From positions 6,300,590 through 6,364,589 of the forward strand of contig NC_069000.1 of assembly GCF_001194135.2 (NCBI RefSeq): a DNA stretch of 64,000 nt, read 5' to 3'. Source of the DNA: Octopus bimaculoides (lineage: Eukaryota). The first letter of the stretch is position 1. Each line of letters opens with the position of its first letter. The translations under genes were made by a program, and so were the position numbers. Shown in pieces: positions 1 to 64,000 of the stretch. The notes below the pieces were generated by a model. The model made no database searches, was not told the origin of the DNA, and saw nothing but the letters and a program-made list of their open reading frames with translations.

Positions 1-120
1 ACCACACACACACACACACACCACACACACACACACACACTTAAAATAACCTTTAAAAAACTGGTAAGATTTTATATGAATTTACTTTTCAAACTGTTTT
101 CAGTTGCACTACTCCTCCTC

Positions 121-560
121 CTCATCATCATTTAATGCCTGCCTTCCATGCTGGCATGGGTTAGATGGTTTGGCAGAGGCTGACCAGGCAGGTGCCTGTA
201 CCAGACATTCTTTTGTAAACCTGACACTTAGCTGTCCTTCTGGCTACCTGATATAACTCTCTGCTTCCACCATTTTCCCAGTCTTTCCAGTCTTGAGATC
301 ATTTGCATCAGAGAACTCCAGCAGCTTTGTTCTCTCCTCATTCCTAGGGACATGGGGATGCTGTCCAACATGTCCATTGAAGTCACATGCCACAATAACA
401 AAGTCTCTGTCAGCTTACTAATTCAGTGTATAGTAGTCAACTTGCTGCCAAATCTCAGTCCATTGTAACAGCCTCTTCTCCTCCACCAGCTGAGCCCACT
501 TGACAAACACCTCAATCACTTTCCCAATCCTTCCTCCCCAGAATGTCTATCCTTTTGAAT
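121..560 (-). mobile_element. RTE-clade LINE relic (endonuclease fragment + 3' tail)
   Basis: The minus strand reads FVIVACDFNGHVGQHP..RNEERTKLLEFSDANDL (APE endonuclease GDFNGHVG-like) and ends in the ...CCATGCCAGCATGGAAGG...TAAATGATGATG tail. Ends approximate. Confidence 0.65.
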
Positions 561-791
561 TTCCTTCATTCTATATTTGCATGTACTGACTAATGTTGAT
601 CTTCAATTACATAAGTTTTTTAACACTACAGAGGTTGTATGGAGGTCATGAGTACAACTGACTCCTCTCACTGAATAATTGAAATTGTAAAACTTTCTTT
701 TTACATGTTCAAAGTTTTTAAATTTAATTTTTATCTTAGTTTATTTTGTATCCTACTTGATTTTTAAAGCTTGAATATTTAATTAATATGT

Positions 792-829
<38 letters not shown>

Positions 830-843
830 TTTTTGTTTTTCAG

Positions 844-994
844 TTCTTCAAAATCTTTCTCTGAATGTAGACGAGAACACTAAAATGGCAAATGATAATT
901 TTCTTGTACAGTGTACTTTGTCTAATACAACTGAGCGCAATATCGAACTGAAATGGTATAATCCTAATAACGACTTAATTGTTGAATCAAAACT
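844..994 (+). CDS. NCAM: NCAM-like exon: Ig1 N-half (VLQNLSLNVDENTKMANDNFLVQCTLSNTTERNIELKWYNPNNDLIVESK)
   Basis: Long poly-T tract + CAG acceptor, GTAAGT donor at 995; 151 nt, phase 1->2; Ig B-strand Cys and C-strand Trp; not in the ORF track. Confidence 0.92.
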
Positions 995-3900
995 GTAAGT
1001 TGTATAATTTTAATTTTTTTATAGTCGTTTATTATTATTATATTTTAAACATATCTCTTGTACATTACTCTTTTTTTTTTCCTTTTTGTTAAATGTGTGC
1101 TTAATTAGATGTGTAGATATAAGAAACTGTTGCATCTTATTATTTAAATCTAACCTGTTGACTCTTTTTAAAATCACTGTGAAAACACTCCGAAATTTCA
1201 GTGTGTGATATAACCTAAAAGCTGCTTGATTATAATATATGGCTATGGTAAGAAAAATAAATATTAAAAAAAGAAAAGAAAAAGGCCAATTTGTATTCTT
1301 TATTGTAAGATGACAGTAACATTTTAATCTTGAATATTTCTGCCAAATTATCGCTAATTATTGATGACAGGTTAGTCTGTATGCTTCAGTTCTCTTTTAT
1401 TATACAAGAGACCTTGCTACTTTGTTCCTCCACACTAATTATCAGTTTGATAGTTACCTATGAATCCTTGTAAGAATTACCAAGCTTCAACCTCTCTCTC
1501 ATCACCATAGTTGTCCCAAGCAACTGAAGAATTAAAGGTGTTAGTAAAATTACCAACATTTTGTTTTTAAAGCCAGTGTTTAGCACACAACTCTAAGTAT
1601 CGTAACTGGTACTTGAACTGTCTTGATATCAATCAACCCAAACTGTCCTGGTTCTGTGATAAATTAAAATCTTAGATCAATATTCCATGTTAATTTAATG
1701 TTCCATTCATATTCCAACCTCTGTCCCACAGATTTGTCTCCACTTTTCTACTCCTAACACTAGGAGAATTCTGCATGCAATGATGGGTGGAACAAATACT
1801 TTCATTGAAAACTAACACTCTGTAGATAGTGTCATTGAACCCAAAGAAACTGAACAACCCCAAGTTTGGCGAATCTTAAAATAAAGATTCTCAGTTATTC
1901 TTCCCAGAAATTTAAGTGCACCTTCTCATTCATACAAGGTTGCCAAACAGTATTGCAGTGTCAGATGTAGCAGAATTTTGGACTTAGTAGTCATCTTCTG
2001 TTGGTGTGTGTGTGTGTGTCTGTCCCCCCTCTCAATTTTTAGAGTGTCACCTGCTTTGATATGTTAAATAGAGAGAAAACAATTTTTTTTTGTTTTTTTT
2101 GAAGATTTGTTTAAGATAAATTTGAAGAAATTTTCTATAAATAATTTTTTAAAAAATGTTGAGGGTTACTTTATCAAAAATCTTGACAATAATTTGAAAT
2201 AAATTACTTTGTCTAGTGTTAATTACTAGGCTCTTTAGCTCTGTCAGTGTCAGGTATCTCAGCTAGTTACCTATTATTATGATGGTATGACCATTGCATG
2301 TAACACTTCAAGTATACAATGAAATCGAACACAATCTGTTATAAATATATTTGTTATCCAGAAGACTACTACATATTTTTAGAACCCGTTGCTCATCTGC
2401 TGAGGCTGCAGGCTTAAATCCAGCTATAATGCAGTGTATTATGATTTAAGACTTTAACCAGTGTAGCTCTACAATAGCAGAATATTGATTTCAAATTTTG
2501 GCACAAGGCCAATAGTAGAATATTATAGGCAGATTATGTCTTAGATTTTGTTTCATAGTTACAATGGATTGCTTCTTGATGTAAAGATGAAAATAGATAA
2601 CTCTTATGTTAGAGGAGGTCACAAATGTCTAACAAAGAATGTAGCTTTCAAAGACATTCTCGCCTAAGTCTGTCCTTTACATACTACATACACATGTAGA
2701 CTTCCCTATCTTTAAAAAAGCATTTCAAAAGATGTAATTTATACTTCTCTGTAAATTCATAACAGTATCATAGTCTNNNNNNNNNNNNNNNNNNNNNNNN
2801 NNNNNNNNNNNNNNNNNNNNNNNNNNNNNNNNNNNNNNNNNNNNNNNNNNNNNNNNNNNNNNNNNNNNNNNNNNNNCTTCACCTCAGGAAATAGCAGCCA
2901 AGAAGCCACTTGTAAGGAATAGAGATTGAGAGAGAGCTTTGAAAGACTTTATCGATGGAAGAATCGTGACAAGTATGAGAAAGACGCAAGTTATAAAACA
3001 AGGCAAGAATGTTTACGAATTTTAGAGAGAGGAGGAGAGATTGCTGAGGAAAATGTGGCGAAGTTTAGAAACACATGGGTTGTGAAACGGAGAGAATACT
3101 GCAAAAATTTAAAGAATTAGGAGTTTTGAAAGTTATTTTAAAAATTAAAGAATTACAAATTTTGAAAGTTATTTTAAATCAAAGTACAGCATGTTAGTAT
3201 TTATGAGTTAGCTGAATGAATGATGAGTGATTAAAACTAGAGAAATTTCTTCACATCTTTCTTTTTCTCATGGTTTCTTTTGTTTTATCCATTATAAGCC
3301 AAAATATCTTTAAGTGTTGATTTAAGCAAATTACAGTGGAATAATATTTATTCAGTAAATAAGATTTTGTAATTTTCCTAGTCTAATAAAAATTCTAGAT
3401 TTTAAATATTCAATATTGAAAATTCTGTTTTTAAATTCATTTGTAAGATTTTATCCATTATGCTTAAGTGTAATTTTGACTTAAGGACATTTTGGTTTTT
3501 CTTAATTTTTCTAGCATCAAAATTCGTAAGGAGCCACCATTCAGCAGCAAACTCATTTTGAAGGAGTTGAAAACAAGTGATGCTGGAGTGTATGCTTGCA
3601 GAGCTGAAGTAAATGGCAAGAAGTTAGAAGCCATCACAACATTGAAAATATACCGTAAGTTCTTTCTTCTCAGTTGTTGTTTTAAATAATGATTGAGTGT
3701 ATATTGTCATTTTAACATTCACTCATCTATACTTGGCATGGATCAGGCCCAATTCGTTGAGACACATCTTGTATGGCCAGGTGCTATTCTTTCATTAACT
3801 CGTGTTTTTACCAAGCAAAATATTTCCACCCATCCTTTGAACAAAACAGCACCATGCTTATGTGAGTGATGTTCCTTTACAATTAGAACATGTCAAGATA

Positions 3901-5422
3901 AGAGAGACACATGCACGCACATAATTGAAGGCTTCTTTCAGTTTCCATCTACCAAATCTACTCTCAAGGCTTAGGGCCTAGAAGACACTTATTTTATCCA
4001 TTCTGCTTCAATGGTTGAATGTTGGCCAAGATGCTATACGGTGATATTCTAGTTTTCTTGGGTGATGGCTGTGGCAGAATGTCCAGACCTCAGGTCATCT
4101 TCAAGACTCTCCCTACCCCTCTTGAATTCAACTGCTTGCTTTCGCACAGTTGATAAAGCTGGGGCATCTTCCCCCTAATGTAGCAGCCATGTCAGCATGA
4201 CTGTCCTGGGTAGCTAACCCCTTTTTCTGCAGATATTTGATAACACCACAGTTCCAAATTTTATCCATTTTCACGAAATGTCTCTAGTACCACTTTTTTT
4301 AAGTCCTCAATTCTGTATCTAATGTGGGTTTATCCGGAAAGAAAACAATGCAGTTAGTATCAGTAAAGGTTGAATTTAATGCATGCCAAGTTTAATCACT
4401 GTATGGTAACTCCTAAGTCAGCCTATGAATTTTTCAGTGCCCCTCCCCCCTCTTAACTACATACTCAGTACAAGCAAAATAAGCCACTTAAACATACAGG
4501 GCTCATGTTGCTTGCTAGACCAAGCCATTCAGAAATGGCTTTTCCACGAATGGGATTCAACATTGTGTCGGTTTTATCACACTAGAGAAGTGCAACACTT
4601 GTATCCAATTTACTTTGTCATTTTCAAGTGCACAGTTTTTTAGTCTTCTGACAGCACTATGAGTTTGTTAGGTTGTTTGTTGTAATGTATACACACACAT
4701 AAATATCTAAACATATCTCTGTACATATGGTAAATATGCAACCTAGCATATTGTTCCCATGCAGACTTTGAGGTAAATTTAGATCTAGTTAATGTCATCT
4801 AATATTAGTCTTGGTACCGGTAATGTTTTTTACTGTCAAAAGAAGAAAAAAAAAAAGAAAAACTTCATAATGGTCAGTGAACTGCTTCACAGTTATAAAG
4901 AAGAGAGTATTGAAGCATTTTCTTCTTCTTTCCACAGGGCCACTTGGTTTTAGTAATTGTGAAGAAGTACAGCAACCAATTATTTATAAAGATGCCAAAA
5001 TCCGATGTACTGCAACAGGAGACCCTGCTCCCAAAATTCAGTGGAAACACAAACTGAAAAAAATTATTACAGGTATGTCTTTTATTTTTTATTATAACAC
5101 CAAAATTAGTAGGGTTTTTTCATACGTTAGCAATTACAAAGGTGTTAACCCTCGTCTGAGAGTTACCTCATCTAGCAATAAAGTAAAATGACAAGGGCTT
5201 GTTATATATATTTATTTATTTATATGTACATCATCATCGTTTAACGTCTGCTTTCCATGCTGGGTTGGGCAGTTTGATGCACCAGGCTCCAATCTGACCA
5301 CGCCCAAATGTTGTTTTTCCTCTTGCAACCAGCACATGTGCCAGTAAGGTGGCGCTGGCAAGGATCACGCTCAGATGTGCTTTTAATGTTCCACTGCCAC
5401 ATCATTGATTTTGATTTCACAG

Positions 5423-5456
<34 letters not shown>

Positions 5457-5736
5457 NNNNNNNNNNNNNNNNNNNNNNNNNNNNNNNNNNNNNNNNNNNN
5501 NNNNNNNNNNNNNNNNNNNNNNNNNNNNNNNNNNNNNNNNNNNNNNNNNNNNNNNNNNNNNNNNNNNNNNNNNNNNNNNNNNNNNNNNNNNNNNNNNNNN
5601 NNNNNNNNNNNNNNNNNNNNNNNNNNNNNNNNNNNNNNNNNNTATATATATAGTATAACGACAGTTTTCGAACAGCTCTGATCACAAATAAATTGTGATT
5701 TATCTCCTTTATCTCCTTTCTCTCTCTCTCTCTCTT

Positions 5737-5821
<85 letters not shown>

Positions 5822-5856
5822 CTCTTTCTCTCTCTTTCTCTCTCTCTTTCTCTCTT

Positions 5857-5915
<59 letters not shown>

Positions 5916-6980
5916 CTATATAGAGCTACTTCACCACTTGATGAGATGAAATGTCATCTTAGCAGCTTCAGTACACAAGTGTTTACTTGAAATTGCTCTT
6001 TTATTGTGTAACTGTACTTGTATGGCAGTCATCAAGGTTGCTACTTTTGGGTACATGTGCTCTCATCTCTCTAGTAGCAATGGACCAGCTAAAAGCCATC
6101 TCCCATCTTTCATTTCTCCTACTTTATTCTCTACATATGTTGCTAGGCAACTAGGTGATGGTTTTGGATGAAACTAAATATTAAAGATGAATAATATTTA
6201 TGTTTTTAGAATGAATGTTGTGGAAGTATTCCGACCACCCTGCAAGAGACTAAGAGGTGGACTGATTCCTTCCTATAAAGAACTGTGAGCTTGTGTTGGT
6301 AGCAGTTCAATGTGAGCCTTTGATATAGAATGTTGAGTCTCGTGTAATAGTAGTGCGTTTGTGTATATACTTTCTCCCCCCTGCTTTGTTATAATATATA
6401 TCCAGTACAAGACATAGAAGTTAAAGATGCCTTTGAAGTATTTTATTTAAAAGGAAAACAATGCTTAAAAGATGTTTTACACTGTACTTTGAGATTTGAA
6501 TATTTTAATCTGAAAAATTATGATTCTCTTATTTAGCTGGACGTTACGAAGTGGATGCTGATGGCTTGATAATTAAGAATATTACTGAAGCTGATAATGG
6601 AGAATATGTTTTGGAAGCAGAAATTGTTTCGAAAAGTTCGTATGATGAGAAATCAATCATAGTTAAAGTTGTTGGTAAGTAGAAATGGAAAAAATAGATT
6701 TCTTCTTTTCATTTAACATCTGTTGTTTTCTGTTGATTGTATTGAGGTAAAATCGTACCTGTCTGTTTATCTTATTGTAGTTGGTTGTAACAATGTTCTT
6801 AGCGGGTGCTTCTCTTTATTGCTGTTGCTGTGTGTGTGTGTGTGTGTTCATTTCTTCATCCAGCACCCCTCTTATCTTATTCCACCAGTTTTTGAAGGAG
6901 TAACTAGTCGTGTCAACAAGGAATGTAAACAGCATTAGACATAAGTGAAGCCATGACACGTCAACATTCACACGCATGGA

Positions 6981-7021
<41 letters not shown>

Positions 7022-9083
7022 ATTTATGCAGTGAGCTTTCTACAGTTGTCTACTTAATTCACTCTGAAAGCAGTGGTCAGCCACCCGGGGGCCATCTTGT
7101 TATAACGTGCTCTCCCATGGTGCTGCTGTTCAGTGGGACTAAAACCTAAACCGCATGGTTATAAAGCAAACTTCTCAATTACATCTCCCTCCCTTCCTCC
7201 CTTTTTTTCTCATTACATTAATTTAAAGATGCTAAAATCTTTGGGTATATACCAATGGTGAACTTTAGTTTGAAAAATAAACACTGCTGGCATGACAGTA
7301 AGTAACACACACACACACACATGTGGGAGGTGGGGTAAAGAAACCAGAATGAATTTGGTTTAATCACTTTGAGAAGTTTACTTCACTATCACTTGATTAC
7401 ATTGGTGTAGCACCTTGGACAACTGTTTTTCCAAGTTGGCTAAAGCCTTGTGAGTCGTTAGGTAGATAGAGATTGTACGGAAGCTTGTTGCTTAGACTAA
7501 ACACCATCTTCAATTATAATATTACTAAATCATTTGGTGGGAGCATAGCAAAAACTTCCATTAAATCATGCTAAAAGGGCTGCTGCTAGGGGAACTAGTT
7601 GATCATTCATCAAACGAGTTTCACTAATGACTATTAAGTCTTTTAATCAAATCATGTCTTCAAGATTGAGTCTTTCCAATTGCTTTTACAGCCATTGTGT
7701 GGTAATGGGTTTTTATAACCATTGTGCGATAGCCTACATACCTACCTACCTATTTAGCTACCTCAGTAGATGATTAGCCCTCTGTTTATCTATCTATTTC
7801 AAGCTAGCTGGTTATTTAATAATTTGCATCTCCACATGTAGGTATCGATACGGATTAAGGTTTTCTCTGTTTGATTCATTTACTACTACTACTACTAACA
7901 ATACTAATCTTTGATATTGTGATTGCTTTTTCTGTATGAGTGTTGTCTCTTTGCAGTACCTCCCAAGATATCAAAGCCACCAGAAGTGAGCAAGCCTGTT
8001 GAAGGGTCAGAGTTATCATTAAGTTGCAAAGCATCAGGAGACCCTAATCCTAAATATATGTGGTTTAAGGTGCGTTTTGAACATTTTTCTTTTTCTCATT
8101 TCTGTATGCTAAAGAACTTATTATTGACAGAAACAATTAAGAACACTGTATGCAACTAATTAATTTTAATTTCTGCATAGAACGATCAAGAACTGTCAGA
8201 TTCAAGAATTGAAATGGATAACATTGCTGGTAAATTAAAGGTGTCTAATGTAAAAAAAAGTGACGGAGGTAAATACAAATGTGTGGCATATAACATTGGT
8301 GGCAATGACAGTGCTACTGCAGAAGTAACTATTCTTGGTAAGTAAGCTTTTCTTAAAGTAAATTAATGGTATGTGTGTGCTCTGCAGGTGCTGAGGAATA
8401 AATCAATTATGTTATGGCATCTGATATAATTGCCTGGCCTAATAATGACTGATTATTTAATGAAGCGTGTATGCTTTACAAAGTTTAACCCTCTCTGATC
8501 TGGACCCCCTGTGTCTAACTTTACCCTCCACCTGGGATCCTAAACAAAAATATAAATAGTTGCATACACAACTCAAGAGTAATGATTGCAGGCAAACTAA
8601 TGCATAAAATCACAAAAATTAGAAAAAAAGGCTTCAGGTGAACAGCACCAACAATAACAGGCCTATCTCTCAGCAACTGTATTTGCTATTTTCCTCTCCA
8701 CTTTCACCTGTTTGATTGTCTGCACAAGAGTAAACTTGTTCTCAATAATTTCTTCAACTGCAGTGGCTCTAGTCCTTTGCTTGTTTACTAGACAAAGTGC
8801 TGGGATCATCACATCCCCTTTCCCCCTTTTAAAAGCAAAAAGTAAAACAACAGCAGCTGTGTGGGACACCCTTATCAATGAGTCATAAATACATTTTGAT
8901 TACAAAGCTGCAATGTGATCAGTTGTCTATTTTTAGTATTTTATATTTTCCCTGCATGTATTGTTCATTGTTGCTTTGTTGGGAACCCAGATGGTTAAGC
9001 TATTTCCAGTATACTGGGGACACAGTGTGATAGGACTTAAATAAAATCTTTTGTTTTCTGTGTTTATTACTATATATTACTAC

Positions 9084-9135
<52 letters not shown>

Positions 9136-10937
9136 NNNNNNNNNNNNNNNNNNNNNNNNNNNNNNNNNNNNNNNNNNNNNNNNNNNNNNNNNNNNNNNNN
9201 NNNNNNNNNNNNNNNNNNNNNNNNNNNNNNNNNNNNNNNNNNNNNNNNNNNNNNNNNNNNNNNNNNNNNNNNNNNNNNNCAACGGTCAATCATAATAATG
9301 CGAAAAGTTCAAAAGTTTTTTAGACGTCGTGGTATATTGAAGCGATTTCCAATCAGAAGATGGGTCCAGTGTAATCCGTATATATATATATATATATATA
9401 TATACTCTCTCACCACAATTTTCTCTCTCTCTTTCTTCCTGTTTCTGTTGTACCTGTATTTCAAAGGGCCAGCGTTGTCACACTGAATCTCCCTGAGAAC
9501 TACGTTAAGGGTACACATGTCTGTGGAATGCTCAGCCACTTGCACGTTAATTTCATGAGCAGGCTGTTCTGTTGATCAGATCAACTGGAACCCTCGTCGT
9601 CGTAAGCGACAGTGCCAACCATATATATATATATAAAATGTGTGTATTGAAGTAACAAAAACTAGTTGGTGAAGTTGTGTTGTAATAATGTTAACCAACA
9701 TGTTCTGTACTGAAATTTGAACTTCAATCATTTCAAAATTCTCTTTTTTTTTTTAAAATTTTATTTTATAGTTCCTCCTTCAGTTGAAATCCCTCGAAGT
9801 GGAGATGGTAAAGAAGGTGAATCAATCACTTTAGTTTGTAAAGGAAAAGGTGTTCCAGTACCATCACTTACCTGGCAAAGAAGTAACGATGCTCCTTTCC
9901 CTATTGGTGAAGAGGTTAGCAAAATTAACAATTGGTTGACAATGAAATTTCACACGATTTTTTGATTAAAATGAGTTTTTCTTTATTTTCTACTTTACTA
10001 TTTTATGTCTTTTAACAGTTGAATGGAGTATTAGTTAAAGAAACCAAGAATCGGCCAGATAAAGAATTGACTTTAACCATTGCTTCTCTGAAAGCTAGCG
10101 ATGCTGATAATTACACTTGTTTTGGAGATAATGAGGCTGGTAACGATGCCAAGCGAACCTACCTCCGGGTTGAATATAAACCTGTTTTTATAAATACTCC
10201 AACTACTGCTTACAATTGGATGGGCAACAAAGCCAACATAACCTGCACTGCCAAAAGTTATCCCAAAGCTATAATATCATGGAAAAGGGATAAGGAGGAA
10301 ATTAAAGGAGATACTGAGACGTATAAAATATTCAAAATAGAAGGTCAAGAACAGATGACCAGCTTACTCCAAGTAAGTATCAACATATCAGATGGGCTAT
10401 TTGGAAATTTGGGTTTGTGATGAATACAGTTGGTATTTTATGTCACACAAACATGATGGTGTGCTTAAGAAGTTTGCTTGCCAGCTGTATGATTTGCGGT
10501 TTAGTCCCACTGCATGATACCTGAGGCAAGTGCTTTCTATTATGGCACTGGGTCAGCCAAAGCTTTGTGAATGGATCTGATAGTTGGAAACTGAAAGAAA
10601 ACCTGTCGTGTGTGTGTGTGTGTAGATGTGCTATACTGGGTGCTTCTTTTTCATGACACCAGCATTTGTGACGTCACTATGTAACTCACAAGATAAGGAC
10701 CCCCTCAACTGAGTGTTAGTATATGCATGTGTGCAATTCATGCATGTGTGTCTCTTTGTTTTGACATCATGCCAGTTATTGTCATCATCTCGGCAACTAT
10801 ATCTGATGGACCGGCTACTTTGCCTATATAATTGTTCACTTCAAACTCAGTCTTTTTGTTCCTCTTCCTCTTATGCATTTCTCACATTTATAAAGGACAA
10901 CCTCTCATAATAACATTTCCAGACCTATTTCTTGTGG

Positions 10938-10976
<39 letters not shown>

Positions 10977-13900
10977 ACTAGGCATGACCATTCATTTTAG
11001 TCATTTATTAAATGTATATTAAAACTTTATTGATTTCACTTGGTTGGAGCCTGGTGTAGCCATCTGGTTTCACCAGTCCTCAGTCAAATCGTCCAACCCA
11101 TGCTAGCATGGAAAGCGGACGTTAAACGATGATATGTGAGACAAATATGTTTGCTTGATATAAGACTGCAGATGGAACAGTATGATAATGTTGTTGTTGT
11201 GGTGCAATATGGAAATTGAATTGATTTTTTTAGTGGTAATAATAAAATACTGACAGTTATTTCATAATTGAAGAAATCTATCTAATATTAGGAAATTGGA
11301 TGTGAATTTAAAAAAAAAATCTTCCTGTGCAGTATTATTGACATTTTTGTTATTTTTGTTAGGTTAAGGTGACTCCTAGCAACGAGAATTCTGTATTTAC
11401 TGACTATAAATGCAAAGCTTTCAGCATCAGAGATTCAACAGAGATAACAATAACTTTAAAGAAAGCAGGTTGGTATGATTTTTTGTTTTTTTTTATTAAA
11501 ATGTTACTTTCTTGTATCAATTATGAGACATTTAGTATTCTCTTGTCCTTGCCCACATATGTCCACTGTCTCACTGTAAAATTGTTCATAGTTTGGATTT
11601 TTCAATCACATTCATTCTAAGCTAAGAAATAAAGTTTTAAAAAAAAAAAGCATTTTGTAGTGTTTCACTGAAATAGTTGTTGAAATGTATTGGGGGAAAA
11701 TTCCTTTTCTGAGTTTTTAATGGTGTAGGAAAAATAGTGTGATATTGTTTAAACTGTTAAAATCCTTTTTGGAGGCTTTTTGGTAGGAAATTCTTCCCAA
11801 AATGAAGTTGCTTCTTCTGGCACAGAAGAGCACTAAGTTCCAGTCTTTAAGCCCCTAAACAACAATTGTATTTGATTTATACTTTTAGGTGGTTCAGGAT
11901 TGACTGGTGTGGATATCCACTCTTTAAGACTCTGTTAAACAGCTACTTAGGGCTTCTGCCATTTTCTTACTCCTTAATGATCTTTAACATTCACACGACT
12001 CTGTCAAGTATAAAGCTTATTTAGTAGCATTGTTTTGAACCAATTGTATTATCTTGTAGATTTGACATTTCAACGATGTGACTGTTAAGTTTTAGAATGG
12101 AATAGTATGAATATAACCTTGTGTAGATTTGAAATTTGAGATTTTTGAAGTATTGCTGTATGTAGATTTACGTGTGTACTTTTGTTGTATTCCATTAGTT
12201 TCATATATCTAAATAATATATGTGCATGTATCATCTAATTTTTACAGTTGTTCCTAAGCGTCCTGTTAAAGTCAATGCACTTGATCCCACTCCAACTACT
12301 ATCACACTGGTCATCAGTCCTCCAGAGAGTGATGGCGGTATCCCTGTCACCCAATACCATATCACTCAGGTTACCAGTGGCAGTGACAAGAAAGAAGAAA
12401 AAGATGTCCCAGTTCCTGGTTAGTTACATTTTTCTACAGTAATTCATGTTATGCAAACCACTTGTTTGACCCCATGGTTGTAGGTTCAATCTCACTGTGT
12501 GGGACCTTGAGCAAATGTCTTCTATAATCCTAGGCTGATCAAATCATTGTGAGTTGGTTTGGTAGGTGGAAACTCAGTCCCATTGTGTGTGTATGTTATA
12601 ACACACACACACACACACGCACATGCAAGAAGACTGGAAAGAAATGAATGAGCATGCTCTGTTGTATATGCAAATAAAAGTATACATAAACGATAATATA
12701 AATGTGCTGATAAAAAAAACTGAGCTGAAGTGGAATCAGATGTAATGTACAAAAAAAAAAAAAGACTGCACTGGTAGGAACATGTAGTGTGTATGGATGA
12801 GGACTGCTCTTTAAAGAAGTGACAATCACTAAACATGGCTGGAGCTTGTGGTTGAAGGACACCGAGAAAGACATGGGGGACATGGTGGTAAGGGCTGACC
12901 TTAGGACTCTGAGTGTCACAGGGGACCAGGGTGCCTGGTGATGCATGGTCCTTGAAAAGACTTGCCCATCACAGCAAAACTGAGGTCTGGAAATACTGAG
13001 TATGCCCATATTACATATGGGCACCTCACCTTCATCTCCCTCCTCCCCATTTTGCTCCTGCTACTACCACCACATCTCTCCCACTACAGTTTCCCTCGAC
13101 ACCACATTTCCTTTCTGGACCATATTGGTATTATTGGTAGCCCTATTTTTAGTAGGGTTAGTAAGAGTACCGAAACGACCTTAGACATTTCATATGTTAT
13201 AGTTTAATGAGAGGGAGGTAGGAAAAGTTTTATGTCCAATACAAATTTAATCATCAAACAAGTGCACGAGTTAATATAATCTAACGAAGAGTCGATACAA
13301 TTATAGTCTGCAGTTGTTACCCATGGTCTCTTGGTGAAAGACTAGCTTAAGGGTTTAACTACTGCTATTTTGACAATTCTCTTACTGGTGTTGTTTAGCT
13401 CAACTTACTATAGCCATCTCTTTCTTTTTGCACACTAACGTATTAGCCAATGTACTTTTCCCATTTTAAAACAGTAATTTGAATTGAGATTTAACAGCTG
13501 TTTCCATCAGGTTGAGCAACAGCATTGAGACTTCATTTGTTGGCTTGTGATTGTCAATCGACTGACATTATTTGAAGATTAAATCATTCAATATCAGTGC
13601 CTGATCAAATTTAGGCCTAACTGCATTCATAATAACACTTAGGTATGCATGGTTGTTTGGCGGGCTGGGAAATCAACATTTTATTTGCAGGAATATGATG
13701 TAGTCTTTGGTAATGTAATGGTGCTAGCAGAAGTACCTGCAAGTTTAAATGTATTTTGCCTTTTGTCTGATAATTTTCACATTTCAACCTTTTCTTTGTA
13801 GAACCAAGTAAAACCCAGCGTGTTGTACTTGAAAACTTGACTCCAAAAACCAAATATCAGCTCAAAGTGTTTGCTGGAAACAGAGTTGGACTCAGCACTA

Positions 13901-16900
13901 CATCATATGATTTATCTTCTGAGACACCTAATATTAGTAAGTAGATTTTAATTATACTTTTCTCTGCTTGCATTTGCTGTCAATTTTTTTTTCCTCTCTT
14001 CTATAGTTTCTCACATAACATCAGTTTCTTACATCATTTCCGTTTTACTACATTTACATGAGTCTAGTGGAGGCGCAATGGCCCAGTGGTTAGGGCAGCG
14101 GACTCGCGGTCATAGGATCACGGTTTCGATTCTCAGACCAGGCGTTGTGAGTGTTTATTGAGCGAAAACACCTAAAGCTCCACAAGGCTCCGGCAGGGGA
14201 TGGTGGCGAACCCTGCTGTACTCTTTCACCACAACTTTCTCTCACTCTTACTTCCTATTTCTGTTGTGCCTGTAATTCAAAAGGTCAGCCTTGTCACACT
14301 GTGTCACACTGAATATCCCCGAGATCTACGTTAAGGGTACACTTGTCTGTGGAGTGCTCAGCCACTTGCACGTTAATTTCACAAGCAGCCTGTTCCGTTG
14401 ATCGAATCAACTGGAACCCTCGACGGAGTGCCAACAACAACAACATGGGTCTAATTGCCTGTACTAAGCCTTTCTCTGCAAGTTTTTTTATTAACATTGT
14501 ATTATCACACCTGACCTTTGACCTTGCTGTTTTCTCATTCTACCTTTGCTGCTGCTGCTACTACAATGAATTCTGTTCCTCAGAGGTAGCTGGCTCTATA
14601 CTCCCACAATCAACCCCAACCTTCCCACCTGTGTATTTCCTGAAGTTGTTTAAGCTTCAATTACATCTCAACCTCACCTGTAGCCGGGAAAGTTTTACAA
14701 AGGTCATTGGACACAGTCACTTCCTCCTGATTAAAAAGTGTATGTGTGGATATGTGGATCACAATTTTAGAATTGGTGCACTGGGTCTCTTCATGGCCAA
14801 AGAGGGGACTAAAAGAGTTGGCAGCAGGGAAAGTATCAGCCTATGAACCAGTGTCACAGAAAACGTGTTCAGCCAGTGCCAGCGTGAGAAAGAAACAGGA
14901 GGGGGAGAGTTTCTGATAGGAAGAGTATGTGCTTGAACCTAATTGAAATTGAGTGGTGTGGATAAAAATGGACTAGAAAGATGATTTTATTGCCCCCCCC
15001 CCCTCTCTTTCTTTCTCACACGCACACACACACATACACATACACCTGCCTTGTTCATTTGGGAAAATACTTTTCATTGTTAACTTTGCTGTTGAATTTC
15101 AGGAAAACCATTTGATGTATTCATTACCTCAGATAGATATGGAACCAGTCCGCATAGTTACCAGGTGACTTGGGATAAACCCCGCACTGGTGGAGCAGAT
15201 ATAGTGTCCTATTCAATTCAATACAGAAAGGTAAAGAATTCTCTTGATGTTTTTCAAGTTAACATTTTCCATGTTTGGTTTCGTTGCTTTCTTGGTGTTT
15301 AATTTCTAGATCAACTTGCAAGTGAGTAAACTACAGTGCATATGTGGGTCTGTGTTTTGTATATATGTGTAAGTATGCATTGCATATGTGTATGCGTATG
15401 TGTGTGTGTGTGTGTGTATACATATGTGTATATGTACACATATAGGCATTGGTAGTGTGTTTAAGAAGCTTACTTCTTAACCATGTGGTATCGGGTTCAT
15501 TCCTACTGTGCAGTATCTAGGACAAGTTATTTCACTGTAGGCCCCGGCTGACCAAAATCTTTATCGATTTTATCTCGATGAATTTTGAGAATAATGAAGA
15601 ATTTGTTTGAAAAACTTTGTCATTAGCAAGCTTTTGGAACATAAATTGATGTAAAATTTTGAGGGAAGGTTTTAATTTAGATCACTTTAAAATGGGATGT
15701 TTGTATTGCAGAAACTGGGGTGGCCTCAGAAAGTGTGGGTATCAAAAGGGTACAATGTTGTAGCATGTTTTTACTTTTCTGTTTTGTAGTTCTCGATGCT
15801 GATAGTTCGACAGTATCTTTTGATTTATGGATGTGTTTTGAAAATTAATTTGTCATGAACACTTCTTCCAATTTTCTTTGTACATTTTTTTTCCTCCCAT
15901 TGGCAAGTGGTGATATTTGAACTTTGCAAACTTTTTTTAAATTTTTTTTTTTTTTCTTTTTTTACCTTTGACATACACAGGTTCATATAAAAGAAAAAGA
16001 GCCCTGGGTAGTTGACGGCAGTAAGGAAAATGGAGACTATATGACAAAGACTGTTCAAGGAAAGACCTCTGCAGTAATTAGAAACTTAGAGTCTAATACA
16101 TACTATGAGTTCCAGGTCGTAGCTACTAATAAAGTTGGAAACTCAAATCCACGGCCTGTGATTATTGTGACAAAAAAAGGTAAGCTTTACCTTTTTATTT
16201 CTTCATAATATTGGTTAAATGTGTTAGTTTCCCCGCCATTGTCTTTTGCTGGAAATGTTGTTATAAAGGTTATATTTAAAATAGTTATCTCCTGTTTGTT
16301 GCATGTACTTATAAAACTGAATATTTGACATTAGATTCCAACACAGTTTTTATTTATCATCATCCAAGTATTATTTTCTGTTATTTAATGTTATTTATGT
16401 TATTTATTTAAATTACTGTATTTAAAAATGTTCTATTTAGTTTACAATTGATTTGATTTTGAGCTGTGATGTTAAATGTTTTGGATTTGAAATACACAAA
16501 TAAGAATTTCATTAAAAATAGATTTAATAATTTCAGCATTGAAAAATTGTTTTGCATGTCTATGTATGATATATGTAGCATGTATTTTAGGCCTTTGTTA
16601 CTTCCTGTTTTAGTGTAAAAAGAATTTAAAAAAAAGAAAAAAGGAAAAGAAAAATTAGTACTACAACACAGTAACTAAGAAATATATTTTTAGCTGTTTA
16701 TCAAATTTAAAAATGAAATTGTTCCCACTTTTTTTTCATATTCATATAGATTCACCTGATAGTATTGAAGAATCTGGTAAGAACTATAACACAATTGAGG
16801 GAATTATAAATTCTTCTTCAAACCATTCTTTACCTCTCTTGCTAAATTTAATGAGCACTTGTTCCTGCAGGCATTTCCTTCTGGTACCTGAAAAAAAAAA

Positions 16901-19900
16901 AATATAAAGATTTATCGTTGGTTTATATATTCTCCTTAAGTTTTTATCAAATGTTGTACTTTTAATCTATTTCTCTTCTCTCAAAGGTCTTTTGGGCATT
17001 TTATTTATTTATACATTATTATTATTATTATTATTATTAAGGAAGTGGGCTGGAATGACAGAATGCATAGCAGTATTTCTTCTGACTCTTTAGATTTTGA
17101 GTTCACATCTCACTCAGATCAACTTTGCCTTTCATCTTTCTAGTCTTTTTTAAATAAACCAGTTGAGGACTGGAGTTGAAGTAATAAATCCCACTACAAA
17201 AATAAAAATAAAAAATCAGGCGTTGCGTCTATTGTGGAAAGAATCGTTGTCTATCATTTAAATGATTGATCAGTTGATAGTTAATAAGTTTTAAAGGAAC
17301 TTTACCTTCTAATACAGTAATATTAAACGTTGTTGTTGTTGTTGGTGCTGCTGCTAGCTGGCATGATTATGTATTAGAACTGTTTAACTATAAACATAAT
17401 TGCCTCCTCTTAAACTTCTAAGCTAATTTGGTGCTCCATTGATGGTATTCTATCTTGATTTGCTGTTAGTCAAATGTCAGCCTTGTCTAGGTTGGTTGGT
17501 TGGTTGGTTGGTATGCCAATGATGGAATATAGAGTGGACATATCCCAAAATCACAGGAACTCTCTATTGCTTAGCCAATGGTGGAACGTAGGGTATGAGG
17601 TCCACTGAAGACACTCTGATTGTCAACCAAAGCCTCACACTGAATGCCTTACCATTTTTCAAAGTCAGTCTTTGATGTTTGGACAGGATTCTTATTTAGA
17701 AGAATTTAAACTCTAGTCACTGTCTTCAGTTCCCAATTGTTTTTTTTTTTTTTTTTTAGATAAACTGATACATATCAAAACAGCTTTTTCTAGTATATTG
17801 TAATCTTGTTTGCCCTGTCACAATGTCTATGAGCAGTTTTCAAACCTGTTGAAAACAAAGAGAATGATTTATTTTAAGTGAATCCACCTTGCAGATTAAA
17901 GCTGCAAAATACATAAATAAGTCCAATGTAGATAGTGGAAAACTGATGAGAGTACTACTCCTTACTTTGCATTTCAAGTTCTGTTTATTAATATCTCAAC
18001 TAGGTATCTTTATATCTCAGCTCATTTTTATTTAGAAATTTACCTTTTTATATAAATATTTATCCTTTCTGTAAGAATGGCTTCAGGGACACAAAAAATT
18101 ATGGAACTGAAGTAGAACTCTTGCACATTTCAGTGTTGCCTAAATAATTGTTAACAAAAAGCATATTAGAATTGGTTTTTAATTAACCCATAAAGCGCTG
18201 GGATTTGCACTTACATAGCAAGGACTGCTGAGCACATTTTATGAAAATGAGACTACCATGCAAACATAAAAAAAGACAACAAAAAACATATCTTCTTAGT
18301 ATATAATGGTGGCAAGTTTTACATCATCTGAAAAGTCATTAGTTGAACTATTAGTCCTCTTGCATTCTGGTGGGGGGTATTGGAGCGTTTGAGTGACATT
18401 AGACCCCAACAAACGCCCATAAATTAAATGCATCTATCTGGGCCACGATCGTGGCCCGTTGCGCTTTATGTGTTAAGCCTAATAAGATTATTAGGCTTAC
18501 TGACTTGCTGTTTATTTAGATAATTTTTTTACTGAATTTTAAATAACAGCTTTGTTCTTTTTATAGAGTAAACTTTAAAATAATTTTTAATTTGCGCAAT
18601 TTCTTCTATANNNNNNNNNNNNNNATATATATATATATATATAAAAAAAGAAAAAAATATTTCGCTTAAGTGAATCTTGTTTTGCATACTGTGTGGAATT
18701 GTCCTTTTTTTTTTTTTTAACATTTTTTTTTTTTAATGATGAATATTAATTAGAAATTTTTTCACTGCTGCTTACTCTTACTTCAAACCATGTCATCATG
18801 CTTGTGTTACGTGTTTTATTAAATGTTGTCTTATTTGTATTTTTTTTTTTTCTCTCTTTAAATGAACCCATTTTTATTGACATTCCAATAATTATATTAA
18901 ATTTAAATTTAAGGTGGCATACTTAATTCAAAAGTTTTCTTCATTAAATAGTTTTCATTTATTTTCCACTATTTCTAAACAACCCAATTGATTGACTGAA
19001 GTCTACAATTTATTTTAGAAATACACTTGTTTGTATATTTTTACTCTGCAGAATATCCAGATGAATATGTAGATGAATATGGTAAGCTCACTGTGCACCT
19101 TACAAACACCCCAGATAATATACCCCTCCGACCACCTTGTTCATCTAAAGTTGCTTTAAGCACTCCACATAATTTGGCTGTTATTACCAATATGAAGCAC
19201 CAGAAATACCTAGAACTGGTGGTGCTCAATATTTATTGGGGAAGATTTTAAGCTAAATGCATAAAAAGTTTTAACATTTTTCAGTTTTATTTAACAGCTA
19301 AATTGGAATCACTGAATTTTTAAAAAAAATTTTATGTTCTCATTTTACAGCAATAGAAACATTTATTTCATGTATTTATTGGTTTAATCTTTTCTTTTTT
19401 TTAATCTTTCCTCCTTTCTCTGTGTGTTTGTGTATTGCTAAATGTTTCTATACTTACCTTTTTTTTCTAGATATATAATTCTTGATATTGGCTCTCCTAC
19501 TGGTTCCAAGAAAGGACTTTGTTGTTTTATTTTATATTTTTTTAAGGAAACCCCTCGAGTAATTCTTTCCCCATTACTTGCAATAGACTCTACTTGACTG
19601 CTTCAAGTAAAACTGAACTTTCTTGCAATTTGCATGTCTGAATGTGCAAGGTTATAGCAACTGACCTAACATTTTAATCATATTTTGCTCCAGATAAGTG
19701 CTAGAGTAAATCAACTTAAGATCAGAGCTGTTTCAGATATTAGTGTCTTGGATTATATAATGTCCAGAGGGCTGTTTTCAGAAACATTTCAATGGATTTT
19801 GTTTCTATTACAACATTGGGGATGTGATTTAAGGGAGATTTGGCTGTTGTTTCTAACAGGTTGAACTATCATCCCTTATTTAAACAGTTGTACCTTTTGG

Positions 19901-22900
19901 TCAGAAAGATGGTACCGAGTGGCCATCAGTAGGAATATGCAGCACTTAGTGAAGCATTTTATTTTTGATATACAATAAATGTAAAAGTGATCTTCTGATT
20001 GGTTTGGTTACTTGGTTAATATTGTTAGTGTGTGTCTTCCACAAACATTTGTCCTCTTAACATAAACTTCACGGTAAACTCAGTGTGACTTGACATTGAA
20101 GTTGAGGCTCTTTAAAATACATGTACAGACCCCACTTGTTACAGATGCCACATGATGGTAGAGAACTGTAGATTTGATTGTAATGTGAATCATTAAATCA
20201 TTTCAATATACCTGCACTCTATGAAGCACAGTTCAGTGGCATTACATGAACTCGAACCATTCAGCTTCTTGTCTGATTTCCTTTGTATGCATTTGGTTAT
20301 TTGCTGCTTCTTTAAATAAATTACACACTCGTGAAATCAGAAGTTTGTAATATACGCTTCTCAACATGGTGAGATAAACCAGCTTCTTTACAATGTCCCA
20401 CATTATTTTGAACTTTCACCTCCATTATATCACATTGCATGGATCATCCCTTGTTCATTCATAGTATATCATTTTATCAACATATCTTTATTAGATCTGC
20501 CTGACTCTCATGAGAAATCATCAACTAAGAATTTTAAAGGCTCTTGCATGAGATCCCAGTTTATATAACAATCACTCTTTGTTTGTCATGTGCATAGTCC
20601 AGTATATAACTTTTTCCTAGTCTTCTACATTGTGCCACAAATCAAAATTCCTAAACTCCTTGAACAGTAGATTCTTGATTGTTTTCTTGACAGTTTTTCA
20701 ACTGCTTCATTAGTTCGAATGCTGTGTTATCCAACACTTCTCTCCCAATACGATGGTGGTGTTTTGGTGAAGCTTCTTAGAAACAAATGCATCAACATCT
20801 TGAATGTATCATCTTCTGACAGCATCCAGTGACTCTTTATTCGAGTGTTTCTTGCATATTTTTATGTTGGCATTTCTTCTCCAATGACTTTTCTTTCATA
20901 TTTCACTTTTGTCTCAATATCTTTGTGTTGTGTGTGTGTATCGTAGTGAGAGGTGTGGTTAATTAAAGCAGTTTGATTGTCTTATCTTTTTTGGTATTAG
21001 TTATTCCATGATGACATTAGTGCTGTTCAGTGTTTTCATTCTCTCTTCAATAATCATATAAAATGTGATGGTAAAATTTTTTTTTTTTAATAATGGCCAT
21101 AACTATACCTGGAAATATTATAGAAAAAAAATAATAATCTTCACTTAGATAACCTAATTAAACCATTATCAGATTTAACTTTTAAGCCAAATTTCATGTT
21201 TGTTTGATAGGGTTTTTTTAAATAAAATATTTTATAGCTAATTATTTCTTATTAATTATCCTGCTGTCCATTACTTACAATAACAACCATTCATTATGTA
21301 AAGTGTTCATTCATCGACATTCCATTACTTTTCACTGACAACAATTCACTTTTGGTTCTGCAATATTTCAACTCTGCTTTGTACTGTCGACTAGTATATG
21401 TGTGTCATCTTCACTCTGATCTCTCCAATCATAAATGAAATAAAGATGCCCCTGGCTCATCAATCATTTCAGATCCATCACCTGCTGACACAGCATCAAA
21501 CCCGAAAACTAATATTTACAAGGCTACAACCAAAGGTTAGTTTGCAATAACTGTAATGGGAACCGTTCCTTGGTCCCTAACGGCTGCCAAACATTACAGA
21601 TGGCTAGTCTTGTCAGTCATTCATTCATTCATTCATTCATTCATCTATATTTGCTCATCTTCAGTCTTTTCTTTTATTTTCATTCAAATTTTGAGAGAGA
21701 AATGTTTCAAGCTTCTTTCGGTTTGGTCAGTGTTATAAAGATTTCACTTTCAAAACGAGGCAGCATGTTCCTAATTAATTCTGCTTCTTAACTCATTAAT
21801 CCACTTCATTAGCTTCTTTTTCTCTGAATATATCATATGAAGAATTTTTCTAGCTTTCATCCATCTTTTCACTTCAGAGTTTTCCATGACAAATTTCCAA
21901 GTAATACATTTCTATATTTGGTTAATTTCTCCTTCATTTTAAATTGAAGGTTTTAGAATATACTTAAATTAAGATTGTATTCCTCCTATCCAAGGACCTG
22001 GATACATTATGTTAATTTCCTTTTTTAAAAACCTAAAACAACTTCGGGAATATTGTCCCAATAACTTACCAGAATAATTGTATAATATGGTGACCTGGCG
22101 AGTTTATAGAATGGCATTGATGGGTGGAAAGTGTTTTTGGTTCCTGCCCTTCATTGAGTGTAGGGTAAGAAAAAGCTGGTTTACATTAGGCCCGTATCTA
22201 CTTTAATCTTTGTACAATATTATTAAGTCCCCCATCCCTTTTTTAAGGGCTTATTTGGAGTAAATCTTTCTGTAAGATTAAAACATAACGAAAATGCATT
22301 AGTCAGTCTTTATTGACAGGAAAACTCAATAACATTGTTTCTGGTTATGTTAGTAGTTAATTGCAAACTGTTTCTCTTTTCAGTTGGATAAGAAGTTACA
22401 ATTTCTTTTGTTAAAGAATTTTCTCTTTCTTTTTTTTATAAAAGTCTGCCAAATAGCTTTCATTTTTATATACATGTATATACAGGGTGCGATGGGTAAA
22501 TTGTCATTTTATAATCTCAATTTCGTGCATGCGCATTGTTTATGATTTTGTCAACTACACAGTATAGTAGGGTCAGTTGGGCACTCTGTGAGAAAAACAG
22601 CACAACAACACAGTTCACACTGCCAGAAATTTGGAAACAATATGCTGTACTGTTTGGGTGTCAGTCTGAGGACCTGTACCGAGAGTGATAAAAATCAAAC
22701 ATCCCATCAACATCATGGTGTTTGGAGTGATTACTAGTGATGGTGACGTTATGCCTCCATTCATCTTCCCACATAGCCTCAGACTCAACACGTAGGTCTA
22801 CATCAAGTGCCTGGAGGAGGTAGTGTTTCCTTGGGTCAATAGGGTGACTGCTGGAAGACCCTATGTCTGGCAACAAGAGTCTGCACCATGCCATACAAGC

Positions 22901-23320
22901 AGGAGAACCCAGTCATAGCTGTCAGACAATTTCTTTGACCACATCACCCCTAACCTAACACCCCAAACTGCAATCCCCCCTTGATTATTGTGTGTGGGGT
23001 ACAGTTGTGTGAGAGACCAACAAAACTCCTTTGAACTGAAGGCAAGGATTATGGCAGCATCTACCAACTTAAACAAGGAGACTGTCCAGAAGAGTTGCAG
23101 GAGATTCCGAAGTCGTGTGGATGCCATGGTTGAAGCCAATGGCAATTTTATTGAATGAATTTACTCGTTAGTATTTCAAGATATTTTTATGCAATTTTGG
23201 TAAATATATCTGTTAAAATGAGATGTTGGTGTTATTTTCATTTTTGGGTAATTTAGATGACAGTTTGTTCACCGCACCCTGTGTATATGATAAAGATTTA
23301 AATAAACTAATAGTTTAACA

Positions 23321-23396
<76 letters not shown>

Positions 23397-25634
23397 TTGT
23401 GTAGACATACATCAGTCAGAATTAATATTAAAAAACTAATTTCGAGATTGACAAGATTAAAGATTTAAATTCCATGGCTTCATTCAATTTTTGTGTGTCT
23501 GTCTGCATGCATGTTTGTATGTATACATATGTGTAAGTATGTATGTATTATACACACACACACACATCAACTATAAAAACAATAAAGAATATTGATTCAA
23601 ACATTGTTGTCAGCTGAATGTTATATTTGTGTATAGGAACAATCAGTCCTAAATTGACTGTATTCACTGCATGCATTACTATTTGTTGCACTGTTATATG
23701 TATGCATTGAATTTGAAAGCGTGTGTATATGTCTATAGATAGATATTAAGCTCTTGTTGAAAATATTTGCTCCTTATCACTTCAGTTCTAAATGAAATTT
23801 TTACCTCTGCCTTTTAAACTTATCACAAATATAAAACCTAGTTGTTTAGCCCTGAGTAAGTAGGCCTATGATCAGAGGTGTTCCAGTTATGCCCAACTCT
23901 TTCTCTTGTATGTTGCATATCTAGGACTACATTGACTAATGTCTCTCTATACTTTCTGAAGATAGTAGAGAGTAAGTTTGAAGGAGGTTTGCTTGCATTT
24001 TTAGCAGGTCAAGCAACTATGTAGAGGTGCTCTGTCAAATGTGATTGCTTATTTATTCACATTGTTTTGGTTTAATCATGCATTATCTTATAGCTTTGAG
24101 ATTTCAATTGTGTGACTGTTGATTTTTAGAATAGATTATATTTTGGGGTATTGTAATGGGAATGTATCTTAGCTTCAATAGTTTTGTGTGCACACATTTG
24201 TTCTGCTTTAAGATTAAGCTCTTTTAAATGTATTGAGCTCTTTTTGCATTATTTTTATAGCCAAATGTAGAATCTAGTGTTATATATCAATCAAATTTTG
24301 ACACATCATGAAAGTGAATTTAACAATTTAGTGTGTTGTTAAATAGTTCTGCAATGCAGATGATGTATATATTTTCTCACAAAATTCTGAGACTGCCAAA
24401 TATCTACTGCAAGAGAATCTTTATTTTGCTCTATAAAACTGCTCTGTTACTAACACACTCTCAACCTATTGATTGATCTGCTTAAAACAGTTCCATTATT
24501 TGTTCATATTTTCTGTTAACCCTTTCCACTCAATACTCATTGATTCCCACCTACTAAATAGGTGCCTTCCAAAGTTTTTAGTTATGAAAAATTGTTTAAA
24601 CTAGTCTACTTTAAAAAAAAAAATAATAATGAACAAACAAAAAAGTGCTATCATCTGGGCAGTCAGAATTTTGATATCTTAATGGCTTGAAATATTTAGT
24701 GTAGGAGTGCAAAGGGATTTTTTTCAATTTTTGGTTTAACAAACCTTTATTGCATGGTGTGTGTGTGTTTTTTTTTTTTTTTTTTTTGCTCTTTCTCTTC
24801 TCCCATTTGTTAACTGACTATAAGCTCAAACAATTCATTGCTTTATATTCTGAATTCTCTGCCATTGAAATTCTCTGTATGTGTGGTGTCAATTACTGTC
24901 TGTTAATTTTCATTATTGATTTTTGATGAGCCAATCCATTCACCTCATAAGGTTTCATTTCATTATTCGTGGATCAATTACTATATAATCCATCATTATT
25001 GCAATACATTTTCATATTTATACATTGAATTAAGAAATTGTTTTTCCAATTTCCAGCTGAAAGGTAGGTAAGTTGTTGAAGGCTAAAAGCTGTCTGATTC
25101 CTCTCTAGTTTCTTTGTTTTAATAAAATTACATTTATTTCTCTTCCAAATCAAAATATTTTCTAGCCTTATCAAACTGTCTTAATTTTGGAACTAGTTTT
25201 TTGTCTTCATATACCACTTTCCTACTTTAGAGACTTCATGTAGGAATATATTACTTAACACTTATCAAATAAGTGACTATAGTCAGTTTTTTGGTAAGTT
25301 AGCCATTAAATTATTTGATTTTCAGTTGTATGTACTTCTATTACAAAGAACACTCTCACCAACTTCCTTGTATTCTTCTACTCCTGATTTTTTTTCCTTA
25401 CAAACTTTGTTCCAAGTTGAGGCCTCATTTCAACATTTAATATCCTGAACTACTTGTAAGCTAATCATAACTGTAATGACATGTTTTTAATAACATTCCT
25501 CATCACCATTTTATGCTCATTTTGGGTTGACTTAGTTATCTCTAAAAGTATGTTGGCACATTTTAGTCTTCTGTTACCTTCTACCTGAAATTCATCCTTA
25601 AGGCATCAACTATCACCATTTCTTCCACCCCACC

Positions 25635-25666
<32 letters not shown>

Positions 25667-26500
25667 TTCCTCATACATATCACATGTTGCTACTGCCTTC
25701 TCTCTCTCTAGTACAATACAATCTCATTTCTTTTTTCTCAGCTCCTATATTCCATTGTTCCACCCCACCAGCAGTATGCATTCCATTCGTGTGTATTCTC
25801 CTCTTTTGTTTCTACTTTTTCCTCATTGTCAGCATTCATGCAATATTGCATTTTACACACAAGCAATATATAATCTCTTTTTCACAGCATTACCAACTGA
25901 GGCTCTTTCTTTTTTCTACCTTGTTTTTTTCCATAGTTACCTATGCTTTTGGAACCCCCACCTTCTCTGTTAAGAAACAGAAGCAGTCGGTTATTTGTAG
26001 GGAACCGCCCTTTGTTGGCTTCTTTTAGTTTTCTACCTCATAGATACCCTACCCCTCTATGTGTCTGAATTAACTACACTGTAGTTAGTACAGACACATA
26101 TCATCTCCGAGTACCACCTGCTCATCTTTATTTATCCAGTTGAGAGAAAATTGGTCTTCTTAATGCCTTGTTAAGCTTATTTCAACTGTAGAAAAATTGC
26201 TCTCTTTCTCTCTCTCTCTCTCTCTCTCTGAAGTCCTTAATTGTCACTACAATATTAACTTCTGTGGCTCTGAAAATTCTTTCATAAATTAACTGTTTTG
26301 AGAAGCTGTTTGACTCTCTCTTTTTTTTTTTTTTTTTTTTTTTTTCCTTCTCTCTTATTTCACACCACAATATCTCAATCAATGTACAGCTATTACTGAT
26401 CTTTCTTAAAATAGTTTCCTAATAATCAATGTGAAAATGTGTTTAATTTTAGACATTTGCAGTTTCAACAGTTTTCAATCATTTCTCTGAAACTAATCAA

Positions 26501-26534
<34 letters not shown>

Positions 26535-29027
26535 GCAACAAGATGGAGTTAACATGTTGTCTATTTGACTTGGTCATTGTTTGATCTTATCTAATTGTTC
26601 CAGCATTTTTTTGAAATTTGATTTATGTGCTGTTTTGTTTACTAGTGATTTGCTGCAAGTTATATTTTTCCTTTCAGGAAATATTTTAGATCCTGGACAA
26701 ACATCGAAATCCATAAGTGATTCAAGTGATTCTTTTTTTCTTTCTTTTTTTTTTGTTAATCTTGCCATTAAGTCTTTCTGTACTAATTTTCATTTATAGC
26801 TTTTGAATTGACAAAACTTTTCCATAAATTAATATATTTATCTCTTTCAAAACTTAATAATCTTTCTATTTTAATGATTCTTTGCACAGTAAGGAAGGAG
26901 GTTACAAGTAACATTTAGAATAAAACTTTAGTTTAAGCATGTCAAAATTGAAATACATATATATTTATATATGTATATATATATATACTGATTGGTCATT
27001 ACAATTTTCAAATATAATGGATTTTTTCTTTTTAAAGCCTATATAAATTTAATGGTTTTTCTCTCAATATAAATCTCCAATTTGTTCACTGATTTCATTG
27101 TCTATTGTACATTAGTTTCTGCTTAAGATGGAGGCATGTTTTAAAACCTGCAATTAACCATCATAAGGATGAATTGAGCTGTTTTTTAATTAATCATTAT
27201 AAATCTTAGTGATTTAATGTGGCAAGCTGGCAGAATCGTTAGCGTGCTGGACAAAATGCCAAGCATTTCTTTTGGCACTTTAAGTTCAAATTCTGCCAAG
27301 GTCAATTTTACCTATGATCCTTCCAAGATTGTTAAAATGAGTACCTGTCAAGTACTGGCGTTGGTGTAATGCGCGCACGCACACATTCTTCAGATTTGCT
27401 GGCCTTGTGCCAAAATAAGAAGTTTTTGACAACAGCACAAGTATTTGTCAGCATTTCCTTATGGTTTTATGTTTGTATATATTTTTTTAATGCTAATAAT
27501 GCATTTCAAATATTACTATATAAATAAGGATAAGATCCATATTTTAAATAGCAATCAAATCAAGTGACAGCATGAAAGTAAAAAAGAAACTATATAGGTT
27601 ATATAATAATTATAAAAATTTATAAATAAGGGTCTCGAAGAGATACTACCATGCTTGAAATAGCAATCAAAACCTGACTCTAAAACCACATCATGTATTC
27701 AAAATACAGCACAAGGTGAAAGGACAAATAGACAAATAAAACCAGAGGGTGTGAAATTATCCAATTTTTACTGGGATTGAATTGTTCGACTAAAGGTGCA
27801 TAGCTGCAGTCAAATGACTTAAACCAGTAAAAGAATTAATCTACACACACACACAACCAGTATTTTGTGATAATGGTATTGAAAGCAAAAGGGCGGCGAA
27901 CTGGCAGAATCGTTAGCACGCTAGGCGAAATGCTTAGCGGTATTTCATGTGTCGTTGCATTCTGAGTTCAAACTCCACCAAGGTCGACTTTGCCTTTCAT
28001 CCTTTCGGGGTCGATTAAATAAGTGCCAGTTACGCACTGGGGTCGATATAATCGACTTGACTTTGTTTGTCCCCTCTATGTTTAGCCCCCTGTGGGCAAT
28101 AAAGAAAAAAATGGTATTGAAAGCAAATTGATTTGGTAAAGTCCTGCCTCCATATTTTGTCCCCGTAGGCTAATTATTCAGTGCTTGTAATGTTGATGAT
28201 TGGCTCTTGGTCAAACCCGATCTAGCACGACTATGAAGATAGGTGTTGTAGTGTAGACACCACGGTACATTATGTTGTTCAGTGTGTCCTGTCCTTTTGT
28301 GACAGTACCAATGATCACTTGAACTTTGATCGTTTACGAAGTAGTGAATCACCTTCACTTCATTGTGTCTAAAGAACAAAATTAATTTGTGAAGTGTTGG
28401 ATGCATAACAATGTCAACAGAAGAAAATTGTCAAACCTTTTTGCTCAGAATACTGTGTACACACACACAGACATGAACCCACCCATATTGTGTGGTTAAT
28501 ATGGTAACTTTGCAGCTACGTGGTTCTGGGTTTAATCCCACTGAGTGGCACCTTAGATAAATGCCTTGGGCCAACCCATCCCTTGTGAGTAAATTTTGTA
28601 GATAGAAACTGTGTGGAAACTTATATATGTATATTGCGTTTGTACCTGCACTGCTTGACGGCCTGTGTTGATTTGCATCTCTGTAATTTAGCATTCAGTG
28701 AGAGAGAGTGTTGAAGTACCAGCCAAAAAATACGTACTGGGGAGGTCGATTTGTTAGATTAAATCTTTCAAAGCAGTGCTCCAGCATGGGCTGAAGAAAG
28801 TTCAGAGAGTTGTTACAGATGTTGGTAACAAAAGGTGTGAAACAAATTGTACGATGCTTGTGTATGAGCAGGTTTGCTACGAGGTAGTGAAATGTGAGGC
28901 CAGACTGCAGGAGACTTGTGGAGATTAGAAATAAAGCTAGCCTTCTCCACTGGACATGCAATGGCCATGCGCATGGCTGAAAATTATAAATACTAGGTTG
29001 AGGAAAAAGTTTGTGTGCTGTGTTGAT

Positions 29028-29066
<39 letters not shown>

Positions 29067-32000
29067 AAGACTTTATTCAAAAACAACTACTATTCTTTAA
29101 AATAAAGACCATCATTTTCCATGACCTTCTGCTAATGATCTGCAAGCTTTCAGATTTCGTTAAAATACCAATCCCTTGGCTTTGAATTGAAAAATTCTTG
29201 ACAGGCTTCTTCAACTTCATTGAATGACTCAAATCGGTGACCTTTCATAAAGTGCTGCTTTGATCGGAAGAGACCATAGTCAGATGGAGCAATGTCTGGA
29301 CTATAGGCTGGATGCGGCAGAACTTCCACACCGTCCAATTCTTCAATCTTGTTACTGGTTTTTCTGATGGTCTGCAGTTTGCATTGTCTTGTTGAAACAA
29401 AGCGCGTCTTCGAATATAGTGAGTCACCATTGAACACGGTGATATGAGCTGAATGAACACACACACACACACCACAAAAATATATTAAAAAAGCATTATT
29501 TTAACACAGCACACAAACTTCTTCCTCAGCCTAACATGTTGAGAGAAAGATTAGGCATAAAAAGGATTGGAGATCGTGTGCTGGTATACATATGGCCAAG
29601 GAAAGCCATATTCATCTACAGCCCTTTCTAATCATCCCTCATTCCTCCATATATTCTTCCAGCCTCAGCCTCCCTACCATTCCGTTCTTGTCTGCCCCCA
29701 CTAACCTTCATCTCCCAGTTCTAGCTCTACCCTAATTACTCCCAATCACCTCTTCAACAGTGAGAAATTTGTTCCTGTCCAGTCTTTCGTACTTCTGAAC
29801 ACTTCAAGAAGTGGGAGGCTTAGAGGTCCCTCATTCACCTTGTATTGACAATGGCCCTTTGAGTGCTCAACACCATTTGTTGGATAAATATATTTGTAAA
29901 TATATTTATTTTTGGATTATCAATTCTACTATTGGTCTCATTAGTGTAATATCCACATGCACATGCTCATTCACAGACATTTCTCCATAAATACCAATAA
30001 ATGTTTTCAAGATATCCTCTCGATCAGTATAGACAGAAGCTTTTTTGCTTTTAGCCATTTAAATCTGCCATTGCACCTTTCCTATACTTCAGCTTTAATA
30101 CGGTGATGAACTTTTTCAAAGTTGTTTTCTATTTGACATTTGTTTTTTAAATCTACAAAAACCTTAAGTTTGGTCTACTTGGGTTTTACTTTTTTTACGC
30201 ATGCATCTATTTTTTTTTTCAACTTTCCATTGAAATCGTAATATTTTGTTTTTAATATTTTATAATACCCAATTTTACATTAGTAACCCTTAGCTGGTAT
30301 TTTTTTTTTTTTTTTTTTCTCCACTCCGCCACTATTATCTCTCTCTGCCTTCTCTAACATTTTGGCATCTCGCATCTTCAAGATAGATGAATCAATTTCA
30401 GTGACATGTTAAAACCCTTTATTTTTTGTACAGGTCCATCTTTTTCCACTATGAGCCCTTCTACTAAGAGCCCTACTAGTATCAGTGACGTAAGCTCTAG
30501 CTCAACACGTGACACTACTGTCACTGTGACCAATGTTGTAACTTCAGTGACCACTGGTGAAAAGCTGTTACATTGTTTTTTTGCATGCTTGAAACCACAT
30601 CTACTTATAATTTATCTGTCTTTTTTAATATTTTCAAACCTTTTATCTACTTACTGTTGTAAATATATCTCTCTCTTAGACAGTGACACTTCGTTTCATC
30701 CTGCTTCTCTTTGTCCACTTGAAAAGAAGCTTTTTCTCTCATTTTTGTCTTTCCAAATTAATCCCTGGATTCGTCCATTTTCTCCTCAACACTAACTACA
30801 GTTTTATTAATCATTCATTTCTAGTTCACACACTCGTTTCTCTTTGTTTCTTATTTGGTCCGACCAATGAATTCTGACTTCTCTCTGATATGTTCATGCA
30901 GTCTTTGCATCACCCATCTTCTACACATACACACGTGTCTGTGTGTATATGATTTGTTGTGACTCCAGCCCCCTACATTTTCTCACTAATGATAGGAGTA
31001 AGACTTCATTTTTAATGATTTCAGCTATTGAAATTGTCTTAAATATTTCTTAACTCTCTTTCTGACCTTTTTTTTTTTTGTTTTTGTTTTTATTTAAATG
31101 GCGAATATAATGTATTGATAATGAAATTTCCCAATTGTGGCTTCACTGCTGATTTGATCATGTCATTGTTAATATTATTATTACCATTATTATTATTATT
31201 AATCATTGCTTACTCTTGACTTGTGATGTTTCTCCCTCAGTCAATCTCTTCACAAATTAAACGTTTACCGAATGAACTTTCATATTAATGTTCTACTTCA
31301 TCTGTACTACTACTACTACTACTATGATGATGATAATCATAATTATGCATGCCTGGCTCATTTCTTTTTCTTTGTCTGTCTGTCTTGTTTGTCTTTTTTT
31401 TATTTTTGTATGTTTTTCCTTTTTGTTTTTAATATTCAGTTTCACTAACTGTGTACATATTTACTACTACCTGTATTTTTTAAATGTCTCCGTTTCACTT
31501 AACATTCTTTACATTAGTAATAAATGGTGAGGATTGTTATTCAATGCTGTTATACAATTTGCTTGGGTTGTTAGAATTGTGTGTGTGTGTGTGTGTGTGT
31601 GTGTATACCATATTTGCCAGTGTGTAAAGATGCAGTTTTTTATTTTTAAATGTATAAAAAAAAACTTGCTCTGCATCTAATGCAGTCGTACTATGTATGG
31701 AAGGCCAAGAGTTGTGTGTTGTAGGCTCGGGAACTTAATGAGCATAAGTCTGCTGGGCACAATAATTGTTACCCATAAAATATTGAAAACCGGCCAAAAT
31801 ATCACAAACTGTTAACACAAATTTGTGGGAAATTGCTTACAGCAATCAGCAGTTATAAATGAAGAAGTCTCATCCTTTCCGATCTCGTTCCTCAGCATAC
31901 GTAACTCGCACCTGATATGTGATTTACATTTTACTTAATGGCTGTTGTTTTTAAGAACTTTTCTTTAAATTGGTCTGAATGAAAGGTGAACGGAATGTTA

Positions 32001-34422
32001 AACTTTCATCTGCCTGTCAGCTGTGTGCAGTGAGTTGATGACAATATAAAAATTGAAATATTTGCAGGAACGTGGTTTACTCATGTTAGATATATGGCTT
32101 CATATTTTATTCCATTGTACTGTCGCAGAATCATATTTATATGCACACACAATCAATACACCTTTTCCCCTACAAAACCACTTTAAGATATCTTTCAGTA
32201 ACGTATGATGAAACATACTAAATCTCCCCCACACACAAATTACCTTTTTTAAAATAGGAGTGTGTTTTATATGCAGGCAAATATGGTATATCTTGTGTAT
32301 GAATCAAGTGGTTGCTCTTGTCACAAATTACATTTCATGGGCAATGTCTTAACCATTTATTGAATATTTAACATTTCCTTTCTGAAAGTTGCATGTGTGT
32401 AACATATATGTGTAATGTGTGTGTAAAAACTTTTCTCTTTCCTTGCAAATGTTTCGAATCTTATTCTACTAAAACTCCTGTTTTCCAACAATGGATTGGA
32501 ACAATCCTCAGAGCACTGCAGTATTTCTTTCTGCTCTCCACATTTTTTTTCTAACTTGCAATCAATGATGGGCCTGGGATGATTTAATTTTCACTTAAAT
32601 CTTACATTGTGTGGGCAGACGGTGGTGGTGGTGGTGGTGGTGGTGGTGGTGGTGCTTATTTCTCTTCTCTTACTCCTTCCTCTCTCTGTTTCCTCTTTCT
32701 GCTACTCACCTTCTGGTGGGAATTTTAGGTATCTGTAAGGTCAAAGAGCTATTATTTCTGAGAAAATGGAGCAATTTACATTTGACACAAGCATTTATTG
32801 TAAATGACATCTGGTTAAGTCAGTCACTCGTCATCATCATCATCATCAGTAACTTTTCTGTATTTTAAGGACATAATGTTAATGATGGTGCAGCCAATAG
32901 CAACCTCTCCCACTTGCCCTCTCATTCTCTTGCACCCCTCTCTCTCTCTCGAATCTCTAGGAATCATTCAGGTTTGATGAGAGAGAGAGAGAGAGAAAGA
33001 GAAATGTGATTTAGATTGTGTGTTTGATAGTTTAGGTATATTTCATCATTATGTTGAAAAAGACAGTTTGCTCTGACCCAGAAACTAGACACAGTATCAG
33101 TCTACAATCTGATAATCAAACAGTCGTTGTTCCACCCACCTTTTCCTCCCTTCTGTTTTTGAATCATACATCATGGCAGCAGTATGCTGATAATGGTATT
33201 ATGTCTTCCGTCTTTTGGGAAATTGTGAAAACGATGACCTTTTTGAAAGATTTAAACTAAAATTTATAAACAGTTTTCACGTTGCTTAAGTGACTGTCAC
33301 TGCTGTGTGTGTGTGTATGTGTGTATATATGTATATATATATATATGTATGTATGTATGTATATAGTGATGCTCGGTCAAATTTGTTTGTGCAAGTATAA
33401 TTGGATTGGACGTGTATTTATTGAAAGCAAATTTGAGGATCTTTTCATTTCCCTGAGGAGACAACAGTTTGTGTAAAAATCAAATTGATTTTAAGTTTTA
33501 AGTTTTTGATGCTTTTGAGTCCTGCCAGTCAGTTGTGAGTAAACAGATCTATGACCAAAACATGAACCATGTTTGATGCATATTGATATTAAAGATACTA
33601 TATTGCNNNNNNNNNNNNNNNNNNNNNNNNNGGGGGGGCATGTAGCAGAACATTGAACTAAGGAATACCACAAAGTACTTTACATTCCATGTAGAAAACA
33701 GCTTTATATTCCATGTTGCAGAAGAATATACAGAACTGAAGAATATCCAAAACTGTTTTGCTTTATGTAGTAGAACATAGTTTTGTTATTATTAAGGCAG
33801 TGAGCTGGTAGAATTGTTAGCATGCCAGGTAAAATGCCTAGTGGTATTTCATCTGTCCTTACATTTTTGTGTTCAAATTCTAGTATGGTCAACTTTACCT
33901 TTCATCCTTTCAGAGCTGATAAAATAAGTTCCAGTGAAGCACTGGGGGTTGGTGTAAACAACTGACCCCATTCCCTCAAAGTTGCTTGCCTTGTGTCCAC
34001 ATTTGAAACTTATTATTATTAAGGAATACAGAAAATTACTTTACATTCCTTGTGGCAGAACATTGGACTATAAAATATGTTTAGAAAGAAATAATTTGGG
34101 GAAGTTTGGACCATGTAAGTGTTGTTGGTCAGCTAACAGCACCACCATTTACACTGCTTGCTGTAGAGAATATGGGCCCCGTGAAAGAGGTACAGGATGA
34201 CCATGAAGAAAGAGGTTGGAAGATGGTGGGAGAAAATGAGGTTGATAGAGTGACAGTGAAAGACAGGAGGAAGAAGAGGCAGTTGTCTTTTTGTTGGGGA
34301 CTTTACAAACTACCTGGGTTATTGATCTTGATTGATTGATTTCTAATGATGTTATGGTTGTGCTCGAAGTGGAGAGAATTTATTTGGGAATGTTGGGCCT
34401 GGTTGATGATAGAGAACCAATT

Positions 34423-34455
<33 letters not shown>

Positions 34456-36597
34456 AAACTGTTTTGAATGCTGTGAATACTGAAAAATCAATAACATGAC
34501 TGAAAACTGGTGTTCAAACACTGGTAAATGCTTATTTATGGTTTCCCACCACCTCTCAAAGTAATACAAATAAGATTCTCAGAGATAGTCTTCAACATTT
34601 TCAGGTTTGAGAAGTCTTTGAGTTCATTTTTTTTATAAATTTTAATTGAAGTGCTTTCAGCATTAGCCCCTTGTGAATGTTCCCTTCTCCCCTCAGTGAG
34701 ACTTCCTTTTTAATCCTTTACCTATTCAGGCCATATTCCTCTTTGTTTTTTCCCCCCCGGGAATTTTGAAGCTTCACTTTTGACTATCTGAATATCTCAT
34801 GTAGTGAGAATTGGTAAATTCCATGTGAAAATCCAGTCCAGCTAAACATTGATCAGACAGAATAAAGATAGAATTTGACTGTTTACCAATGTCTGCTTGC
34901 AGATAGCGCTATTTTAGGTGTTGTTTTGTGTTCACCCACACCCTCCCTCCCCCTCAATGTTTCAACAATGAACTTAACACAACTCAACACTTTTAAAGGG
35001 ATATGAGAAAAATGGAAATTGCTTTCAAATTTTAGATTTTAATAATGATGGATGGCTTGAGGGCACAGATGAAGTTTCAAGCGAAAAGTGTCAAATGAAG
35101 GGCCTTAGTCCTTGATCAGCTGACAGTAATACTGATGGGATTAGATTCACAGATAATTTCAGATGATTCCCTTAATTTTTAAGTACAGGCACTAGTCATT
35201 TCCTTGCATCCAGGGGCTGATAGACTGAAAGATGTAGCAATGTTTAATAGTAGCTCCTTGCTTTGATATACTGGGGTACACGACACTGATATGTTGCTTT
35301 CTTATTATTTTCTACTGTTAAGTATGTCATTTGATAAAATATATTTCTCTTTTCTTCTAATTGAACCTACAACATAATTACTAAGCTGCAGTGAAGAAAG
35401 CTTTAATTATAAAACAGTTGACTTGTTGTAACCTGTTTAAAAGCACTGGAATATTGATAAGAAATCAAAACACTGTTGCAACTTCAGATATTTGAATCAG
35501 TACCTAGTAGAGGTGAAGGTAGTTGGAATAAGCTAAATGCATTTGTTCTTGGAGAATATAGGTGTGACTGTTTCTATTGATAATGTCTGCTTGCCCTGTT
35601 AGACAGAACTAGGTCCCCAAAAGCTCAAGAAAGTAAGTATTTAAAATAGATTTGATATCATTGGGCTTTGTGGGAAAACTCTACTCCGTATGAGCACTTT
35701 TCATTCTGTAAATATGGAACAACATATTGAAATGTCAAGATTTTGGAGGTGAAACAAACTATAGAAATTTTCTCCCCGTGTCAGCTGTCAAGCAAACTAA
35801 AGACAACTTTGAGGAAATACTGCCATAAAGTTCCAGTAGTGTGACTGTGTCTGCACGATTCTGGTTTCAATATCACCGCTGTACAGCACATAGCCTTGGC
35901 ATGACTAAAGCCTTGAAGGTGAAATTTGCTTGACAAAACCCATGCAAACTTGCTGTCTGTGTCTGGGAGAAACTACTTGTGGAAATTGAGCACAAATACC
36001 TTATTACATTCAATTATACCCAGGTGGACTTTAGTGTTCATAAAATACTTCCCAGAGAAGTACTAACACTTGAAAGTGGTGCTATTACACAAAGAGTGAA
36101 TTAACCAATTTCTAACATGGTTTGCGGTTGAGATTATTAATATAATTTCTATCATACATAACACGTTGAGTTCAGAGATTTGTCTTATAACTCTAATTGA
36201 TATAGTAATTACTGCTCATTATTAAAATTTTTTGACATTTTGCAAGTGTTTCAAAGTTAGTATAAAATTGGATGTTTTATTAGTTTTGCTTCCATTTTTG
36301 CTTTGGATTTGTATATGTGTCTGAGTGTATACACAAATGTGTATGAGAGTGTATACACAAATGTGTGTGTGTGTGTGTGTATGTATACATACACATATAC
36401 AATAGTCTATATTTTACTTAGTATCAAGAATTTTGTTTTTAGTCCAAACAATAAGAAGCAGCATGAGTTATGTAAAGCTTCATCTAATGGGTCTTCATCC
36501 AGTGCATTCCCTTTTTTTTTTTTATTATTCCAGTATATGATTATTTTTTCTCTCTTCGATTCTACACTTAGTTTGCCATTTGCTTGTCTCTGCTTCA

Positions 36598-36637
<40 letters not shown>

Positions 36638-39600
36638 AAAACTTCGTACATTAATCTCATGCTAACTCCTTATCTTTTTTTTTGTTTGTTTTTGATCAGT
36701 TTATTTTACTAATGTCATAATAGGTGTATTTTTATGAACTAGTTCAATGCATTTCTTTCTCATTTCTGGTTTATACAGACTCTATATACTTATGTATTTT
36801 TTATACACCTAAAGGATTTAATTATACATTTATGCTACATTCTCTTCAATGATTTCATCTTGTTTTCTATTCACTGTCAAGATTTTTACACCCACATACT
36901 ATTTTAGGGGTTGTGGTGTGCAGTAATATAATTGTATTGTTACACATCTACCATGGTTCGATTTTAGCAGTATCCTTCAGATTTTTTATTTATTCATTGA
37001 TTCATGAGAAAGAATGATATTCTTTTGCTGTGAAAATACCACTTTGTAATTAGTTATTCTGGTGTTTTCTGCAACCATGATTTGTAAAAGTAAATTAAAA
37101 ATGAACAAATGCAAAAATTCAGCCAGTTAAATTTTAGTGTAGCACTCTGAAGATGCAGTTTCAATGATGGCAACCTTGAAAATGCTTCTGGTTAGAAAGG
37201 ATTTTGTAGTTGAGCATCTCCTGTGGAACTTATTAGTGACTGCACCTTTATCAGTTGAAACCCTGCCAAGGTCCTTCTAGCATGGTTGATAAAATAATCA
37301 CCAGCACAGGTGTTGATTTAATCTTTGAAACATGTAGCACTGTTTATAGTCGACTGGAAGTACTGAGCTAAAATCTCATTCAGTATTTAATGTCCTTCCT
37401 CTAGACTTCAACCCATTTGTTTCATTTGAAATACACTGATTTTTGTTGCAATTAGTTTTGGAAATAATGATGAATTTAGTCAAATAATTTGGTCGTTATT
37501 AGGATGGTTTTTGGAGTATAAATTAACATGTAATTTTTATGGAAGTATCATTTTAAGATAAGCAGTCTCAAGATGGTTGGTGTCAAAAGGGTTAACGATT
37601 GAAGTCTTTTGTTAATCTATTCCCAGGTTAATCTTGATCCCGGCAAATGTACAATCAAAGATGTCCCACCTGTGACCATTTTGCTCTTATGCTGTAAATG
37701 TTGGGGGGTTATATCTTCCCATTAAGACAATAGGGCATAATTTGAGAGACTTTAGCTGTTATTTCTAGTGACCATGTAGAGGTATTACCTGCAGTAATAC
37801 AGCGTCAATGTTGGAAGTAGTTGAGATGGCACAGTGAGGTTTATCAGTTAAAGAGGTCAAATCCTGCCTCTGTCAAATCAGTCACCTGTGTTAGAGTGGG
37901 GGTTTTCATTGGCTTATGTTAATGTAGCTAATTAAATCAATCCAACCAGCGTACAATCATTATCTATAATTAATTAACTAGTTTTTGTTTTGTTATTTCG
38001 GTGTTACACATTTAAAGTAATCACTATATTTAACACAAGTTAACCTTTATTAATTATAGCTGGCAAAATCGTTAGCATGCCGGACAAAATGTTGGCGGCA
38101 TTTTGTCCGTTTTTACATTCGAAGTTCCACCAAGGTCGACTTTACCTTTCATCCTTTTGGGGGTTGATAAAACAAGTACCAGTTGAGCACTGGGGGTTGA
38201 TGTAATCGACTTATCCCCTCCCTGAAATTGCTGGCCTTGTGCCAAAATTTGAAATCATTAATTATGGCTATTATGTTGGTAAAAACAAAGTTTACAAAAC
38301 AGTTATTCCATTTGATTTTAAATGTTGTGTGTGTGTGTATGTATGTATATATAAATAAAATGCGTGTGTGTATTCACTTGCATATTTTTTATTTCTTGGT
38401 TTTATTTTTGCTTTTAGACATGCACACATGCCTACACACATTTTTTTGTTTTGGTTTTTGTCAACTTTTTAGCTTCAAGTCCCTTTAGACCCTAGTAGTA
38501 TTAGACCAACACTTGAGTCCCAACTATATTTTCCTTTATCTACTAGTATAGTTTCCCCCATACACATAGCCATTAGTTGTTGCAGCAGCAGTAGTAGTAG
38601 TAGCAGCCATGCACCACTTTCTGTCCTTGTTAGCAAGTACTTGTTGCACCTGAGCATTCTAGACAAGGTTTTACTTTATTCTTAGTACCACTTTCAAAAC
38701 CAAATAACTGTTGCTGTGATGTTTATTAATGACTTTTGTATGTACTATTTATTATAATTGTTATTATTTCATGAGTTTTTATCTATTTCAATGATCATCT
38801 CAGCTTCTATTATTTAACTTGTGCAGATATATAAACCCACAAGCTTATTTAGATTGTCTTTATGCAATTTATGTTTAAATTTATAAGTTCTTTTTTTCAT
38901 TTACTTAATGTTAATTTGGAGGAACTTGTGTACACCTGTGTAATGGTTTACCTGAGATAAATTTAGTAATTAATTGTTAATGAGTGGAACCATTACGTTA
39001 TATCGGACATGTATGTCCACATTCAGAAGGTATAAGCCTTGATAACAATGATCAAAATGGAGGCACAAGCTATTAGATTTGGGAATATCCATGACATTGG
39101 TTAAGTAATCAAGAAAATTGTAATTTTACCCCAGGCAACTCAATATTTAATTTTCAAAATGGTTTTAATAAGAGTAAGGATAAATGTCATTGAGAAGTTT
39201 TTTCACATGGTTTATTTGCTTTTTCCCTTCAGTGTGTGTGTGTTTTATCTTTTGTTTTTCCCATAGGGTCGTGTTTTAGATTTAGAATTAATTGTGCATT
39301 AATTATGAAATGCAAAATGAATACGTTTAATAGGATGTGTGTATATAGAGAGATAGAGATGTAATTTTCAGAGTTGGAAGTTCAGTTTCACCCCATCATT
39401 ATTAGATGTTAGTGTTTCTACAGGAAAGCTCTTTAAATTTTATCAGTGTTTAGTGTTGTTAAATGTTTTTCTCCCTTAACTAAAATAGAAAAAGAACAAA
39501 AAAAAGCATTTCTGTTTGTCAATATATTTTTAAGTAGTTACAGTAATAATGTTATTAGAATTATTGTTTAACATTCTGAGCTCAAATCTGCTGATGTCAG

Positions 39601-42318
39601 CTTTACCTTTCATCCCTCCAGGGGCAATATGATAAGTACCTGTTGAGCACTGAAATTACTGTAATTAAATTCTCTCCCTCAAAATTTCAGGCTCTGTGCT
39701 TTAAATATAAAGTAATTGCTTCACATTCTGAGTTCAAATTCTGCTGAGGTCAACTTTACCTTTCATCCCTCCAGGTACCAATCAAGTACTGGAATCAATG
39801 TATTCAATTAACACACACCCTCCCTGAAAAAATTATGGGCCTTGTGCCTATATTGGAAAGCATTTCTTTAATGATTTGTGTTTATTGAAAATCTCTAGAT
39901 GTTTAGATGTTGTTATCACATCTCCACCAGCATATTGCCCTTGTTGGCAAGGTGCACAATTTCATGTTGTTACTAGTCAGACACCTAGTCAACATGGCAG
40001 AATAACCCAGATGGGAGGTGATGATGGTAGTCATGGGGTGAGGTTCGCATCAGAAAGATCAAATAACAAATCAGTTACTGAAATACAGAATGCAAGGGGT
40101 ATTTGAGGACATATGCGGTAATTCAATGAAACAACTCTAACCTAGCAAAAAACCAAATGTATTTGAATAAAAATGTCTACACATGTTCTTAATAAAGCTA
40201 ACTTATAACATTATTCTATGAATCTACTTTTTACTTCATTGATGGCTGCAAAGTGGGACTGGAATTGTTGAATTGTTGCACTAAATGGTCCTTATTTGAC
40301 ATCCTTTGGACTTTGGTGGTCTTTAGTGACACTATGGCATTGTAAGGGTGTTGATTGGTCTCCTTTTCAGTGATGTTCTGAACATAGTAATCCATGAAAT
40401 TTAAATTTGGCATGCATGGAGGCCATGAGTTTGGAGTTACATGATCATAACCCATTCTTGGGTTATGTGGGTGTTAAGTCTTGATGAAACACATTTGGCC
40501 TTCTACTACGTACTTCAACCATCCAGGGTTTAACAACCCTTTCCAGCACCTCTCCGTAACCAACATCATTAATTCTAAGACATAGAAAGATGTGAAGTGA
40601 CACAACATGACCTTCATTACTCACTACTCCTAAAATCATAACAGTTGCTGGAAATTTAGTGTACGTCAACTCTAGGATCATTGAAGGGTCTCTATACATA
40701 ACCATCTATCGTTTCTCCTGTTAGATTTTGGCTCATCTCTGATGAGAAAAACCTCAGCCAATACCAAAACAAGCCATGTTTGTGAGGGTTTTACACCTTA
40801 AGGAACTGCTTGATGCTGGTCAGTTTTCTCGAGTCTTTGTACAAATAAATTGGTCTTTACTCAGTACATAGGACATGTATCAAATGTCCATATGCGCCAC
40901 ATTTCTGATAGTGTAATCCAACTCGTGAAGTTCTTAAACAATGGCCCTCATTGATTTTTCTGGGATCATCATTTTCAACCTGTTGGATTAATTGTGGTAT
41001 CTGAATGTCTAAGCTGAAACATTCCTGTGTGAGGCTTCTAACTTCATCTACACTTTTATGTACAAAAGCTCTTGCAGCATTTTAAGTGTTAGCAATTTCT
41101 AAAACATGGCAACAATCACTGAATGTCTTTTCATTTCTTGTATTAGCATTTTATTTGCTGTGGCATATCTGAAAGAAATATAAACATTTTGTTTTGACGA
41201 GAGTAATATACTGATAATTTTCCTCAAATACCCTTACACCCTGTATTATTGATAAACTGGTGGGAGTCATTTTATTCAGCTAATTCTATTGATATTGTAT
41301 ATTACCATCGATAAGTCTTCTAATTTGCTGAATTATTAAAAAAAAATTTATGGCAATGTTATTTTCAAGTTTAGAATTTCCTACCTTTTAGATTAAAAAT
41401 TTCTCTTTAATATTTTAAATTTGGAATAAGAATAATGGAAATGCTTATAGGAAATTCTGTTTCATGCCAAATGGCCTAAATAATAATAGTGCATACCAGT
41501 ACTAAATAGAATTAATAATTTTTGGTACAGTTTGAGATTGTCTAATCAGCAGACTTTTGTTGAATGATTATAGTAACACATGACATTGTTTTCTTATGTA
41601 TGTATATTATTTATTTAGCTGGTAAAAATAATTTCTAATGTCAGTATCTTAGTTTCTGTTCAGATTTAAAACAATGGCAGTCTATACAACACACTCAATA
41701 CCAAAAATAGCTTTTGCTTTATTGTGCTATCAACTTTTTCCTTCAAGATCTTTTTTCGGTCTTGCTATATATATAAGAACATTTTTAATATCATATAAGG
41801 TGAAACTTTTGTTGCTTTAATTACTGCTGTTTATTACACATCAATAGTTTAACAATTACATCAGTTAATTTTTCTCTGGAAATTTGCTTTTTATTTTTTA
41901 GAAATATCTGCAATCTTCATTTGTTGCTTTAATATTTCAATTGTCTTTGCTAATTATTAGTCTTTTAAGAAAGTATTTTTAAATGAATGTTGAGTCCACA
42001 TCTACCATCACTGCCCCAATTCCTCCCCCACCCCACTCCTTCCACTATTCATCCTTTATCGTATATATATATATATATATTGAACACATTTGTTTCTAAG
42101 TTCTAAAACTATAATTATTATTAATAGTAATAATAGTAGTAATAATAATTAAGCCGAAAGATCTTCAATAAATCCTGCCCATTTTTACTTGTTTATTTCT
42201 GTTCTTTTCAGTGGACACGGGTAGTCGAATAACGGATTCCACTGCATCTTTCATCAGCAATTCTCACCTGTTAATGGCAGTGAATGCCTTCTTGTGTTGT
42301 CTGCTGGCACTGCTCTGA
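844..42318 (+). CDS. NCAM: NCAM/Fasciclin II/apCAM-like cell adhesion molecule, GPI-anchored isoform (5'-partial, multi-exon: 5 Ig + 2 FN3 + variable stalk + GPI signal)
   Basis: Manually spliced GT-AG exons with matching intron phases give one open frame, about 819 aa from the first in-window exon if all five main stalk exons are included. The 5 Ig + 2 FN3 architecture is the established NCAM/Fas2/apCAM signature. Orthology was not tested by search. Confidence 0.9.
2877..3125 (+). mobile_element. Probable non-LTR (L1/Tx1-like) ORF2 C-terminal fragment next to a gap
   Basis: ORF 2926-3120 has no splice fit to the gene. ...ENVAKFRNTWVV... resembles the Tx1 ORF2 C-terminus, from memory only. 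Confidence 0.3.
3515..3654 (+). CDS. NCAM: NCAM-like exon: Ig1 C-half (LIKIRKEPPFSSKLILKELKTSDAGVYACRAEVNGKKLEAITTLKIY)
   Basis: TTCTAG acceptor, GTAAGT donor; 140 nt, phase 2->1; DAGVYAC Ig motif. Confidence 0.95.
4938..5072 (+). CDS. NCAM: NCAM-like exon: Ig2 N-half (RPLGFSNCEEVQQPIIYKDAKIRCTATGDPAPKIQWKHKLKKIIT)
   Basis: CCACAG acceptor, GTATGT donor; 135 nt, phase 1->1; CTATGDPAPKIQW I-set motif. Confidence 0.95.
5700..5920. repeat. (CT)n/(TA)n compound microsatellite, representative of dozens of (CA)n, (TA)n, (CT)n, (TACA)n, (TAC)n, (ATT)n and poly-T tracts in the window
   Basis: Directly visible simple repeats, many flanking N gaps. Confidence 0.95.
6537..6674 (+). CDS. NCAM: NCAM-like exon: Ig2 C-half (AGRYEVDADGLIIKNITEADNGEYVLEAEIVSKSSYDEKSIIVKVV)
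   Basis: TTTAG acceptor, GTAAGT donor; 138 nt, phase 1->1; LIIKNI..ADNGEY motif with Leu in place of the F-strand Cys; not in the ORF track. Confidence 0.92.
7957..8069 (+). CDS. NCAM: NCAM-like exon: Ig3 N-half (VPPKISKPPEVSKPVEGSELSLSCKASGDPNPKYMWFK)
   Basis: TTGCAG acceptor, GTGCGT donor; 113 nt, phase 1->0. Confidence 0.95.
8181..8337 (+). CDS. NCAM: NCAM-like exon: Ig3 C-half (NDQELSDSRIEMDNIAGKLKVSNVKKSDGGKYKCVAYNIGGNDSATAEVTIL)
   Basis: GCATAG acceptor after a 111-bp intron, GTAAGT donor; 157 nt, phase 0->1; DGGKYKC motif. Confidence 0.95.
9772..9914 (+). CDS. NCAM: NCAM-like exon: Ig4 N-half (VPPSVEIPRSGDGKEGESITLVCKGKGVPVPSLTWQRSNDAPFPIGEE)
   Basis: TTATAG acceptor, GTTAGC donor; 143 nt, phase 1->0. 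Confidence 0.95.
10019..10372 (+). CDS. NCAM: NCAM-like exon: Ig4 C-half + Ig5 N-half (LNGVLVKE...DADNYTCFGDNEAG...ANITCTAKSYPKAIISW...SLLQ)
   Basis: AACAG acceptor after a 104-bp intron, GTAAGT donor; 354 nt, phase 0->0. Confidence 0.96.
11045..11133 (+). mobile_element. RTE LINE 3'-tail family copy (other copies ~5229-5400, ~51795-51990, ~52810-52930, 60837-60960)
   Basis: Shared GTCCAACCCATGCTAGCATGGAAAGCGGACGTTAAACGATGAT terminus recurs in the window in both orientations. Confidence 0.7.
11363..11468 (+). CDS. NCAM: NCAM-like exon: Ig5 C-half (VKVTPSNENSVFTDYKCKAFSIRDSTEITITLKKA)
   Basis: GTTAG acceptor, GTTGGT donor; 106 nt, phase 0->1; YKC motif. Confidence 0.93.
12248..12418 (+). CDS. 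NCAM: NCAM-like exon: FN3-1 N-half (VVPKRPVKVNALDPTPTTITLVISPPESDGGIPVTQYHITQVTSGSDKKEEKDVPVP)
   Basis: TTACAG acceptor, GTTAGT donor; 171 nt, phase 1->1; PPESDGGIPVTQY FN3 motif. Confidence 0.95.
12783..12990 (+). mobile_element. RTE LINE ORF2 C-terminal relic
   Basis: Degenerate MDEDCSLKK...PRKTW...RADLRTL..GDQGAW, matching the RTE RT C-terminal pattern (GRPRKTW...DR..W). Confidence 0.55.
13802..13936 (+). CDS. NCAM: NCAM-like exon: FN3-1 C-half (EPSKTQRVVLENLTPKTKYQLKVFAGNRVGLSTTSYDLSSETPNI)
   Basis: TGTAG acceptor, GTAAGT donor; 135 nt, phase 1->1; LENLTPKTKYQLKV.A.N..G FN3 motif. Confidence 0.95.
14069..14444 (+). mobile_element. tRNA-derived SINE, family A, full length (3' partial copy 9403-9620; variant 59856-60156)
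   Basis: tRNA-like head with A box (TGGCCCAGTGG) and B box (GGTTTCGATTC), body, shared 3' domain GTGCTCAGCCACTTGCACGTTAATTTCA, (AAC)n tail. Confidence 0.8.
15103..15230 (+). CDS. NCAM: NCAM-like exon: FN3-2 N-half (RKPFDVFITSDRYGTSPHSYQVTWDKPRTGGADIVSYSIQYRK)
   Basis: TTTCAG acceptor, GTAAAG donor; 128 nt, phase 1->0; W..P.TGG..I..Y motif seen in Fas2/apCAM FN3-2. Confidence 0.95.
15981..16179 (+). CDS. NCAM: NCAM-like exon: FN3-2 C-half (VHIKEKEPWVVDGSKENGDYMTKTVQGKTSAVIRNLESNTYYEFQVVATNKVGNSNPRPVIIVTKK)
   Basis: ACACAG acceptor, GTAAGC donor; 199 nt, phase 0->1; NLESNTYYEFQVVATNKVG motif. Confidence 0.95.
16750..16776 (+). CDS. NCAM: Stalk microexon 1, 27 nt (DSPDSIEES)
   Basis: Pyrimidine tract + ATATAG acceptor, G|GTAAGA donor; phase 1->1, frame-preserving. 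Confidence 0.75.
18183..18499. other. Intronic multi-helix structured island
   Basis: 15/16-bp closing stem (18183-18198 with 18461-18476), perfect 18-bp palindrome 18440-18457, 11-bp hairpin 18474-18499, 7-bp stem 18385-18391/18410-18416, bulged 9-bp stem 18218-18226/18353-18363. Confidence 0.55.
19052..19081 (+). CDS. NCAM: Stalk microexon 2, 30 nt (EYPDEYVDEY)
   Basis: TTTTACTCTGCAG acceptor, G|GTAAGC donor; phase 1->1, frame-preserving. Confidence 0.8.
21473..21535 (+). CDS. NCAM: Stalk exon 3, 63 nt (DPSPADTASNPKTNIYKATTK); alternative in-frame acceptor at 21446 adds DAPGSSIIS
   Basis: CATTTCAG acceptor, AAG|GTTAGT donor; phase 1->1; S/T/P-rich. An in-frame TGA at 21436-21438 limits any further 5' extension. 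Confidence 0.7.
22483..23281 (+). mobile_element. Tc1/mariner-superfamily element, maT (DD37D)-like, internally deleted and inactive
   Basis: TA|CAGGGTGCG...CGCACCCTG termini. Degenerate transposase KHPINIMVFGVITSDGDVMPPFIFP...WQQESAPCHTSRRTQS...LDY...RFRSRVDAMVEANGNFIE* with stops and frameshifts. Confidence 0.85.
26678..26716 (+). CDS. NCAM: Stalk exon 4, 39 nt (GNILDPGQTSKSI) or 48 nt to 26725
   Basis: Strong TTTTTCCTTTCAG acceptor. Two weak A|GTGATT donors 9 nt apart, both phase 1. Confidence 0.5.
27890..28109 (+). mobile_element. tRNA-derived SINE, family B, young copy with 18-bp TSD
   Basis: Perfect direct repeat AATGGTATTGAAAGCAAA at 27872-27889 and 28110-28127; core GGTCGACTTTGCCTTTCATCCTTTCGGGGTCGAT. 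Confidence 0.88.
28993..29534 (-). mobile_element. mariner (DD34D) element, internally deleted
   Basis: ~30-bp TIRs (CTAGGTTGAGGAAAAAGTTTGTGTGCTGTGTT / AACACAGCACACAAACTTCTTCCTCAGCCTAA); minus-strand LPHPAYSPDIAPSDYGLFRS motif. Confidence 0.88.
30434..30556 (+). CDS. NCAM: Stalk exon 5, 123 nt, mucin-like (GPSFSTMSPSTKSPTSISDVSSSSTRDTTVTVTNVVTSVTT)
   Basis: TTTTTTGTACAG acceptor, CTG|GTGAAA donor; phase 1->1; more than half Ser/Thr; TGCATG (Rbfox-type motif) at 30582-30587. Confidence 0.8.
32021..32029 (+). CDS. Candidate 9-nt stalk microexon (A-V-C-x)
   Basis: CTTTCATCTGCCTGTCAG acceptor with TGC 8-10 nt upstream of the exon; CA|GTGAGT donor; phase 1->1. Confidence 0.35.
38058..38260 (+). 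mobile_element. SINE family B copy (others ~17039-17245, 27219-27425, 33795-34020, 39575-39860 tandem pair, 63647-63858, 63861-64000; minus strand ~53790-53905, ~53920-54140)
   Basis: Same GCTGGCAGAATCGTTAGC head and CTTTCATCCTTT..GGGGTCGATAAA..AAGTACCAG core in each copy; boundaries approximate. Confidence 0.75.
40086..41243 (-). mobile_element. maT (DD37D)-like Tc1/mariner element, near full length but decayed
   Basis: TA-flanked imperfect TIRs (CAGAATGCAAGGGGTATTTGAGGA / TCCTCAAATACCCTTACACCCTG); minus-strand fragments TKFPATVMILGVVSNEGHV...FHQD and HVTPNSWPPCMPNLNFMDYYV. Confidence 0.8.
42212..42318 (+). CDS. NCAM: Terminal coding exon: GPI-anchor signal (VDTGSRITDSTASFISNSHLLMAVNAFLCCLLALL*)
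   Basis: TTCTGTTCTTTTCAG acceptor in phase 1; small-residue omega candidates (G/S/D), polar spacer, 16-aa hydrophobic C-terminus, TGA at 42316-42318; not in the ORF track. Confidence 0.85.
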
Positions 42319-44419
42319 GTTTAAAAATAACAGCAACAAAAACAACAACAAAAAAAAAAATTATGAAAGACAGCCTCCCGTGCCNNNNNNNNNNNNNNNN
42401 NNNNNNNNNNNNNNNNNNNNNNNNNNNNNNNNNNNNNNNNNNNNNNNNNNNNNNNNNNNNNNNNNNNNNNNNNNNNNNNNNNNNNNNNNNNNNNNNNNNN
42501 NNNNNNNNNNNNNNNNNNNNNNNNNNNNNNNNNNNNNNNNNNNNNNNNNNNNNNNNNNNNNNNNNNNNNNNNNNNNNNNNNNNNNNNNNNNNNNNNNNNN
42601 NNNNNNNNNNNNNNNNNNNNNNNNNNNNNNNNNNNNNNNNNNNNNNNNNNNNNNNNNNNNNNNNNNNNNNNNNNNNNNNNNNNNNNNNNNNNNNNNNNNN
42701 NNNNNNNNNNNNNNNNNNNNNNNNNNNNNNNNNNNNNNNNNNNNNNNNNNNNNNNNNNNNNNNNNNNNNNNNNNNNNNNNNNNNNNATTTGGAAATTGAA
42801 GCAAGACCCATTTTTTTTTAAGGACCTTTTTCTTTTTAAAGTTTTTAAATAAAAAAGCTTAGCTCGGCTCCTATGTGCACACATTTTGTGCCTCCATCAT
42901 ATTACCCTGTGGAGGATTGATATCTTTCAGTAACAGTTAAAGAATTCTCTTGGACTGTGTAGAGACTCTCGGAATTTCTTTTTTTTTTTTTCTCTCCCCC
43001 AAATTAAATCAATCAGTAAAGCTGTCATGACTCAAACTTTCTAAAACTGGAGAGAAAGAAGGGGAAGGTCACGAGGAGAGGGGTCGGATGTTGTCCAGTC
43101 CCCCTCCCTCTCTCTCTCTCTCTCCCCCCAACTTCTTACAAGAGTGAAAGTTCATTTTTATCTTTTTTCCCCCCTTTCTCTCTCTCCATTGTGCAGCCAC
43201 TTGAGTTAGGGTGACCAGAACAAACCCCCACCACCACCACCACCAAAAAACTAATAATAATAAATGAAAATGAATTTTCATAATTGTTTGAGAGCGCGTA
43301 CCTGTGTGTATATGTATGCGTGCGTGTGTGTGCATATGCGTATGTGTGTATGTATGTACATATGCTCCCACATGCATCCTATTAAGTTTGGCATTACACA
43401 TTCCCTGATATAATTTGGCTCAGTTGGTGAAGTGTGCATAGCAAATTTATTTTACTTTATTATTATTTTTTTTTCTGCAGTGCTTGATCTATTACTACAC
43501 AACACTATTATAATTTATTTTAAACCCCACCCCATCTCTTTCTCTCTTCTCTCTCTGTGCAAATGTATATTTTTCACCATTGGGTGGGTGAGGTTTATTT
43601 TTTATGTTCTTTCATTTCATTTTTCTCTTCTATCTCTAAAAGTTGAGTAAACCTAGTCAACCATTCCTTAAATCTCTCCGAACCAACAAAATATTCCTCA
43701 ATTACTATCTTACTCTAAAGTGTAAACCCCCTCCCTCTCCAATTTAAGTATAAAATTTTTCTGTTCTTTTTAAATTCTCAAGTCTAGGCTGGTATTTAAA
43801 AAAAAATAATAATCCTTCAGTTTTGCTTATTTCATATTTTTAAAAATCAGCTTCTATGGTATTAAAATAGCTTTTATTTCTCCACCCCTTCCTGATTTTC
43901 TTTCTTTACCTGCTTTTTCGGTTATGCTTGGAAGTGATTGTTGATGTTGACATAGTATCAGGTATGTAAATATAGTCTACAATGTAATTAGTAGTATACC
44001 TGTTGAATTTTTTAAAATCACTGCCTTCATAAATTTTACAAGTCTCATCATTTTAATTTAGGAAACTTGAATTCAGCCACCAGTTTACAAGGGATGGAAA
44101 TTGATATTTCTGTCTCAGTGACTATTATCTTTGGCATTATTACAATTACTACTACATGGTTATAAATCTATTATTACACTTCATCATATACAATTATTAA
44201 TTGCAGAAGCTTATTCTCCAAACTTATGACAATTATCAGTTAATAATATTATTATTCTGGAAGGTTTTAAGTTGCTTATATTTTTTTTGTTTAATTAAAA
44301 AGAAAAAAAAAGCAAACAAAGAAACAAACATTATTAGCGATTTAAAATGACTTACTTAAATGTCTTTATTCTTGTGGGGTTTTTAACTTTCCCCCCCTGA
44401 TTAGTTCTATTGGAGGCTA

Positions 44420-44459
<40 letters not shown>

Positions 44460-44473
44460 CATACATACATACA

Positions 44474-44511
<38 letters not shown>

Positions 44512-44804
44512 GCATCTTATGTTTAGAAAGTGCCACTCACCTCTATTCTTCTGTTATGCATTTTGGGAGTTATGGTACACTTGAAGTTTAGTTGTTTCTG
44601 CTAATGGATTCAACCATCAATAATTCCTTGAGTGTCTTTTATCATCATAATTCACCCTATGACAGCCTCAACTACTCGTTTTCTTTTTTTTTTTCTTTTG
44701 TGCGCGTGTGTGTATCTGTTTTTGTTTTGTATGTTGAACATCTTAGGCTTGTGGCAGAGGGGTGTGGGGTGAAGGCGAACTGGTCCTGGTGTTTATATAT
44801 ATAT

Positions 44805-45606
44805 ATAGGAAAATGAAAAATGATATGGCAGAATGCTAAACTGGAAGCATATTTTAATAAAGATTTCTCTAACCGGCTTTCGTTGCGAAGCAAATTTTCA
44901 AGAAGAGGGAGAATGAAAATGTTTTTTACAAAGTACAAAATGAAGGAAATAATATATAAAAAAAATAATATATATAAAAATAAACATACCAATACATTAT
45001 ATTGTCTTTGAGCTTTTGAAGTTCAGTGGTAATTCATGTATATAATGGTTGGAAAAATAAGGATGCATGAGAATTGAGAGCTGTGTTAGGTTTAAAAAAA
45101 GGGTTAAAAGTTTGTGTTAAGCAGGAAGTGTGGTGTTAAAACAGGAAGTGTGTGTAAGGGGAGACAAATGTTCTTAGTTGGAGTTATGAACTCTTTTTTT
45201 CAACAGGAAGTTTGTCTGTTCCTAGGAGTTCATAACTCCAACTAAAAACATTTGTCTCCCCTTACACACACTTCCTGTTTTGACACCACACTTCCTGCTT
45301 AACACAAACTTTTAACCCTTTTTTTTAAACCTAACACTGCTCTCAATTCTCATGCATCCTTATTTTTCCAACCATTATATACATGAATTACCATTGAACT
45401 TCAAAAGCTCAAAGACAATATAATGTATTGGTATGTTTATTTTTTTAATATATTATTTTCTTCATTTTGTACTTCCTTGTAAAAAACATTTTCATTCTCC
45501 CTCTTCTTGAAAATTTGCTTCGCAACGAAAGCCGGTTTGAGAAATCTTTATTAGAATATGCTTCCAGTTTAGCATTCTGCCTTATTATTATTTTTCATTT
45601 TCCTAT
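44805..45606. repeat. Long imperfect inverted repeat (foldback): arms 44805-45193 and 45226-45606, 32-nt spacer
   Basis: Base-by-base reverse-complement alignment; about 6 substitutions plus a few short indels over ~385 bp. Confidence 0.95.
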
Positions 45607-45629
45607 TATTTCTCCACGTNNNNNNNNNN

Positions 45630-46000
45630 CATTTGTCTCCCCTTACACACACTTCCTGTTTTGACACCACACTTCCTGCTTAACACAAACTTTTAACCCT
45701 TTTTTTTAAACCTAACACTGCTCTCAATTCTCATGCATCCTTATTTTTCCAACCATTATATACATGAATTACCATTGAACTTCAAAAGCTCAAAGACAAT
45801 ATAATGTATTGGTATGTTTATTTTTTTAATATATTATTTTCTTCATTTTGTACTTCCTTGTAAAAAACATTTTCATTCTCCCTCTTCTTGAAAATTTGCT
45901 TCGCAACGAAAGCCGGTTTGAGAAATCTTTATTAGAATATGCTTCCAGTTTAGCATTCTGCCTTATTATTATTTTTCATTTTCCTATTATTTCTCCACGT
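45630..46000 (+). repeat. Apparently exact 371-bp direct copy of 45249-45619 across a 10-N gap (likely assembly overlap artefact)
   Basis: Identical sequence at offset 381, separated only by Ns 45620-45629. Confidence 0.8.
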
Positions 46001-46858
46001 GCGGTTAACACAACCCTACTATTTGCTGACTTATATATATACATACACATATATATATATATATAAATGACTGTACAAGCATGAATCTCTGAAGGCATGT
46101 CTTTCTCCAGAGTTAGAAATATTTAATGACAGCACAGTGCTTGATTTTTTTGAGATGTTCAGTGTTCTTGTCCCCCTCAATCAGAAACAACAAACAAACA
46201 AGTACAAAATATTTAAATTTCAGTGTAAATCTATAGACTTGGAAAAAAAAACAAATCACAAAAGTCACTCCTTCAAAATCAAACTTAGGTTCTGTTTTAT
46301 ATCATTTTTGAATTAATCTTAAGTTCCTGTTTTTGTTCACTTGTTTATTTCTTTTGCTACATGTTTTTCATATTTTCCCAGATCTAGTCATTCATGTCTC
46401 AAGTTGAAAAAAAAAAACCTCAAAAAGCCTAAGTTTTAAAATGTTATCAGCTAATCTCTCTTCCATTAAAAGCAAAAAAAAAAAAAAAATCAATCAATAG
46501 CTTATTANNNNNNNNNNAAATTTCAGTGAAATGAGTTTTTTTTTTTTTTTTTTCCCAAAGATTAATTTTAATCTTTTAGATTAGTATTAGAAAACTTTGA
46601 CAACACACAAAAAAAAAGATCAAAAATATTCTTTTTTTATTGTTATTGGGTGGGGTGTATATTTATTTTTGTAAAAGAAAAATTATTTGAGATTTTTAAA
46701 ACTGTGGCTTAGCTAGTTATTATTGGAGTCATCTGTTATAATTTTTTAGACTGACTTACTGGGGTGTGTGGGGATTAATGTATTTACAAATTTTTAATAA
46801 GTTTTAGAAATATTTTAACAGATAATCACTATGTGATTCTTCCTAGATTGCTGGATAT

Positions 46859-46901
<43 letters not shown>

Positions 46902-47134
46902 TGCTTAAATGAACAGAAAAATGTGTTTATTTTTCTTTTCTTTTCTTTTTGCCTATTTATCACTCTTTGATGTATATATTATTTTTGGTTGCACTTCAAA
47001 ATTTTCTTTTCGATAATTAAAGAATTAGTTTTAGTTTATTTTTTAAAAAAAGCAACATTTAAAAAGCATTAAACTACTAAGCTGTAATAACTGGCAATAT
47101 GCTTGAAAAATTTGCAATATTCTTTCACCCTACT

Positions 47135-47190
<56 letters not shown>

Positions 47191-49691
47191 TAAATAACTT
47201 GTATAAATCTTTTGTCATTTATGTCTCTGTCCTTTTTGGTTTTTTTGGTTTTCATTTAAAAAAAAAAAAAACCTGTACAGCACTGTTTATTGGTTGATTA
47301 GCTTATCGTGACATCTTTAATAAATCGTAATAAAATGTGATTATATAATGGACATGAACTTATTCTGCAGCATAAATCAAACAATTTGCTATTCCAATAA
47401 TAATAATAATAATAAAGTATATTATTTACCTGAAAGGTTTTGCCTTATATCAACATTTATTCTTTCAATTTTTGCCTTATGACTGATGATGATGATGATG
47501 ATGCCTGCTGCTTAAAATTGGTTTGATTCCTTTGTGTTTATTGACAGTCTTGTTGGCTTGCATTCCCTCATACATACATACGTACGTGCATATGTGTGTG
47601 TGTGTGTGCGTATGCATATTATTGTGGTCAAGTCGGTCTCCTGCTATTTCTGTGTATTGCCTGTGGGTGCCCAGGGAACACTAAACATGTATATACATAT
47701 ATATACACACTCACACGTACAGACTAATGCTCAGCAATAGCCATATAAAGGAAGATTGAGTGGGGGTGGAGAGTGAGTGAGTGAGAGAGAGAGAGAGAGA
47801 GAGTGAGTTGGCAGGAGGTATTATTTTGCAGGAAAAAAAACAAGTTGAACAGTTAGAATTTAGGAAAGCAACTGGGTCACCACAAACTGGTTTGAAAGGT
47901 ATTATCAGAGTATTTTTCAACTATGATTGTGATTGTGTACGTGTATTGCACCTAAGAACCTTCAAAGTTACAATTTACTACATCATATACATGCACACAC
48001 ACACACACACAATCAAAATTTTAAATCATTCTACTTGTCTCTCCTTTCTTAGTCTGGTAAACATGATTTTTTTTATTTTCATTTTATAATCATTTCCATA
48101 CAGTTTTTGGATTATTTTTTTTGTCTTCTCATTATACCTACTTGTATCCTATTTAAAAAAAAAAATCTTCCTTTTTGTTTATAGTTTGGTTAGTAAACAG
48201 TTCTGTTTTGTTCCATTCATAGTGTCTTGACTGTTTCTTGTAGTGCAGGCTTCTGTACCTGTCATTTCTGTCACCTTTCATCATTCTTCAGAATTCGTCG
48301 TCACATTTTGCTTTTCTTTTTTTAATTTTTAATACATGCTAAAATCTAAGAAACCTATTAATTGCGAGGCTGCCTGTCCCTGGTAATGAAAGATGGCTAC
48401 GGCAGGGCTATTGTTCTCTTGAGATGTTCCATGTTAGTTCAGTGAAGCAAATTAGATTTCTTACTAATAATTAAAAAAGAAAAAAAAAAAACAAATGGTG
48501 AATCCACTATCATAATCATTATTTGTTGGCAGTTTTTGTAACGTCTGTTGGACACACACAACAGACATTAATGCTTTTTGTAGCTGTTGACTCCTGTTAT
48601 ATTTTAAGGATTAAAATCTTTTTTTTCTTCTGCAAGACTTCTCTTGGCCTGTTCAGCATTCTATTAGTTTCCAGTCGAGTTAAATGCTTTAAACTCCCAT
48701 ATTTAAAAGGTTTTAGCATTTAACCAATTCCACAACCGCCACTTAATACCTGCATTGATTTCATTTAAATAGAAATCTTGGAGATTCTCTGGACCATTTT
48801 GTTCCGGAATTGGGATGGTGGGTGAGGGTGCTTTATATTTATTTATTTTTTTTAACAACTTACAATCAAATTCATTTGATAATTTTTCTCAAAAATCTAT
48901 ATTCCGAATTGTAGGAAAGAGACACTTTAACCTTTTGAACTTGTAAGTACACTTTAATGGGTGTGGTTTCATTTGATCATAAACCTAGAAAGGTGTAAAA
49001 GCAATTTGCTTTTATAGTTTGCTGATTATCAGCTGTAAGAACGAAACTCTCTGGCCACCAACATTTGTGTCTTCCAGGGAAATAATGTCAACCAAAATCA
49101 AGCCTGGTAAAGTGCATTGGCAGATTCAAAGGGTTATACTTTTGGTAGCTGTGAGGAAATTCTTGATTCTGCTTATTGTTTGTCTCAAGTTTTTACTACT
49201 TTCCATAGTTTTCTCTTATCTAGTGTGTGTGTGTGTTCAATCTTCATATTTTAATTCTTTGCTATGAATAAAAGGGGAGAAAAAGACAACTAATTTAGCA
49301 GGTAAATATCCCACTTAAAAACTTTTTTTCGTTAAGCATTAAAGAGTTTGCGTCACATCTCTGATTTGGATGCTTAATGAAGACTGTTTTTGGGGGGTTT
49401 TTTGTTTTGTTTTTTGCCAATCCAAAAGTGTTTGTCTTCAGTGTAATGTGCTTACACAAAATGGCCAGTATATTAGGATTCAATGGTGTATTGTAAATGT
49501 ATATAATGTAAAAATGGGAGCTTTAAAGTTTAGTAACATTCCATTCATTTCACACTATTTGAAACAAAGTTCTTTGTAGTGTTCTACATCTTTATAAATT
49601 GCTGTGTTCGTGTGTATATATATATATATATACATACATACTCATACTATATATATACACACACACACACACAAGTATACATACACACTCA

Positions 49692-49737
<46 letters not shown>

Positions 49738-49747
49738 NNNNNNNNNN

Positions 49748-49787
<40 letters not shown>

Positions 49788-50042
49788 GGTACTGTTCTGT
49801 TATTGGTGGGATCAACAGAAAAAAAGTATTATATGCAGTAAGAGAATTTAATATAGCCAGGATTTAAAAGAAACCTACTATTTGTTTCATGCCTCTGAAA
49901 ATTGAGTGGTTGAACAACCTTGTTTTTCAGTCTGAATGATTGCATGCAAATGCATGCCATGCTATACAAGTTTGTCTGACCATTGTATTATCAGAGACAT
50001 AGAACCAATTCTAGCTTGCATTTAAATCCTGCATATTAAATG

Positions 50043-50082
<40 letters not shown>

Positions 50083-50457
50083 TTGTGTATGATTTTCATA
50101 TGGTGCAGGTTGACCTTCTGGTGAAGGCTGCATGACCAAAACTTTGAAGTTACTGTCAACCTTTTCCGTGTAAAAACTAGACTGTCCTCTACTGAAAGGT
50201 ATTGAGTAATCCTTCAATTGTTTATATATATACACATACATACATCCATTCATGTACATGCCTGGATGTGCAATATGGAAAAACTGTACATAATATATGT
50301 GAAGTTTATCTGGTTTAAGCTAATGTAATTCACACTGTTGCTCTTCCGATTATCTTGCTTTTATGTGTTCATTCAGGTAACTAGAAAGCATAATAGCAAG
50401 ACATTTGTATCGTGAGTGTGTGAGTTACTGGCTTTCAAGATGCGTGTATGTATGTAT

Positions 50458-50491
<34 letters not shown>

Positions 50492-51493
50492 AAAGAGATT
50501 TAGTGTTTCTTACATTCCTTTTGAGGGTACCTTCTTGAGATTCACCAATTTTGCTAGTTGGAATTTAAGCATTCTGAGAGAGTTTTTTTCTTTTTTTCTG
50601 TTTATCTTGTTAATGTTTTTTTTTTTTTTTCATGTTCTGTTGTTCGAATTTTGTTCCTAAATATTCTGAAACCCAGAAGGTAGTTGATCCTTTCCAATCC
50701 ATACTGCCATCCTATATTATTTCGTCAGATTCACCAATGGTGCCAAGAAATACATTACAATATATATATATATATATATATCGTGTGTTTGTGTATGCAC
50801 ACATGCGTATATGTATGTTTTGCTTTCTTTATTATTGCAAAAGTCTGCCGAGAACCACTGTTAAAATAAATGAACAGCATTTTTCTAAGTAACAGGCACT
50901 AAACAGGTATATACACACATGCTTTATACATATTTGCATGCACATTACATGTGTATATCATATGTGCATAGGTATACATTTGTATATTTTGTGTGTGTGT
51001 GTGTAAATATATATTTATATACATACGTGTGTGTGTATATCCATGTATATATACATGTGTGTGTGTGTCTGTGTGTATATATATTTGTGTGTGTATCCAT
51101 ATACAAATATACATTTGTATGTATGTACGTATGTGTATATATATATACTATATACATAATACATAGGTGTGTGTATCTTTATAATATATATATATATATG
51201 TGTGTGTATGTATATATATATATGTGTGTATACACATATATATACTATACACAGTTCTATTTTTTGAATACTTATCTTTTGTGATATCTTTGTTAGAAAT
51301 TTACCTAATATTCTGTTAACTGTTTCATGTTTTGGTAAAATAGAACTGATCATACAATCCAAGAATCGTTTCTAATACCAGCCCCCAAAATTAGGAACTG
51401 TTAATATTACTTGTCTGGGTTAATTAGGGAGCAGTGTTATTTGAAAGGGATTCAACTACTTAAATCAGCTCTCACGGATGCTTTTTTTTTTTA

Positions 51494-51548
<55 letters not shown>

Positions 51549-52997
51549 TTACGCAGCAAAGTTAATTAATGTCATGGTAAAATCTAAACATTGTCAAAGA
51601 CTTTGGAAAGAATAAATAAATAAAAAAAAATTAATAAATTTTCAGTTTACAGATTCATTTTTGTTTTTTTATTTTATTTTAATTTTTCTGCGAATTTCTG
51701 TAGTTAATTCCTAAACATCTTTTTATTCATTTGTTGTTTAGCTTTTTCCCTCTCCCCCCCTGCCACCACCACCACCACCAAACATTCTTCTAAGCCTGCT
51801 CAGACCCAGCTGGCACAACGTAAAATGCACCCAGTACACTCTGTAAAGTAGTTGGTGTTAGGAAGGGCATACAGCCATCGAAGCCATGCCAGAATGGACA
51901 ATTGGTGCTTGGTACAGCGTTCCCAGCTTGCCCACTCCTGTCAAACTGTCCAACCCATGCCAGCATGGACAACGGACATTGATGATGATGATGTACTGGT
52001 ATTTGGTTTGGAACATATTTTTTTTTATCTTTGTTTCCCCCCCAACTGCACTCCCTAATGTGTCCCCTCCTCTCCTTATTTTTCATCTCGACTCTTTAGC
52101 CTTCAGATTACTCTGTCAAATGTAATGCTTATTTATTCTCATTGCTTTGAATTAATCATGCACTGTCTCATAGCTTTGAGATTTTGATGGAGTGTTTGTT
52201 TATTTTTAGAAGGACATTGTAGGGTAGGTGTGAGGAGCTGGATCTGGCTGGTTTGAACACAAAACAGGTGGAATATTTTGGCTGGATATGGCTATTTTGA
52301 ATAGTTAAGGATTATGGTTGTAATAGTATGTAAGCCACCAAATGTTAAAGAAGGTTGCTTCACAACCACATGGTCTCTGGTTCAACCTCACTGCATGTCA
52401 ACTTCAGAGAGTGTCATTTTCTATAATCTGCTAAGGATTATAGAAAAATAAGGGGACAACTTATACCTTGTGGGTGAAACTGGATTATTAGAAAATTAGC
52501 TTATTGGACAGGATGTATTCATTGAGCCAATGCTATGACCTTGTCACACTCTGTCGTACTGATTTTGTCTGAAGATTGTATTATGGCTACATGTCTATGG
52601 AATACTCTACCATTTATTGAACAATTTAATCCTCACCATCAAAACATGATACATCTGTGTCCGTCTTTCCCATCCTGGTGTCTGTGATTAGGCTGTTGTT
52701 TCTTGCAGATTGAGCTTTTCCACTCACCATTGGCGACTTAGTCATATATTTGGTTTTAATACGCACATGCACGTTTTAAATTCAATTATAACTTTAAATC
52801 CTCTTCCTCCTCCTCATCGTTTTTAATGGCCACTTTTCTATGCTGGCATGAGTCAGCAAAAATTACTGAGGCAGAATTTCTACAACTTGGATAGTCTTCC
52901 TGCTGCCAATCCTCACCTGTTTCCAAGTAAGGTAAAATTCTTCATCACTGTTTGTCTCTGACCACCACTTGACTGAGGTCAATTTGTTTGACTAAAC

Positions 52998-53675
52998 CAT
53001 TGGTTCTCAACCAAGGTCCATGTGTCCCTGGGATGTCCATATAAGATTCTTTTCAAGATCACAAAAGCAAAATAATAGAGTGGAGATCCATGGTACAAAT
53101 TGCTTTAGACATATTTATAGGAAGAAACGGCCAGGTTTCTTTCTCCTCACGCTTAACATTGTTCAACAGGTTTCCAGTCCCTCGAACATGTCCTCTCCAA
53201 GAAAACATGTGAAAAAGCAAAATGGGAATTTTTAAAAGAGTAATTGTAAAACTAGCTTTTAAACATTGAATGTCAGTGAGCAGAGGTTCTCAACCATTTT
53301 TTATCTAGGGACCCCTTTGATTACTATTTTATTCTGGTGGGGCCCCATCCCTTAGCCTTTCGATGTTTAAAAACTAATTTAATAAAACCTTCTTTCAGAA
53401 TTCCCATTTTGTTTTTCACATATTCCTCCTGTGTAGTTTGAACTATGTAGAATGAAAGAAACCTAGCTGTTTCTTGCAATACCAATATTTAAATCGGAAT
53501 TTTTTCAGGGATCCTTGAAATATTATTATGGATTCACAGTGTAATATTTTCTTCCGGGGCCCCCTCCAAAATCTTATATGGACCTTGGTTGAGAACCACT
53601 GGTCTATGAGGGTCTGCCAGGATTAGATAGTAATCAAAGGGATCCGTAAGTAGAAAGAATGGTTGAGAACCACTG
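52998..53675. mobile_element. hAT (Charlie-type) MITE containing a second, inverted copy of the same family (53281-53601)
   Basis: CAGTGGTTCTCAACC-type TIRs on both elements. The outer 8-bp TSD is GACTAAAC/GACTTAAC, and the outer element interrupts a family-C SINE tail. Confidence 0.8.
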
Positions 53676-55191
53676 GACTTAACCTTTTAAAGGTGGTGCT
53701 CCAGCATGGCTGTAGTCTAGTGACTGAAGCAAGATAAAAGATTTAATTCCTTTTAACATATGCACAAGTTCATGATTTCTGGGGAGGGTGTAGTTGATTA
53801 AATCTGACAACCACCATCCCCAGCAATTCTTTATCGGTACTTATTGGACCTGGATGGGATGAAAGGTGAGATTGACTTTAGTAGGGTTTGAACTCAGAAT
53901 ATAAAGAGTTGAACCAAATTTTGGCAGAAGGTCAGTGATTTCAAGGGAAGGGCGTGGTGGGGGGGTAAGTCGATTACATTGACACCCCACCCTCAGTACT
54001 CACTGGATACTTGTTTTACTGACCCCACAAACGATGAAAGGCAAAGCTGACCTCAGCAGAATTTGAACTCGGAACGTAAAGATTGACGAAATACCACTAA
54101 GCTTTTTGCCCAGCATGCTAACAATTTTGCCAGTTCCCTGCCTTTCTTGAATGAAATATTGCTTCAAGGTGTTTTATTAGAAGCTTAAACTCTTTGCAAT
54201 CTCCAGTTCAAAGTAAGAATATTAATAATGAAGATGGCAGTTAGTTGTATCCTGCACTACATAGGCATTTGCTTCATGACTACGTTTCCCGGTTCGAAAT
54301 TTCCCCAAGATACTTGATGAAGGCTGGAGGGTATATCAGCCGAGACGTTGTGTTAGCAACAAAAAAGATGAGGACAAATGTCTGTTAAATGTAAATAATG
54401 TAAATGGTAGGGTGTGTGGTTTGAGGAAAATTTAGCAGTTCTTTCTACAAAATAGAAACTCCCTTGCTTCAGCTTAGTATTAAGCCTGGATTTGTGATTA
54501 TTAGCTCTCTCTCTCTTTTTCTCTCTCTATGGAGCCTGACTTAGTGTTTGGATTGGTTTGTGGTAATTAATGCCAAATTGGTCCCTCCCTTGGCCTCAAT
54601 TCTCCCTCAGTTGCAGTTAAGGTAGGATAACATAAAAAGATAATTAACCTTTTTTTTTTTTTTTTTAACTTAAATTGAGAATGTGAAGACGATATTGCAT
54701 GTGAGAGGTGTTACCTGTTCTGATTTGGTTTCATACAAAAATACGTTTGGTTAAAGCAGGAATTTGATATTTGTTGGTAAATTTTCATGATCTCTAAATC
54801 ATGTTTGTTTTCTTGACAGGAAATGAATGACTGACTTGCATGTAATAATAAGGAGACTCTCACTCTGAATTCGTCTAGAATCATAGGAGATGAGGGTTTA
54901 TTATTTTGATAGCAAACTTGTAAAAGTATCACACAGTTGGATTCACCTTTATATCTACTGAGAAGTGTTGAAATCTGAATGTGAACAGATTTGGAAAACA
55001 TACTTGAAAGGGTTATTAAATAAGCAATCCGATACACACACCTCTATAAGTCTCTATACCAGTGATTCTCAATCTTAGGGCTGCCGCATGAGGCCCTCAT
55101 GCATCCTTCTAGCAGTCCTCAACAGCATTCCCTCTATAAATATAAATCTTTCTTTAATTGACTTATGTTTTACCTTTTCTTTTTTTCTCTT

Positions 55192-55235
<44 letters not shown>

Positions 55236-55287
55236 CATCCCCCTAAAAAAAAAAAAATCCAGGTTTAGGATCTAGCCCCGATACTAA

Positions 55288-55498
55288 CCCTTTAATGCTC
55301 ACATTACTCTGTTAAATGTAATGCTTTTTCACTCAAATTGCTTTGAATTAATCATGCATTATCTCATAGCTTTGAGGTTTCAATGATGCGATGGTTTATT
55401 TTTAGAATGTCAATGTAGGTTAGGCCAGATATGGCTAGTTCAAATATAAAACATGTAGAATATTTGGACCGGATATGGCTGGTTTAAACACTAAAGGG
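55288..55498. mobile_element. piggyBac-type MITE (related or similar copies ~15560-15752, ~24030-24180, 37412-37591, ~52091-52310)
   Basis: (C)TAA|CCCTTTA...TAAAGGG|TTAA termini; internal sequence shared with 52091-52310 and 24030-24180. Confidence 0.7.
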
Positions 55499-56066
55499 TT
55501 AAAATGGACACCTCCACAAGACCCCCTCCCCAATCTCTGTAAGGCTCTTTACAATTATACAAAAATTCTACATCTGTCTACAACACTATGCAAGGATATG
55601 CTTCCTCAAGGAACATGTCTGTTTTTAATCTCAAGTATGTCAACCTGTGAGTAAGATTCCAAACTTACACTTAATAATGTGTGATTTGAGGGTGATAGTG
55701 ATTTGGTTGCCATTTCCACCAGTTTGAGTGACCTTGTAGATATTCCCCTCCCCTCCAATTTCAGTTGAGAAGCCATTAAATACAATAATGTAAGCAAGTT
55801 TATTAGTCTCAGTCTTTAACTATTCATTAACGTGATCAGATGCTGCCCTATAAGAAACCTGTAGACAGCATCAGTCTTCCATAATGCTTGGAATTTATTG
55901 GTGAATGGAAAAATGAATGAGACCAACATTTAATGCCTTTTTGCAGTTCCTTAGTCTAAGGAAACCTGAGTGTAAATTCCTGTTAATATCGCCTGTAAAA
56001 GTTCACTCCAAGATCTTAGATTTTGTGCTTTCCATGAAAGGACAGCAGAAGAGCTTTCTCATAAAT

Positions 56067-56100
<34 letters not shown>

Positions 56101-56599
56101 GTTGTATTACTCATCCAAAGTGTGTATGTATGTACATGCACTTACAGAAATGACATACACACACTAGTTATTCCTAATGTTTTATTAGTCTACATTCTAT
56201 CACACACATTCAAAGTGTGTGTGCATATATGTATGTACACACACACACGCACAAACACAGAGGTAACTCACACTTGCGTATCAGCCCCTCTCTCCTAATA
56301 TTCTGTACACACAAACATATTGCGCGGTCAATCCAGGTAAGATTAAACAGCATTGTCATTATCATTTTATACTTATTTTTCCACCCTCGCATGGATTAGA
56401 GGTGGGTGTTCCTCTACAGCATGAGTCACCAAACTTTTTTTCACGGTGAACCAGATAACTGACAGAATGATGAGCATTGGCGGCATAACCATTTTGTTCA
56501 ATACAATATAGTGAATACACAAAAAGAATAAAATCAACCAATATATTTATTTACCAAAACGTTATCAAAGGTGGCAGTGTTAGCAATAAGCTAGTTGTA

Positions 56600-57070
56600 T
56601 CACACCTAGTGCGCACGTATCTGAATCTCTCAAACTAAGCAGCAAAAAAAGGTTGGTGAGATTTGTGAAACTGGTGTTTTAGCTTTGGAGATATAATCAA
56701 TATTTGCTTTGTATGTCTGCAAACCTCATCAGTCAATCTTGTTTGATGTTCTAACTTCACATCCTTCATTTTCGAAAATGTTTGCTCACAGACACAAGTT
56801 GTTCCAAACACTGATGCCATCCATACCAGCGGCGAATGAACTCTTTTCAAATTTATTTCTACATCCAGACGGGTCTCCTAATACATTCTTCTGAATGGCA
56901 CTTTGTATCTCCTTTTTGGGATGCATATTCAACTGTTTCTTTGCAGGTGTGTCCCATTATTTCCTCAGTAAAGCATAACTTGAAGATGTGAACAGGCTTA
57001 CTTTCATTTTCCTTTTATGTTCTTTATAATTGCAGGTTCTAATTTAAATACCTGGTCCTGGCATGTCTGG
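56600..57070 (-). mobile_element. hAT transposase C-terminal (dimerization domain) relic
   Basis: ORF 56635-56850: SVFGTTCVCEQTFSKMKDVKLEHQTRLTDE matches the hATC pattern S.FGSTY.CEQ.FS.MK..K...R.RLTD. Confidence 0.7.
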
Positions 57071-58751
57071 AAATTTTTCTCTATTATACACAAAGTCTTC
57101 AGTTTTCTATCCTTTTCTTATGGAGGCCAATAAGAAATTCAATTGGTCCACTATCACTCTCTATTTTCTGTGCTTTGTCCAAGCACACCACAACCGTTAT
57201 CTCTAGGATTTGCTGGCACCTCTTCATAAGCATTGCCTGCGTCATCTTTATCTGAACCTTGACCATCATTTGGGACATGCAAAACAATTTCAAATTCTTG
57301 GTTTTGGAATGCTTACATACTTCAATGATGTTCAAAGTTTCTTCTGTGTCCCTCTCGATGTTAAGACTCTCTTTGCTATTATTATATGGGAAATGAAACG
57401 AAGCAGTTATAAAAATGTTTTTATTTAGCAATTAAGTAATAGACCCATAAATATATTTACTAAATAAACACAACAAATAAAGTAAAATAGGTAAAAAAAA
57501 ATAAATACGTGAAATAGGAATTCTATAATATTCTAAAATGAACATTCCGATTCCCAGCTTATGATTTATCATATTCAAGGGAAAAACATTTAAACTAAAA
57601 TTTTTTTGGTTGAAATATCATTTAAAGTTAAAAGACAATTTGTTGAATTAAAAATATTAACGTTTGAGATTCTGTATTACTAACAATATACAAAGCATAA
57701 ACTTATCATCTCTAAAGCTCACTCGAGCAGATCAAAATAACTACTGAAGGAAAAGTTCACAGCAAAATGTTAAATGAAATAAAATATCACAAGAGTTTAA
57801 ATTTTAAAATGAAAGGTTGAGTGGTTTAATTTTTTAAATTATTTTTCTTTGGTAAGGTTTTCCATATGATTCATCATATGTTAGGCACATATCATACATT
57901 GAGCATTCCCTAATTAAATCCAGTGAAATCCCAGAAAAACAAAATCTTATGCTGGCTTTCCTTTAGTACTACTATAATGTATGGGAAAAGGAGCATTTAG
58001 TTAGATTTATCATAATGGGCAGGACCTGTGAATATTTCACGGAATAAATGGTAAACTTATTGGGTTACTTCTGAAAGCTTCATCCAAAAACCTGTAAGTG
58101 TAGCCTGTATTGTGCCCTGTATCAAAAGATGGTCGCTCATCTGCTTATCGTTGAAAAATGAAGGAAATTGGAATACGATGATTCCTTAATGCACAATTCT
58201 ATACACTCAATACACAACACTCTCCTGCTCTCTCACACTTTATCACACCTTCTTTTCTCTTTCCTTTTTCTTTCACTCTTTGCTTTTCCCTTCAACAAAT
58301 CACATGAAAGCATTACAGACAGGCCAATAAGTAATGGTGGCGGGGGTGGGGGGAGAACTTAGTTAAAAAAAAGTCTACACATTTCACTCACCACCTCCCC
58401 TCCCATCTCCACCCTCTACCATTCCCGCTCATCCCCATCCCTCCCCCTTCAACTAATCACATGGAAGTGTTACGGATAGGCTAAGTAATGTAGCAACAAG
58501 CAGAATTATTATAAGATTTCTATACAAGAAACATTGAAAAAATTCACTCATCTAAAACTTTACCAGTTTGGGCCATAAAAGTGCATTTATTGTAGGGTCA
58601 GTATTTTGGAAATCATGGAATTTTTATTTTTTTTATTGTTCCCTAAAAAAATCAGTTTNNNNNNNNNNNNNNNNNNNNNNNNNNNNNNNNNNNNNNNNNN
58701 NNNNNNNNNNNNNNNNNNNNNNNNNNNNNNNNNNNNNNNNNNNNNNNNNNN

Positions 58752-58843
58752 GGGCAAGTGTCTTCTACTATAGCTTCGGGCCGACCAAGGCCTTGTGAGT
58801 GGATTTGGTAGATGGAAACTGAAAGAAGCCCATCGTATATATG

Positions 58844-58874
<31 letters not shown>

Positions 58875-59048
58875 GTTTGCATGTCTGTGTTTGTCCCCCC
58901 AACATCGCTTGACAACCGATGCTGGTGTGTTTACGTCCCCGTAACTTAGTACTAGGCTTCCAAAGAATAAGTCCTGAGGTCAATTTGCTCGACTAAAGGT
59001 GGTGCTCCAGCATGGCCACAGTCAAATGACTGAAACAAATAAAAGAGT
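58752..59048 (+). mobile_element. SINE family C (CORE-like) copy (others ~10459-10625, ~12455-12590, ~15445-15555, ~28490-28790, ~61015-61215, ~61634-61770)
   Basis: Shared CCTTGGGCAAGTGTCTTCTACTATAGCC...GGAAACTGAAAGAAGCC body and GGTGCTCCAGCATGGCC..AGTC tail; boundaries approximate. Confidence 0.75.
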
Positions 59049-59368
59049 AATATTTAAGCAAGTCTAAAGTCATTCAGTTTATACAATTGAAAAAAAATCA
59101 TGTTAACACAGACGTAGAAAGTATGAATATGTACCAAATTTTTATATAATGCTTTTATTTTTTTAAATTACCTCTAAATTTCTGCTTTTCAACATCAGAC
59201 ATTCAGTAGTAAAGATCGTTTTCCAGCATAACATGGCAATCCTGGTTTAGGACAAATGTTGCTGTAATTTAGCCCCAGGAAACATCGTCTCCAGCTGGCT
59301 ATATGACACGGTCTGTGTCCTTATATTTTAGAACAAGGGAATCTAGCACCCCCACTCAGCTCAAAACA

Positions 59369-59420
59369 ATATCTGTGTATCGCGATTCCTGGGTTATTTC
59401 CCTTCATCAGCACAGAATAC
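59369..59420 (-). ncRNA. Degenerate minimal type I hammerhead ribozyme (Penelope/retrozyme-like)
   Basis: Minus-strand RNA CUGUG-CUGAUGA-AGGG-AAAUAA-CCCA-GGAA-U-CGCG-A-UA-CACAG: perfect stem I, intact CUGAUGA, stem II, palindromic stem III loop and UA cleavage site. Two departures from consensus: GAAA>GGAA and a 10.1/11.1 mismatch. Confidence 0.5.
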
Positions 59421-60507
59421 TCGGCTAGAGGTGGCGCTGCCAAATTCCCGTTCGAAATATATAGTTTTCAAACTGACGAATGGTCACTGATTTATAAATT
59501 GTGAGATTTGAAAATGGTAATTTTCTAATCAGACATTCAGATTCTAATAATTTTTTTCTCTTTTAATCAGAATTTTAGATTTAAATGTAACATTTTCAAT
59601 TATCAGAGAATAGAAAAAGAGGTCTCATTTTAAGCCTCACCATTCAACATGTTATTTCCTGGGCCATAAGTAATGTTGGCATTATCTGTAGATACTACCT
59701 GTTCACAGATTTCAATTATCCACATAAGAAGTACAGAGGAAGTATTTTGTTCAGAGAACTTAACTGATCATAAACATAGGAAGCCATACTGAAAGTAATT
59801 ATGTAAAGAAAACAAAAGCACCTATTTATAGAATTTTTATTATTTGGACAAGTGAAGGTTTGTGGGATAGTGGTTAGCATATTCATCCCACAACCATAGA
59901 GTCGTGAGTTCAATTCCCGGCAACGCTTTGTGTATTTGAGCAGGACACTTTATTCACGTTGCTCCCAGTTCACTCAGCTGGCAAAAATGAGTCGTATCTT
60001 GTCACGTTCTGTGTCGTACTGAATCTGCCTGAAAATTGCGTTCAGGTTATTCATGTCTGTGGAGTGCTCAACCACTTGCACATTAATTTCATGAGCAGGC
60101 TGTTCTGTTGATGGCATCAACTGTAGAACGCTCCTCGCCGTAACCGTGGGAGGGCCATTTATTATTTGAGTGATAAAATGCTGAATTCTGCTAATTCTTT
60201 GAGTGAAATTTAAGCATGATCACAGCACTAAAATCTTGCTTTTCTGTCCAATTGCCAATGATATCCCCCCCTCTCTCTCTCTCTCTCTCTCTCTTAACTT
60301 ATTTGATTACTTGTAACAGTTGTGCAATCAGTACTGATTTCTTGAGTGAATATAAACATTTCTCATTTCATCATCTCTTAATAGAATGATGAGCATACTG
60401 TTTATATATATGTGTGTGTGTATATTTATGTATACACACACATATATGTATACATATATACACACATATATAAGTGCATATATATATAGACATACACACA
60501 CACACAC

Positions 60508-60543
<36 letters not shown>

Positions 60544-60546
<3 letters not shown>

Positions 60547-60720
60547 GGTTCGGCAAGCATTGCTTCACCACACACCGAAAATTAGAAATAGCAGTCAAAA
60601 CTACTATTTCTCTACCAACAGTATTGCTGTTTTGGGAGTTGTATTTTGGTAGAGAAATAGTAGTTTTGACTGCTATTTCTAATTTTCGGTGTGTGGTAAA
60701 GCAATGCTTGCTGATCCCTA
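60544..60720. mobile_element. 177-bp foldback MITE with hAT-like TAGGG...CCCTA termini
   Basis: 75-bp inverted arms (60544-60618 / 60646-60720) with 3 mismatches and a 27-nt spacer; no TSD recognisable. Confidence 0.7.
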
Positions 60721-62065
60721 AATTTTAATTATGTTTATATAAGTTTACCGATAATGGCTTTTTAACACACCGAACTACTTGGTAAAATTACTAATTATTA
60801 ATTTTTACCCTATATCTTTCGTCGTCGTCGTCGTCGTCGTTTAACGTCCGCTTTCCATGCTAGCATGGGTTGGACGATTTGACTGAGGACTGGTGAAACC
60901 AGATGGCTACACCAGGCTCCAGTCTGATTTGGCAGTGTTTCTACAGCTGGATGCCCTTGAATATATATATATGTTAAACGATGATGACAACGATATATGT
61001 AAAATGGCAAGGGTATGGCTGTGTGGTAATGAAGTCTGCTTCCCGGCCACACGGTTCCTGGTTCAGTCCCGCTGCATGAAACCTTGGGCAAGTGTCTCCT
61101 TCTACTATAGCCTCGGACTGTAGCCTCAATCCTTGTAAATGGATCTGGTAGATGGAAACTGAAAGAAACTTTTCATGTGTATACATCTCCATAACTTAGC
61201 TATTCAACAAAAGCGAGTCTCATCTGCTATGATCTATGTATGTACTTTTTTGCAGTATTTCGTGTTGTAACATGACATCCATATTAAGTTGGATAGATAG
61301 ATATGTAAGTATGTATATGTAATCAAACCTCAAAGACACTGGTGTTAGTCTACGTTGATAAGACTTGTATTTAGTAAAATTGATTAAAAGAATGCAGTGC
61401 AATCGTCTTTTGACATGGAAAATCCCACATTTCAGATTTTGGAGAGTCCTTTAGGGAAACTCTGTTGTTTCTTTTAAATTTCAGTCTTGTCCCTTTTCCC
61501 ATGAGGAAGCACTCTGAAATGTTTGGGTTTTTTCTACTCCTCTCCGCAAGTTCACTGTGTTGTTTTCATCGATTTTAGGATATTTATAGATGTGAGTGTG
61601 TGTGTGTACACAATGTATATGATATATGTGAATATAGCTGTGTGGTTAGAAAGCTTGCTTCTCAGCCACAGAGTTTTGGGTTCAATCGCACTGTTTGGCA
61701 CCTTGGGCAAGTGTCTTCTGTTATAGCCTTAGGCTGACCGAAGCCTTGTGATTGAATATGGTTGGCAGAAGTTTCCACCGTGTGTGTGAAAGCGTGCCCC
61801 CTAACAGAGAGGAGCGAAAGCATACATACAGAAACCAGCTCTTTCTCTATTGGCAAGAAATCTTGAAATAAAACTAGAAAATGACACACACAAACGAAGG
61901 GCTTTAGTACTACTTCCACCTGCCAATTTTACTGAAGGTGTTCATTGGCCAACTTGAAGCTAAAGTAGACAATCTATGGCCAAGGCTCCATGTGGTGAGA
62001 TAGAACCTGAAACCCTGTGGTTATGAGCCAAACTTTGCTATCACATCACTATACTTGTTTCTATA

Positions 62066-62108
<43 letters not shown>

Positions 62109-62575
62109 AATCCATAACATCACTAGTGTACATTGAGCAAGTTAAGGAGTTATTTCAGGGAAGGTGAGTTTGTTCTGTTGTTGTTGGAGTAAGATACTAT
62201 TGGCAACCAACAAAGATATTCTTGTAACCTCTTTTCTCAACTGTGTGCTTTCAACACACATATATATGTATGCATACATATATGCATGCATGTATATATA
62301 TATGTATGTGTATGTGTGTATATATATATATATATATATTCACACATGCATACACATCTACCTATCAGGTAAGTTCAATATATTTTCTGTTGTGCAAATT
62401 CTCTTTAAATCTTTCCCTCTATAGTCTGATTGTCTGCATATATATACATATATATATACACATACTGCAGATGAATTCTTTTATTATCAGCACATTGCTT
62501 CAGAGGGATGAGCTGTTTGTTTCAATGCCTACTGCCTATGCTGATTTATTTAACTATTTACTTGAACCACATGCC

Positions 62576-62641
<66 letters not shown>

Positions 62642-62645
<4 letters not shown>

Positions 62646-62768
62646 GTGTCCACAAAGTCTGGGTACATGGGGATTAACACATACTTTAAGAAATTATTAT
62701 TTCTTATATTTAATTGTTTATGCAATGATTTTATTTACTTCATGTACCCACACCTTGTGGACACCCTG
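62642..62768. mobile_element. Tc1/mariner-type MITE, 127 bp
   Basis: 28-bp TIRs CAGGGTGTCCACAAAGTCTGGGTACATG / CATGTACCCACACCTTGTGGACACCCTG. Confidence 0.8.
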
Positions 62769-62998
62769 TGTATATATATATATGTGTGTATATATATATA
62801 TATATATGATCTTGTGTTCTCTCTCTCACTAACCCAAATATTTCTATTTTACTTTTGTAATGTTTGAAGTTCTTTCTTACCAAATTCTTGTTCTTGGTGT
62901 TTTTCATCTTTTTCTTTTTATTTCTTTACTCACCATCTTGTCATTTACGCTGTTCCATACTAACTTTTTTTATCATATTCTTCTTCCATACTTTTCAG

Positions 62999-63160
62999 GC
63001 TCGGAATTTGGTGGTTCTACAATACTCAATCTGCAGTTATCTAACTTCTTCCTTTCTTTCCTTTTTTTCATTTTAACCATTCTTTCTTTCTGTCTTTCTC
63101 TCAGCTTTCAGCTCAGAATATTTCAATTAAACTTTACTAAAATCATAAAATTTAGTGATG
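62999..63160 (+). CDS. Candidate downstream alternative exon (GSEFGGSTILNLQLSNFFLSFLFFILTILSFCLSLSFQ...), boundaries uncertain
   Basis: Perfect TACTAAC branch point at 62958-62964, pyrimidine tract, CAG at 62996-62998. Phase-1 donors are possible after 63010, 63013 or 63160 (G|GTAAAC). Confidence 0.25.
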
Positions 63161-63204
63161 GTAAACTTCCAAACGAACCATTACAAAAATCAGTCGCATT
63201 CATT

Positions 63205-63263
<59 letters not shown>

Positions 63264-63285
63264 GCTATTATTATTATTATTATTA

Positions 63286-63641
63286 CTAGCTGCCCCCGTG
63301 CCATCAAAATTGATGGCTAATTGTAGTATTTTATATATAAATATGAACAGTAAATCAAATCGAGACACCTGTCAATGTTACTGAAAGAAAGCTGGTTCAC
63401 ACATACAAACATTCACATACTTCCCTGGCACAGTCACACACAAATACTCACACAAAGTTGAAATGCTGTTTGATTCTTCTTTTCAGCATTGAATGTTCAC
63501 CATCCCACTTCCACACAGTCGAAACGCTCCCACCACCAGCTTACTGTCACCCCTTCCTTCCTTATTCATCTATCACCCCACCTCCTTCTCTCATTCATAT
63601 GTTGTAATGGAGAAAAATTACTAGAGTATTATTATAGTAGA
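63286..63641 (-). mobile_element. Non-autonomous Helitron
   Basis: Minus strand: A|TCTACTATAATA 5' end; 8-bp GC-rich hairpin (63300-63317) 10 nt before a CTAG|T 3' end; no TSD; inserted in an (ATT)n tract. Confidence 0.75.
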
Positions 63642-64000
63642 TTATTGAGCCGGCAGAATCGTTGGCATGCCAAATGAAATGCTTAGCTGTATTTCACTCA
63701 TCGCGACATTCTGAGCTCAAATTCCGTTATGGTTGACTTTGCCTTTCATTGTTTCAGGGCCAATAAATTAGGGGTCGATGTAATCAACTAGTCCCCTCCT
63801 CCACCACCAAATTTCAGGCCTTGTGCCTATATTAGAAGGGATTATTATTATTATTATTAATGCAGTGAGCTGGCAGAATTGTTAGCACGCTGGGCAAAAT
63901 GCTTAGCTCCATTTCATCTGGGTTCAAATGTTCCGGGTTCAAATTCTGTTGGGATCAACTTTGCCTTTTGTCTTTTCGGGGTCTATAAACTAAGTATCAG

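What the first reader, a model, noticed from the sequence alone, without database searches (positions are those of the whole stretch)
16750..32029. Combinatorial cassette of phase-1 micro/mini-exons building a variable stalk between FN3-2 and the GPI anchor
Seen: the ~26 kb between the last FN3 exon (ends 16179, phase 1) and the GPI exon (starts 42212, phase 1) holds at least five small exons (27, 30, 63/90, 39/48, 123 nt) plus a 9-nt candidate. All are phase 1->1, multiples of 3 and stop-free, so any subset keeps the frame. That gives 32 or more stalk variants, adding 0 to ~110 aa, with acidic, Tyr-rich and mucin-like chemistry. Established: vertebrate NCAM1 uses small alternative exons (VASE in Ig4; MSD1a-c and AAG between the FN3 domains), and Fas2/apCAM vary mainly in anchor type. 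I do not know of a described juxtamembrane microexon array for this family. Inference: a splicing-based control of adhesion distance, glycosylation and shedding in cephalopod neurons. Strongest candidate for an undescribed system in this window.
Basis: partly seen in the sequence, partly recalled or inferred. Interest (0 to 1): 0.8.

Follow-up and report, generated by a model that had tools for sequence, protein, structure and literature searches.

The report
Alternative stalk mini-exons in octopus NCAM

Summary
The window is the Octopus bimaculoides gene that RefSeq calls "neural cell adhesion molecule 2" (5 Ig + 2 FN3). All five main candidate exons map exactly to peptide blocks that are present or absent in the 12 RefSeq isoforms X1-X12: 16750-16776 (27 nt), 19052-19081 (30), 21473-21535 (63), 26678-26725 (48) and 30434-30556 (123). 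The 12 isoforms differ only in this cassette and in the terminal exon.

O. sinensis has the same five exons, with a 39-nt form of the 48-nt exon. Argonauta hians has three, with a long form of the 63-nt exon. Cuttlefish and a second decapodiform show stalk variants in assembled mRNA contigs.

The 9-nt candidate has no support. The assembly gap at 18611-18624 is intronic and affects no reading frame.

- The cassette feeds both the GPI exon and a transmembrane exon that lies beyond the window.
- Only 10 of the 32 possible combinations are annotated, and their use looks patterned by anchor type.
- The exons have been in public models since the first genome annotation.

Vertebrate NCAM1 exons 12A-D (the muscle-specific domain) are a close precedent. 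Function is inferred only: a disordered stalk carrying acidic/Tyr (likely sulfation) and mucin-like modules.

The parts
15981..16179 (+). Last constitutive extracellular exon (second half of FN3-2). It ends in phase 1 (...VIIVTKK + G).
   Evidence: Gene model. Pfam fn3. 100% tblastn match to RefSeq tails X2, X9 and X12 at 16116-16178.
16750..16776 (+). e27: 27-nt cassette exon, phase 1->1, peptide (D)SPDSIEES. Acidic and Ser-rich.
   Evidence: Exact peptide mapping. Present in Ob X1, X2, X5, X7, X9, X10 and absent in X3, X4, X6, X8, X11. Ob vs O. sinensis 8/8; vs Argonauta 5/8.
18611..18624 (.). Assembly gap (14 N) inside the intron between e27 and e30. Not part of any exon.
   Evidence: flanked by TTCTTCTATA and (AT)n. 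Isoforms Ob X9 and Os X11 join e27 to e30 directly.
19052..19081 (+). e30: 30-nt cassette exon, phase 1->1, peptide EYPDEYVDEY. Three Tyr, each preceded by Glu: a candidate tyrosine-sulfation module.
   Evidence: Present only in Ob X9 and Os X11, both with e27 and the GPI exon. Ob vs Os 9/9; Argonauta has EFPDDYLDEY, 6/9. Cuttlefish transcript has ...EEPEYPEEEVVLDED.
21473..21535 (+). e63: 63-nt cassette exon, phase 1->1, peptide (D)PSPADTASNPKTNIYKATTK. A possible alternative or ancestral acceptor at 21446 would give 90 nt.
   Evidence: Present in Ob X2 and the older model, and in Os X1, X2, X3, X5, X9, X10. Ob vs Os 19/20. The Argonauta exon GPSIISDSSTDDSTSDPKSNVYKASS aligns to 21454-21531, E = 3e-7.
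26678..26725 (+). e48: 48-nt cassette exon, phase 1->1, peptide (G)NILDPGQTSKSISDS. It ends in A, so the next split codon reads Ile. A second identical donor after 26716 gives the 39-nt form.
   Evidence: 9-nt direct repeat AGTGATTCA/AGTGATTCT. Present in Ob X2, X4 and the older model. O. sinensis X1-X5 carry the 39-nt form ENNLDPEEPSKSI. In both species it occurs only with the TM exon.
30434..30556 (+). e123: 123-nt cassette exon, phase 1->1, 41 aa, 23 of 41 Ser/Thr. Mucin-like.
   Evidence: Present in Ob X1, X3, X7, X8 (with both TM and GPI) and in Os X8. Ob vs Os 25/40 with a 3-aa indel. Composition. GC 0.455 against 0.30 in the flanks.
42212..42317 (+). Coding part of the GPI-type alternative terminal exon (VDTGSRITDSTASFISNSHLLMAVNAFLCCLLALL*). 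It enters in phase 1.
   Evidence: Terminal exon of Ob X7-X11. 31/34 identical to O. sinensis. A 402-N gap starts 68 nt after the stop codon.
57036..57133 (+). Third alternative terminal exon, used by RefSeq isoform X12 directly after FN3-2 (GSNLNTWSWHVWKFFSIIHKVFSFLSFSYGGQ*). Its significance is unknown.
   Evidence: No counterpart among the O. sinensis isoforms.

Best explanation
Shown. The window holds most of the Octopus bimaculoides NCAM/Fas2/apCAM-family gene (RefSeq 'neural cell adhesion molecule 2'). In the 26 kb between the last FN3 exon and the GPI-type exon lie five phase-1 cassette exons of 27, 30, 63, 48(39) and 123 nt.

Each can be included or skipped without changing the frame. 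The transcript then ends in one of three ways: the GPI-type exon at 42212, a transmembrane plus cytoplasmic exon set beyond the window, or, in one model, a third terminal exon at 57036. In O. bimaculoides all annotated isoform diversity comes from these choices.

The cassette is old. The same exons occur in O. sinensis and partly in Argonauta. Cuttlefish mRNA contigs show analogous present/absent stalk segments.

Inferred. The cassette encodes an unstructured juxtamembrane stalk whose length (0-50 aa in the annotated O. bimaculoides forms) and chemistry are set by splicing:
- e27 + e30 form a strongly acidic patch, with three Glu-Tyr sites that fit the tyrosine-sulfation pattern.
- e123 is a mucin-like Ser/Thr block, probably O-glycosylated and extended.
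- e63 and e48 are Pro/Ser/Thr-rich spacers.

This would change how far the Ig/FN3 ectodomain stands from the membrane, its local charge and its accessibility. Inclusion appears restricted and linked to anchor type rather than freely combinatorial.
For: Identity and architecture:
- Pfam finds 5 I-set stretches and 2 fn3.
- The window exons match XP_052831192 (X1) exactly.
- In GCA_001194135.2 the gene range is 118 kb.

The exons are real and alternative:
- 12 RefSeq isoforms share an identical N-terminal 704 aa and differ only in these five blocks and the terminal exon.
- Every block maps to an AG...GT-bounded interval in the right order.
- The split-codon residue changes exactly as phase-1 junctions predict. 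In Ob, Val becomes Ile after the A-ending e48. In Os, the residue is His, Gln or Leu after a C-ending FN3 exon.

Conservation:
- O. bimaculoides vs O. sinensis: e27 8/8, e30 9/9, e63 19/20. Compare 84% for the whole ectodomain and 79% for FN3-2.
- Argonauta keeps e27, e30 and a long e63.
- Sepia pharaonis NCAM models and Logan mRNA contigs show stalks of 0, 21, 29 or 40 aa between FN3-2 and the anchor. The contigs include complete ORFs of 778 aa on a 2884-nt contig and 791 aa on a 2637-nt contig.

Stalk nature:
- Composition is given.
- AlphaFold on the Argonauta isoform gives pLDDT 22-29 and no secondary structure from the end of FN3-2 to the TM helix at 806-827.

The exons are single-copy within the window and lie outside its interspersed repeats.
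Against: - No RNA-seq junction counts or tissue data could be examined. For O. bimaculoides the support is RefSeq model isoforms, not reads I saw.
- Isoform models do not prove phasing of distant choices, so the apparent coupling to anchor type may reflect limited evidence.
- e39/48 and e123 are only 63-67% conserved between the two Octopus species.
- Sulfation, O-glycosylation, any effect on adhesion and neuronal specificity are all untested.
- Orthologous genomic DNA could not be fetched, so conservation of the flanking introns is unknown.
Confidence: 0.8

Rival explanations
1. Free combinatorial code. Each of the five (or six) exons is chosen independently, giving 32 or more stalk variants per anchor and up to about 110 extra residues.
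For: All exons are phase 1->1 and stop-free, so every subset is frame-compatible. Ten different subsets are already annotated across two species. Short-read-based models under-sample combinations.
Against: The annotated sets are patterned in the same way in both species. e30 occurs only with e27 and GPI. e39/48 occurs only with TM. e123 never occurs with e30, e63 or e48. No model has more than three cassette exons. The 9-nt exon has no support.
Confidence: 0.15
2. Splicing noise or annotation over-enumeration. One or two stalk forms are functional, and the other isoforms are rare by-products that the annotation pipeline turned into models.
For: I saw no read counts. e30 is in one model per species. 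The X12 terminal exon has no counterpart in O. sinensis. A crude splice filter shows many decoy exons in this intron.
Against: The exon sequences, lengths and phases are conserved between O. bimaculoides and O. sinensis at or above the level of the folded domains, and three exons are conserved to Argonauta. Independent annotation of two species gives the same patterned subsets. Cuttlefish mRNA assemblies also show forms with and without stalk inserts.
Confidence: 0.05
3. Chance open frames. The intervals are ordinary intron sequence that happens to be AG...GT-bounded, stop-free and a multiple of three.
For: Such intervals are abundant: 25 pass a crude filter in phase 1, 16-17 in the other phases, and more than a hundred pass without a filter. 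This does explain the 9-nt candidate at 32021-32029.
Against: All five larger exons are exact peptide blocks of RefSeq isoforms and have orthologues in other species.
Confidence: 0.01

Closest known systems
Vertebrate NCAM1 muscle-specific domain (MSD1; small exons 12A-D, also called a, b, c and AAG)
   Same: Both are a group of small, frame-preserving, alternatively spliced exons in the extracellular, membrane-proximal half of an NCAM-family protein. In both, the group is combined with every mode of membrane attachment (PMC2120321 abstract). MSD1 is described as a four-exon group (PMC2115936) and is linked to O-linked glycosylation by the title of the cited Walsh et al. 1989 paper. That parallels the Ser/Thr-rich e123.
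   Different: Position: from my own knowledge, the MSD exons lie between exons 12 and 13, that is between the two FN3 domains. The octopus cassette lies after FN3-2, next to the anchor. In chicken heart the MSD exons appear to be used as a single unit (PMC2120321), whereas the octopus exons occur in at least ten subsets. No acidic/Tyr module is known to me in MSD. Sequence homology was not tested, and independent origin is likely.
Drosophila Fasciclin 2 and Aplysia apCAM isoform sets
   Same: Same family and architecture (5 Ig + 2 FN3). Alternative GPI versus transmembrane terminal exons are a feature common to bilaterian NCAMs (PMC10084454). Insect fasciclin-2 is the nearest non-cephalopod hit (E = 9e-72).
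   Different: The seven Fas2 isoforms are described as differing at the C-terminus: TM forms with or without PEST exons, and two GPI forms (bioRxiv 10.64898/2026.05.24.727532). No multi-exon extracellular stalk cassette is described there. apCAM sequences could not be examined here.
Neural microexon programmes (Srrm/eMIC-dependent microexons)
   Same: e27 and e30 are microexon-sized, frame-preserving and highly conserved, in a gene of a family known for neuronal adhesion. e30 has cucUGCag directly at its 3' splice site, a feature reported for eMIC targets (PMC8797185).
   Different: UGC occurrence near the five acceptors is not above background. e63, e48 and e123 are larger than microexons. 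Neural-specific inclusion was not testable.

Membership tests
NCAM / Fasciclin-2 / apCAM family of IgSF adhesion molecules | Five Ig-like domains followed by two fibronectin type III domains | tested here: met
   Pfam on the spliced model: I-set in 5 stretches (E = 1e-60) and fn3 in 2 stretches (E = 5e-20). Only the signal peptide lies upstream of the window: the match to X1 starts at residue 21.
NCAM / Fasciclin-2 / apCAM family of IgSF adhesion molecules | Alternative GPI-anchored and transmembrane isoforms from alternative 3' exons | tested here: met
   Ob X7-X11 end in the hydrophobic GPI-type exon at 42212-42317. X1-X6 continue into a TM segment plus cytoplasmic tail. The TM exon is not in the window. 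GPI attachment itself is inferred from the sequence pattern; no predictor was run.
NCAM / Fasciclin-2 / apCAM family of IgSF adhesion molecules | Sequence similarity to named family members | tested here: met
   RefSeq names the gene 'neural cell adhesion molecule 2' in O. bimaculoides and O. sinensis. S. pharaonis records are named 'NCAM'. Insect fasciclin-2 hits at E = 9e-72 and 5e-74.
NCAM / Fasciclin-2 / apCAM family of IgSF adhesion molecules | Homophilic cell adhesion | not testable with these tools
   Needs cell or bead aggregation assays.
NCAM1 MSD-type small-exon cassette | Several small, frame-preserving, alternatively spliced extracellular exons | tested here: met
   Five exons of 27-123 nt, all phase 1->1, present or absent among the isoforms.
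NCAM1 MSD-type small-exon cassette | Located between the two FN3 domains (exon 12/13 junction) | tested here: not met
   The octopus cassette follows the last FN3-2 exon (16179) and precedes the anchor exons. The MSD position is taken from my own knowledge, not from a tool.
NCAM1 MSD-type small-exon cassette | Sequence homology to the MSD exons | not tested
NCAM1 MSD-type small-exon cassette | Ser/Thr/Pro-rich, O-glycosylated insert | tested here: inconclusive
   e123 has 23/41 Ser+Thr and 3 Pro. e63 has 6/21 Ser+Thr and 3 Pro. Glycosylation itself is not testable here.
Srrm/eMIC-dependent neural microexons | Length of about 30 nt or less, UGC close to the 3' splice site, neural-specific inclusion | tested here: inconclusive
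   Only e27 and e30 qualify by size. UGC lies within 30 nt upstream of 3 of the 5 exons, which is not above the background of 1.3 per 100 nt. No expression data.
Tyrosine-sulfation (TPST) substrate motif | Extracellular or luminal Tyr with acidic residues adjacent, no nearby basic residues or Cys | tested here: met
   EYPDEYVDEY has 3 Tyr, each with Glu at -1, 5/10 acidic and 0 basic residues. It is part of the ectodomain. The motif rule is from my own knowledge. Actual sulfation is not testable here.

The most novel reading that the evidence does not exclude
A stalk code shared across coleoid cephalopods and coupled to the anchor. Splice choices spread over about 14 kb would be coordinated with the 3'-end choice made 12 kb or more further downstream, so that each anchor type gets its own stalk chemistry. 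The acidic, probably tyrosine-sulfated microexon pair e27+e30 would be specific to the GPI form. e39/48 would be specific to the transmembrane form. The mucin-like e123 would exclude the others. The microexons are at least as conserved as the folded domains, which suggests they form a ligand- or partner-binding site rather than a passive spacer.
Probability: 0.25. Interest if true: 0.6.

Novelty: new variant of a known kind. Interest (0 to 1): 0.45.

Why it matters
NCAM-family proteins are central adhesion and plasticity molecules. Aplysia apCAM is the classic example for learning-related synaptic remodelling.

In O. bimaculoides, all annotated isoform diversity of this gene sits in a five-exon juxtamembrane cassette plus the anchor choice. 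Parts of that cassette are conserved from octopuses to argonauts, with analogous variants in cuttlefish.

This gives a concrete, testable handle on how cephalopods diversify a single-copy adhesion gene by splicing. It parallels the vertebrate NCAM1 muscle-specific domain, apparently by an independent route. The conserved Glu-Tyr microexon suggests a switchable sulfotyrosine patch, which to my knowledge has not been reported for this family.

The value is moderate. The exons are already in public annotation, and alternative small exons in neural adhesion molecules are a familiar theme.

Tried and rejected
- Word-indexed protein search with a composite of FN3-2 + stalk + GPI (224 aa) found nothing. 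The index evidently needs longer queries, because the same proteins were found later.
A single-exon query (FN3-2b) was used instead. It yielded the O. vulgaris orthologue among 150 mostly irrelevant FN3 proteins.
- Orthologous genomic DNA for an intron-level conservation test could not be fetched. The gene ranges are 118 kb (O. bimaculoides), 172 kb (O. sinensis), 176 kb (O. vulgaris) and 116 kb (Argonauta), all over the 100-kb limit. The shorter GPI isoforms are not on record.
- The TM and cytoplasmic exons were looked for in the window and are absent.
- The Argonauta-only block NSNVSHMLSVTIIDIKLSVPV and the cuttlefish stalk blocks have no convincing counterpart in the window.
- Regulatory motif counts (UGCAUG, YCAY, UGC, UCUU) around the exons were mostly at background. 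One UGCAUG lies 26 nt downstream of e123. YCAY is enriched around e63, but the downstream part of that is a (TCAT)8 microsatellite. I treat these as leads only.
- The self-comparison showed that the exons are single-copy and outside the SINE-like repeat family of the window.
- The transposase-like open frames at 22.5-23.2 kb gave no Pfam hit.
- Literature searches for cephalopod or octopus NCAM/apCAM splicing found nothing relevant. One meeting-abstract book that mentions both octopus and NCAM is not held as text.
- A source for the exon 12/13 position of MSD was not found, so that point rests on my own knowledge.


Full report
**What the window is.** The 64-kb window is AT-rich animal DNA with ten assembly gaps. 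Open frames on the + strand encode Ig and FN3 domains. I assembled 13 exons from 844 to 16179, all with AG/GT boundaries and compatible phases. The product has five I-set Ig domains and two fn3 domains.

An exhaustive search with the last FN3 exon found an 850-aa Octopus vulgaris protein, 'neural cell adhesion molecule 2 isoform X5'. Using that as query gave clusters for O. bimaculoides (13 sequences), O. sinensis (14 sequences) and Argonauta hians. The window exons match O. bimaculoides isoform X1 (XP_052831192) at 100% in most exons. The window is therefore this O. bimaculoides gene. In GCA_001194135.2 the gene spans 118 kb.

**The gap, tested first.** The 14-N gap at 18611-18624 lies 1.8 kb downstream of the 27-nt exon and 0.4 kb upstream of the 30-nt exon. 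It sits between TTCTTCTATA and an (AT)n run. No candidate exon touches it. RefSeq models in two species join the 27-nt exon directly and in frame to the 30-nt exon (O. bimaculoides X9, O. sinensis X11). The gap is intronic, so continuity of frame across it is not an issue. Whether a few hundred bases of intron are missing cannot be told from the window.

**The observation.** As bare criteria, 'AG...GT, multiple of three, stop-free in phase 1' prove nothing.
- A crude splice filter passes 25 such intervals in phase 1, 16-17 in the other phases and 5-6 on the other strand.
- Without the filter there are more than a hundred.

The test is external. After the shared ...VIIVTKK, the 12 RefSeq isoforms of O. 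bimaculoides differ only by the presence or absence of five peptide blocks and by the terminal exon.

| Exon | Coordinates | Peptide |
|---|---|---|
| e27 | 16750-16776 | DSPDSIEES |
| e30 | 19052-19081 | EYPDEYVDEY |
| e63 | 21473-21535 | DPSPADTASNPKTNIYKATTK |
| e48 | 26678-26725 | GNILDPGQTSKSISDS |
| e123 | 30434-30556 | 41 aa, 23 of them Ser/Thr |

The split-codon residue behaves as phase-1 junctions require. The TM exon starts with Val after G-ending exons and with Ile after the A-ending e48. In O. sinensis the FN3 exon ends in C, and the junction residue becomes His, Gln or Leu depending on the partner.

- The 39-nt form uses a second, identical donor created by a 9-nt direct repeat. 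It is the form annotated in O. sinensis.
- The 90-nt form is in no O. bimaculoides model. However, the Argonauta exon aligns across the upstream extension, to 21454-21531 (E = 3e-7).
- The 9-nt candidate at 32021-32029 is in no isoform of any species. I reject it.

**Conservation.** O. sinensis has all five exons.
- O. bimaculoides vs O. sinensis identities are 8/8 (e27), 9/9 (e30), 19/20 (e63), 8/12 (e39) and 25/40 (e123). The whole ectodomain is 84% identical and FN3-2 is 79%.
- Argonauta keeps e27 (5/8), e30 (6/9) and the long e63 (15/29), against 57% for the ectodomain.
- A final profile search found decapodiform relatives: Sepia pharaonis 'NCAM' models and Logan RNA-seq contigs.
- Those contigs carry complete ORFs on 2.5-3.0-kb contigs, so they are spliced mRNAs.
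- Between FN3-2 and the anchor they have nothing, or a 29-aa acidic block (KPPGSYDEEDEEEEEEPEYPEEEVVLDED), or a 21-aa block (NPLPVVTVPQQKENSNTDTNK), or a 40-aa Thr-rich block.

A variable stalk made by cassette exons is thus a feature of coleoid cephalopods. The acidic Glu-Tyr-Pro element is shared across them.

- The cassette is not tied to the GPI anchor. Six isoforms join it to a TM exon, (V/I)ENKEVPLTAAS..., that is not in the window. One model (X12) uses a third terminal exon at 57036-57133.
- The '32 or more variants, up to ~110 aa' figure is potential, not observed. Seven stalk compositions are annotated in O. bimaculoides, and ten across both Octopus species.
- The longest annotated stalk insert in O. 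bimaculoides is 50 aa.
- The same pattern appears in both species: e30 only with e27 and GPI, e39/48 only with TM, and e123 never with e30, e63 or e48. These are models, so the linkage needs long reads.
- The exons are already public. They are in RefSeq, and e27+e63+e48 are in the older model UPI00071C330A.

**How it most likely works.** The shown steps are exon skipping or inclusion in a uniform phase, combined with the choice of alternative terminal exon. The rest is inferred.
- The encoded segment is unstructured. AlphaFold on the Argonauta isoform gives pLDDT 22-29 and no secondary structure from the end of FN3-2 to the TM helix.
- e27+e30 give a 19-residue block with nine acidic and no basic residues. 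It has three Tyr, each preceded by Glu, which is the classic context for tyrosine sulfation in the secretory pathway (my own knowledge).
- e27 also has a Ser-x-Glu site.
- e123 is mucin-like, and e63 and e48 are Pro/Ser/Thr spacers.

Splicing would therefore set stalk length, charge and probably glycan load. That in turn would affect the reach and accessibility of the adhesive ectodomain.

Regulatory motifs were not informative: one UGCAUG 26 nt after e123, YCAY enrichment around e63 partly due to a (TCAT)8 repeat, and UGC not above background.

**Comparison with what is known.**
- NCAM family members across bilaterians make GPI and TM forms by splicing (PMC10084454).
- Fas2 isoforms differ in anchor and PEST exons (bioRxiv 10.64898/2026.05.24.727532).
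- The closest precedent is the vertebrate NCAM1 muscle-specific domain. It is a group of four small exons (12A-D), combined with each membrane-attachment form and linked to O-linked glycosylation by cited reference title (PMC2120321, PMC2115936).
- The octopus cassette differs in position (after FN3-2 rather than between the FN3 domains; the MSD position is from my own knowledge). It also differs in exon number and chemistry, and in its apparent sub-set use.
- I found no paper on cephalopod NCAM stalk splicing.

**Verdict.** This is a real, conserved, already annotated but apparently undescribed variant of a known kind of system. Interest is moderate.

Noticed in passing
window 57036-57133 (+): A third alternative terminal exon, used by RefSeq isoform X12 directly after FN3-2. 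It adds GSNLNTWSWHVWKFFSIIHKVFSFLSFSYGGQ and a stop. No counterpart exists among the 13 O. sinensis isoforms. It could be a truncated or secreted form, or an annotation by-product.
   Followed up: partly
window 42280 (inside the GPI-type exon): The O. vulgaris model CAI9737963 and the Sepia pharaonis models CAE1318100 and CAE1318102 splice the first ~18-22 residues of the GPI-type exon on into the transmembrane exon. In the window the matching site would be GCA|GTGAAT at 42280 (phase 0). RefSeq models and a decapodiform mRNA contig (P0300) skip the GPI exon entirely in TM forms. This may therefore be a gene-prediction artefact or a real internal donor.
   Followed up: partly
window 42385-42786: A 402-N gap begins 68 nt after the stop codon of the GPI-type exon. 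The 3'UTR and poly(A) site of the GPI isoforms are therefore largely unread. The first AATAAA/ATTAAA after the stop is at 42848, beyond the gap.
   Followed up: partly
outside the window (cytoplasmic exons); proteins P0178, P0153, P0292, P0300: A 33-aa acidic cytoplasmic insert (QETTLLTDKQQKE...GVTD) is alternatively present in O. sinensis. It is also present in the Argonauta and decapodiform TM forms, but in none of the 12 O. bimaculoides models. It is a second alternative region of the gene, reminiscent of the PEST and NCAM-180 inserts.
   Followed up: no
window 27890-28060, 33796-33947, 38060-38212, 53967-54145, 63652-63770, 63867-63995, 27221-27370, 17062-17185: An interspersed SINE-like repeat family of about 150 bp, with copies 70-79% alike. 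Several copies lie inside the cassette introns. None overlaps a cassette exon.
   Followed up: partly
window 22515-23155 (+): Open-frame fragments (e.g. ...RPYVWQQESAPCHTSRRTQS...) that looked to me like a decayed mariner/Tc1-type transposase, in the intron between e63 and e48. Pfam gave no hit for the four fragments, so this is unconfirmed.
   Followed up: partly
window 21613-21644 and 30582-30587: A (TCAT)8 microsatellite lies 78 nt downstream of e63; it is a YCAY cluster of the kind Nova proteins bind. A single UGCAUG (Rbfox motif) lies 26 nt downstream of e123. Neither is statistically compelling.
   Followed up: partly
whole gene, window 844-16179: Every intron at a domain boundary is phase 1, while the within-domain introns are phase 0, 1 or 2. 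This is the usual exon-shuffling layout of Ig-superfamily genes. It explains why any exon inserted between domain-boundary exons must be phase 1->1.
   Followed up: yes
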